Shown: positions 1 to 35,037 of the stretch, piece by piece
How positions within the stretch are numbered: the first letter of the stretch is position 1
How the letters are laid out: every line of letters starts with the position of its first letter
Virus record (IMG/VR): IMGVR_UViG_3300022832_000002
Coordinates: 1-35,037 of that record
Length of the DNA: 35,037 nucleotides
Source of the DNA: a virus
Direction: 5' to 3' (one strand)
The notes under the pieces: generated by a model
Database searches by the model: none
What the model saw: only the letters and a program-made list of their open reading frames with translations
What the model was told of the DNA's origin: nothing
Made by a program: the position numbers and the translations under genes

Positions 1-113
1 CCCGCAGATGGATGCAGAAACCCCGCATATGGATACGCAAACCCCGCATATGGATGTCATAAACCCCGCAGGAGATGCACCCGAACCATCATTAACCATA
101 AAGAACCATAAAA
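1..113. repeat. Terminal redundancy copy 1, identical to 34925..35037. Either a circularisation overlap or a direct terminal repeat.
   Basis: Compared by eye: 1..113 matches 34925..35037 base for base. Position 114 onward continues the ORF that runs off the window end. Confidence 0.9.
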
Positions 114-571
114 GAACCATCATTGCAGATGACGAGTTTGAAGCCTTTTGGTCAGTTGTTCCACGAAAGGCTGGCAAGGGGCAGGCCGTCAAGGCATGGA
201 AAGCCGCAACCAAAAAGGTCACCCCGCAAACCATTATAGACGCAATGGGCGCATATGCCAGACAGCGACAGGGCCAAGATCAGCAATACACGGCGCACCC
301 TGCCTCATGGCTTAACGGCGAGCGATGGCTAGATGAGGCCGCAGCTTCCCCAACGGACTTTTACGACAACATCCAGAAACACCTATCGGAGAAAATGAAT
401 GAGTTACCAGACACGCCTAGCATCGGCCACAATGCTTATCACCGACTTTCTGCGCCAGTATCAGCGCCCGACACATCTGGACGACGAGGGATGCATGAGG
501 GAAATAGCGGCGATAGCAGAGGAGGTGAACGGTCTCATCTCAGCATCATCAAGCCCCGAAAATTTCCGTGA
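2..571 (+). CDS. Replication initiator, C-terminal part. It continues 34638..35037 across the circular junction, giving 285 aa in total.
   Basis: Same frame as the open-ended ORF at the window end through the 113-bp overlap. It contains FEAFWSVVPRKAGKGQAVKAWK ... HPASWLNGERWLDE, which I recognise as the C-terminal module of HTH-type phage/plasmid initiators. The last ~57 codons overlap the next gene and look like run-on. Confidence 0.75.
   Translation, partial: PQMDAETPHMDTQTPHMDVINPAGDAPEPSLTIKNHKRTIIADDEFEAFWSVVPRKAGKGQAVKAWKAATKKVTPQTIIDAMGAYARQRQGQDQQYTAHPASWLNGERWLDEAAASPTDFYDNIQKHLSEKMNELPDTPSIGHNAYHRLSAPVSAPDTSGRRGMHEGNSGDSRGGERSHLSIIKPRKFP
84..120. repeat. Four helically phased AACCAT motifs in an A-rich stretch, a candidate DNA unwinding/bending element of the origin.
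   Basis: AACCAT occurs at 84, 94, 104 and 115 (spacing 10, 10, 11 bp) within GAACCATCATTAACCATAAAGAACCATAAAAGAACCAT, directly after the iteron array. Confidence 0.5.
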
Positions 572-956
572 CCGGATCGAAACGGCTTTCCGGCACATTC
601 GCAAAACTTACACGCAGCGCGCATGGCCGATGCCAGCACATTTTATTAAGGCGCTTGACGCAACCGCTAAACGCGAAGCGGTTGAAATCACAGGCAAGCC
701 CTTTGCCAGCGAAGACGCGATCCAGATTGTTGCCCGCCGCATTGCTGCCGGTGACTCTGTTGGCGACGGCTGGCTTTATGGCCGAGGTGCGGTCCAGCTT
801 TTGCGCGAAGGATTGGTGACGACTGACCAGATTCGCAAGTATCGTTCTGCGCTATACTTCGCAGCCAAAGAAGTCGGGGGGCAAGAGTATGCCCAGCGCA
901 TAGAGGATGCATTGAAGGAAAAGCATAATTCGGCCGCAACGCTTGAGAACGCATAA
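399..956 (+). CDS. Hypothetical protein, a possible replication accessory protein by position only.
   Basis: ATG at 399 follows GGAGA (388..392). The 185-aa ORF lies immediately downstream of the initiator. No motif was recognised. Confidence 0.6.
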   Translation: MSYQTRLASATMLITDFLRQYQRPTHLDDEGCMREIAAIAEEVNGLISASSSPENFRDRIETAFRHIRKTYTQRAWPMPAHFIKALDATAKREAVEITGKPFASEDAIQIVARRIAAGDSVGDGWLYGRGAVQLLREGLVTTDQIRKYRSALYFAAKEVGGQEYAQRIEDALKEKHNSAATLENA

Positions 957-1014
957 ACCGCTTGACGCAGTTTATGATACATGCAACTTTAGGAAGGCAT
1001 AAAGGAGATATGAT

Positions 1015-1389
1015 ATGCTAAACATGACCATTGCAGGCAACGTCGGAAAAGACGCGGTTCTGCGCAAAACACAAAACGGCGACTCGGTTCTCGGCTTTTC
1101 GATTGCCGTAGATCAGGGCAAGGACAAGGGCGGCAACAAGCGCGACAGCGTTTGGGTCAGCTGTTCGATCTTTGGTCAGCGGGCCGACAGCCTGCAAAGC
1201 TACATTACCAAAGGTTCCAAGCTGGCGTTGTCTGGCAAGCCCAGCGTCAACGTCTACGAGGGCAAAGGTTCGCTGCAACTGCTGGTCAATGAATTGACGT
1301 TCATGGGTGGCGGCGGCGAACGGTCCGAGCAGGGCGGCTATGACCAGCCACCGCAATCCAATGTGCCTGACGACGAAATTCCATTTTAG
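1015..1389 (+). CDS. ssb: Single-stranded DNA-binding protein
   Basis: AAAGGAG SD upstream. It has an OB-fold-like N-terminus, a Gly-rich spacer (MGGGGERSEQGG) and the acidic tip DDEIPF typical of SSB C-termini. Confidence 0.9.
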   Translation: MLNMTIAGNVGKDAVLRKTQNGDSVLGFSIAVDQGKDKGGNKRDSVWVSCSIFGQRADSLQSYITKGSKLALSGKPSVNVYEGKGSLQLLVNELTFMGGGGERSEQGGYDQPPQSNVPDDEIPF

Positions 1390-1390
1390 G

Positions 1391-1612
1391 ATGGCACAGA
1401 TTGACATCACAGCAGAAGGCAAAGGCACGTTCCAGATGGTTCTTGCCAATGCCGAAGCTGGCGACGAAATCTTGTATCACGTCGGCAAACACGCAGCGGG
1501 GGCGCATAAGTATGAAGCCTTCGTTGCACACCAGCGCGGGGAATGTTTGCTTTATCAGCGCCGCCTTGGTGAAAGCCGTTTTGCCTACATCGCCCGCAAG
1601 ACCCAACCATGA
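1391..1612 (+). CDS. Hypothetical protein (73 aa)
   Basis: ATG lies 2 nt after the ssb stop. Its ATGA overlap leads into the next gene, so it fits the coupled operon. Confidence 0.6.
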   Translation: MAQIDITAEGKGTFQMVLANAEAGDEILYHVGKHAAGAHKYEAFVAHQRGECLLYQRRLGESRFAYIARKTQP

Positions 1613-1842
1613 AGCCTTGGGCTACGGGTGACGCAATCGGATCTGGCGACGTTTACTTGCCGGACACCAAGACAAAGGCCGCATATGGCCAAGCCTGCCG
1701 CGCAGCAATCATCAACAGCGCCGCGCGACACGCAATAAACCTAACCACCCTGCAAGCACGCAGGGACTACATCAACGGCCACCCAGCGAAAGAACAACTA
1801 AAAGCGCGGGTGTCGGAACTATGGGAGAGCCGCAATGAATGA
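1609..1842 (+). CDS. Hypothetical protein (77 aa)
   Basis: ORF-track ORF with an ATGA overlap to the upstream gene. Confidence 0.6.
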   Translation: MKPWATGDAIGSGDVYLPDTKTKAAYGQACRAAIINSAARHAINLTTLQARRDYINGHPAKEQLKARVSELWESRNE

Positions 1843-2026
1843 CCCGCAAGAGCGCGTTGGCCGAGGGCAATGGTTCAGCCACGACGGGCCGATCTGGATT
1901 GACACGCTGGGCGATGAATACCTGCTTAACTGCTACAAGACCTGCGTGCGCCACGACAACCCGAAGGCTGACGAATTGCTTGAAGAAATCCGAAACAGAA
2001 ACATGGAATGGAGATTAGAGGGATGA
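1835..2026 (+). CDS. Hypothetical protein (63 aa)
   Basis: ORF-track ORF with an 8-nt overlap to the upstream stop. Confidence 0.55.
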   Translation: MNDPQERVGRGQWFSHDGPIWIDTLGDEYLLNCYKTCVRHDNPKADELLEEIRNRNMEWRLEG

Positions 2027-2547
2027 CTAAATTCAAAGTAGGCCAGAAGTGGCGGATGCGTAACGACGCCTCTGCGGTGCTGGATCGCGACGAACTTATT
2101 GAGCTGATCTGCAAGGCCATCGGTGGCGGGGACAAGGTTGGTATGGTCGATTTTCATGTGGCCGAAGACATCGCGGATGCGTTGCTTGCTCGGCCATCCC
2201 CTGACGCGCTGGACATGGCTACTAAGGGGGGTGGAGTGATGGGGGACGCACCAGAACGGATTTGGGCCTATGGTCGAACCGGATATTCGATTGAAGATGG
2301 AACGTGGGATAATTCAGAAAAACCAAATTGCTCGCAGGACTGGCCGCACGAAAAATACATTCGCGCCGATTTTGTTGACGCCATCATTTTTGCGGCGCAG
2401 GCCGTCATTGACAGATGGGACAGCCCAGATTGGAAAGACGAAAAGCACACGGCAGATTATATCAATGCAGCGCGCCGCGCCCTGAACACCCCCGAAACCC
2501 GCGCCGCGATACTGGCGGACGCTATGAAAGGACATACCAATGATTAG
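2023..2547 (+). CDS. Hypothetical protein (174 aa)
   Basis: ATG at 2023 forms an ATGA overlap with the upstream stop. An alternative in-frame ATG lies at 2008. Confidence 0.65.
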   Translation: MTKFKVGQKWRMRNDASAVLDRDELIELICKAIGGGDKVGMVDFHVAEDIADALLARPSPDALDMATKGGGVMGDAPERIWAYGRTGYSIEDGTWDNSEKPNCSQDWPHEKYIRADFVDAIIFAAQAVIDRWDSPDWKDEKHTADYINAARRALNTPETRAAILADAMKGHTND

Positions 2548-2767
2548 AATTGACCTGCGATATGCTTTGCCAGTCATCGCGTTTTATGTGCCGACGCTCA
2601 TGTTCGCCAGCCTTGGGCTGATGATAGGGTATCCTCTCTCCGATATGCGAGAGGCGTTGCTTGCGATTGGCGCCTTTGGCGGGCTTGTGTTGTCAGCAGG
2701 TACCATTCTCCATTATTCCGCCGAGCGGAGAGAGCCGGTCTGGTTTTACATTAGGGGGCGTGAATAA
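2540..2767 (+). CDS. Small membrane protein (75 aa, two hydrophobic segments)
   Basis: AAAGGA SD lies 8 nt upstream. Hydrophobic stretches are ALPVIAFYVPTLMFASLGLMIG and LLAIGAFGGLVLSAGTIL. Confidence 0.65.
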   Translation: MIRIDLRYALPVIAFYVPTLMFASLGLMIGYPLSDMREALLAIGAFGGLVLSAGTILHYSAERREPVWFYIRGRE

Positions 2768-2841
2768 TGGACCTTATCACAATAATGCGGCTGCGTTGTT
2801 CACGGCGCTGGCAATGGCGGACGCTATGAAAGGAAAGACTG

Positions 2842-3114
2842 ATGAGTGACATGTCGATAATTGTTCTTGCGATCCTGTGGTGGACGTTCGCCGTTAGTGC
2901 GCTTGCAATCGCGGCATCACATGAGGGCACGATGCATTGGCGCGTCATTGGATACGCGCTGTTCTGGCCGATGCCTCTGCCCGTCATTGCGGTTTTCCTG
3001 ACTTACGACATGACCGTGAAGTCGACGAAAAGACTGCGGGCCGACCTGCAAAACCGGAAACTTCTCAGAGAGTTCGACGCGTATATGCGCAAAAAGAAGG
3101 AACAGACAACATGA
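2842..3114 (+). CDS. Small membrane protein (90 aa) with a basic C-terminal tail
   Basis: The same AAAGGA-N8-ATG context as gene 2540. Hydrophobic stretches are IIVLAILWWTFAVSALAIA and LFWPMPLPVIAVFL. Confidence 0.65.
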   Translation: MSDMSIIVLAILWWTFAVSALAIAASHEGTMHWRVIGYALFWPMPLPVIAVFLTYDMTVKSTKRLRADLQNRKLLREFDAYMRKKKEQTT

Positions 3115-3233
3115 CATCACTATACATAATCATATTCGCAATAGGCTCGATGGTCGAAACATTGGAGGCGCTTTGGGGCAAGCTAGTGGACGCATACTGC
3201 GTGGGTCTGGCATGTGATGTGGCACGGCCATGA
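3111..3233 (+). CDS. Very small hydrophobic protein (40 aa)
   Basis: ATGA overlaps on both sides (3111 and 3230). The N-terminus is MTSLYIIIFAIGSMV. It lies below the ORF-track start choice (track ORF 2937..3233). Confidence 0.45.
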   Translation: MTSLYIIIFAIGSMVETLEALWGKLVDAYCVGLACDVARP

Positions 3234-3589
3234 CAGAGCAAGAAATCAACATCGTCGCGGAAATGCACAGGGCGGGTCGCAGCCATGCCGAGATACAAAA
3301 GGCCACAGGATTTGGTTACACCAAGGTTGTCCGGGCTGTTGTCATAGCACGCAAGGCAGGCATAGTCCCACCGCGCAAGATCAAGGCATCGCCTCGGCAG
3401 CAGGTCAAAGACCGCTTTCAAAATCACATGATTAAATTTGGAAACATCGGGGACATATTGCAGGTTCTAAGCAAGGACCAACAGGACTGGATCATCAACG
3501 AAGTCGGCAAGAACGAATATGCTGACGTCGCTGAATACATCACCGAACTTGTCCGTGACGCACATGCAGAAAGCACAATGACCAAATGA
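3230..3589 (+). CDS. HTH DNA-binding protein (119 aa)
   Basis: N-terminal EMHRAGRSHAEIQKATGFGYTKVVRAV resembles a resolvase/terminase-type HTH. Translationally coupled to its neighbours. Confidence 0.6.
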   Translation: MTEQEINIVAEMHRAGRSHAEIQKATGFGYTKVVRAVVIARKAGIVPPRKIKASPRQQVKDRFQNHMIKFGNIGDILQVLSKDQQDWIINEVGKNEYADVAEYITELVRDAHAESTMTK

Positions 3590-4065
3590 CCTACCAACCT
3601 GTCGTGGGGATCAACCCAATCTACAAATCAGGGTCCGTCACCCGCTGGCACGCAAACCCAGATGTGCCAGCCCAGACGCTTGCAGATCACCACTGCAGGG
3701 TGGCACAGATTGTGTGCTACTTTTTTCCATCGGCATCTGCATCGCTTCTCTACGCGGCCTTGCATCACGATTGCGGGGAACTGATGGTCGGTGACGTTCC
3801 AAGCCCGGCCAAGCAAGACGAGCAGTTGGCACACTTCTTGCACCTACGGGAAGCAATCGCACGGCAGGAAATGGGCATTGACGTGATCGACCACCACGAC
3901 CCGCGCCTGACCTTCGCTGACAAGCTGGAGGCTTACACCTACGTCGCATTGACTAGACCGGACATGATGGGGCTAGCCCAATGGGTCACATCTCTATCGG
4001 ATCTAGGCCAGATGGCTGATACGCTGAACATATCCGACCGTCTTGTGCAGTGGTTTGAACAATAG
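3586..4065 (+). CDS. HD-domain phosphohydrolase (YfbR-like 5-prime-deoxynucleotidase family)
   Basis: R-W-H ... LADHHCRVAQI ... ALHHDCGELMVGDVPSPAK matches the H...HD...D pattern of HD hydrolases. Confidence 0.7.
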   Translation: MTYQPVVGINPIYKSGSVTRWHANPDVPAQTLADHHCRVAQIVCYFFPSASASLLYAALHHDCGELMVGDVPSPAKQDEQLAHFLHLREAIARQEMGIDVIDHHDPRLTFADKLEAYTYVALTRPDMMGLAQWVTSLSDLGQMADTLNISDRLVQWFEQ

Positions 4066-4118
4066 ATTTACAATCCATAAGCGGGCATAATCAAGTCAGG
4101 CAAGCAAAGGGGAACCAA

Positions 4119-4316
4119 ATGGACGCGAAGAAAATAATCGAAAGCGCAATCTTCGGGGCTGAAATCCAGCAGGCACAGCACATGCTAGATCAAACCGGAG
4201 AGGCGTTCCGCATCATCGCTGAACTGCGGTTTAAGTTTTTCAAGGCGCATCTGGACGCAGGCTTTGACGAGGAAGACGCTTTGTTGCTGACCATTAACTG
4301 CATGGACGGAATGTAG
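4119..4316 (+). CDS. Hypothetical protein (65 aa)
   Basis: GGGGA SD lies 6 nt upstream of the ATG. The protein looks helical. Confidence 0.55.
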   Translation: MDAKKIIESAIFGAEIQQAQHMLDQTGEAFRIIAELRFKFFKAHLDAGFDEEDALLLTINCMDGM

Positions 4317-4399
4317 CATGGGGCAAAAGCCTTGCGTCTAGTTTGTGGACTTTCTAGGCGCTGTCGTGTATTTTCTGGGCAACGGGCAAGGAGCGCCAG

Positions 4400-6121
4400 A
4401 TGGCCAGATCGACACTGACACCAGACCAAGAGCGGCGTAACGCCTATGCAGCGGCAAACATGCTGCCGTTGCCTTTCGACGACAACCGGCCCGTGAACAT
4501 CCTTGATCTGCCTCGGTCTGAATTCATGGCCATGCTGCCAGAGATCCAGCAGAGCGGCGGCGACGTTGACATGATGCTGCGTGAGTATAATCGGCGCAAC
4601 TCTATCTTCGCCCCGATCATGGATGCGGCAGACAGATCCAGCCAAGAGATGACAAAAGCTGGCCGACGCCCTGTCGCTGGCACAATGGGCTTGCTGTCTC
4701 GGAACGTTGAGGGCGACCTTAGCCTGCGCCCAGAGCCGATGGCTGCACTGACTGGGCTTCTAGGCGGCGGGTTTGGCGCTCTTGACCAGACGCTGAACGC
4801 CACTGTGGGCCGTGTGCCTGCCGCTGATGTGGATGCAGCCGCCCTGACGGGCGCTGGGCTTGCTATGGGCGGGGGTGGCCTGCTGTCGCGTCCTGCTGGC
4901 TCTATCGGCATGGGCGGGCGTGTGGCTGCGCCTGATCTTAACGTTGCCAGAAAAGATGCCTCAAGCATATTTGGGGCTGGCACTGAAAGAGTTAGATATA
5001 CTGATCCAAACAGCGGCGGAACAATGGAAGTTGTGGTCCGTCCTGATGGTAGCGCATCCGTATTAGAACTTGAGGTGCCAGAAGGGTTTCGCGGTCAGGG
5101 CATTGGGCAAGCACTTCAATCGCGTGTCATGCAAGATTTCCCAGTAATGGGCGGGCAGGTTTCTTCTAGAGCCGCAGCGACAACCGCTTACAGATTGGGG
5201 CGCAGACCTTATGGCAGGCCGGACGCAACAATCGAAGATGTGTTTCGAGCAATAGACGAAGACAGTTCTGTAAATTTAATAACACCCGCTGCGCAACCGC
5301 GTCCCGTATCACCAGCCCAAGAGGTTGCCGCCCTTCTACGCTCTGGACGTGCTGCCGATGTCACCGACGAAATGATGGCACGGGTGGACCCGCAGGAGAT
5401 GTTTGCGCTTTACCAGCGGGGCGAGACAGGCATGGACCTGCCGATGGATGAAGCCAGTAGGATGCGCCGAGCCATCCAACAGGGATTTGACGTAAACGAT
5501 GAAATGTATCGTGGCGATGCGCCGCGCTTGGCGTTTCAAACAGGCCAAGGCCAGCGAGACCAAATCGGCGTAACAATGTCGTCCAGCCCAGATGTCGCGG
5601 CGTCTTACATTCCGGCTCGTGGTGATGGCGGCATTTACCCGATTTTTTCACGCGGCCAAAGTGATGCAATCATTGATGCTCAGGGCCGAAATTGGAATGT
5701 GATAGACCGCAACGCGCGCGTCGGTTTTCAGGGTGATGATTCATTGCTGCGTGATTACATTCCAGACAGTTACTTTGAGCCATATGATGTCATGTCTGGA
5801 ACGGATTTTCTTGACACGAACGATTTATCTAGGATGTTTCAAGGCTATGGCGCAGATAGGGTCAGGTTTAACGACTTGGTGGATCGGGGAGGGTCCGCAA
5901 AGTATTATGGACCAGAAAGTTCAATGCCGTCTGATGTTATGATGGTTTCAAACCCAGCAAACGTCCGTTCCCGCTTCGCCCGCTTTGATTCCCGACTATC
6001 TAATCTATCCAACCTCAACGCAGCCAACGTATCCCCACTAGCAGGCTTACTTGCTACTGGTGCAGGACAAGCCGAGATGGAACGCCTGATGCCTTTGCTT
6101 GGTTTGCTTGCTGAAAGATAG
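4400..6121 (+). CDS. Large multidomain protein of unknown function. It has an internal GNAT-like motif, Gly/Ala-rich linkers and a C-terminal domain with weak ADP-ribosyltransferase-like features.
   Basis: AAGGAG SD upstream. LELEVPEGFRGQGIGQALQ resembles GNAT motif A. MYRGD ... VTMSSSPDVAASY loosely resembles the R and S-x-S elements of ARTs. The ORF is 573 aa. Confidence 0.7.
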   Translation: MARSTLTPDQERRNAYAAANMLPLPFDDNRPVNILDLPRSEFMAMLPEIQQSGGDVDMMLREYNRRNSIFAPIMDAADRSSQEMTKAGRRPVAGTMGLLSRNVEGDLSLRPEPMAALTGLLGGGFGALDQTLNATVGRVPAADVDAAALTGAGLAMGGGGLLSRPAGSIGMGGRVAAPDLNVARKDASSIFGAGTERVRYTDPNSGGTMEVVVRPDGSASVLELEVPEGFRGQGIGQALQSRVMQDFPVMGGQVSSRAAATTAYRLGRRPYGRPDATIEDVFRAIDEDSSVNLITPAAQPRPVSPAQEVAALLRSGRAADVTDEMMARVDPQEMFALYQRGETGMDLPMDEASRMRRAIQQGFDVNDEMYRGDAPRLAFQTGQGQRDQIGVTMSSSPDVAASYIPARGDGGIYPIFSRGQSDAIIDAQGRNWNVIDRNARVGFQGDDSLLRDYIPDSYFEPYDVMSGTDFLDTNDLSRMFQGYGADRVRFNDLVDRGGSAKYYGPESSMPSDVMMVSNPANVRSRFARFDSRLSNLSNLNAANVSPLAGLLATGAGQAEMERLMPLLGLLAER

Positions 6122-6158
6122 ACCAAGCAAAACAAGCGTGCTATCGTGTGCGCCAACA

Positions 6159-6566
6159 ATGGAGAACAAAGTGCCAGCAGGACGTCCAACAGATTACACG
6201 CCAAAACTTGTCGAGAAGGCTTGGGAATACGCCAATGGCGGATGGGAAAATGTTGGCGACCCTGTGCCAAGTGTAGCAGGTTTGGCATGTGAGATTGGCG
6301 TTCGCCGCGAGACTTGCCACGTCTGGGCAAATGACAAAACAAAAGAGTTTTCTAACATCCTTGGCAAAATAGCCGAAACGCAAGAGCGTCAATTGCTGCG
6401 CGGCGGTCTTGGTGGGGTTTTCAACGCACCTATCACAAAGATGATGATGACCAAGCACGGCTACTCTGACAAGGTAGAGCAGGACGTCACATCCAGCGAC
6501 GGATCACTTGCGCCGACGCGCATAATCATCGAGGCCGCATCGGCTGATGACAAACGCGACGATTAA
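6159..6566 (+). CDS. terS: Terminase small subunit
   Basis: (M)PAGRPTDYTPKLVEKAWEY is the typical TerS N-terminal HTH. The gene overlaps the terL start. GTG at 6171 follows GGAGA and may be the true start. Confidence 0.8.
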   Translation: MENKVPAGRPTDYTPKLVEKAWEYANGGWENVGDPVPSVAGLACEIGVRRETCHVWANDKTKEFSNILGKIAETQERQLLRGGLGGVFNAPITKMMMTKHGYSDKVEQDVTSSDGSLAPTRIIIEAASADDKRDD

Positions 6567-8865
6567 ACTTCCGCCGAAGCTGGTGCCTGTCCTGTCGCCA
6601 AACAGGGGCGCTGCACGGTATCGGGCGATCTACGGTGGCCGAGGGTCTGGCAAGTCGTTCAGTGCGTCTCTCATGGCCGCTGTGTGGGGCTACGCAGAGC
6701 CATTGCGGATCTTGTGCGTCCGAGAGTTTCAAGCAAGCATCAAGCAATCCATGCACGCCGAGATCAAGGCGGCGATCGAGGCGCACCCGTGGCTGGAAGC
6801 ACACTACGATGTCGGCGTGGATTACATCCGAGGCGCGAATGGGACGGAGTTTATCTTTCGGGGTCTGCGCCGCAACGAACAATCCATCAAGTCGCTGGCC
6901 AAGATTGATCTGACCATCGTTGAGGAAGCTGAGGACATTCCAGAAGGGTCATGGCTCGCTCTTGAGGCAACGGTGTTTCGCCAGCCTAAGTCCGAGATCT
7001 GGGCGCTGTGGAATCCAAAGACGGAACGCAGCCCGGTTGACAGGCGTTTCCGCCAAGACAATCCGCCGGGCCTGTTCTCAGCGGAGATCAACTGGCGCGA
7101 CAATCCTTACTTCCCCGATGGCCTAAAGGCGCTGCGTGAACAGCAGGAAAAGACGCTCGACAAGGCGGTCTACGATCACGTCTGGGAAGGCGCATATCTG
7201 CGGGCGTTGAAGGGGGCGTATTATGCCGATCTGCTGGATGTGGCGCGCAAGGAAAACCGGATCGGGTTCTACAACAAGCACGGCATGAACAAGGTCTATG
7301 CGGTCTGGGACATTGGCTCAACATCATCGTCAGCGGATGCCACGGCAATGTGGATCGTGCAGTATGTCGGTGAGGAGATCCGCTGGCTGGATTACTACGA
7401 GGCTGTCGGCCAGCCATTCGAGGCGCACGTCAATTGGCTGCGTGAGAACAACTATGCTGATGCGACATGCGTTCTGCCGCACGATGGGGTCAAACACGAC
7501 AACGTCTACAGCGTGACGCCGGAGAAGTTTCTGCGAGAGGCTGGCTTCGCAACGTATGTGGTGCCAAACCAAGGCAAGGGCGCTGCTGTCCAGCGGATCT
7601 ATGCATTGCGGTCCATGTTCCCGCAGTGTCGGTTCAATGAGGACGCAACGGTTGCCGGGCGTGAGGCGCTGTCATGGTATCACGAGAAATGGGACGACAA
7701 GCGCGAGATTGGCTTGGGGCCAGATCACGACTGGGCTAGTCACGCGTGTTTAACCGGTGACGCCATTGTTTCTACCAGCCGTGGGGCGGTGCAGATCAAG
7801 GATGTGATGGCTGGTGACTTCGTTCTAACGCCTGCCGGATATGCATTGGTTGAATGGTCTGGCATGGTAAAGACAGCTTGCGAAACAGTGCAGATAACGC
7901 TTGATGACGGGCGCAAATTAGAAATGACGCCAGAGCATAAAGTATTCACGATTGAAGGCGTTGTTGTTGCAGATGCAATCGGGTATGGTGACATGATAAT
8001 CACAAATGAGGATGTGTCATGTCTGAAGTTGGAGAACGCAAACGCTGCGGGGTATCGGACCGCTTTTTCAGAGAGTATGGCGGCACCAAGTTTTGGTTCT
8101 GGCCTAAGCGCGGCTTTTACGTTTCTCAGCGGGGCGGCAAGCAAGTTATGCTGCACCGTGTCTGGTTGGGCGCTTCAAAATCAGATGAAGCTGTTCCCAT
8201 TGATGGCAATTGGGACAACTTCGACCGTGACAACTGGAATGTGCGAGGCAGGAACGTCGGCAGGAATGTTGCATCAAAGCATCCGTTCCAAACGCTCAAC
8301 GGCGTTAAGTATTACGTCAGCCCAGAAACTGGATACTACTCTAGACGTTACCCTAGGTCAGAATTTATGCACCGAGCAGTATGGATTGATGCGCATGGTG
8401 AAATACCTGACGGCTATCACATACACCACAAAAACCACGACAAGTCCGACAACAGGCCGGCAAACCTTCAATGCATGTCGGCATCGGATCATTCCATGTT
8501 GCACGCTGAAACAAACCCGTGGGTCGGAAGCGACGAAAACAAGCGGCAACTTCGCGCCGCTGGCAAGCTGGCCCGTGGCGGGCGCAAAATGCGCGTTGGC
8601 TGCTGTGAGGTCTGTAATGCGGAATTTGAGACCATCGCGCTCAATCGTAGGTTCTGCGGCAAGAGTTGTCGCTATAAGTCGGAATGGCAGCGAGAAGCCA
8701 GTTTACGATCTGACTGTTAACCATCACCACTGTTATTTCGCCAACGGGGTTCTGGTTAGCAACAGCGATGCTGCTGGCCTTGTGGCTGTCTTCGCCCCGA
8801 CAGCCCGTGGTGAGAGCGCGACCAAGAACGAACCGATCAGACGGAACCTGCGCGGTCTAGCGTGA
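6547..8865 (+). CDS. terL: Terminase large subunit precursor containing an intein (433-aa extein plus 339-aa intein)
   Basis: Walker A YGGRGSGKS, Walker B LTIVEEAED, and nuclease-domain motif HDWASHA|...|SDAAGL split by the intein. It is one uninterrupted 772-codon ORF. Confidence 0.9.
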   Translation: MTNATIKLPPKLVPVLSPNRGAARYRAIYGGRGSGKSFSASLMAAVWGYAEPLRILCVREFQASIKQSMHAEIKAAIEAHPWLEAHYDVGVDYIRGANGTEFIFRGLRRNEQSIKSLAKIDLTIVEEAEDIPEGSWLALEATVFRQPKSEIWALWNPKTERSPVDRRFRQDNPPGLFSAEINWRDNPYFPDGLKALREQQEKTLDKAVYDHVWEGAYLRALKGAYYADLLDVARKENRIGFYNKHGMNKVYAVWDIGSTSSSADATAMWIVQYVGEEIRWLDYYEAVGQPFEAHVNWLRENNYADATCVLPHDGVKHDNVYSVTPEKFLREAGFATYVVPNQGKGAAVQRIYALRSMFPQCRFNEDATVAGREALSWYHEKWDDKREIGLGPDHDWASHACLTGDAIVSTSRGAVQIKDVMAGDFVLTPAGYALVEWSGMVKTACETVQITLDDGRKLEMTPEHKVFTIEGVVVADAIGYGDMIITNEDVSCLKLENANAAGYRTAFSESMAAPSFGSGLSAAFTFLSGAASKLCCTVSGWALQNQMKLFPLMAIGTTSTVTTGMCEAGTSAGMLHQSIRSKRSTALSITSAQKLDTTLDVTLGQNLCTEQYGLMRMVKYLTAITYTTKTTTSPTTGRQTFNACRHRIIPCCTLKQTRGSEATKTSGNFAPLASWPVAGAKCALAAVRSVMRNLRPSRSIVGSAARVVAISRNGSEKPVYDLTVNHHHCYFANGVLVSNSDAAGLVAVFAPTARGESATKNEPIRRNLRGLA
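7747..8763 (+). mobile_element. Intein within terL (Hint splicing domain halves flanking an out-of-frame HNH gene)
   Basis: Block A is CLTGDAIV starting at 7747. Block B is TPEH at 7927..7938. Blocks F/G are VYDLTVNHHHCYFANGVLVSN ending at 8763, followed by Ser at 8764. Confidence 0.85.
8019..8720 (+). CDS. HNH homing endonuclease, encoded in a different frame from the intein that surrounds it
   Basis: GAGGA (8008..8012) lies 6 nt before the ATG. The HNH motif HIHHKNHDKSDNRPANLQCMSASDHSMLH is at 8418..8504. The C-terminal tail CCEVCNAEF...RRFCGKSCRYK looks like a zinc ribbon. Confidence 0.85.
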   Translation: MSEVGERKRCGVSDRFFREYGGTKFWFWPKRGFYVSQRGGKQVMLHRVWLGASKSDEAVPIDGNWDNFDRDNWNVRGRNVGRNVASKHPFQTLNGVKYYVSPETGYYSRRYPRSEFMHRAVWIDAHGEIPDGYHIHHKNHDKSDNRPANLQCMSASDHSMLHAETNPWVGSDENKRQLRAAGKLARGGRKMRVGCCEVCNAEFETIALNRRFCGKSCRYKSEWQREASLRSDC

Positions 8866-8921
8866 CGGGCTGGGATATGGTATGCCAGCGGGCATAAAGC
8901 AATCGCGTCATGGAGCCTGAC

Positions 8922-9026
8922 ATGCGGAAACCTACCAAAGCGCCTATGTTCAAAACCTGCAAGGGTTGTCCGACACCCGGCAAATGCAAGGCCGCTGGCC
9001 GTTGTCTCGCAAAAGGAAAGAAGTGA
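8922..9026 (+). CDS. Tiny basic Cys-rich protein (34 aa)
   Basis: GGAG SD lies 6 nt upstream. The sequence is MRKPTKAPMFKTCKGCPTPGKCKAAGRCLAKGKK. Its stop overlaps the next ATG (TGATG). Too short for the ORF track. Confidence 0.45.
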   Translation: MRKPTKAPMFKTCKGCPTPGKCKAAGRCLAKGKK

Positions 9027-9175
9027 TGGCCAAGGGTCTTTATGCAAACATTGCCGCCAAGAAAGCCCGCATCAAGGCTGGATCTGGCGAGAAGATGCGC
9101 AAGGTTGGCACCAAGGGCGCACCAACGGCGGCTGCGTTCAAGGCATCTGCTAAGACAGCAAAGAAGCCTAAGTAA
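9026..9175 (+). CDS. Tiny lysine-rich protein (49 aa)
   Basis: The sequence is MAKGLYANIAAKKARIKAGSGEKMRKVGTKGAPTAAAFKASAKTAKKPK. It is coupled to both neighbours (TGATG and TAATG). Confidence 0.55.
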   Translation: MAKGLYANIAAKKARIKAGSGEKMRKVGTKGAPTAAAFKASAKTAKKPK

Positions 9176-9795
9176 TGGCGATCAGCACATATTCAGAATT
9201 GCAGACATCAATCGGAAACTGGCTTAACCGCGACGACCTTGCAGCTGTAATCCCTGATTTCATTGCGCTGGCCGAAGCTGGCATTGATCGGGATCTTCGC
9301 CATTACAACATGGTTGAACGATCCGATGCCACGCTTGACAGCCGGTATGTTCAGATGCCGCCAGACTGGATGGAGACAATTCGGTTCGCCATCACGTCAA
9401 ACGACGCTGTGCGGCTGGAACTGGTGTCCCGCGACGACATGCTTGAGTATCGCCAAAACACAATGGACACGCCGGGCAAGCCTCGGTTCTATTCAAACAT
9501 CGGTGACAGCATTGAGGTGTTCCCAACGCCGGACGCAGAATATCCAATGCAGTTGACATACTACAAGCGGACGCCTGCTCTGAGCGGCACGAACGCAGCC
9601 AACTGGCTGTTGCGAACCGCGCCTGACGTTTATCTATACGGATCGCTGATGCAATCGGCCCCGTATCTCATCGACGATGCCCGCTTGCAGACGTGGGCTG
9701 CGTTGTATTCTCAAGGGCTTAATTCATTGCAGCTTGCTTCTGACAACACGCGGTTTGCAGGCTCTGGCCTTAGGATGCGCGTCACTAGCTATTAA
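9175..9795 (+). CDS. Virion structural protein, a possible head-tail adaptor
   Basis: 206 aa. N-terminal YSELQTSIGNWLNRDDL...IPDFIALAE resembles adaptor-type phage proteins I recall. It is the first sizeable gene after the terminase. Confidence 0.5.
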   Translation: MAISTYSELQTSIGNWLNRDDLAAVIPDFIALAEAGIDRDLRHYNMVERSDATLDSRYVQMPPDWMETIRFAITSNDAVRLELVSRDDMLEYRQNTMDTPGKPRFYSNIGDSIEVFPTPDAEYPMQLTYYKRTPALSGTNAANWLLRTAPDVYLYGSLMQSAPYLIDDARLQTWAALYSQGLNSLQLASDNTRFAGSGLRMRVTSY

Positions 9796-9845
9796 ACCCA
9801 GCATGGTGTATAATTGCGCCAGATATATCTGATGGAGAGACAACC

Positions 9846-10232
9846 ATGTCTTTGACAAACGCATTTGAGACAAGCACGCTGCAATACCTGCTGACGACTG
9901 GGAGCGTAACGCGCCCGACAGTTTGGTATATCGGTTTGTTCACGTCTGACCCTACCGACACCGGCACGGCTGGCACTGAGGTGTCTGGCTTTGATTACGC
10001 CCGCACGGCAGTGACATTCACCGTCACCGGCGACACGGCGTCAAACTCTGCCGCTGTTGAGTTTCCCGCTGCAAACGGCGGCAATTGGGGTACAGTCAGC
10101 CACATTGGCATCATGGATGCGTCAACCAGCGGCAACATGATCGTGCATTCGGCGCTGTCCGTTGCGAAAGCCATCAATGACGGCGACGTTTTTCGCATCC
10201 CAACCGGCGACCTTGACATCACGGCAAGCTGA
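9846..10232 (+). CDS. Conserved virion-associated protein (128 aa), function unknown
   Basis: GGAGAG SD upstream. The pattern WYIGLFTSDPTDTGTAGTEVSG..YAR...F resembles a recurrent tail-module family. Confidence 0.6.
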   Translation: MSLTNAFETSTLQYLLTTGSVTRPTVWYIGLFTSDPTDTGTAGTEVSGFDYARTAVTFTVTGDTASNSAAVEFPAANGGNWGTVSHIGIMDASTSGNMIVHSALSVAKAINDGDVFRIPTGDLDITAS

Positions 10233-10864
10233 TGGCGCTGCGCTCAACATATGACACGGGTGTTCACGGGTCTGGTGCTTATGGCGTGCCAGAGACGACA
10301 CAGGCTGTTGCTGCGGTCGGTGTTTCATTTTCCGTGTCTGCGAGTGCAGTAACTATCGTTGAGGCGTCCTGTGCGGCGTCTGTGGGGCTTGTGGCATCCA
10401 ATCCAACGCCCGTTCGCGTGGTGCAGGGATCGGCGGTTGCCAGCCTTGGCGGCATCATGTCTGTCTCTGCCGTCAAGTACGACGTGGATGTGGGTTTCCG
10501 TCCCGGATACGGCCTTTCAACATACGGCACGTTTGTCTATGGCGAAAACTACAGCACAGAAGATGCGAGCGCGTCTGCCAGCATTGGCGTCGGGGCGTCT
10601 TGCTCTGCGGTTGCTGTTCGCCAAAGTGAAGTTGCTGCGAGCGTGGTCTTTGCGTCAACATCGCAGGGCTTTATGTCAATCGTGGGCGCTGTCGTTGATG
10701 CAGTTTCAATTTCGCCGCAAATATCGTATAACCGGGTTAGGTTGATGTCGGCCTCAGATGACATAGGCATAGCCGCGCCAGTATCTGCGCGGTATAAGTG
10801 GATCAACGCGTCCGACCCGGTCACAAGCTGGACTGATGCAGATTATTTGGAAAGGGCCGCATAA
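10232..10864 (+). CDS. Ala/Ser/Val-rich virion protein (210 aa), function unknown
   Basis: TGATG coupling at both ends. Low-complexity, beta-rich composition. Confidence 0.55.
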
Positions 10865-11538
10865 TGGCTGACGGAACCACAACCAATTACACGTTCGTAA
10901 AGCCAGAGGTCGGCGCTTCCGAAGACACTTGGGGAACAAAGCTGAACGCAAACTGGGATGCGATCGATACGCTTCTCGGCGGTGTGACTAACGTAGAGTT
11001 TGCCATCCTTGACGGGGCGACGATCACAACGGCTGAGTTAAACATCCTTGATGGGCTTACTGCAACAACCGCCGAGCTAAACATCCTTGACGGCGTCACT
11101 GCGACAACTGCGGAATTCAACTACCTCGACATCACAACGCTTGGCACGTCCGAGGCCAGCAAGGTTGTCACGGCTGATGCAAACGGCGTCGTGATCTTCG
11201 ACGCCGGTGTGGTCGAAGACGAAACTGCAATCACCTCAACCAGCAACGCAGCGACGATCAACTGCCGCGATGGCAACGTGTTCACGCATGTGCTGACTGA
11301 GAACGTGACCTACACATTCAGCAACCCGCCTGCCTCTGGGCGCGCCTTTGGCTTCACGCTCAAGGTTGTCCAAGACAGCACAGCCCGCACGATCACATGG
11401 CCTGCATCTGTTGACTGGGCTGGTGGTGAGGCCCCTACGATCTCTGCTGGTTCGGGAGAAGTGGATGTGTTCGTGTTCTACACCCATGATGGCGGCACGA
11501 CTTGGTATGGCTTCACGGCTGGGGCGGCGCTGGCATGA
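10864..11538 (+). CDS. Tail fibre protein
   Basis: N-terminal [29 protein letters not shown] is a common fibre N-terminus. It carries three TAELNILDG-type repeats. Confidence 0.7.
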
Positions 11539-12863
11539 GCGGTATTAGCACAAAGCTGTTACAGGCTGCTGCTGGCGGCGGGGTTGTTGTTAGTTGGATC
11601 GCACTTCTAGGCGGAACAGAAAATGACTTCGGCAATGCCGTAGCCATAGACTCGGCTGACAACATCATTGTGACGGGCCGGACCACCTCAGACGGCGCTG
11701 GCGGCACTGACTTCCTCATCGCTAAGCACAACTCTGCAGGAGCTCTGCAATGGGACCGGACTCTAGGCGGAACAGGAAGTGACGACGGCAATGCCGTAGC
11801 CATAGACTCGGCTGACAACATCATTGTGACGGGCCGGACCAACTCAGACGGCGCTGGCGGCTATGACGTTCTCATCGCTAAGTACAACTCTGCAGGAGCT
11901 CTGCAATGGGACCGGACTCTAGGCGGAACAGGAACTGACTTCGGCGCTGCCGTAGCCATAGACTCGGATGACAACATCATTGTGGTGGGTTATACCAACT
12001 CAGACGGCGCTGGCGGCATTGACCTCCTCATCGCTAAGTACAACTCTGCAGGAGCTCTGCAATGGGACCGGACTCTAGGCGGAACAGGAGGTGACGTCGG
12101 CAATGCCGTAGCCATAGACTCGGCTGACAACATCATTGTGGTGGGTTATACCGCCTCATCCGGCCCCTTGAGCGGCATTGACTTCCTCATCGCTAAGTAC
12201 AACTCTGCAGGATCTCTGCAATGGGACCGGAGGCTAGGCGGAGCAGGAACTGACATCGGCACTGCCGTAGCCATAGACTCGGATGACAACATCATTGTGG
12301 TGGGTTATACCAACTCAGACGGCGCTGGCGGCAATGACGTTCTCATCGCTAAGTACAACTCTGCAGGAGCTCTGCAATGGGACCGGACTCTAGGCGGAAC
12401 AGGAACTGACTTCGGCAATGCCGTAGCCATAGACTCGGCTGACAACATTATTGTGGTGGGTTATACCAACTCAGACGGCGCTGGCGGCTATGACTTCCTC
12501 ATCGCTAAGTACAACTCTGCAGGAGCTCTGCAATGGGACCGGACTCTAGGCGGAACAGGAAGTGACATCGGCGCTGCCGTAGCCATAGACTCGGCTAACA
12601 ACATCATTGTGGTGGGTTATACCACCTCAGACGGCGCTGGCATCAATGACCTCCTCATCGCTAAACTGCCGCCCAATGGTTCTAGGACAGGGACATACGG
12701 CTCTTTTACTTATGAAGCTGCCGTACTTACTGATGCACCCGCCGTTTTAACAGACGCACTGGCCGTACTCACCGATGCGCCCGCCGTTTTAACAGACGTT
12801 GTTGCCGTACTGACAGACGCACCTGCCGTCCTCACGGAAGAACTTATAGATATCACGTTATAA
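11535..12863 (+). CDS. SBBP-type beta-propeller repeat protein (7 blades) with a C-terminal heptapeptide repeat, a likely receptor-binding tail protein
   Basis: ATGA overlap with the fibre gene. It has seven 52-53-aa units of [52 protein letters not shown], followed by AVLTDAP x6. Confidence 0.8.
11607..12670 (+). repeat. Tandem 156-bp (one 159-bp) coding repeat, 7 units, near-identical at DNA level
   Basis: The string gaccggactctaggcggaacagga recurs every 156 bp. gccgtagccatagactcgg is invariant in all units. Confidence 0.9.
12720..12845 (+). repeat. 21-bp coding repeat x6 (AVLTDAP heptapeptide)
   Basis: The units are gccgtacttactgatgcaccc, gccgttttaacagacgcactg, gccgtactcaccgatgcgccc, gccgttttaacagacgttgtt, gccgtactgacagacgcacct and gccgtcctcacggaagaactt. 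Confidence 0.9.
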
Positions 12864-12875
12864 GGAGATACAACT

Positions 12876-13343
12876 ATGACCTACACAAAAACACAAGACG
12901 GACAAGTCACAAAGTTTCCTTATACTATTGGAGACTTGCACAAGGACAATCCGCAGACATCTTTCCCTCGCCGCATACCTGATGAAATGCTTGCCTCTTA
13001 TGAGGTATTTGAGGTGGTCGTTGGTGCCGCCCCATCCATCGACGAAACGACCTACAGAGCCGTTCGAGCAGACACGCCCACCTATGCAGGTGACAAGTGG
13101 CATCTTGAGTGGTCGGTTGTCGAAAAGACACCAGAGGAAAAACAAAATTATTACAATGCATCCTCTGCAAGAGTTAGAGCCAAACGCAACCAACTGCTGT
13201 CGGACAGTGACTGGACCCAGATTGCTGATGCTCCTGTTAACGCTACAGCATGGGCTACCTATCGTCAGGCTTTGCGCGACATCACGGATCATGCTAACTT
13301 CCCGTATCTGGGTGATGACGATTGGCCCGTTGAACCCGCATAA
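12876..13343 (+). CDS. Tail fibre assembly chaperone-like protein
   Basis: AAGGAG SD upstream. C-terminal RVRAKRNQLLSDSDWTQIADAP...WATYRQALRDIT matches the tail assembly chaperone motif I know (R..LL..SDW....D.P....W..YRQ.LRDI). Confidence 0.7.
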   Translation: MTYTKTQDGQVTKFPYTIGDLHKDNPQTSFPRRIPDEMLASYEVFEVVVGAAPSIDETTYRAVRADTPTYAGDKWHLEWSVVEKTPEEKQNYYNASSARVRAKRNQLLSDSDWTQIADAPVNATAWATYRQALRDITDHANFPYLGDDDWPVEPA

Positions 13344-13354
13344 GGGAAACACAA

Positions 13355-14833
13355 ATGGCGCTTATCCCGCTCAATATCCCAGCAGGGCAGTATCGCAACG
13401 GCACTGAATACCAATCGCTTGGCCGGTGGCGCGATGGCAACCTGATCCGGTTCCATGAGGGTTCCCTGCGTCCTGTTGGCGGTTGGCGTCAGCGGGGCAG
13501 CGTAGACATTGCGGGCGTTGTCCGTTCAATGCTTGCGTGGGAGGACAACAGCAACAGCCGCCGGTTGGCCCTTGGCACGCACGACAAGCTGTTTGCCATG
13601 ACCGCTGGCAATGCAGTGACTGACATCACGCCTGTCGGCTTCACAGCCGGTCGGGTGGATGCCACGTTGTCTGTGGGCTTCGGTGCCAGCACCTACGGCA
13701 ACCAGACCTACGGCACGCCCCGTCAGGACACGTCAACGCTGTTGCCCGCTACCACATGGTCGCTGGATAACTGGGGCGAATACCTTGTCGGCTGCACGGC
13801 TGATGACGGCAATCTGTATGAGTGGCAGCTAGACTCTGCTGAAGATGCCGCGCAGATCGCCAACAGCCCAGAGAATTGTTCTGCGCTGATGGTGACAGAA
13901 GAACGATCCCTGTTTGCCTTCGGTGCTGGTGGAAACCCGCGCAAGATTGCGTTCTCTGATCGAGAGGACAACACAGTCTGGACGCCGCTTGCAACTAACG
14001 AAGCGGGCGACATCGAAATCCAGACCAACGGCACAATCCTGCGCGGCCTGCGGACCCGTGGGCAGGCGTTGATCCTGACCGATCAGGACGCCCACACAGC
14101 GACTTACCAAGGACCGCCGTTCGTCTATGGCTTTGAACGTGTCGGCACGTCCTGCGGCCTGATTGCGGCCAATGCGGCGGTTGCGATTGACATGGGCGTT
14201 GTCTGGATGGGCGCGCGCAGTTTTTTCACATACAGCGGCGGTGCCGTGCAGGAATTGCCCAGCGAAGTCAGCGATTACGTTTTCAGCGACTTCAACACCG
14301 ATCAGCGGTCAAAGGTTCACGCCTTAGTCAACAGCCGCTGGAACGAGATATGGTGGTTCTATCCAAGCGGTGCCAGCGTTGAGTGCAACCGCTATGTCGT
14401 CTACGACTACGCGCAGAACGTCTGGTCCACTGGCGACATTGACCGGACCGCAGGCGTGGACAGCGGCGTGTTTCGTCAGCCTATGTGGATCGCTGCCGAC
14501 GGTGTTCTATATGAGCATGAGGCGGGCTATTCCTACAGCGGCGCTACGCCATTCTGCGAAAGCGGGCCAATCACGCTTGGGACTGGCGATCAGGTAATGA
14601 GCGTGCAGCAGTTTATCCCAGACGAACGAACGCTGGGCGATGTCACGGCTACGTTTAAGACGCGGTTTTATCCAACTGCAACTGAACGTAGTTACGGGCC
14701 ATTCAGCATGGCAAACCCGACCAGCATGAGGTTCACCGGGCGTCAGGTGCGGATGCGCGTTGATGGCAACTCTGCGGCTGACTGGCGCGTGGGCGTGATG
14801 CGGCTTGATGCTGTCCCAGGTGGCCGTAGATGA
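13355..14833 (+). CDS. Large virion structural protein (492 aa), a possible tail tube/nozzle component
   Basis: Call rests on position in the tail module and size. No diagnostic motif was recognised. Confidence 0.45.
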   Translation: MALIPLNIPAGQYRNGTEYQSLGRWRDGNLIRFHEGSLRPVGGWRQRGSVDIAGVVRSMLAWEDNSNSRRLALGTHDKLFAMTAGNAVTDITPVGFTAGRVDATLSVGFGASTYGNQTYGTPRQDTSTLLPATTWSLDNWGEYLVGCTADDGNLYEWQLDSAEDAAQIANSPENCSALMVTEERSLFAFGAGGNPRKIAFSDREDNTVWTPLATNEAGDIEIQTNGTILRGLRTRGQALILTDQDAHTATYQGPPFVYGFERVGTSCGLIAANAAVAIDMGVVWMGARSFFTYSGGAVQELPSEVSDYVFSDFNTDQRSKVHALVNSRWNEIWWFYPSGASVECNRYVVYDYAQNVWSTGDIDRTAGVDSGVFRQPMWIAADGVLYEHEAGYSYSGATPFCESGPITLGTGDQVMSVQQFIPDERTLGDVTATFKTRFYPTATERSYGPFSMANPTSMRFTGRQVRMRVDGNSAADWRVGVMRLDAVPGGRR

Positions 14834-15498
14834 GCCGTGTGATCCCGCCATTTACCACAGATGCGAAAGCATGGGCTGAAAACATCCGCCGGTATTTGGC
14901 ACGCGCGCTGGACCAATTGGGTGCGCTTGATGCAAGGGCTACGGCGGCAGAGAACGGCGTGCTGCTGTGGGATCGGGACAACAAGTATCCAGTGGTGTCG
15001 CTTGATGGGGAATGGCGTCAGCTTGTCATTGCCAATGGCTTTGGGTTTCTGACGCAGGACAATGACATCACTGCGGCGGCGGATAACACTGCTTATCCGA
15101 TTGTCTTTGATGCGCCGATGGCTGGGTTTTCGGATGGGATTAGCCTTGGGGCATCGCCCAATCAAAGCCGGATTATCTTTGAGGAGGGCGGCGTTTATTA
15201 CCTGACCTTCACTGCGCAGGTTTACAGCACAAGTGGATCGAAAGTTGATTTTTGGTTTTGGCCAAGGATCAACGGCGTTGACGTGCCGACCGGTGCAACG
15301 CGCGCAAGCCTGCATGACAGCACATCAACAAAGCCTGTCACCAAGGGCGCTATCTTTAGCGTAAGCGCCGGTGATTACCTTGAGGCTTATTGGGCAACGG
15401 ACGATCACACGCGCGGGACGCTTGAAGCATTTGCTGCCACTGCATTTGCGCCCGCCACGCCGTCTGTGTCGCTGTCAGTCACAAGGATCAGGTCTTGA
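14830..15498 (+). CDS. Tail protein with a C1q/TNF-like C-terminal jelly-roll domain
   Basis: ATGA coupling upstream. GGVYYLTFTAQVYSTSG...FWFWPRINGVDV...FSVSAGDYLEAYW resembles the C1q globular-domain strand pattern. Confidence 0.55.
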   Translation: MSRVIPPFTTDAKAWAENIRRYLARALDQLGALDARATAAENGVLLWDRDNKYPVVSLDGEWRQLVIANGFGFLTQDNDITAAADNTAYPIVFDAPMAGFSDGISLGASPNQSRIIFEEGGVYYLTFTAQVYSTSGSKVDFWFWPRINGVDVPTGATRASLHDSTSTKPVTKGAIFSVSAGDYLEAYWATDDHTRGTLEAFAATAFAPATPSVSLSVTRIRS

Positions 15499-15854
15499 AT
15501 ATCATTGACCATTGCCGCCCGTGGATTGATGACGCGCTGGAATACAGCGGCGGGACGCACACGTTTGATGACGTTTCTGAGCGGATACTTGACGGCAAGC
15601 TGCAATTGTGGCCTGCCGAAAGGGGGTGCGCTGTCACAGAGATTGTGATATATCCAAAGAAGAAAGTCCTGCACGTTTTTTTGGCTGGCGGCGAGATGGA
15701 TCAAATCATTGATATGATCGACAGCGCCGTAGCTTGGAGTAAGACACAGGGCTGCACCAGCATGACAATCGCGGGGCGACATGGTTGGAAGCGGGTTCTT
15801 GAGAAATACGGATACAAGCCGGTGATGACGGTCTTGGAAAAGGAGTTTGAATAA
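15495..15854 (+). CDS. Small conserved phage protein (119 aa), possibly GNAT-fold-like
   Basis: TTG start overlaps the upstream stop (TTGA). The fold assignment is a weak impression only. Confidence 0.5.
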   Translation: MNIIDHCRPWIDDALEYSGGTHTFDDVSERILDGKLQLWPAERGCAVTEIVIYPKKKVLHVFLAGGEMDQIIDMIDSAVAWSKTQGCTSMTIAGRHGWKRVLEKYGYKPVMTVLEKEFE

Positions 15855-16501
15855 TGGGTCGCGGCAGCACCACAACCGAAACCAAAATACCAGAGTATCT
15901 TGAGAATGCGGCCAAGGGCAATATTGCCCGCGCAGACCAGATCGCGCAAATTGGCTATGTTCCCTATTACGGGCCAGACGTTGCCGCGATGACGCCAATG
16001 CAGATGGCTGCTGGTGGTAACATCAATGCGGCGGCTGATGCATTTGGTTTGGGTATGCCAACATCTGCGAACGCTGGTATGCCGACTGCGATGGATTACG
16101 GCGGAATGGGCGCATATTCTTCTGGCGGGCTTTATGACCAAGCCCTTGCCGAATTGCAGCAGCGCGCACCTGCGCAATTTGATGCACTTACAGCAATGTT
16201 CATTGATCCGGTTACGGGGCCGCGCGATGGCGGTCTGGGCAACAAGGGTGGCGGTGCAGCAGTTTCCCAGCCATCAGATGGCGGCAGTGATCGAGATGGT
16301 CGTGAGCGTATTCAGCAAGCGCGTGAACGCAGCGGTCCAAGCTCGTTTGCGTCCAGTCGCTTGCGATCGGTTCTGCCGGGCGGTGTATATGATCCATTTC
16401 TTGAGCGGCCAGCCAATCAGGCGATTGCCCGCATAACCAATGCGCTGCCAAGCCGTAGCACAACACCTATGCGCCCAGTGGCGCGTCCAAACAGAAATTG
16501 A
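15854..16501 (+). CDS. Virion internal/ejection protein candidate (215 aa)
   Basis: TAATG coupling upstream. Gly/Ala/Met-rich. The call is by position, upstream of other ejection-type proteins. Confidence 0.5.
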   Translation: MGRGSTTTETKIPEYLENAAKGNIARADQIAQIGYVPYYGPDVAAMTPMQMAAGGNINAAADAFGLGMPTSANAGMPTAMDYGGMGAYSSGGLYDQALAELQQRAPAQFDALTAMFIDPVTGPRDGGLGNKGGGAAVSQPSDGGSDRDGRERIQQARERSGPSSFASSRLRSVLPGGVYDPFLERPANQAIARITNALPSRSTTPMRPVARPNRN

Positions 16502-16513
16502 CGGGGGTAACTC

Positions 16514-17686
16514 ATGGGCCGTGGTTCTAATCCAGCAGCAGCAGCAGCGCCGACACCGATGCCTGCGCCAATGGCTCCAAGGCCGGCGCAAGTAATGCAA
16601 TCTGCACCAACACCAATGCCATCTGCGGTCAACTCCGCAGCGGCAAACAACGTGTTTGGGCAAGCGTCTGGTGCGTTGACTGACGCAATGGGCGGCGCGC
16701 GCAACATCATGGGCTTCCAAGGCCAGCAGGTCGGCACGCAGTTTGGTTATGACCCGCAGCAAGTTGCGGCGCAGCAAGCCGTGGGCGGCATCGGCACCTA
16801 TATGAACCCCTACACGCAACAGGTCATTGATACGTCAATGAACGACCTTGAGCGTCAACGTCAGATGCAGATGAACCAACTGGGTGCGCAGGCGTCTGCG
16901 GCTGGTGCATTTGGCGGATCGCGTCAGGGCGTGGCCGAAAGCCTGACCAACGAAGCGTTCGCACGGCAGGGCGGTGAACTTGCAGCGGGCCTTCGTCAGC
17001 AGGGCTTCCAGACTGCGCTTGGCGCATCTCAGCAGGACGTTGCCAATCAGATGCAAGCTGCGTTGGCAAACCAAGGGGCATTTGGTCGGGCGCAAGAGTT
17101 TGGTCAGGGCATGACGCTGGACGCACAGCAAGCCAACCAGCAAGCCGCACAGCAGGCCGCAAACCTTCGCTTGCAGGCATCTGGTCAGCTTGGAGGCTTG
17201 GGTCAGACTGGCTTCGGTATGGGTCAGGGCATCATTGGGATGCAGCAGCAGCAGGGTTTGTTGCAGCAGCAGAATAACCAGCGATTGATTGACGCTGCCC
17301 GTGCGCAATACGGCGGCTTTGCTAACGCACCGCAGACAGCTTTAAACACGCGCATGGGGGCAACAAGCGCGGGCAACTTTAATCAGGGATCAACAACGGA
17401 GACACGCAATCCGGGTTGGTTTGATTACTTGCAAGCTGGGGCCAATGCTGGCGCAACTTACATGGCGTCTGATCGCCGCTTGAAGACAAACGTCACACCG
17501 ATTGGTGAGCGCAGCGGCGTCAAGCTTTACTCTTGGGACTGGACAGACGAAGGCAAGCGGATCGCCAGCCCAGACCAGCCCACAGTCGGCGTCATGGCCG
17601 ATGAATTGATGGAGACGCACCCGCACCTTGTTCACCGCGCGTCTGACGGTTATCTGCGCGTCAACTATGGCGGGCTGAATATCTGA
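16514..17686 (+). CDS. Gln-rich fibrous protein with a C-terminal S74-type intramolecular chaperone autoprocessing domain
   Basis: GGGGG SD upstream. The C-terminus ASDRRLKTNVTPIGERSGVKLYSWDWTDEG...VGVMADEL...HP.LV matches the Peptidase_S74 chaperone signature (SD.RLK.N). Confidence 0.7.
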   Translation: MGRGSNPAAAAAPTPMPAPMAPRPAQVMQSAPTPMPSAVNSAAANNVFGQASGALTDAMGGARNIMGFQGQQVGTQFGYDPQQVAAQQAVGGIGTYMNPYTQQVIDTSMNDLERQRQMQMNQLGAQASAAGAFGGSRQGVAESLTNEAFARQGGELAAGLRQQGFQTALGASQQDVANQMQAALANQGAFGRAQEFGQGMTLDAQQANQQAAQQAANLRLQASGQLGGLGQTGFGMGQGIIGMQQQQGLLQQQNNQRLIDAARAQYGGFANAPQTALNTRMGATSAGNFNQGSTTETRNPGWFDYLQAGANAGATYMASDRRLKTNVTPIGERSGVKLYSWDWTDEGKRIASPDQPTVGVMADELMETHPHLVHRASDGYLRVNYGGLNI

Positions 17687-19134
17687 TGGTTGATTGGCGC
17701 ACAGATGATCGGGAATTGTTTGCACGCATACTGACTGCCGAGGCTGGCAATCAAGGGCCGGTTGGCATGTTGGCTGCTGGCAATGTCGTTATGAACCGCG
17801 CCAGTCAACCCGGCTATGGCAACGGCGTTCGTGGCGTCATTATGAAGCCCGGTCAATTCTCGCCAATGAACAGCGTCACTGGTTATGCGCGCGGCGAACA
17901 GGGTCAAAACATTGACGCAATCCGCCCAGACGAAACCGCTTACATGGTTGCGGACAGCCTGTTGTCTGGCACGGCTGGTGACATTACAGGCGGCGCAACG
18001 CACTTTTACAACCCCGACATCTCAAACCCATCATGGGCCGAGGGGAAAGATTTCACACGCATTGGCGACCACGTCTTTGGCAGAGCGGATGCGGATCGCG
18101 GCACAACACAGAACACGAGGGCAACAGCCATGAGACAGCCAACGATGATGCCGTCGCAACCGACGCAGGAACAACAGCCCGGTGGCATTCGCGGCCTGCT
18201 TTCCAACCCAGACTTTCTTGACAGCTTGGCCATCGGCTTTGGCGGGCTGACGCAGAACCCCAACCAAGCCTTGATGCAGATGTCTGCGGATCGAATCGCA
18301 GGGCGTGCGCAAACGCGGCAGGATACGCAATCCAAGAACAAGACCATTGAGTTTCTGCGCGCGCAGCCGGGCGGAGAACGCTTTGTGCAGCTTGTTGACG
18401 CAATCGGAGCCGTGGCCGCATTGAAGGCCTATCAAGACTCGCAGGAACCTGCGCCTGACCGTGGCCAGATCCTGAGCGCCGTGCAGATGCGTGAAATGTT
18501 CCCCGGCACACAGATTGAGGACGGTCTTTACAACCTTAAGGCTGACGGCACGGCGAACAAGGTCGGTGGTGGCGGGACCACTGTGAACATGCCCGGCGAG
18601 CAAATGAAGATAATGACTGATGGCCGAATTGCCGTTGCTGATCCTAGCGTTGAAGGTGGCGTCCGCTTTGTGACCGCGCCAGGCAGCCCTGCTGCCCAGG
18701 AAACGCAAGCTGCGCAGGTTGACAAGCAAGCCCAAGCGGCAACAGCGCAAGACAGCTTGGAATTGATTAACAGCGTTTTGAACAGTCCCAGCCTTGAAAG
18801 CGTTACGGGCATGATCCAAGGCCGCTTGCCTGCAATGTCGCAATCAGGGACTGACCTTGTGACCCGAATTGAGCAGCTGCAAGGGCAGGCGTTCTTGCAG
18901 GCGTTTGAAAGCCTCAAGGGTGGCGGCTCTATTACGGAAATAGAAGGGCAGGCTGCAACAAACGCCATCGCAAGGCTTAATCGTGCGCAAAGCGCAGAGG
19001 CATTCAGAGAAAGTCTGCGCGATCTGCAAGAGATTTATCAGCGCGCTGTTGATCGGGTCAGTAACGGCGGATCGGCTGCACCCACAACTACCGGAAACAC
19101 AATTAACGGCGTGACCGTCGGGGAGCCTTACTGA
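17686..19134 (+). CDS. Virion-associated cell wall hydrolase (SleB-like N-terminal domain) fused to a long ejection-protein-like C-terminus
   Basis: LTAEAGNQGPVGMLAAGNVVMNRA...VIMKPGQFSPMN...GATHFYNP matches the SleB/Hydrolase_2 pattern. Confidence 0.75.
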   Translation: MVDWRTDDRELFARILTAEAGNQGPVGMLAAGNVVMNRASQPGYGNGVRGVIMKPGQFSPMNSVTGYARGEQGQNIDAIRPDETAYMVADSLLSGTAGDITGGATHFYNPDISNPSWAEGKDFTRIGDHVFGRADADRGTTQNTRATAMRQPTMMPSQPTQEQQPGGIRGLLSNPDFLDSLAIGFGGLTQNPNQALMQMSADRIAGRAQTRQDTQSKNKTIEFLRAQPGGERFVQLVDAIGAVAALKAYQDSQEPAPDRGQILSAVQMREMFPGTQIEDGLYNLKADGTANKVGGGGTTVNMPGEQMKIMTDGRIAVADPSVEGGVRFVTAPGSPAAQETQAAQVDKQAQAATAQDSLELINSVLNSPSLESVTGMIQGRLPAMSQSGTDLVTRIEQLQGQAFLQAFESLKGGGSITEIEGQAATNAIARLNRAQSAEAFRESLRDLQEIYQRAVDRVSNGGSAAPTTTGNTINGVTVGEPY

Positions 19135-21395
19135 TGGTTGAACGCATTTATCCCGTATCTCGTGACGGCGTTAATTTTGAGGTAAGGGCGCAAAGCCCAG
19201 AGGACGCGGCCCGCATGGCGGCAGAAGCTGACCTTTCCACAACGCCGCGCATCATTTCGCGGAACGGGTCAACGCGCGTCTTTGAACGGCCAAATGGCCA
19301 GCGTTACGTTGTCTCGCCCGGCTTCAGTTCAATGGACCCTGCCGCTGTTGAAAAGGCAATGGCCGGAACCAGCGCGGGCGATATTTCGCGCAGTTCTATT
19401 GATCGGTCGCTGATTGAGGAAAACTTGGGCGCAGCACGGGCAACACAGTTTGCGCGCGGCACGCCTTTTGTGGGGTCAATGGTTGATGAGGCTGTAGGCG
19501 CTTTGCGGGGGCCAAATGCTGCGACTGGAACGCGGGTATTGGCGGGCGCAATGGAGCGTGAGCGGCCTGGCGAAACTGCCGCGCTGAATTTGGCTGGCGG
19601 TGTTGCCGTCCCTGCGGCTGCTTTGGCTGCGCTGACCGCTGCCGCACCAACCGCGATCCCCGCTGGTGTCGGGGCTGTTCTTGGCGCTGGCACGCGCGGT
19701 GCGCAAGCGTTGCGCGGACTTCTGGCTGGCGCGACCGCTGGCGGTGTAGAGGGTGCTGTGTATGGAGCAGGCGAAGGCCAGACGATGCCAGATCGGCTTG
19801 CCGAGGCGCAGTCAGGCGCAGGCTTCGGCGCAGTTGCTGGCGGTCTCATGGGCGCTGCTGGACCTTACGTTGCGCAGGGCGCGTCTAATGTCATGGACAT
19901 GGTGCGCCGCAGCGATGTTGCGCAGATCGCGTCAATCTTTGGAATATCTCCAAACGCTGCGCGCGTAATCAAAAACACATTCCAAATGGGTGGCGACATC
20001 AACGACGCCATTTCACGGGTTGAGATGGCAGGCCAAGAGGGCATGGTGGGCGATGCTGGCGTCGCTGCGCAGGCGTTGCTTGATGCGACTGGTGCATCCA
20101 GCCCCGCAGGCGCACAGGCCGTCAGGGGGCCGCTTGATGAGCGTATGGTGCGCGTCAATGAGCAACTGGACACTGGCATGACAGGTTTGCTTGGGCAGCC
20201 AGCAGAGGGGCCAGTCTCAGCGGTGAACGAAATCATGCGCCGGTCAGGACCGGAGCGCACTGCGCGGTATGATGCTGCATATTCAACGCCAATTGATTAT
20301 GCCGGTCCAACTGGTCGCCAGATTGAAGCAATCGTGACCCAGCGGATTGAGCCTGACATTTTGAACCAAGCCATCCAGCAAGCTAACGCAGAAATGCGGG
20401 ATCGCGGTATGACCAATCAGCAGATCATGGCCCAAATTGGACCCGACGGATCAATGCAGTTTGTTGAGATGCCAAACGTGCGGCAGCTTGACGAATTGAA
20501 AAGGCAGCTAAACGCTCTGGCGCGGGGCGCAAAGAACACTGAAGGGCTTGTCGCCGTAGATACGCCGCAAAGCCTTCGCTACCAGCGTCAGGCTAATGAC
20601 CTGCGCGACGCCATCATTGAAGCCACGGGCGGCCCAAGCGGCACTTATGCGCAGGCCGTCAGGGTCGGCGGCGACACGATCCAAGAGCGCAATGCATTTG
20701 AATTGGGTGAGGCACTTCTAAGCCCCCGCACCCGCGTTGAAAACGTGCGGCTGGAACTTGGTCCAAACCCGTCGCAAGCGCAGATTGAAGCCGCAAAGTC
20801 TGGCCTTCGCACCCGCATTGACCAGATCGTCGGTGACGTGAAACGCATCCCAAGCGATCCAAACATTGACGCACGTCAGGCTCTGGCTGTTTTGCGTGAA
20901 GCTGGCAGCGACAACGCGCGCGAGAAGATTCGGCGCGTTCTTGGCGATGATGCAGATGAAATGCTGCGAATGCTGGATCAGGCAATGGTTGCGGCTGAAA
21001 CCCGTGCCGCCACTTCAGTCAATTCGCGCACGGCAATTCGGCAAGCTACTGACGAGCAGGTGCGCGACATGACCACGCCTGGCATTGTCGGCCAGCTTGC
21101 GCAGGGCGAGCCGATCAACACGGCAAAAGCGGTGGTGCAGGCTGTCACTGGCATGACAAACGAATATACTGTAGCACAGCGCCAGCGCATCTATCAGGAC
21201 ATTGCACGAGCGCTGACGCAAAAGCAGGGCGACGATGCTGTCATTGCTTTGCGTGCGCTTGATGCCGCAATGCAGGGCCAGCAGTTGACCGACTCGCAAA
21301 CAGAGCAGCTTTCCCGATTGCTGGCTGCAACGCTATTCACAACGGCCACACCAGCCACGACACGCGCGCTTGAGTCCGAATACTCGCCTCAATAA
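19134..21395 (+). CDS. Large internal virion/ejection protein (753 aa)
   Basis: Call rests on size, the Ala/Gly-rich hydrophobic region (AGGVAVPAAALAALTAAAPTAIPAGVGAVLGAG) and position between the hydrolase and the portal. Confidence 0.55.
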   Translation: MVERIYPVSRDGVNFEVRAQSPEDAARMAAEADLSTTPRIISRNGSTRVFERPNGQRYVVSPGFSSMDPAAVEKAMAGTSAGDISRSSIDRSLIEENLGAARATQFARGTPFVGSMVDEAVGALRGPNAATGTRVLAGAMERERPGETAALNLAGGVAVPAAALAALTAAAPTAIPAGVGAVLGAGTRGAQALRGLLAGATAGGVEGAVYGAGEGQTMPDRLAEAQSGAGFGAVAGGLMGAAGPYVAQGASNVMDMVRRSDVAQIASIFGISPNAARVIKNTFQMGGDINDAISRVEMAGQEGMVGDAGVAAQALLDATGASSPAGAQAVRGPLDERMVRVNEQLDTGMTGLLGQPAEGPVSAVNEIMRRSGPERTARYDAAYSTPIDYAGPTGRQIEAIVTQRIEPDILNQAIQQANAEMRDRGMTNQQIMAQIGPDGSMQFVEMPNVRQLDELKRQLNALARGAKNTEGLVAVDTPQSLRYQRQANDLRDAIIEATGGPSGTYAQAVRVGGDTIQERNAFELGEALLSPRTRVENVRLELGPNPSQAQIEAAKSGLRTRIDQIVGDVKRIPSDPNIDARQALAVLREAGSDNAREKIRRVLGDDADEMLRMLDQAMVAAETRAATSVNSRTAIRQATDEQVRDMTTPGIVGQLAQGEPINTAKAVVQAVTGMTNEYTVAQRQRIYQDIARALTQKQGDDAVIALRALDAAMQGQQLTDSQTEQLSRLLAATLFTTATPATTRALESEYSPQ

Positions 21396-21405
21396 AGGAC
21401 ACGAC

Positions 21406-23610
21406 ATGGACCCCGAAGATATGATCCCCGAAGAAGTGTTGGACATCCTTGATGACGCTGGCGTGATTGAGGACGAAGAAGATACGACCACAGGCCCACA
21501 GCCGCTTGACGAGAGCGACATCCAAGCGGTGTTCTCTACCGCCGTTGAGGATGCGATTGATTTCATCGAAAGCGATGTCAGCGAGGGCCGTATCAAGGCC
21601 CAGCGATATTTCGACGGTGAGACAGACATCGGCTATGAGGACGGGCGCAGCAAGGTTGTAGCGACCAAGGTGCGCGACATCGTGCGGTCAATCAAGCCAA
21701 GCCTAATGCGGATCTTTCTGTCATCCAGCAAGTTTGTGGAGTTTATCCCGCGCGGGCAAGAGGATGTGCAGTTTGCCGATCAGGCCACGACCTACATTCA
21801 CTGGAAGTTTAACGAAGTTGGCGGGTTCCGCATCCTGTCCGATGTGTTCCACGATGCGCTGATCAAAAAGATGGGCATCGCCAAAGCCTATTATGAGGAA
21901 AAGACCAAGACTAAAATCTACACCTACAGCGGCCTGAACGACATGCAGTTTCAGGCGTTGATGTCTGATCCTGATGTCGAGGTCATTGAACATACGGAAA
22001 CCACAGAAGCCGAAGCGATGGTTGCGCCAGAGATGGCGTTTGGCGCACCGCCTGTCACGTCGCATGATCTAAAGATTTCGCGCACGACATACGCTGGCGA
22101 CATTGTGATAGACAGCATCCCGCCGGAGGAGTTTTTCTTTGACCGGAATGCCCGCACGATTGACGATTGCTATGTCTGCGGCCAGCGGACAGATATGCGC
22201 GTCGGTGATCTGGTGGCGATGGGCTTTGAGTTTGACGACGTGTTCAATCTCAATAGCAGCACCGACAATGACACGATCGTAGAGAGCGAAGAAGAAGCCC
22301 GGCGCGGCTACAGCCTGAACGGCAACGAAGACGAAAACGCCATTGATCCATCCATGAAGAAGGTGATGGTGACTGAGGCGTATATGCGCATCGACGTGGA
22401 CGGCACGGGTATCCCAACGCTGCACCGCGCTATTCTGGGCGGCAATGCCTACAAGGTGCTGTCCGTTGAGCCGTGCGATGAAATCCCGTATGCCATCTTT
22501 GAGATTGACCCAGAACCGCACACGATGCTGGGCCGGTCTATTCCCGATCTGACAATGGACGACCAAGACACGGCAACGTCAATTCTTCGCGGCGTTCTGG
22601 ACAACGTGGCAATGGTCAACAATCCCCGCATCGGTATCGTCAAGGGCAAGGTCGATGTTGATGACGTGCTGAACAATGAGATCGGGGCCGTGATCCGCCA
22701 AGACGCGCCGGGCATGATGGAAGTTTATGCCGTGCCGTTTACCGCAGGCCAGACCCTAAGTGCGCTGCAATACATGGACGGGCTGGTAGAGCAAAAGACA
22801 GGCGTCACACGGGCCAGCATGGGGCTTGACCCAGACTCCATGCAGTCAACGTCCAAGGTGGCTGTCAGCGCCACTATACAAGCAGCTGCGGGCCAGATCG
22901 AGACAATGGCGCGCAACCTTGCCGAGGGCGGTATGCGCCGCCTGTTCGGCCTGATACTGCGACTGACGGTCAAGCACGCTGACGGCGAAACGCTGATGCG
23001 TCTTAACAGCCAGTTTGCACCAGTTGATCCCCGCGTCTGGGATACGTCGATGGATGTGTCTGTGAACGTGGGTCTTGGCACTGGGCGCGAAGAAGAAAAG
23101 TCTGCCGCATACCGCGAAATCCTTGGGATGCAGATGCAGATATTCCAGCAGTACGGGCCGGGCAACGGTGTTGTTTCGCTGACAGGCATCCGCAACACGC
23201 TGGCCGATATGCTGGCATCGTCTGGCATCCGCAATGCAGAGCGCTACTTCAACCCGATGTCGCCAGAGATTGAACAGCAGATGATGATGCAGGCGCAACA
23301 GGCGCAGCAACAGCAGCAGCAAATGACTGATCCCAATCAAGCCTACATGATGGTTGAACAAGCCAAGGCGCAGGCACGTATGCAGACAGACGCCCAGCGC
23401 GCCCAACTTGACGCACAGAAGGCGGTTGCCGACCATGAGCGCAAGATGATGGAGATGTCGGCCAACATGGATCTGGAGCGCGATAAAATGGCGCAGCAGT
23501 TGGCTTTGGATAATGCCGAGTTGCTGGCGAAATACGGATTGAAGGCAAACGAAATGGCCATCAAAGCTGAACAAAACGCCCCGCGTGACCCAATGGGTGT
23601 CCCACGATGA
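21406..23610 (+). CDS. Portal protein
   Basis: AAAGGA SD upstream. 734 aa, immediately upstream of scaffold and capsid. It has a long Gln-rich coiled-coil C-terminal tail (QAQQAQQQQQQ...). Confidence 0.7.
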   Translation: MDPEDMIPEEVLDILDDAGVIEDEEDTTTGPQPLDESDIQAVFSTAVEDAIDFIESDVSEGRIKAQRYFDGETDIGYEDGRSKVVATKVRDIVRSIKPSLMRIFLSSSKFVEFIPRGQEDVQFADQATTYIHWKFNEVGGFRILSDVFHDALIKKMGIAKAYYEEKTKTKIYTYSGLNDMQFQALMSDPDVEVIEHTETTEAEAMVAPEMAFGAPPVTSHDLKISRTTYAGDIVIDSIPPEEFFFDRNARTIDDCYVCGQRTDMRVGDLVAMGFEFDDVFNLNSSTDNDTIVESEEEARRGYSLNGNEDENAIDPSMKKVMVTEAYMRIDVDGTGIPTLHRAILGGNAYKVLSVEPCDEIPYAIFEIDPEPHTMLGRSIPDLTMDDQDTATSILRGVLDNVAMVNNPRIGIVKGKVDVDDVLNNEIGAVIRQDAPGMMEVYAVPFTAGQTLSALQYMDGLVEQKTGVTRASMGLDPDSMQSTSKVAVSATIQAAAGQIETMARNLAEGGMRRLFGLILRLTVKHADGETLMRLNSQFAPVDPRVWDTSMDVSVNVGLGTGREEEKSAAYREILGMQMQIFQQYGPGNGVVSLTGIRNTLADMLASSGIRNAERYFNPMSPEIEQQMMMQAQQAQQQQQQMTDPNQAYMMVEQAKAQARMQTDAQRAQLDAQKAVADHERKMMEMSANMDLERDKMAQQLALDNAELLAKYGLKANEMAIKAEQNAPRDPMGVPR

Positions 23611-23852
23611 GTGCTGAACAGAAGAAACAGCACGCGGAGCGCCTTTTGGCCGATCCTACTTTGCGCGAGGCGCTGGATATGGTAAGAGGGAAAGCAATTG
23701 GGGTATTCAAACACCCCATGTCGTCGCAAGACGAGATTATGGAAGCGCACCGGATGGTCCGGGCGTTAGATGCTTTGGAGACGCAGCTTGTATCGTTCGT
23801 AGTGGACGGCAAGATCTCGGAGCATCGGAATAGGGAGCAGCACCGTGGATAA
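23607..23852 (+). CDS. Hypothetical head-module protein (81 aa)
   Basis: ATGA overlap with the portal stop. Confidence 0.55.
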   Translation: MSAEQKKQHAERLLADPTLREALDMVRGKAIGVFKHPMSSQDEIMEAHRMVRALDALETQLVSFVVDGKISEHRNREQHRG

Positions 23853-24819
23853 CACGACTGCAACGGGCAGCATCGAAGATGTTGCGGACAATCTGATCTT
23901 TGATCAGGAACCTGCCGAGCAGGACGAAGTGATGGAAGCCGACGATCAAGACGATCAGGCGGAAGTTGCGGAAGCCGAGGAAGCAGACGAAACGGTGGAC
24001 GAGGCAGACGAAGCCGATGACACCGACGAGGATGACGACGCAGAGGACGCCGAGGAGACCGACGAGGAGCCAGCGCAATCGCTCTATGCCGTAAAGGTAA
24101 ATGGCGAAGAAAAGCAGGTGACCCTAGACGAGTTACGCCGAGGCTATTCGGGTCAGGAATACATCCAGCAACAGATGCGTCAAGTTGCCGAAGGCCGTAA
24201 GCAGGTCGAAGCAATTTACAATCAGTTGCAGCAGGAAGCACAGCAAGTTGCTACGCTTCGCCAACGACTGGAAACTGACGGCATTCCCGCCCAGCCCAAG
24301 CCACCCGGACGCGATCTTTTTGAGAGAGATCCGATTGGATACATGGAAGCCAAGCTGAAATACGACGACGATGTCGCAGCATGGCAGGGTCAAGTCGGGG
24401 AGTTTGAGGCGGTAAGTAATCGCCAACGACAAATGCAAGAGCAAGCGCAGGCCTATACACTCCAGCAGGAGATGGCCAAGCTGACGCAGGTATTGCCGGA
24501 GATTGCCGATCCCGAAAAGGGTCCGCAGGTTCGCAAGGCGATGATTGACGTTGGTGTCGAATACGGCTTCGCGCCGGATGAGATTGCGCAGGTAGTTGAC
24601 AGTCGGCAGGTTCGGGTTCTGCACGACGCCATGAAATACCGTCAGATGATGGCGGCAAAGGATGGCATCAAACAGAAGGTTGACCGCGCGCGCCCTATGG
24701 TAAAACCGGGCGTTAAGCAGCCAACCAGTTCGGGCAAGGTGAAGCAACGCAAGGTCGCTGAAGGCCGAATGCGATCCACGGGTAGCGTCGATGACGTTGC
24801 TAAGTTTCTCTTGTCTTAA
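23845..24819 (+). CDS. Scaffolding protein
   Basis: GTG start overlaps the upstream stop. It has an extremely acidic N-terminal third (EADETVDEADEADDTDEDDDAEDAEETDEE) and a coiled-coil remainder. It lies directly upstream of the capsid gene. Confidence 0.7.
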   Translation: MDNTTATGSIEDVADNLIFDQEPAEQDEVMEADDQDDQAEVAEAEEADETVDEADEADDTDEDDDAEDAEETDEEPAQSLYAVKVNGEEKQVTLDELRRGYSGQEYIQQQMRQVAEGRKQVEAIYNQLQQEAQQVATLRQRLETDGIPAQPKPPGRDLFERDPIGYMEAKLKYDDDVAAWQGQVGEFEAVSNRQRQMQEQAQAYTLQQEMAKLTQVLPEIADPEKGPQVRKAMIDVGVEYGFAPDEIAQVVDSRQVRVLHDAMKYRQMMAAKDGIKQKVDRARPMVKPGVKQPTSSGKVKQRKVAEGRMRSTGSVDDVAKFLLS

Positions 24820-24834
24820 TATAGGAGCCTCGAA

Positions 24835-25818
24835 ATGGCTGTGAATGCAAACACCAACAAGACCTACGATGTCAAAACCATCCGTGAGGACTTGCAAGAT
24901 GCGATGATCTCGATCTCGCCAACCGAAACCCCGTTCCAGAGCGCCATTGGCCGCAAGACTGCAACGAACACTTACTTTGAGTGGTCGGAAGTCGATCTGG
25001 CAGCACCAGCCGCAAACCGCGTGCTGGAAGGTGAAGCAGCACCCGGCAACGATGCGCCGACCAACGCTGTCCGTCTGGCAAACTACACGCAGATTTCTGA
25101 CAAGGTTGTCGAAGTTTCCGACACCAACCAGAAAGTCAACGGCGTGGCTGATGCCCAGACTGTTGCAAAACAAATCGCCTACAAGCTGAAAGAGCTGAAG
25201 CGCGATATGGAAGTCATGCTGCTGTCCAACGTAGCCGCCGTTCCTGGCGATGCGACGACAGCCCGGCAGACTGCTGGTCTGCCTGCGTTCCTGCGCACCA
25301 ACGTGGATCGCGGCACTAGCGGTGCGAACCCAACGCTGTCCGGCACCACCGCTGGCTATCCCAACGCGGCTGCAACTGACGGCACACCCCGCGCCCTGAC
25401 CGAAGCCATGCTGAAGTCGGTCATCGCCCAGTGCTGGGACAACGGCGCAGAGCCTTCCATCGTTCTGTGTGGTTCGGCTGTGAAGCAGAAGATTTCTGCA
25501 ACTTTCACCGGTTCGGCAACCAAGTTTAAGAACGTCGATGACATGAAAATCGTCGCCGCTGTTGACCTTTACGTTTCCGACTTCGGCGAATTGCAGATCG
25601 TTCCAACACGTTTCTTGGAAACACGCACCGTTGCTGGCCGCGATGTGTTCGTTCTTGATCCAAACTACGCACGGGTTGCATACTTGCAGACCGTCACGCA
25701 GAAGCCACTGGCCCGCACAGGCCACGCCGAGCGTCGTTTGATCTCGACCGAGTATGGGCTTCAGGTTGATTCCCAGAAGGCACATGGTATAATTAGTGAC
25801 ATTAATGGCGCGCTGTAA
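24835..25818 (+). CDS. Major capsid protein (HK97-fold, DUF5309/SU10-like by recollection)
   Basis: AGGAG SD upstream. 327 aa, after the scaffold gene and followed by a strong hairpin. The N-terminal pattern REDLQDAMISISPTETPF is typical of this capsid family. Confidence 0.8.
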   Translation: MAVNANTNKTYDVKTIREDLQDAMISISPTETPFQSAIGRKTATNTYFEWSEVDLAAPAANRVLEGEAAPGNDAPTNAVRLANYTQISDKVVEVSDTNQKVNGVADAQTVAKQIAYKLKELKRDMEVMLLSNVAAVPGDATTARQTAGLPAFLRTNVDRGTSGANPTLSGTTAGYPNAAATDGTPRALTEAMLKSVIAQCWDNGAEPSIVLCGSAVKQKISATFTGSATKFKNVDDMKIVAAVDLYVSDFGELQIVPTRFLETRTVAGRDVFVLDPNYARVAYLQTVTQKPLARTGHAERRLISTEYGLQVDSQKAHGIISDINGAL

Positions 25819-25833
25819 CGGCACGCTGTAATC

Positions 25834-25867
25834 TGTGAGGGGGCTGGGCAACTAGCCCCCCATCACA
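25834..25867 (+). terminator. Stem-loop after the capsid gene, either a partial terminator or an mRNA stabiliser
   Basis: tgtgaGGGGGCT-gggcaact-AGCCCCC(ca)tcaca gives a 12-bp stem with a 2-nt bulge. No U-tract follows. Confidence 0.45.
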
Positions 25868-25888
25868 TTGCAGCGGAAAGGAGCCTAA

Positions 25889-26056
25889 ATGAAAATCCGT
25901 ATTACAACAGATCGCAAGCCGTGGCTAAACGGTAGCCCGCTTGAAGTCGGCACCGAAGTTGATGCAACCGATGCAGATGCGCGCACGCTGATTGATCTTG
26001 GCTTTGCTGAGGAAATCAAGGTTGCACGCAAGGGCAAGGGCAACGCCGATGTATGA
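25889..26056 (+). CDS. Small head-associated protein candidate (55 aa)
   Basis: GGAAAGGAG SD lies 5 nt upstream of the ATG. It begins MKIRITTDRKPWLNGSPLEVGTEVD. Too short for the ORF track. Confidence 0.55.
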   Translation: MKIRITTDRKPWLNGSPLEVGTEVDATDADARTLIDLGFAEEIKVARKGKGNADV

Positions 26057-26333
26057 TGTCCGCGAAAAGATGATCGAAGAAGACGGCAAGCTGCACATCA
26101 CCCGTTCGCAGGATGTCAAATATCTAATCGACGAGAACAAGGCGCTGGCCGACATTGCGCCGTCTATGCACGGTGACGCCAAGTTTCGCCTTGCTGGTCG
26201 CATCCCGTTCGTCATTGCCGAGCAGTGGTCTGCCGAGTGCGGTGCGGGTATTGGGACAAAAGAGTTTGCCCTTTATTGCAAAAAGAAAATGATGGATGGC
26301 GATTTCGCAGCGTTCCGGGTCAAGGGGTTCTGA
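26049..26333 (+). CDS. Hypothetical protein (94 aa)
   Basis: ATG at 26049 overlaps the upstream stop by 8 nt. Confidence 0.55.
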   Translation: MYDVREKMIEEDGKLHITRSQDVKYLIDENKALADIAPSMHGDAKFRLAGRIPFVIAEQWSAECGAGIGTKEFALYCKKKMMDGDFAAFRVKGF

Positions 26334-26334
26334 C

Positions 26335-26490
26335 ATGGCTGATGAACCAAACACGCCAGACCATCGCTGGTATGAGCGCCGCAATAACATTTCACTGCCG
26401 AAAGAAGATTTCAGCCGCGATGTAATCTTTGACAGCGGCATTCAAAAGATTGATGCGTGGATTGCATTGCAGCCTTGGGGGACGTCATGA
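26335..26490 (+). CDS. Hypothetical protein (51 aa)
   Basis: ATG lies 1 nt after the upstream stop. ATGA overlap leads into the holin candidate. Confidence 0.45.
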   Translation: MADEPNTPDHRWYERRNNISLPKEDFSRDVIFDSGIQKIDAWIALQPWGTS

Positions 26491-26744
26491 ACGAAGCACT
26501 GCCATTCATTGACGCAGCAATGAAGTATCTAATTGTCCCAGCGGTTATTTGGGTTTGGATTCTGCACAAGCAACAAGGCATCCATTCAACGGATATTGCG
26601 GTTTTGCGCGCAGAGGCTAACGCACGCGACCAAGCCCGGCGCGAAGAACGCGAGGCGACTGCCGCCCAGCTTGAACAGATCATAGGCATGTTACAGACGC
26701 TCAACGGGCGCATTGACACAATGATGTCGGGAAACAGCAAATGA
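26487..26744 (+). CDS. Holin candidate (85 aa, single TM)
   Basis: TM segment YLIVPAVIWVWIL followed by a charged coiled tail. It lies immediately upstream of, and overlaps, the endolysin gene. Confidence 0.5.
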   Translation: MNEALPFIDAAMKYLIVPAVIWVWILHKQQGIHSTDIAVLRAEANARDQARREEREATAAQLEQIIGMLQTLNGRIDTMMSGNSK

Positions 26745-27358
26745 GGCGCACATTCGCACACTATAGCAAGGTTCCGCCCGCCGAATGGCCCTGGCATCAT
26801 TTCAGCCCGCGCGAGATCGCTTGCAAAGGCACCGGCAAGCTGACAATAGACACCGAGGCAATGGATATGCTGCAACGCCTTCGCAGCAACCTTGGCAAGC
26901 CGTTGATCCTGACATCTGCATATCGGTCGCCAGAGCATAACCGCAAGGTCGGTGGGGCCAAGGCATCTAAGCACATGGAAGGCATCGCGTTTGATGTCCG
27001 CATGGACAACCACGATCCGCACACGTTCGAAGCCGCTGCCCGCGCGCTGGGCTTTACAGGTTTCGGATATTATCCCAAGTCGGGCTTTATGCACATCGAC
27101 ACGGCAGAGCCACGCTCGTGGGGGACGCCTTGGCCGCTATCGCCTACATCGTGGCCCACAGAGCCGCCCCGACAGCCTGAGAAGCTATCAGAGGACAAGG
27201 ACGCCCAAGCAGCCGCTGGTGCCGGTGTAGCGGGCGCTGTGGCCGTTGCCGCTGACTATCTGCCTGTCTTGGGTCAGTTGGCCCCCACGGCGCAGCTTGT
27301 AGCCGTTGTCGTGGCCGCTGCGTTCATTGGCTACATGCTTTGGCGTCGGACGCGTTGA
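26741..27358 (+). CDS. Endolysin, a peptidase M15A-type (zinc D-Ala-D-Ala carboxypeptidase fold) with a C-terminal hydrophobic anchor
   Basis: LTSAYRSPEHNRKVGGAKASKHMEGIAFDV ... GFMHID matches the M15 H-x6-D ... H motif. The C-terminus is LVAVVVAAAFIGYMLWRRTR. Confidence 0.8.
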   Translation: MRRTFAHYSKVPPAEWPWHHFSPREIACKGTGKLTIDTEAMDMLQRLRSNLGKPLILTSAYRSPEHNRKVGGAKASKHMEGIAFDVRMDNHDPHTFEAAARALGFTGFGYYPKSGFMHIDTAEPRSWGTPWPLSPTSWPTEPPRQPEKLSEDKDAQAAAGAGVAGAVAVAADYLPVLGQLAPTAQLVAVVVAAAFIGYMLWRRTR

Positions 27359-27583
27359 ATGTTTCTGCGCATAAAACTTTGGCTTGCCGCGGCTGGTGCG
27401 CTTTTGATCGCTTTCGCCGCAACATACTGGCGCGGAAGGTCCAGCGTGGCCGCAGCCGCAAAACGTAGGGAACTAGAAAGCTATGTTGGAACCCGTGAAC
27501 GCATGGACAAAGCCGATGTGCCTGACAGCCCTGACGCTGTTCGTGACTGGCTGCGCGACCGTGCAAAGCAACGCGATCTGTGA
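27359..27583 (+). CDS. i-spanin candidate
   Basis: N-terminal TM LWLAAAGALLIAFAA followed by a charged periplasmic helix. It directly follows the endolysin. Confidence 0.6.
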   Translation: MFLRIKLWLAAAGALLIAFAATYWRGRSSVAAAAKRRELESYVGTRERMDKADVPDSPDAVRDWLRDRAKQRDL

Positions 27584-27707
27584 CGGATCGTCTGCCGCCA
27601 GAGACGCCCACACAACGGCGCTTATCGCTGATGGTGGGGATTTATCGGTGGTGACTGGTGCGCGCCTGTTGGCCATGCTGGACGCGGCCTGCACCGAAAG
27701 GGGCTAG
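27516..27707 (+). CDS. o-spanin candidate (lipoprotein), partly overlapping the i-spanin gene in another frame
   Basis: Signal plus lipobox MCLTALTLFVTG|C. Overlapped Rz/Rz1-like arrangement. Confidence 0.6.
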   Translation: MCLTALTLFVTGCATVQSNAICDGSSAARDAHTTALIADGGDLSVVTGARLLAMLDAACTERG

Positions 27708-27709
27708 AA

Positions 27710-28930
27710 ATGCCAACACCACCTATTGACCCAACTCTGTTGCAGGAGGCGATTGACCTTTGGCGTGAGCATGGTAAATCCGTTCGCAAGGCCGCTGACG
27801 CTTCTGGGCTGAATTATTACACCTACGCATCGCGGCTGGAAAAAGCAAAAAAGCTGGGGATGCATCTGGACCCAGCGGTTCGTGACAGCATGAGCGCGGT
27901 CAACACGGGAATGGTTCCTGCGTTAATCTGGGCGAAAACAAAATCAGAAGACGGCACAAGTTATTCAACGCTGCTGAAACCAGAGCAGGACACTGAGAGC
28001 CTTATAGACGCGCTACGGGACGGCTTGGCCGATCTTGAGCCGGGACAGTATGCAAATTGCGCTGACCCGCTTCATGCGGCCTCTGGTGGGCTGCTGGTGC
28101 TGGATCTGGCTGACGTTCACATTGGCAAGCTGACGGTGCAATCAGAGACGGGGTATGAATACAGCAGGCAAGCTGCCGTTGACCGCATGTTGCGTGGCAC
28201 GCAGGCGCTTTTGAACAAAGCACGCGGGCATGGTGTCGCGCGGGTTTTGTTTGTTCTTGGCAATGATATCCTGCACGTTGACAACACAAAGCGCCAAACA
28301 ACAAGTGGCACCCCACAAGACACCCACGGCAGCATCCATGAAATGTATAGGGATGCGCAAGCGGCTTACATCGCAGCCATTGAAACCTGCGCGGCTGAAT
28401 ACGTTGTGGATTTGATTTATTGCCCGTCTAATCACGATTGGTTGATGGGCTGGGCGCTGGCAAACAGCATTGGCACATGGTTCCGCAACCATCCAAACGT
28501 CCAGAGCAATGAATACAGCCTGTCTGAAATGCATCGCAAGTATTACCGATATGAGAACAATTTGATTGGCCTGACCCACGGCGACGGCGCAAAAGAAGCT
28601 GACTTGTATCCGCTGATGATGACCGAAGCGCGTAGTCATGTATCGGACGCGCAACACCGTTATTGGTATTTGCACCATTTCCATCACAAGATCCGGAAAG
28701 CCCAAGGCGTTAGGCCGCATGACCGCGAAAAGGATCACATCGGCCTGACCGTCATTAAGTCTGGCGTTGCGGCGCAAATGGGTGACAACGTGCAGATTGA
28801 ATATATCCGCAGCCCGTCACCGCCTGACTCTTGGCATGACCGCAATGGCTATGTTAACAGACAGGCCGTTGAATGCTTTATCCACGATCCACATGAAGGG
28901 CAAAACGCCCGATTTACGCACTGGTTTTAA
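27710..28930 (+). CDS. Calcineurin-like metallophosphoesterase with an N-terminal HTH-like region
   Basis: Ordered motifs LDLADVHIG, VLGNDILH, CPSNHDW, GLTHGDG and LHHFHH resemble the Mre11/SbcD-type phosphoesterase motifs I-VI. Confidence 0.55.
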   Translation: MPTPPIDPTLLQEAIDLWREHGKSVRKAADASGLNYYTYASRLEKAKKLGMHLDPAVRDSMSAVNTGMVPALIWAKTKSEDGTSYSTLLKPEQDTESLIDALRDGLADLEPGQYANCADPLHAASGGLLVLDLADVHIGKLTVQSETGYEYSRQAAVDRMLRGTQALLNKARGHGVARVLFVLGNDILHVDNTKRQTTSGTPQDTHGSIHEMYRDAQAAYIAAIETCAAEYVVDLIYCPSNHDWLMGWALANSIGTWFRNHPNVQSNEYSLSEMHRKYYRYENNLIGLTHGDGAKEADLYPLMMTEARSHVSDAQHRYWYLHHFHHKIRKAQGVRPHDREKDHIGLTVIKSGVAAQMGDNVQIEYIRSPSPPDSWHDRNGYVNRQAVECFIHDPHEGQNARFTHWF

Positions 28931-28931
28931 G

Positions 28932-29498
28932 ATGGTCATTTCACAGCACGACATTGACGCCATGTCTGGGCCGCACCTTGTCGGCATCACGGGCCGCGCC
29001 GGGTCTGGCAAATCTGCTGCATCTGATGCGCTGGTTGAGGCTGGCTGGGTGCGCATGAAGTTTGCATCGCCGTTGAAGGACATGCTGCGCGCCATTGGGC
29101 TGACCGATCAGCACATTGAAGGCGATCTCAAGGAAGTGCCATGCGATCTTCTATGCGGGCAAACCCCGCGTCACGCGATGATTACGCTGGGGACCGAGTG
29201 GGGCCGCGAAATGATTGGTGGCAATTTCTGGATGAATATTGCCGCCAACAGAATTGCAACCGCGATGGCCGCTGGAATAAACGTGGTTGTTGATGATGTG
29301 CGCTTTGACAATGAGGCCGATCTGATCAGGCGTCTGGGCGGCGTTGTGTTGGGCTTAGAGCGCGACAACGTGCTGGCCATTGACCACAAGTCAGAAGCGG
29401 GCGTCACGGCAGACATGATCTATCGAAACGACGGTTCTGCCGCTGAATTACGCGGATACATGATTTCTGTTTTTGCGCAGCTTGGTGAGTGGGAATGA
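28932..29498 (+). CDS. Deoxynucleoside monophosphate kinase-like P-loop protein
   Basis: P-loop GITGRAGSGKSAAS plus VVVDDVRFDNEADLIR, typical of phage dNMP kinases. Confidence 0.65.
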   Translation: MVISQHDIDAMSGPHLVGITGRAGSGKSAASDALVEAGWVRMKFASPLKDMLRAIGLTDQHIEGDLKEVPCDLLCGQTPRHAMITLGTEWGREMIGGNFWMNIAANRIATAMAAGINVVVDDVRFDNEADLIRRLGGVVLGLERDNVLAIDHKSEAGVTADMIYRNDGSAAELRGYMISVFAQLGEWE

Positions 29499-29521
29499 CG
29501 GCTTAGTTGTCGTCTGACAAC

Positions 29522-29857
29522 CTATCTGAGCATCTCAGCGACTAAGGGCAGGAACCCGTGATCGGGGCCGTGCTTGGCAACCCATGACGCCTTGCCATTG
29601 TGGATCGCTTCGGGGCCGTCTTGGTGATGCGCTTTGCATAGTGGAATGGTATCAAAGTCGCTGGCCCTGCTGGTGCCGTATCGGTCGCAGATCACATGAT
29701 GGACATCTGACGGGCCGGGCTTGCCACATATAACGCATGGAAGCTGCTTGACGCGGGCCATGTGCGCCCGCGCCTTTGCTGTGCCGCGTTCCGGCTTTGG
29801 TTGCTTTAAGCCAAGAGGACCGCGACCGGTGAGGTTCAAAGCAACCACCTTTCCCAT
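29522..29857 (-). CDS. HNH-type nuclease of the Ref/DUF968-like family
   Basis: RVKQLPCVICGKPGPSDVHHV...R.SD..IPLCKAHH gives a Cys/His HNH pattern. It is the last gene of the leftward operon. Confidence 0.65.
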   Translation of the reverse strand: MGKVVALNLTGRGPLGLKQPKPERGTAKARAHMARVKQLPCVICGKPGPSDVHHVICDRYGTSRASDFDTIPLCKAHHQDGPEAIHNGKASWVAKHGPDHGFLPLVAEMLR

Positions 29858-30030
29858 TTATGGCAGGCCGTGTTCACCTGCTTTGCCAGATCGTATAGAT
29901 CCGTTACCCGCGCCTTGCTCTTTTTGGCGCGGTAGATGGCGGCTGCGATGCGATCCTTTTCCTCGTATAGCGCAGACAGCTTGTTGCGGGCAATCGGGGC
30001 CATGATGGGTTTCAATATCCAGCGCATCAC
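29836..30030 (-). CDS. Hypothetical protein (64 aa)
   Basis: ATGA overlap with the upstream DUF2312 gene. Confidence 0.5.
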   Translation of the reverse strand: MMRWILKPIMAPIARNKLSALYEEKDRIAAAIYRAKKSKARVTDLYDLAKQVNTACHKWERWLL

Positions 30031-30302
30031 AGCATTCCAAGCGCTTGGCGATACAATTCTTCGATTGCATCTTCTTCGGCCAAAACATCGGCACGCTTTT
30101 TGCGCAGAGCCACGATTTTGCGGATGGTTTTGACGCAGTATCCGCTGCCCTTGGCTTCGACGTAAATGTCCGCGCGGGCTTCGGTTTCGTCAGAAATCCG
30201 CGCGTTCAGGTGTTCGATGCGTTCAACGATTGCGCGCAATTCATCGGCGGTAACGTTCTGTATGGTGTTTGTCATGTCATGCTCTCTTTGGTTAAGTTTC
30301 AT
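30027..30302 (-). CDS. GapR-like DUF2312 DNA-binding protein
   Basis: LRAIVERIEHLNARISDETEARADIYVEAKGSGYCVKTIRKIVALRKKRADVLAEEDAIEELYRQALG aligns by eye with Caulobacter GapR (YAEAKGNGFDVK...RK...EEDAIL.LY). An alternative start lies at 30275. Confidence 0.8.
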   Translation of the reverse strand: MKLNQREHDMTNTIQNVTADELRAIVERIEHLNARISDETEARADIYVEAKGSGYCVKTIRKIVALRKKRADVLAEEDAIEELYRQALGML

Positions 30303-30562
30303 TTGTAGGTTTTCTTCGGTGGTGTCTTTGGAAGCGCAGCAATGGCTTCGCGGCCTGCTGCGGTGACGCGGTAGTAAGGCGCTGTTTTTGGTAAAGCAAA
30401 AGGCGTGTTATTTTCAACTGCAACACGTTCAATCCAGCCAGCACGCGCGCAACCAGACATGGTTCTGCTTTGGGCGCGAATGTCTTTGGCTTGAAACGGG
30501 CCATCGATGGTGTGCATGGCAAGCAATGCATACCAGCGAGAATGTGTAAGTGTCGGTTTCAT
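30299..30562 (-). CDS. Hypothetical protein (87 aa), possibly winged-helix
   Basis: ATGA overlap with the ninB stop. Confidence 0.5.
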   Translation of the reverse strand: MKPTLTHSRWYALLAMHTIDGPFQAKDIRAQSRTMSGCARAGWIERVAVENNTPFALPKTAPYYRVTAAGREAIAALPKTPPKKTYK

Positions 30563-30945
30563 GCGTTTTCCCTTTCCGACCATTCGACGTCATGCCTTGA
30601 TCCGTATTCGTAAATGACTTCAATCAGGTCGCTCATTTGTTTTTTGTTTAGCTTTGATGTCCGAAAGCCCAGTGGAAATGGTCCGCTGCCGTCAAGGCCT
30701 TCTGCGAATTGGACCTGATGACCAAGGCTATGCATGAATGCGCATTTCCAAGTTTCTGGCGTCCATTTGCGGCTTTCGGGCTTTGCCAAAGCAATGTCTG
30801 TCAGCATCGCCCACATCTTTGCGTTTTGGTCTGGCGTTCTATCCCCGCCAACGATGCTGACCGTCGAGTAATCGGGCGCAGCGTCAATAAGCTGGTGGGC
30901 ATACATGCGCTGCCGTGGACCAGTCAGTCGGACCTTGTAGGGCAT
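30559..30945 (-). CDS. ninB: NinB/Orf family recombination mediator
   Basis: DQNAKMWAMLTDIA...WTPETWKCAFMHSLG...FRTSKLNKKQMSDLIEVIYEYGSRHDVEWS parallels lambda NinB (DQNRKLWACLGDVS...WKCVF...STSRM...GVKWS). Confidence 0.8.
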   Translation of the reverse strand: MPYKVRLTGPRQRMYAHQLIDAAPDYSTVSIVGGDRTPDQNAKMWAMLTDIALAKPESRKWTPETWKCAFMHSLGHQVQFAEGLDGSGPFPLGFRTSKLNKKQMSDLIEVIYEYGSRHDVEWSERENA

Positions 30946-31118
30946 CACCCAGCCCCCTGCGATGTCCAATGGTCCAGCATGACCCGGATCACATCTTTGC
31001 GATCCATATTCAACGCTTTGACGGTTTGGTTCAGAGTTTCCCATGTGTCTGTTTTATCAATGCCACCTGCGGCTTGTTCGATGCGCTCAAAGGTGTCGAT
31101 GATGTCATTGCGGTGCAT
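30945..31118 (-). CDS. Hypothetical protein (57 aa)
   Basis: AAGGAGG SD lies within the upstream gene end. TGATG coupling. Confidence 0.5.
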   Translation of the reverse strand: MHRNDIIDTFERIEQAAGGIDKTDTWETLNQTVKALNMDRKDVIRVMLDHWTSQGAG

Positions 31119-31813
31119 CAATACGCCTCCTTTTCCTGCCAACGTTTTACGCCTGCGATGTCAGTGTCTTTGTGGTTCTTCGCAACATATGCCTCGATGA
31201 ATGCAGTGATTGCATCGCGGTCATTGCCTGCGATCCAATGCAGGGCGGCGCGGTGGTCTTCAATATCGTATCGGTGGACAGTGCGCATCCCCAATACCCT
31301 GTCTTTCTGCTTGGCACTGGCATCTGCAAGCGCCTGCTGCGCCTGTGCGGCCTTCTGGGCGGCATCGCGCTGTGCGTCTATATCTGACGCTGATGCAGCC
31401 TTGGCGGCGTCCTCGGCCTCTTGGCGGGCCTTGTTGGCGGCATCCCATGCTGCCCGCTTCTCTGCCTCCTTCTCAGCGGCCAGCTTGCGCTTGTATGGGT
31501 CTTGGCAGGCGATCAGGCCTTTGACGATTCGATCCAGATCATCCTGCGTCGGTTTCCATCGCGCAATTTCTGTTTTCCAAGCCTCGTGCAACGGCTTGGT
31601 GCTTTCATCGCGGGCAGCGTTTAAATCCTTGAGCGCGCTCTTGATGGTTTTAAGCAAGGCGTCGGTTGCCTTGAGTTGGTCGGCATTTTCGATTGGCTGT
31701 CCGTCCAGCCAGTTTTGCGCCTCGTCAATGGCTTCGCCGTATGGGGCCAGTGCCTCGTCGATGGGGTCTGGCGGGTTATTACCGCCAACGGAAAGACGTG
31801 GATCGTTTGTCAT
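31118..31813 (-). CDS. Hypothetical coiled-coil protein (231 aa)
   Basis: AAGGGA SD upstream of ATG at 31813. It has an Ala/Lys/Glu-rich central helix and lies between erf and ninB. Confidence 0.6.
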   Translation of the reverse strand: MTNDPRLSVGGNNPPDPIDEALAPYGEAIDEAQNWLDGQPIENADQLKATDALLKTIKSALKDLNAARDESTKPLHEAWKTEIARWKPTQDDLDRIVKGLIACQDPYKRKLAAEKEAEKRAAWDAANKARQEAEDAAKAASASDIDAQRDAAQKAAQAQQALADASAKQKDRVLGMRTVHRYDIEDHRAALHWIAGNDRDAITAFIEAYVAKNHKDTDIAGVKRWQEKEAY

Positions 31814-31832
31814 GTTTTTGTCCCTTCTTTTC

Positions 31833-32444
31833 TCAATACGGTAATTCGTCGCCGCACAGATCGGCATTGGCTGCGTGTGTCAGCCTCAGCTTGGCAGCAT
31901 CCTTGGCTGCGCTAACGACTAGCAAGGCTGCTACAGGCTTTGGGATGCGCGACCAGCGTTCCTTGAGGTCGTCAAGGCTGTCTGCCTCGGCCAGATACTC
32001 TCGAGCCTTCTGTGAGGCCTCTGTGTCGATGGGTGCGGGCTTTGGTTCCGCTTTAGGTGGGGCCTTGGATGCGGCATTTCCATCATCATCTTCCGCAGCT
32101 ATGCCTGTGACGCTCTCAAGCCCAATGCGCTTGGCATAGGTCGTGGCAGACTTCATGCCCTGCATATTTTGCTTGTCCACAATCATTGGAACGTCGCAAT
32201 GAATGTGCGTGTCTGTCGCCCCGTGTGAAAGCGTGGTGCGCATCGCTGTTCCGTGTTCGTCGCGTATCACACTGTGATACATCGCAATGCCTTGCTCTGT
32301 GAGCGCGGGAACAGCGACCGAGACGACATCGGCCAGATCGGCATATTTGCTTTTGAAGGCAGGGTTTACCGATCCCTTGGTGACTTTGCCCATGTTTGCC
32401 TGTGCGGCACAGAGAGCCATGTAAATGTTTTTATGCTCAGTCAT
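31833..32444 (-). CDS. erf: ERF family single-strand annealing protein
   Basis: N-terminal NIYMALCAAQANMGKVTKGSVNPAFKSKYADLADVVSVAVPALTEQGI matches the ERF N-terminal pattern (Kd..n..f.skYa.L.dv...v.p.L...gi). Confidence 0.75.
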   Translation of the reverse strand: MTEHKNIYMALCAAQANMGKVTKGSVNPAFKSKYADLADVVSVAVPALTEQGIAMYHSVIRDEHGTAMRTTLSHGATDTHIHCDVPMIVDKQNMQGMKSATTYAKRIGLESVTGIAAEDDDGNAASKAPPKAEPKPAPIDTEASQKAREYLAEADSLDDLKERWSRIPKPVAALLVVSAAKDAAKLRLTHAANADLCGDELPY

Positions 32445-32445
32445 G

Positions 32446-32544
32446 TTACCAGCCCATCCCATGCCCGAAGATCAGGAAAGCGTAGCCGCCCCCGAAGATT
32501 GCGATGGCACCAATCAGATCAGTAAGAAGGTCTTTCATTTTCAT
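32446..32544 (-). CDS. Very small membrane peptide (32 aa)
   Basis: GGAG SD lies 8 nt upstream. The sequence is MKMKDLLTDLIGAIAIFGGGYAFLIFGHGMGW. Its stop lies 1 nt before the erf ATG. Not in the ORF track. Confidence 0.4.
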   Translation of the reverse strand: MKMKDLLTDLIGAIAIFGGGYAFLIFGHGMGW

Positions 32545-32555
32545 TGTCGTTGCTC

Positions 32556-32786
32556 CTATGCAAATTCTGTTTCGTCGGCCAAGTCGATGATGGCCTGCTG
32601 CAAGTGTGCGGGCAAATCGGTCAGCTGGACGTCAATGCCCAATATAGTCAGCGCCGCGACCTCAATGCTGGCGGGATCGACTTCATCCCAGACAGGCGAA
32701 CCCGGCACGCCGTAGTCGCTGCGTTCTGTTTCAGCGTGGAATTCTACTTGGATCTCTTCGCCGTTGTATGTTGATGTGACTGTCAT
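32556..32786 (-). CDS. Small strongly acidic protein (76 aa)
   Basis: ORF-track ORF rich in D/E with almost no K/R. Confidence 0.6.
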   Translation of the reverse strand: MTVTSTYNGEEIQVEFHAETERSDYGVPGSPVWDEVDPASIEVAALTILGIDVQLTDLPAHLQQAIIDLADETEFA

Positions 32787-32798
32787 GTTTTGCTCCGA

Positions 32799-33200
32799 TC
32801 AATAAAGGACAAAGCGCAACTGTGCGCCGTCCAGTTCGCAATCAGCAAGCGCGACCGATGCTGGAATTTTATCTTCATCAATAAAAGATGGCGTTCCCAT
32901 TTTGACGCTAGCAGCGATACAAAGACCTGCCGAATCTTGGCGCTTGCGCGTGCTGCGCGATGTCAGCTTGAAACCGTCTGGGTGACGGCACAAAACAAAA
33001 ATGCCTGTTTCACTGTCACGGCCCAGAATAACCCGATCACCAACAACCCAGCGCATTGCTTTCATTGCGTCTGCCTGTATGCCAATCGAAAGTTGTGCTG
33101 GCCGACCTTCGCCCGCTCTTGATGATGCAAGATATACGCCAGATTTATTGCTAGCTGATGCGCCACCTTTGCGCTTTGGCGTTGCCCATTGAATTGTCAT
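32799..33200 (-). CDS. Hypothetical protein (133 aa)
   Basis: GGGAGA SD upstream of ATG at 33200. Confidence 0.55.
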   Translation of the reverse strand: MTIQWATPKRKGGASASNKSGVYLASSRAGEGRPAQLSIGIQADAMKAMRWVVGDRVILGRDSETGIFVLCRHPDGFKLTSRSTRKRQDSAGLCIAASVKMGTPSFIDEDKIPASVALADCELDGAQLRFVLY

Positions 33201-33240
33201 GTTTTTCTCCCGTGGTGGTGGGGGCCGAAGCCCCCCTTGG

Positions 33241-33441
33241 TTATGCTGTGCGCTGCAATTTGGCGGCTTCATCCCGGCTAACGACCGCGCCGTCAATGTA
33301 GCACTTGACGCGAGTGTGAATCTTGGGGCCGCGCCAAACCCGCTCCGCCTTAACCATTAGGTTGCCATTTTTAACAACGTATTCTGTGCTTCCTACGTTG
33401 GCCCGCGCATGTTGAATCATTGCGTCAAGGTTCATTGTCAT
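33241..33441 (-). CDS. Hypothetical protein (66 aa), first gene of the leftward operon
   Basis: AGGAGA SD lies 7 nt upstream of ATG at 33441. Confidence 0.55.
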   Translation of the reverse strand: MTMNLDAMIQHARANVGSTEYVVKNGNLMVKAERVWRGPKIHTRVKCYIDGAVVSRDEAAKLQRTA

Positions 33442-33566
33442 GTGCTTGTCTCCTGTTTGCGTTCCGTCTAACAACTGTCTAACTTTCTTGCGGCGTTCTT
33501 GCAAGCACATATTGCGCATTGCCTGAAATAATTTTATGCTGACCAAACATAACACAGGAGAACGAC
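33442..33566. promoter_or_regulatory. Divergent early control region (promoters/operators not resolved)
   Basis: This is the only divergent intergenic region. It contains the palindrome CTTGCAAG (33498..33505), the direct repeat GTCTAAC x2 spaced 11 bp (about 33467..33484), repeated TTGCG/TTGCA/TTGCC pentamers, and a possible TTGCGC-N17-TATGCT promoter reading rightward. Confidence 0.45.
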
Positions 33567-33851
33567 ATGGAACCGACACCGATCTTCACCGCTAACCTGC
33601 GGGCATATTCAGATGCATGGAAAACCAAAGGCGTTAGCCTGGGCCAGCAGGCTGCTAGGTGCAACATGGGCAAGCCTGCTTATTCGCAGCTGCGATCTGG
33701 TAATGTGCAGGCACCAAGCATTTGGACGGCTGTGCGGCTGGCCGAGGGGCTGGGCATCACGGTTGACGATCTGGTGACCGACAGGCCGTCAGTGCGCGAG
33801 GCAACTTGTCGCCGCATATTTGAAGGCAAGCATCGCGGGGTTCCGCAGTGA
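33567..33851 (+). CDS. XRE/Cro-like HTH transcriptional regulator
   Basis: AGGAGA SD upstream. LGQQAARCNMGKPAYSQLRSGNVQAPSIWTAVRLAEGLGITVDDL is a typical XRE HTH. It is the first gene of the rightward unit. Confidence 0.7.
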   Translation: MEPTPIFTANLRAYSDAWKTKGVSLGQQAARCNMGKPAYSQLRSGNVQAPSIWTAVRLAEGLGITVDDLVTDRPSVREATCRRIFEGKHRGVPQ

Positions 33852-34195
33852 GGCGCAATCTCGAAGGGCCGATCCACCAAGCCATCCTTGCCTACCTACG
33901 CCTGCAATATCCAAAAGCCGTGGTGCATCACTCTGCCAACCAGACGGACGTCAGGGGGCAGGCCATCGCCCGCGCCATTGCTAAGCAGAAATTCATGGGC
34001 ATGGTCGTCGGCTTTCCCGATCTGATGATGCTGAATCAGGGCCACTTCTACGGCTTCGAGATCAAAGCCGAGGGCGGATATGCCAGCCCTGCCCAGCGGG
34101 CCGTGGGTGCGGCTATAATCGCCGCGGGTGGCTATTGGGCCGTGGTGCGATCCATTGATGATGTCAAAGAGAAGCTGGGAGAGTGGGATGCGTGA
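33848..34195 (+). CDS. VRR-NUC domain nuclease
   Basis: GFPDLMMLNQGHFYGFEIKAEGGYASPAQ matches the PD-(D/E)xK VRR-NUC core (G.PD...E.K......Q). GTG start in a GTGA overlap. Confidence 0.75.
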   Translation: MRRNLEGPIHQAILAYLRLQYPKAVVHHSANQTDVRGQAIARAIAKQKFMGMVVGFPDLMMLNQGHFYGFEIKAEGGYASPAQRAVGAAIIAAGGYWAVVRSIDDVKEKLGEWDA

Positions 34196-34418
34196 CCAGA
34201 TCATAGCCCTGCTGTCGATCGTGCCGGGTGGCAGTGCTGAAACCATTGCAGACGATCTATCTGCCCTGGGCGGTGCGCCAGTTGCACAGGATATTGTACA
34301 ACGAACCCTGATCGAGATGGACGACGCTGGCGATGTGCTGATGCGTGGTGGGTGGTATAGATTGAGCCAAGCGGCAAAAAAACGGCGGGGAGACAGCAAT
34401 GCCTCAACCCGCCAGTAA
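34188..34418 (+). CDS. Small winged-helix-like protein (76 aa)
   Basis: ATG at 34188 overlaps the VRR-NUC stop, with GGGAGAG upstream. Confidence 0.5.
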   Translation: MRDQIIALLSIVPGGSAETIADDLSALGGAPVAQDIVQRTLIEMDDAGDVLMRGGWYRLSQAAKKRRGDSNASTRQ

Positions 34419-34637
34419 GCCGCGTGGGAGGTGCAGGAGGACACCACGGCTGCGCCCATGACCAGCGCACGGGGATCATAGCAGGTGCTGGGGAAAGGAA
34501 AAACCCCGACCAATCTATGGCCGAGGCTTGATCTTTGAGGCTGGCGGGCCTACAGTGCGAGTAGCAACAAACGCAGGTTATTGATAGCACGGGCTGGCCC
34601 CCTTGCGCAATACCTGCCCCAACATAAGGGGAACCCC

Positions 34638-35037
34638 TTGAGCATTAAAATAATGTCAAAGGTCTGGGAGGCCGGACCTGAAAAGCAGGCCGAAAGGTTT
34701 GTGCTTCTGGCTATTGCAGACTACGCCAATAACGAAGGTGAATGCTGGCCCAGCATCGCTGGGATTTGCCGCAAGACGTGCATGTCGGAGCGTGGCGTTC
34801 AGACCATTATTAGGCGCCTCGAGGACCAAGGCTGGCTTCACATAGAGACCGGAAATGGGCGCAGGAATTGCAACCTCTACACCGTAAAAACCCCGCAGGA
34901 TATGCACCCCGCAGGAGATGCACCCCCGCAGATGGATGCAGAAACCCCGCATATGGATACGCAAACCCCGCATATGGATGTCATAAACCCCGCAGGAGAT
35001 GCACCCGAACCATCATTAACCATAAAGAACCATAAAA
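34638..35037 (+). CDS. Replication initiator, N-terminal HTH part. The ORF is open at the window end and continues at 114..571.
   Basis: AAGGGG SD lies 6 nt before TTG at 34638, with an alternative ATG at 34653. KVWEAGPEKQAERFVLLAIADYANNEGECWPSIAGICRKTCMSERGVQTIIRRLEDQGWL is the HTH_36-like initiator N-terminus. Confidence 0.75.
   Translation, partial: MSIKIMSKVWEAGPEKQAERFVLLAIADYANNEGECWPSIAGICRKTCMSERGVQTIIRRLEDQGWLHIETGNGRRNCNLYTVKTPQDMHPAGDAPPQMDAETPHMDTQTPHMDVINPAGDAPEPSLTIKNHK
34891..35003. repeat. Iteron-like array, six imperfect direct repeats with a CCCCGCA core
   Basis: Cores start at 34891, 34907, 34924, 34945, 34966 and 34988. Examples are CCCCGCAGGAGATGCA (twice), CCCCGCATATGGAT (twice), CCCCGCAGGATATGCA and CCCCGCAGATGGATGCA. 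Confidence 0.7.
34925..35037. repeat. Terminal redundancy copy 2, identical to 1..113
   Basis: Exact match by eye to the window start. Confidence 0.9.

Follow-up and report, generated by a model that had tools for sequence, protein, structure and literature searches.

An HNH endonuclease gene overprinted in a second reading frame on a contiguous terminase intein

How can an essential phage gene harbor an endonuclease gene between the two halves of an intein and still be read as a single ORF? This question is raised by the locus of the terminase large subunit (TerL) in a viral genome record (IMG/VR IMGVR_UViG_3300022832_000002), of which positions 1 to 35,037 were analyzed; this whole stretch of 35,037 nucleotides is referred to below as the window. 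The TerL ORF contains an intein, and the DNA between the splicing blocks of that intein encodes an HNH protein in another frame of the same strand (Table 1). We consider it likely that the two form a two-part mobile element in an essential gene, composed of a contiguous TerL intein and a separate, overprinted homing-endonuclease gene of the HNH_3/zinc-ribbon type.

Table 1. Features of the TerL locus (positions in the window).
Feature	Position	Strand	Remarks
TerL precursor ORF	6547..8865	+	772 aa plus stop; N-extein, intein and C-extein share one frame
N-extein	6547..7746	+	400 aa, last residues ...GPDHDWASHA
Intein	7747..8763	+	339 codons in the TerL frame; from Cys1 (CLTGDAIV) to ...VLVSN
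N-terminal splicing subdomain	7747..8010	+	block A CLTGD; 3' limit approximate; from sequence
Block B TPEH	7927..7938	+	within the N-terminal splicing subdomain
Shine-Dalgarno-like GAGGA	8008..8012	+	6 nt upstream of the HNH ATG at 8019
TerL-frame linker	8011..8691	+	stop-free; +1 reading of the HNH gene
HNH endonuclease ORF	8019..8720	+	233 aa plus TAA; −1 frame relative to TerL ('frame 3')
N-terminal module of HNH protein	8061..8282	+	about residues 15-88; degenerate HNH_3 duplicate
Catalytic HNH_3 domain	8364..8498	+	residues 116-160; ...GYHIHHKNHDKSDNRPANLQCMSASDHSMLH
C-terminal CxxC...CxxxC zinc-ribbon-like module	8604..8669	+	residues 196-217
C-terminal splicing subdomain	8692..8763	+	blocks F/G: EKPVYDLTVNHHHCYFANGVLVSN
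C-extein	8764..8862	+	33 aa, SDAAGLVAV...; Ser+1, then the conserved nuclease-domain Asp

A preliminary description of this DNA had reported a TerL ORF interrupted by a 339-codon insert that starts with CLTGDAIV, contains TPEH and ends with Asn followed by Ser, and all these sequence statements hold. In Pfam searches the TerL frame matched Terminase_3 (E = 4.9e−25) and Intein_splicing (E = 4e−13). The 339-aa insert itself scored 52.9 bits with Intein_splicing (PF14890; cut-off 35.8), the match extending over residues 44-339 and being split by the filler, while residues 1-44 matched Hint_2 and weaker matches to Hint_2, Vint and Hint fell within residues 1-70. The boundary residues of the intein are all present, namely C1 (CLTGD), TPEH, the C-terminal Asn of ...ANGVLVSN and S+1. 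Inteins more usually end with His-Asn than with Ser-Asn; the penultimate residue here is Ser, as it is in many relatives. Across the C-terminal junction, the consensus of 49 homologous host ORFs is N/CDAxRY (the slash marks the junction), with a conserved D following the junction. Removal of the insert leaves a normal 433-aa TerL, as had been proposed: the spliced protein aligns as one piece across junction 400/401 with intein-less TerLs, including those of Sulfitobacter phage pCB2047-A (49.6% identity over residues 20-418 of the spliced TerL) and Paracoccus phage KLEP18-1 (48.3% over residues 20-428), and the junction lies just before the conserved Asp. The C-terminal splicing subdomain, which overlaps the HNH ORF by its last nine sense codons plus the stop, is 71-92% identical to its counterparts in relatives, and HMMs of intein-N and intein-C derived from these columns find the corresponding segments in relatives.

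The second ORF, described earlier as having an HNH motif, a GAGGA-N6-ATG start, a Cys-rich tail and a TAA in block F, possesses every one of these features; its TAA (8718..8720) sits within the block-F codons GTT AAC, read as V N in the TerL frame. Profile searches (Pfam) on the TerL frame and on the HNH frame separated the two proteins in the anticipated manner, with the splicing domain matched only in the TerL frame and HNH_3 only in the other. The HNH frame scored 62.7 bits with HNH_3 (cut-off 24.8; E = 2.4e−17), the sole family above threshold, the TerL frame of this locus gave no HNH match, and the third forward frame contains 27 stops across the 1-kb insert region. The ORF was also assigned to HNH endonuclease families by PHROGs, and an identical protein (P0001) was found in a public protein collection. 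Residues H134, H136, H137, N145, N149, H158 and H162 are invariant across five distant phages, and so are C196, C199, C213 and C217 of the zinc-ribbon-like module, which occurs once or twice per protein in relatives and has a weak local structural match to the zinc-ribbon protein YacG. Residues 1-89 are similar to residues 90-233 (BLASTP E = 2e−5), revealing an internal duplication. The resulting N-terminal HNH-like module, which lacks the catalytic His, is conserved in eight related proteins (P0002-P0009) and common to loci L005-L016, and is probably a DNA-binding module. The AlphaFold model of the HNH protein has a mean pLDDT of 85.3; its best match in the PDB is I-HmuI (1u3e; probability 0.94), a globally weak one (E = 0.017, TM-score 0.21-0.27).

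Sequence signals around its start support the view, already put forward in the preliminary description, that the endonuclease is made as a free-standing product, because it bears the marks of a separately initiated protein: its own Shine-Dalgarno-like motif, an ATG and a stop upstream. Motifs of this kind (at least 4 nt) precede 31 of the 49 nested HNH starts (63%) compared with 17% of control sites (p about 8e−13), and the first start codon in the HNH frame is ATG in 42/49 nested loci against a background of 32%. Upstream of the first start, the HNH frame soon meets a stop, at a median distance of 4 codons and at 3 codons in this locus. Free-standing and fractured HNH relatives begin at the homologous Met.

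The same DNA read in the TerL frame is of a different nature. T, A, S, L and G account for 52% of linker residues, the filler (225 aa) has no Pfam domain match, and the linker is the least conserved part of the locus, with 23-36% identity versus 42-58% in the HNH frame. As modeling of the TerL-frame intein was unsuccessful (single sequence, pLDDT 30), support for a disordered linker comes from its composition, the absent domain matches and the absent conservation. The claim that the linker is held stop-free, although it carries no endonuclease motif, proved correct well beyond this locus: the host frame of 49 nested loci has not one stop in 10,477 codons. Non-nested relatives of the HNH gene have 4.55 stops per 100 codons in the equivalent frame, a rate at which about 10.6 stops are expected over 233 codons (Poisson probability of zero about 2.5e−5), and none of 1000 synonymous-codon shuffles of the HNH ORF kept the TerL frame stop-free (mean of 4.97 stops). 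NTG/A dicodons are absent from nested HNH genes against 97 expected, and NTA/R dicodons number 0 in nested genes versus 143 in non-nested relatives. The open TerL frame is not explained by chance. Differences between close pairs are concentrated at the third HNH codon position (38/20/110 at positions 1/2/3), and the HNH frame is therefore under purifying selection; each divergence bin shows greater amino-acid identity in the HNH than in the host frame, and the codon-position pattern of nested loci is that of non-nested relatives. The TerL-frame linker is only kept stop-free by selection, and no other constraint on it is detectable.

The overprinted layout recurs widely. The census covered the 80 best of at least 564 viral relatives, whose metagenomic loci are phylogenetically non-independent. 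Viral contigs and phage records together gave 70 unique HNH regions, and in 49 of them the HNH gene was nested in a long ORF. These host ORFs span several hundred to about 1100 codons (fewer where contig ends cut them) and are always in the HNH+1 frame, never in +2; 48 of the 49 match Intein_splicing, 23 Terminase_3 and 21 Terminase_6N, with blocks F/G located 2-32 codons after the HNH stop. In each of the 85 viral and phage sequences the open stretch of the HNH frame is short, at 157-305 codons. Of 42 loci in genomes and MAGs of bacteria or archaea, about 19-21 have the nested layout, and its contiguous form is present in four cultured GenBank phages (TJE1, phiCDHM19, Highwayman and LS06-2018-MD07). 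The HNH_3 overprinted form occurs in two TerL families, at no fewer than two insertion sites, in many bacterial phyla and in some archaeal bins. The exact 772-aa protein is present on four contigs. As a called protein, the nested HNH appears nine times in a collection of 5.8 billion proteins, always from short contigs.

A single HNH family spans contiguous-overprinted, fractured, free-standing and in-frame states, in agreement with the earlier suggestion that this locus is intermediate between in-frame inteins and fractured genes. A survey of relatives for empty, in-frame and split sites recovered intein-less TerLs, one in-frame HNH_3 intein (in RtcB of locus L127) and fractured genes. In Lactobacillus phage CL2, the ORF for TerL-N/IntN ends with a stop at 1954, the HNH gene occupies 1967..2590, and the IntC/C-extein ORF (2490..2774), carrier of the catalytic Asp, is not annotated. 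Vibrio phage 1.245.O has a similar fractured arrangement, and further loci, among them L039, L049 and L058, are fractured split-intein relatives. Free-standing HNH relatives directly adjoin terS/terL in BP10, CL2 and Shemara. Linker stops in relatives had been named as an observation that would speak against the proposed arrangement; they do occur in a minority of relatives, but these are split-intein versions, and irrelevance of the linker frame in contiguous ones does not follow from them.

The HNH gene is patchily distributed, in a manner suggestive of mobility. Intein and HNH are both missing from the TerLs closest to this one, and BP10 and Highwayman share 51% identity in the HNHs and 27% in the TerLs. 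Among relatives, conservation is greater in the HNH (42-58% identity) and the splice blocks than in the N-extein (22-50%); in two of the loci (L009 and L011), for instance, the extein is 22-26% identical and the HNH 48-53%. These differences in conservation support the notion that HNH and splice blocks move as a unit.

For the two-part element we envisage the following scenario. Ribosomes translating TerL would read through the HNH region and produce a filler of roughly 225 residues, after which the N- and C-terminal Hint halves would fold together and splice, joining ...HDWASHA to SDAAG... and restoring the nuclease active-site region of the 433-aa TerL. Other ribosomes would start at the internal Shine-Dalgarno/ATG signals (8008..8021) and synthesize the free 233-aa endonuclease. 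By analogy with homing endonucleases, the presumed role of this enzyme is to nick or cut TerL alleles that lack the intein in co-infected cells, and repair of the cut allele would copy intein and HNH together. Since the same HNH lineage is also found free-standing beside the terminase and between split-intein halves, the overprinted form may be one of several interconvertible ways for the endonuclease to live in or beside its target.

Alternative explanations of the layout differ in what they make of the second frame. In-frame HNH_3 inteins exist (L127 RtcB; dCTP deaminase of cyanophage CL131, PMC6293099), and the locus could in principle be one of these shifted artificially by two compensating indels near 8010 and 8720. 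No such indels are indicated: two of the four contigs with the exact 772-aa protein, which come from different, independent assemblies (Logan SRR7529753 and ENA ERZ27315910), have 0 mismatches to the window over 6.3 and 5.5 kb, and the same offset is seen in 49 unique viral and about 20 genomic loci, including the four GenBank phage genomes. Moreover, two random indels would not yield a stop-free alternate frame of 230 codons, nor would an artefact account for an HNH frame that is shut by a stop a few codons before the ATG and carries a Shine-Dalgarno-like motif, and this explanation is effectively refuted, with next to no probability left to it. A programmed −1 frameshift out of the TerL frame, giving a TerL-N/IntN-HNH fusion in place of internal initiation, is extremely improbable. 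The offset of the HNH gene from the TerL frame is exactly −1, which is the usual direction of phage frameshifts; however, the upstream stop, the prevalence of ATG, the enrichment of Shine-Dalgarno-like motifs and the homologous Met of free-standing and fractured relatives all argue for separate initiation, and 7951..8025 of this locus contains no X XXY YYZ heptamer. We regard as highly improbable a functionally split gene, in which two TerL pieces trans-splice and the open frame over the HNH gene is irrelevant. Fractured versions do occur in viable phages (CL2 and Vibrio phage 1.245.O), so intein halves can evidently work in trans, but in this locus no stop follows the N half, and the zero host-frame stops in nested loci, with NTG/A and NTA/R wholly avoided, are expected only if read-through translation matters.

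Two further possibilities concern the role of the HNH protein. The homing cycle predicts decay of the endonuclease after fixation, and the N-terminal HNH-like module has already lost its catalytic His, as might be expected if the ORF were a decaying relic on a mini-intein with a long junk linker and lost mobility. This is very unlikely, given that the ORF is uninterrupted and retains every invariant catalytic and Cys residue, that the HNH frame is under purifying selection and yields a confident structure model, and that conservation is greater in the intein-HNH unit than in the exteins. Unlikely, too, is that the HNH protein acts mainly as an accessory packaging nuclease of the terminase, instead of or in addition to homing, with the intein as its carrier. 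HNH proteins associated with cos or terminase (HK97 gp74-like and N.phiGamma-like) are about 120 aa long and of the PF01844 type, whereas the protein described here is not of this small cos-associated type: it belongs to HNH_3, has 233 aa and finds its best structural match in I-HmuI. Its patchy, mobile-looking distribution also disagrees with a packaging role, and, because the closest TerLs lack both intein and HNH, the HNH is not needed for packaging in this TerL lineage. On the other hand, the free-standing relatives in BP10, CL2 and Shemara adjoin terS/terL, and HNH nickases beside terminase genes are already known (PMC3592412).

More broadly, and with somewhat better than even confidence, we propose that out-of-frame nesting is the predominant and evolutionarily stable state of this HNH_3/zinc-ribbon lineage (dozens to hundreds of phage lineages, two TerL families, several insertion sites, Bacteria and Archaea), which would interconvert repeatedly with fractured and free-standing terminase forms and almost never with an in-frame fusion. 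If true, the family would offer a natural series with every step of intein endonuclease acquisition and split-intein origin, cultured phages included, and gene callers would be overlooking, as a rule, a large class of overlapping genes that lie on the same strand and are about 0.7 kb long. Nested HNH genes are almost never called, and in fractured versions the short IntC/C-extein ORF is missed (CL2). Models of intein acquisition and split-intein origin (Dassa 2009; Gosselin 2025) become testable on cultured phages with contiguous (Highwayman, phiCDHM19, TJE1), fractured (CL2, Vibrio 1.245.O) and free-standing (BP10, Shemara) forms. The overlap is among the longest same-strand ones in phages with a clean asymmetry, one frame being protein-selected and the other merely stop-free. 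As regards tools, the inteins of this family seem able to accommodate an unstructured insert longer than 200 residues, split relatives of them exist in nature, and the HNH nucleases are candidate site-specific nickases.

The arrangement had been thought to be undescribed, which turned out not to be the case. Gosselin, Arsenault and Gogarten (bioRxiv 10.1101/2025.01.02.630785) report actinobacteriophage inteins with a frame-3 Endonuclease VII-like HEN, with the terminase large subunit among the hosts; the cases come from PhagesDB only and are called rare. Our translation of the Keitabear intein gave the same layout, frame 3 matching Endonuclease_7 (E = 8.9e−20). These inteins resemble the present locus in having Hint halves and a stop-free S/T/A-rich filler in the host frame and a same-strand frame-3 nuclease ORF between the splicing blocks, with the HEN ORF stopping just before block F. 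They differ in the nuclease family, Endonuclease_7 (PF02945/IPR004211, about 125 aa) as opposed to HNH_3 with a zinc ribbon (233 aa), and in distribution, which is far wider for the HNH_3 form; the sections of the preprint that we consulted describe no analysis of stop avoidance or of codon positions. Among the 60 best of 455 records found by tblastn with the HNH ORF of TJE1, which is of the same family as the one studied here, there was no PhagesDB-type actinophage.

A related case is the ShiLan domain of a DNA methylase from a mycobacteriophage, in which an HNH lies concealed out of frame (Arsenault et al., Genes 2025; PMC11855218). It also has a third-frame HNH and a host frame that is stop-free through the HNH region; the HNH frame is predicted to be ordered and the host frame disordered, and relatives have a free-standing HNH beside the target gene. 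ShiLan has no intein splicing domains, so that the filler stays in the methylase, whereas here it would be removed by splicing. No RBS was found for ShiLan and leaderless GTG initiation was proposed (PMC11855218), in contrast to the ATG and enriched Shine-Dalgarno-like motifs of the present family. In the fractured genes of Dassa et al. 2009 (PMC2677866), a free-standing HEG lies between split-intein halves, terminase being among the hosts; as here, the HEG has a start of its own and extends at its 3' end into the DNA that encodes IntC, but the host gene is broken into two ORFs instead of forming a single 772-aa one. The HEGs were GIY-YIG and Vsr-like, HNH being only predicted in that role (PMC2677866). 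Canonical in-frame HNH inteins (L127 RtcB and CL131 dCTP deaminase, the latter shown to splice, PMC6293099) likewise have an HNH_3 nuclease between the splicing halves, but as a domain of the intein polypeptide and not as a separate protein in another frame. I-HmuI shares with the present HNH the HNH_3 catalytic motif and the modular beads-on-a-string build, although sequence identity is 12%, the global TM-score is low and the DNA-binding modules differ; I-HmuI is intron-encoded, whereas this HNH is overprinted on an intein and has a degenerate HNH-like module and a zinc ribbon. Set against the 2025 reports, the architecture itself is already known, and what differs is the nuclease family and its far wider distribution.

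Two overlapping ORFs of 772 and 233 aa make up the locus, in registers that differ by one base (TerL codons start at 1 mod 3, HNH codons at 0 mod 3). In the longer ORF the preliminary description had recognized a large terminase (TerL) interrupted by an intein with splicing blocks A, B and F/G. Both the order of the sequence (...GPDHDWASHA/CLTGDAIV...TPEH...EKPVYDLTVNHHHCYFANGVLVSN/SDAAGLVAV..., slashes marking splice junctions) and Pfam bear this out: Terminase_3 and Intein_splicing are matched in the TerL frame, the latter model being divided between both ends of the insert. The linker of ~225 residues between the splicing halves, described as filler without an endonuclease motif, has no Pfam match in this frame. 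The shorter ORF has, as proposed, its own GAGGA-N6-ATG and a TAA stop within block F, and matches HNH_3 (62.7 bits vs a cut-off of 24.8) and 15 HNH-endonuclease families in PHROGs; the third forward frame contains 27 stops over the same kilobase. Profile searches by frame thus separate the Hint halves from HNH_3 as had been anticipated. Removal of the insert leaves a normal TerL: the spliced 433-aa sequence (junction ...CACGACTGGGCTAGTCACGCG/AGCGATGCTGCTGGC...) aligns in a single piece over the 400/401 junction to intein-less terminases of Sulfitobacter phage pCB2047-A, Paracoccus phage KLEP18-1 and several Vibrio phages, and in the family consensus the conserved Asp follows the junction. At the level of sequence, the structural and functional reading of the locus is supported. 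In matching public contigs, the ORF upstream of TerL, which overlaps its start by 20 nt, is annotated as a 131-aa GP3_package (small-terminase-like) gene. Since genes downstream of TerL match the SU10_adaptor and Gp80 families, the window looks like a packaging and head module of an SU10-like podophage.

The out-of-frame layout is due neither to artefact nor to chance. Identical copies of the 772-aa protein are recorded on four contigs; two of these, assembled separately (Logan SRR7529753 and ENA ERZ27315910), agree with the window at 0 mismatches over 6.3 and 5.5 kb. After synonymous shuffling of the HNH ORF, the TerL frame remained open in 0 of 1000 replicates, with a mean of 4.97 stops. Decisive against both explanations is the comparative evidence. 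When phage records were searched by blastn with the TerL gene, no close relative emerged, the matches being short, confined to the exteins and 67-77% identical. A tblastn search with the HNH ORF found a match under the annotated large-terminase CDS in four GenBank phages, namely, Rhodobacteraceae phage LS06-2018-MD07, Tetrasphaera phage TJE1, Clostridium phage phiCDHM19 and Acinetobacter phage Highwayman. Each of these has its HNH in the -1 register seen in the window, within an unbroken TerL-intein ORF.

Searching viral contigs with an alignment of five HNH proteins yielded at least 564 confirmed relatives; the best 80 of these, together with the window and the four phages, gave 70 unique HNH regions. 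In 49 of the 70, the HNH gene is nested in a contiguous host ORF of several hundred to ~1100 codons (shorter where contig ends cut it). The host frame is +1 relative to the HNH codons in 49/49 nested loci and never +2, and an in-frame HNH was found in none of the 70 viral regions. Intein_splicing is matched by 48 of the 49 host ORFs, Terminase_3 by 23 and Terminase_6N by 21; the hosts thus include two different families of TerL. The HNH stop precedes blocks F/G (VYDLTV..H.Y.ANG.LV.N followed by C, S or T) by 2-32 codons. One viral host ORF of 1077 aa (L027, 575..3805) has an HNH-bearing intein ending in ...ILVTN/TDVEDH and, only six residues further, an apparent second intein start (CLSGNTLV...), and therefore carries two inteins almost back to back; LAGLIDADG_3 is matched by one nested host ORF of the set, which may be this one. 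The same HNH lineage extends to cellular contigs, where ~19-21 of 42 loci in bacterial or archaeal genomes or MAGs are nested, always with the +1 host frame, including bins classified as Halobacteriales and Thermoplasmatales; a Methanimicrococcus bin is ambiguous in this respect, its host frame being interrupted before the C-terminal intein half (IntC). In Roseomonas chloroacetimidivorans JCM 31050 (L105) the nested intein occupies the ATPase (Terminase_6N) domain of TerL rather than the position before the nuclease Asp, so the same design is found at a second site of insertion. The complete chromosome of Allohahella sp. A8 carries two nested TerL-intein-HNH loci ~52 kb apart (L118, 750230-756433, and L119, 802616-808819), identical in ORF coordinates and match statistics, the features compared; a duplication or a pair of related prophages may account for them.

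The claim that the TerL frame must stay free of stops across the HNH gene is supported by the nested loci: there are 0 host-frame stops over 10,477 HNH codons, whereas 21 non-nested relatives have 4.55 stops per 100 codons in that frame (+1) and 12.3 in the other. Both dicodon types that would create host-frame stops are missing from nested loci: NTG/A is counted 0 times where 97 are expected, and NTA/R 0 times, the non-nested relatives having 143. Between close nested pairs, differences at HNH codon positions 1/2/3 amount to 38/20/110; HNH position 3 coincides with position 2 of the host codon, at which every change alters the host-frame residue. Amino-acid identity in the HNH and host frames is 0.95 vs 0.89, 0.59 vs 0.41 and 0.35 vs 0.20 in successive divergence bins, a pattern equal to that of non-nested relatives. 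Codon-position differences and identity by frame place the HNH frame under purifying selection, and the TerL-frame linker shows no constraint beyond the absence of stops. In free-standing HNH genes, stops are 2.7-fold rarer in +1 than in +2, which we suggest as a simple reason for +1 becoming the host frame.

How the nuclease is translated can be assessed from its 5' end. In the 49 nested loci, the stop that closes the HNH frame lies a median of 4 codons (maximum 23) upstream of the first start codon, which is ATG in 42 (32% background). An SD-like motif (at least 4 nt) is present before the start in 63% of nested loci compared with 17% of control sites (p ~8e-13). No slippery heptamer occurs upstream of the HNH in the window. 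The closed frame, the ATG, the SD-like motif and the lack of a heptamer point to internal initiation, and not -1 frameshifting, as the probable route by which the HNH protein is made.

A homology search with the HNH ORF returned only nine proteins, too few for a census yet enough for a structural model. This model of the 233-aa protein is confident (mean pLDDT 85.3), with a low pTM (0.41) typical of what would be a string of modules; a single-sequence AlphaFold prediction of the 339-aa TerL-frame intein was uninformative (mean pLDDT 30). Among solved structures, I-HmuI, an HNH homing endonuclease, matches the HNH model best (probability 0.94, E 0.017, low TM); sequence comparison with PDB chains gave only a chance match to toxin A repeats. 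The N-terminal third of the HNH protein contains a degenerate duplicate of the HNH_3 module, reading ...PIDGNWDNFDRDNW... against ...HIHHKNHDKSDNRPANL... in the active copy, and has therefore lost the catalytic His. It is conserved in the loci L005-L016 and the homologous proteins P0002-P0009, and absent in more distant relatives.

Within the window's clade, identities (approximate, the window intein boundary being off by 40 residues) are 71-92% for the splice C block and 42-58% for the HNH, but only 22-50% for the N-extein, and the host-frame linker is the worst conserved part (23-36%). Better conservation of the HNH and splice blocks than of the N-extein is what would be expected had intein and HNH moved horizontally as one unit. 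BP10 and Highwayman, two Acinetobacter phages, show the same tendency, their HNHs being 51% identical and their TerLs only 27% (N-terminal 200 residues); because of this low TerL identity they were rejected as a pair of empty and occupied TerL alleles. The last 15 residues of the two TerLs are nearly identical (GMQINIADIESAFGR in BP10, L086 4907..4951; GLKINMADIESAFGR in Highwayman, L004 3629..3673), and may correspond to a conserved portal- or partner-binding tail or to a recombination boundary.

The suggested survey of relatives did uncover nested, fractured, free-standing and in-frame states. Non-nested loci were searched with HMMs for the N and C blocks of the intein. A fractured arrangement, in which N- and C-terminal intein halves (IntN and IntC) flank the HNH and the host frame is broken, occurs in eight IMG/VR loci and in two cultured phages. 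The frame relation is retained in L039, L049, L058 and Vibrio phage 1.245.O, and differs in L044, L054, L056, L068 and Lactobacillus phage CL2; ~9 of the 42 bacterial or archaeal loci are also fractured. In CL2, IntC and the C-extein are encoded by a separate ORF that shares ~100 nt with the 3' end of the annotated HNH gene, so that the annotated TerL lacks the part bearing the conserved Asp; CL2 is thus a cultured phage with a fractured terminase gene and an HNH between split-intein halves. TerL of Vibrio phage 1.245.O contains two inteins, the upstream one with a LAGLIDADG-like region. In the viral locus L066, the related HNH ORF lies downstream of a mini-intein, not inside it. Free-standing HNH genes occur in phages BP10 and Shemara and in ~12 contigs, and in these two annotated phages they adjoin the terminase genes. 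The only in-frame case among ~110 relatives examined is a cellular RtcB gene of an Actinomycetota MAG (L127), which has a canonical intein with the HNH_3 domain in frame. In a neighbor-joining tree of HNH proteins the arrangement states are interspersed; the tree is poorly resolved, too weakly for the direction or number of transitions between states.

Positions of features in the window and in related loci
Locus	Feature	Position	Strand	Remark
Window	Small-terminase-like ORF	6099..6566		
Window	TerL-intein ORF	6547..8865		772 aa
Window	HNH ORF	8019..8720		233 aa
Window	TGA closing HNH frame	8007..8009	+	just upstream of HNH start
Window	GAGGA	8008..8012	+	six bases 5' of HNH ATG
Window	Degenerate HNH_3 duplicate	8061..8282		HNH residues ~15-88; within first ~89 residues
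Window	HNH stop TAA	8718..8720	+	within block-F codons
CL2 (L085, KR905067.1)	Annotated 'large subunit terminase'	506..1954		ends just past block B
CL2	HNH	1967..2590		annotated
CL2	Unannotated ORF	2490..2774		...DGGFIVHN/CMDATRYF...; IntC and TerL C-extein
Vibrio phage 1.245.O (L087, MG592610.1)	TerL	27..3389		two inteins
Vibrio phage 1.245.O	Downstream fractured intein	HNH ORF 2423..3133		IntN ORF ends 2537; IntC ORF 3060..3389
L066	Mini-intein	within 2332..3531		N blocks 2332..2562; C blocks 2653..2736
L066	HNH ORF	2884..3531		
L127	RtcB with in-frame HNH_3	2383..4545		
L105	TerL with nested intein	2225..4531		

The arrangement had been thought undescribed, and this part of the preliminary description does not hold: overprinted nucleases are already on record, and the window belongs to a recently described kind rather than to a new category. 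Out-of-frame Endonuclease_7 inteins are reported in a preprint (Gosselin, Arsenault & Gogarten, bioRxiv 10.1101/2025.01.02.630785), and a frame-3 HNH hidden in a stop-free methylase insert, without an intein, has been reported (Arsenault et al., Genes 2025, PMC11855218); for the latter no ribosome-binding site was found and leaderless initiation was proposed. Fractured genes with GIY-YIG or Vsr-like homing endonuclease genes are known, the HNH equivalent having been only predicted (Dassa et al. 2009, PMC2677866). The cos-associated zinc-ribbon HNH nickases (Xu & Gupta, PMC3592412) were rejected as members of the same family, as they differ in HNH subfamily and size. In the literature searched, no terminase intein is described as carrying an overprinted HNH_3 gene, and the phage-genome papers PMC5418858, PMC8228797 and PMC6293099 report no terminase intein with an HNH out of frame. 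Apparently new are the HNH_3-type nuclease family in this arrangement, the breadth of its distribution, the invariable frame relation (common to two independent cases), the quantified stop avoidance with one-sided selection, the predicted SD-dependent HNH starts and the co-existence of all arrangement states in one lineage. In the Keitabear intein of Gosselin et al., translated here, frame 1 encodes Hint halves and S/T/A/P-rich stop-free filler, and frame 3 an Endonuclease_7 protein whose end lies shortly ahead of block F, the same design as in the window with a different nuclease family.

Follow-up and report, generated by a model that had tools for sequence, protein, structure and literature searches.

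The window, which is the whole 35,037-nucleotide stretch of viral DNA analyzed here (IMG/VR record IMGVR_UViG_3300022832_000002), carries an open reading frame in which a unit of 156 bp is repeated in tandem. The frame lies between a tail-fibre gene and a gene for a tail-fibre assembly chaperone. The features of this locus, with two recombination genes from elsewhere in the window, are as follows.

10864..11538, + strand: upstream tail-fibre protein, 224 aa; matches PHROG tail-fibre families (E down to 8.5e-16)
11535..12863, + strand: propeller gene, 442 aa; N-terminal helix, seven SBBP blades and C-terminal heptad-repeat region, from ORF, Pfam, AlphaFold2 and Foldseek results
11535..11606, + strand: N-terminal 24 codons; predicted short helix (residues 4-12) and strand VSWIAL (residues 21-26), from the AlphaFold2 model
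11607..11762, + strand: blade unit 1, 52 codons
11763..11918, + strand: blade unit 2
11919..12074, + strand: blade unit 3
12075..12233, + strand: blade unit 4, 53 codons; loop SSGPLSG instead of SDGAGG
12234..12389, + strand: blade unit 5
12390..12545, + strand: blade unit 6
12546..12665, + strand: blade unit 7; three strands, 40 codons, LIAK end
12706..12829, + strand: six 21-bp repeats encoding AVLTDAP-type heptads, each predicted to form a short beta-strand (Tandem Repeats Finder and AlphaFold2)
12876..13343, + strand: tail-fibre assembly chaperone, 155 aa; Pfam Phage_tail_APC (E=2.1e-18, residues 98-155) and PHROG tail fibre assembly
30559..31044, - strand: NinB (Orf-family) recombination protein, Pfam NinB
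31833..32462, - strand: ERF-family single-strand annealing protein, Pfam ERF

Tandem Repeats Finder places the array at 11606-12664 (period 156, 6.8 copies, 90% matches, score 1692), and a check against the ORF resolves it into seven units, at 11607-12665, all in frame. Every unit is 156 bp long except unit 4, which has 159 bp (one codon more), and the shorter unit 7. The in-frame array of seven near-identical units described in an earlier note on this DNA is thereby confirmed; blastn of a unit against the window gives 90-95.5% DNA identity between units. That note had also quoted blocks of DNA as identical from unit to unit. The block gccgtagccatagactcgg is the same in all seven, but ctaggcggaacagga is the same in only five of seven, and of the six units in which the long 3' block is present only four agree throughout it, a single base setting units 1 and 4 each apart.

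Pfam model SBBP (PF06739) matches seven stretches of the encoded protein with 104.6 bits against a cut-off of 20.5 (E=2.4e-30), and DUF5122 scores 58.6 bits against a cut-off of 27; homologues carry the JGI label "delta-60 repeat protein". The AlphaFold2 model (pLDDT 94.3, pTM 0.92) has 28 strands in its propeller part. Its top solved structure in Foldseek is the CylK propeller (TM 0.76, rmsd 2.4 A, about 400 columns, 27-28% identity), which phmmer also matches with E=7e-16. Propeller lectins score lower (PLL3 TM 0.54, PLL5 TM 0.58, 14-16% identity) and represent a fold match only. The proposal that the product of 11535-12863 is a seven-blade SBBP beta-propeller is confirmed at the level of structure prediction by these profile matches, the confident model and the resemblance to CylK. 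The Trp of the N-terminal strand VSWIAL stands in the same register as the Trp of LQWDRT, the fourth strand of every unit; the N-terminal strand therefore most likely completes blade 7 and closes the ring. Beyond the blades, the heptad strands are predicted at residues 399-402, 406-409, 413-416, 420-423, 427-430 and 434-439 with pLDDT 95-97, and their Leu-Thr pairs are nearly invariant across 92 homologues.

Gene order and the shared cassette

The stop codon of the upstream tail-fibre gene overlaps the start of the propeller gene (ATGA), and the chaperone gene begins 13 nt downstream of the propeller gene. A Gp80 fibre I gene and virion structural genes also lie in the surroundings. The C-terminal domain of the upstream fibre, from about position 11271, is common to cassette-bearing relatives at about 50-70% identity. 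On the downstream side, the first 113 or so codons of the chaperone gene (to 13215) belong to the shared segment, and homology stops inside the conserved APC domain; identity to relatives is 98-100% over 12699-13178. In blastn comparisons with the relatives L001 and L002, only 11271-13215 matches, and the remaining L001 and L002 sequence is unrelated. These alignments show a cassette, made up of the end of the fibre gene, the propeller gene and the 5' part of the chaperone gene, that is shared across otherwise unrelated phage backbones. The tail-fibre setting suggested earlier is borne out, with both neighbours co-inherited.

A megablast search of 9000-16000 against 50,697 phage records found no match, and known phages, Sinorhizobium phiM5 and Pelagibacter HTVC106P among them, match the capsid protein at no more than 45% identity. 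Homologues of the propeller were found in 79 of the 50,697 records of isolated phages, mostly cyanophages, and more than 1,500 were found in environmental viruses. A phage protein of this kind, called uncommon in the earlier note, is therefore uncommon among isolated phages but not among environmental viruses.

The ERF and NinB genes that the same note had named were both recovered by Pfam (E=5e-19 and 9.6e-20, respectively), and the window encodes a RecA-dependent nuclease as well. ERF could possibly act as a catalyst of short-homology recombination between blades, and NinB may have a part in blade exchange.

Blade scaffold and hypervariable codons

Among the seven window units, 21 of 53 codon columns vary, just two of them in a purely synonymous manner. 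Twenty of the 30 variable nucleotide sites fall inside ten hypervariable codons (hypergeometric P=5e-11), a set defined from relatives alone with the window gene left out of the definition, and six of the 30 are third positions. By the Nei-Gojobori method, dN/dS between units is 1.98 overall, 4.2 at the hypervariable codons and 1.0 in the scaffold. The clustering of differences in a few codons and the non-synonymous excess are real. The companion statement that synonymous divergence is almost absent is somewhat overstated for the window gene alone, because each pair of units shows 1.9 synonymous differences against 10.3 non-synonymous ones. Taken on its own, the window gene has a dN/dS of only about 2, and this was counted against the explanation preferred below.

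The striking signal is between alleles, not inside the window gene. Nine close alleles show 0-6 differences in the 330 nt downstream (at most 1.8%) and 1.5-5.6% divergence in the scaffold, but their hypervariable codons differ in 59-82% of comparisons. The piN/piS ratio (NG86) is 5.0 for the five top codons, 2.0 for the other hypervariable codons and 0.28 for the scaffold, all three values being diversity ratios rather than estimates from a tree-based site model, because recombination invalidates such a model. The same columns lack a majority residue in the consensus of 92 homologues, and they vary in lineages of just 50-70% identity. A site-specific excess of non-synonymous diversity is shown by these comparisons, as far as diversity ratios can express it, and the earlier suggestion of selection on a few codons is supported, with the same positions variable throughout the family.

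Ten columns of the blade (6, 8, 10, 18, 23, 25, 27, 33, 34 and 36) each exceed 1 bit of amino-acid entropy over 69 units from 10 alleles. Three of them (6, 8 and 10) occupy alternate residues where strand 1 starts, and three more (23, 25 and 27) occupy alternate residues where strand 2 ends; the tip of the loop joining strands 2 and 3 holds columns 33 and 34, and column 36 lies where strand 3 starts. The general topology of propellers was taken from PMC8916777. On the modeled fold, all of these columns except 18 would lie on one axial face, because these strand ends and this loop point one way in an antiparallel meander. Selection had been attributed to loop residues. The restriction to few codons stands, but the residues are located in strands 1, 2 and 3 as well as in loops.

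Blades within a gene resemble each other more than they resemble blades of other lineages. Within-gene scaffold identity is 0.97 for the window gene, 0.92 for L008 and 0.69-0.76 for older lineages (overall range 0.69-0.98), as against 0.49-0.73 between lineages, and the within-gene value is the higher one in nearly every comparison. Pairs of blades with the same index and pairs with different indices score alike, so that positional orthology is absent, although most alleles come from short-read metagenome assemblies, in which chimeric joins across the 156-bp repeats could inflate apparent shuffling. The hypervariable codons differ in 65% of within-gene pairs against 72.3% of between-gene pairs, whether or not blade index is matched, and the within-gene value was reached by none of 2000 shuffles. 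Variant unit 4, with its SSGPLSG loop, is also found in L040, and window unit 5 matches L040 unit 4 at all nine hypervariable codons compared. Concerted evolution of the blades, which the earlier note had offered beside recent amplification, is shown by this contrast in scaffold identity, insofar as patterns of identity can record the process. Recent amplification is too narrow a description, homogenization being an ongoing property of the family.

Forms with six, five, four, three, two or one blade occur only in short-read metagenome assemblies, and their contigs, most of which span a few kb, are all shorter than 17 kb. Contigs of at least 20 kb all have seven blades, and seven are kept in every lineage. 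The forms with one to six blades are probably products of assembly collapse, and the copy-number change that had been anticipated from the repeats is unsupported.

Explanations for the diversity

We consider it probable that the locus encodes a receptor-binding propeller, carried on a mobile cassette, whose blades undergo both concerted evolution and diversifying selection. Gene order suggests that the propeller would be the distal, host-recognizing subunit of the tail fibre, with six or seven heptad strands forming a tail after it. The cassette, of about 1.7-1.9 kb, would be inherited whole (upstream fibre end, propeller gene and the 5' two-thirds of the chaperone gene), and recombination would carry it among otherwise unrelated phage backbones. 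Repeated recombination or gene conversion between blades, both within a gene and between co-infecting alleles, would keep the 156-bp scaffold almost identical and wipe out positional orthology. Diversifying selection would act on nine or ten codons per blade, on one face of the disc, and would have driven them near saturation. Its source would probably be variable host surface receptors, and the selection would probably be frequency-dependent. The outcome would be about 63 variable residues on an invariant scaffold.

The propeller might instead be carried on the virion or secreted without binding a receptor, as a lectin attaching virions to particles or mucus or as a CylK-like enzyme. The nearest solved structure, CylK, is indeed an enzyme, and the lectins PLL3 and PLL5 match as well, if more weakly. 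However, the gene sits between a fibre gene and a chaperone gene and is exchanged with both, and diversity of this sort on one face is typical of recognition surfaces in arms races. Catalysis by CylK moreover requires a second, Ca-binding domain (PMC8916777), which the phage protein does not have. We regard a role other than receptor binding as unlikely.

The five top codons are of the form NNY in 87-98% of units, with all four bases at positions 1 and 2 and T or C at position 3, and their third-position diversity is at the background level of the scaffold. Strong linkage is confined to two pairs of neighbouring codons, 17-18 and 24-25, each pair behaving like an old haplotype with two states, and there is none among columns 6, 8 and 10, which lie only 6 nt apart. 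This lack of linkage rules out that all of the diversity comes from reshuffled old haplotypes, and recurrent change at each of these codons is therefore needed. Two nearly identical relatives, L008 and L009, differ at a single place in the 1,329-nt gene, a change of CAA to TAT in one hypervariable codon, and at two positions in 3 kb of flank.

Such observations could also be read as the work of a targeted process independent of reverse transcriptase, either micro-conversion among blades by ERF and NinB or a codon-local mutator, which makes the variants and leaves selection to filter them. Alleles whose flanks are at least 98% identical differ at their hypervariable codons as often as random blades do, at 72.3% for both; third positions stay at background; the L008/L009 change altered two bases of one hypervariable codon and left the rest of the gene identical; blades inside one gene are more alike than expected; and the two recombination genes and the RecA-dependent nuclease are at hand in the window. 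Against this, the NG86 ratio of 5.0 (about 14 after a rough Jukes-Cantor correction) is within reach of strong diversifying selection in very large populations, conversion just reshuffles variants already present, and no mechanistic element, whether hairpin, template or nickase site, was found. For L008 and L009, candidate donor blades read GGC-TAT and the changed blade reads GGT-TAT, so that conversion would require a tract starting precisely at this codon. A targeted process is in our judgment quite unlikely; if it is real, it would be a second, DGR-like route by which phages randomize a receptor-binding surface.

A recent one-off amplification followed by neutral drift, with the differences among units as noise under relaxed constraint, would fit the within-gene scaffold dN/dS of about 1.0 and the 90-95% identity of the units. 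It is very unlikely in view of purifying selection on the scaffold across alleles, as expressed by its piN/piS of 0.28, the concentration of variation in ten columns that also vary in lineages 50-70% identical, the significance of the clustering, and the presence of seven blades in all lineages.

A diversity-generating retroelement (DGR), in which each blade would be replaced by a copy of a template repeat made by a reverse transcriptase that errs at adenines, is brought to mind by the resemblance of the five top codons to AAY-derived NNY, by flanks nearly identical between alleles and by an Mtd_N-domain gene upstream in relatives, but it is extremely unlikely: the window ORFs that were scanned with Pfam or PHROG include no reverse transcriptase, none is recorded for the 14-17 kb that surround the gene in L001 and L002, and blastn of a unit against the window gives only the seven units and no template copy. 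Adenine specificity is likewise absent. Twenty-seven adenine columns are at least 97% invariant over 69 units, and ten of these are third positions (in CTA, GGA, ACA, GTA, ATA, TCA, GCA and CAA codons), most of them silently free to change; the AAC codons of columns 19 and 42 are constant; and at the variable columns G is the majority base 10 times, A 9 times, C 8 times and T 4 times. With reverse transcriptase, template and adenine-specific variation all negative, a classical DGR is rejected. The NNY form itself is ruled out as a mechanistic rule by the deeper lineages (L008, L015, L019, L022, L026 and L054), which use many NNR codons at hypervariable positions. The NNY bias of the close group therefore reflects recency or residue preference and no fixed template.

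Comparison with known systems

Phages have to follow host surfaces as these change, and the two textbook routes are the exchange of whole fibre modules and DGR mutagenesis. The locus described here, under the preferred reading of a receptor-binding propeller shaped by blade exchange and diversifying selection, points to a third design, in which seven blades are kept identical by recombination and about nine codons of each are left free, so that some 63 variable residues would sit on one face of a rigid disc. The logic of this design is known from fungal allorecognition receptors; in the literature searched, the case of a phage receptor-binding protein is undescribed, and no direct precedent was found for phage SBBP or hypervariable propellers.

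The T-even gp38 adhesins carry hypervariable segments between conserved glycine-rich motifs, and recombination at the motifs reshuffles specificity. The phage propeller would resemble them in being a fibre-tip adhesin whose hypervariable segments are flanked by short conserved DNA motifs, with specificity reshuffled through recombination at these motifs. The gp38 adhesin is exchanged as a module, as the phage propeller is, but its fold and repeat architecture are different, and it has no tandem array homogenized at the DNA level. Mtd of Bordetella phage BPP-1, a receptor-binding protein and the target of a DGR, resembles the propeller in having a few codons randomized on a constant scaffold, and DGR targets share with it NNY-type codons and flanks nearly identical between variants. 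They differ in that the phage propeller has neither reverse transcriptase nor template repeat and keeps its adenines invariant; Mtd has a C-type-lectin fold with one C-terminal variable region, whereas the variation in the phage propeller is spread over seven tandem units.

The WD40 repeats of the fungal HET-D/HET-E/NWD proteins, NLR repeats of the "high internal conservation" type, combine concerted evolution with positive selection (Paoletti et al. 2007, PMC1805685; Chevanne et al. 2010, PMC2873952). Like the phage blades, the HET-D/E repeats are near-identical in DNA and are exchanged within and between genes, and a handful of positions per repeat are diversifying, in the fungal case on the interaction surface. 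Recognition specificity resides in the HET-D/E repeat domain, to which the phage blades may be likened. The differences are that a WD40 repeat has about 42 residues and an SBBP blade 52; that four positions per fungal repeat are variable, as against nine or ten per phage blade; that fungal repeat number varies, whereas blade number appears fixed at seven; that RIP has no part in the phage propeller; and that the fungal proteins are intracellular eukaryotic NLRs, whereas the phage product is a tail-fibre protein.

CylK (C-terminal propeller, PDB 7fh6 and 7ron) has its repeat family and seven-blade fold in common with the phage protein. Long internal loops mark the top face of its propeller, and the blade junctions hold acidic sites (PMC8916777). 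The CylK propeller, unlike that of the phage, belongs to an alkylating enzyme of cyanobacteria, which carries an additional Ca-binding domain at its N terminus, and its blades have diverged, with no hypervariable or homogenized pattern. Among viruses, the SBBP/delta-60 family includes "virion structural proteins" of cyanomyoviruses (S-PM2, Syn1, S-RIM44), a beta-propeller repeat protein of Leptospira phage LE1, a tail fibre of Nitratiruptor phage NrS-2 and the uncultured Caudovirales protein A0A6J5N4Z3, found at 24-30% identity by tblastn, through PHROG 8510 and 701, and in BFVD with TM up to 0.81. For these relatives the literature searched reports no homogenized scaffold with hypervariable codons; several are annotated as virion or tail-fibre proteins, and all are much more distant.

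The abundance of metagenome homologues and the movement of the cassette between unrelated backbones mean that the SBBP propeller family may be a common host-range determinant in aquatic phages. An invariant scaffold with defined variable positions is a natural starting point for the engineering of binders or of phage host range. For metagenomics the locus also serves as a warning, because short-read assemblies probably collapse its array to one to six blades. An apparent truncation of the gene in L045 is a 1-nt deletion and most likely a sequence error.

The repeat array and its predicted fold

Tandem Repeats Finder detected an array at 11606-12664, with a period of 156, 6.8 copies, 90% matches, and a score of 1692. 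The enclosing open reading frame encodes 442 amino acids; comparison with all homologues puts its start at 11535, with an ATG that shares bases with the stop codon of the gene before it (ATGA). The seven blade units all lie in frame with it; a unit matches its siblings at 90.4-95.5% and has no other match anywhere in the window. Unit 4 carries one additional codon, with SSGPLSG replacing SDGAGG, and unit 7 stops after LIAK, at codon 40.

Features of the window discussed in the text
9846-10232: Gp80-type podophage fibre protein
10864-11538: upstream tail-fibre protein (PHROG tail fibre families)
11535-12863, + strand: propeller gene
11607, 11763, 11919, 12075, 12234, 12390, and 12546, + strand: starts of blade units 1 to 7
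12706-12829 (residues about 391-439): six 21-bp repeats encoding AVLTDAP-type heptads, then a partial seventh (IDITL)
12876-13343: Phage_tail_APC fibre-assembly chaperone, downstream of the propeller gene
27710-28930, + strand: DNA repair exonuclease
29522-32462, - strand: recombination module, with a DUF968/RecA-dependent nuclease (29522-29857), NinB (30559-31044), and ERF (31833-32462)

By family, the gene is an SBBP/delta-60 propeller, of a type already annotated in metagenomes and a few phages. Pfam model SBBP matches seven stretches of the protein (E=2.4e-30), and DUF5122 matches as well. The AlphaFold2 model, computed from an alignment of 92 sequences (pLDDT 94.3, pTM 0.92), runs from a short N-terminal helix through 28 strands (7 x 4) to six or seven short C-terminal strands, and so bears out the seven-blade SBBP propeller that the earlier note had read from the sequence. 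Among solved structures, CylK offers the best match with its seven-blade propeller, in sequence (E=7e-16) as well as in fold (TM 0.76, rmsd 2.4 A, at 27-28% identity); Photorhabdus propeller lectins match more weakly. Within a viral structure library, an uncultured Caudovirales phage supplies the closest entry, a "beta-propeller repeat protein" with TM 0.81; next come structural proteins of cyanophages and collagen-propeller proteins of giant viruses.

Unit 7 has no fourth strand, and the N-terminal strand VSWIAL is in register with the one that the units carry there (LQWDRT), so the N-terminus most likely completes blade 7. Each C-terminal heptad is predicted as a four-residue beta-strand (pLDDT 95-97), and the L-T pairs of the heptads are nearly invariant among the 92 homologues. 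The short strands (six or seven) are about as many as the blades, and at the rim a heptad could extend over roughly one blade, so the tail may form a belt round the propeller, adding one outer strand per blade. Each blade has four invariant or nearly invariant aspartates, and CylK, the structural relative, binds Ca2+ at every blade junction (PMC8916777), so the window propeller may be calcium-stabilised as well.

A probable fibre-tip cassette shared with relatives

The propeller gene is placed within a fibre module, and virion structural proteins, ejection proteins, portal, scaffold, and capsid are also encoded nearby. The phage is new; its capsid protein is at most 45% identical to those of known phages, and the region around the propeller gene has no DNA match among phage records. 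Of the candidates scored in a protein search, 1,526 are homologues at E <=1e-5, the best of them 80-86% identical; 91 of the top 120 have seven-blade length. Contigs were retrieved for many of them.

Homology to the contigs with the closest relatives is limited to window 11271-13215, with counterparts at 2869-4804 of contig L001 and 9744-11669 of contig L002; all else differs, backbone gene order included. The shared cassette comprises the C-terminal domain of the upstream fibre protein, the propeller, and the first 113 or so codons of the chaperone. Identity with three relatives is 98-100% over 12699-13178 (the propeller's C-terminal tail and the 5' part of the chaperone), 75-98% over the blades, and roughly 50-70% in the terminal part of the upstream fibre gene. 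The carrier backbones are otherwise unrelated: the window has GP4-like fibre genes, whereas L002 has an Mtd_N gene and adaptors of SU10 type. On the right, the cassette breaks off within the chaperone's conserved Phage_tail_APC domain. It presents the usual picture of a fibre-tip module swapped along with its chaperone. The receptor-binding role of the propeller is putative and a main uncertainty.

Hypervariable codons and exchange among blades

In a codon alignment of 69 units from ten distinct close alleles, amino-acid entropy exceeds 1 bit at ten columns (6, 8, 10, 18, 23, 25, 27, 33, 34, and 36), and the rest, here called the scaffold, is almost invariant. The aspartates at columns 7, 15, 29, and 35, four per blade, are invariant or nearly so. 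Between alleles, whose comparison rests on short-read assemblies (a main uncertainty), the differences amount to 0-6 positions in the 330 nt downstream, 1.5-5.6% of scaffold nucleotides, and 59-82% of hypervariable codons. Pooled piN/piS is 5.0 for columns 6, 8, 10, 27, and 34, 2.0 for the other five hypervariable columns, and 0.28 for the scaffold. These ten columns vary in every lineage inspected, and the consensus of the 92 homologues, down to 43% identity, has no majority residue at them.

With the ten codons defined from relatives only, the window gene excluded, 20 of the 30 variable nucleotide sites among its seven units fall inside them (hypergeometric P=5e-11). Variable codon columns number 21 of 53, and only two vary purely synonymously. 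The earlier note's description of near-identical 156-bp repeats with substitutions concentrated in a few codons was correct. Its accompanying statement that synonymous divergence is almost absent was slightly too strong for the window gene alone. There, dN/dS (Nei-Gojobori) among the seven units comes to 1.98, with values of 4.2 for the ten codons and 1.0 for the remainder.

The model places three strands of each unit at columns 6-14, 20-26, and 35-41, and a fourth from column 47 into column 2 of the following unit. The variable columns take every second residue at the beginning of strand 1 (6, 8, and 10) and at the end of strand 2 (23, 25, and 27); 33 and 34 form the tip of the strand 2-3 loop, and 36 lies at the start of strand 3. 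From the antiparallel-meander topology, we infer that these columns are directed to a single axial face. The opposite face (turns of strands 1-2 and 3-4) is nearly invariant except for a two-state D/N at column 18. Every propeller carries on its top face both the blade-connecting loops and those between internal strands, the latter unusually long in CylK (PMC8916777); the variable face would be this canonical top face, provided that strand 1 is the inner strand.

Blade scaffolds of the window gene share a nucleotide identity of 0.97 with one another; the within-gene figure is 0.92 for L008 and 0.69-0.76 for five further loci (L015, L019, L022, L026, and L054), compared with 0.49-0.73 between lineages. 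Blades of the same index are no closer in scaffold than blades of different index, and most or all blades of a gene share lineage-specific residues (for example NCYV in L022 and N(V/A)Y in L026, against NIIV in the window gene). At hypervariable codons, 65% of within-gene comparisons differ versus 72.3% between genes, index matched or not, a within-gene value reached in 0 of 2000 shuffles. Positional orthology is thus erased, even among alleles with near-identical flanks, and sequence is exchanged between blades of the same gene. In the scaffold, synonymous polymorphisms occur dispersed across units and genes, linked solely to the adjacent non-synonymous site (GCT-GAC versus GCC-AAC; GGT-TAT versus GGC-CGG or GGC-CAG). 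ERF, NinB, and the RecA-dependent nuclease could promote such exchange over short homology.

Sources of variation and copy number

The top five codons end in a pyrimidine (NNY) in 87-98% of units, with all four bases at positions 1 and 2 and position 3 fixed. Diversity at positions 1-2 reaches 0.46-0.75 in hypervariable codons, compared with 0.06-0.10 at their third positions (0.28 at column 8) and a mean of 0.06 at scaffold third positions. After a rough Jukes-Cantor correction of site diversities, the rate ratio is roughly 14, which is high, yet within what strong diversifying selection in very large populations yields. It matches the precedent of fungal WD40 repeats, for which a high mutation supply from many copies, reshuffling, and positive selection were proposed jointly (PMC1805685), and the mode of evolution matches that of the HET-D/E repeats of "high internal conservation". 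For a phage receptor-binding protein, the searchable literature yielded no account of such a design.

A minority reading adds to selection a mechanism that generates the variation. It draws on the lack of linkage among columns 6, 8, and 10 despite their 6-nt spacing, on hypervariable codons that differ between alleles with near-identical flanks as much as between random blades, and on L008 (2037-3365) and L009, whose 1,329-nt genes differ only by CAA->TAT at column 10 of unit 2, with two differences in 3 kb of flank. The possible donor blades there read GGC-TAT, and the changed blade GGT-TAT. L008, L009, and L013 are near-identical relatives from different samples, with a whole-gene difference of two bases in one hypervariable codon. 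A diversity-generating retroelement (DGR), whose AAY-templated adenine mutagenesis the NNY pattern resembles, failed on every defining feature: no reverse transcriptase was found among the window ORFs scanned or around the gene in L001 and L002, the window holds no template copy of the unit, 27 adenine columns, of which ten are third-codon positions mostly free for silent change, show at least 97% invariance, AAC codons at columns 19 and 42 are invariant, and the majority base at variable columns is G or C as often as A. Nor is NNY a family rule, because deeper lineages use many purine-ending (NNR) codons at hypervariable positions. The gene resembles DGR targets in outcome, but not in mechanism.

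Homologues of 390, 337, 285, about 230, 181, and 129 amino acids correspond to 6, 5, 4, 3, 2, and 1 blades. Protein P0011 equals the window protein minus an in-register stretch from mid unit 4 to mid unit 6; this form, protein P0017, loci L032 (5299-5688), L065, L063, L060, L056, L050, and L040, and others have intact N- and C-termini. All forms with one to six blades lie on short-read metagenome contigs that are shorter than 17 kb and in most cases a few kb long, contigs of at least 20 kb all have seven blades, and, to our knowledge, a single blade cannot make a propeller; assembly collapse of the tandem repeats is therefore likelier than real copy-number variation. Seven blades are retained in lineages whose blades have diverged. 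Real copy-number variation, for which the earlier note saw a substrate in the repeats, is unproven, and collapsed repeats are a hazard that short-read data pose for the gene family in general. In L045 (2501-3827, ENA contig FUWD013231842.1), a close allele, a 1-nt deletion in unit 1 (GCCGTA->GCGTA) shifts the frame; since the remainder reads in frame +2 as an intact seven-blade protein, it is probably a sequence or assembly error.

Other genes of the window also drew attention. At 11004-11108, within the upstream tail-fibre gene, a separate 39-bp tandem repeat encodes three copies of a motif that begins T(T/A) and ends (x)T. The 390-residue product of 16514-17686 matches a PHROG "DNA ejection protein" family and has at its C-terminal end (residues 319-373) a Peptidase_S74 "chaperone of endosialidase" domain, an intramolecular chaperone whose usual place is on tail spikes and fibres. 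Two large ORFs, at 4400-6121 and 19134-21395, lack informative matches: the one of 573 residues has no Pfam or PHROG match, and the sole match of the 753-residue one is a PHROG family of unknown function. The large terminase ORF (6547-8865) is unusually long at 772 residues, and may include an extra C-terminal region, since terminase profiles cover mainly residues 9-400, with separate weak matches at 448-489 and 717-757.
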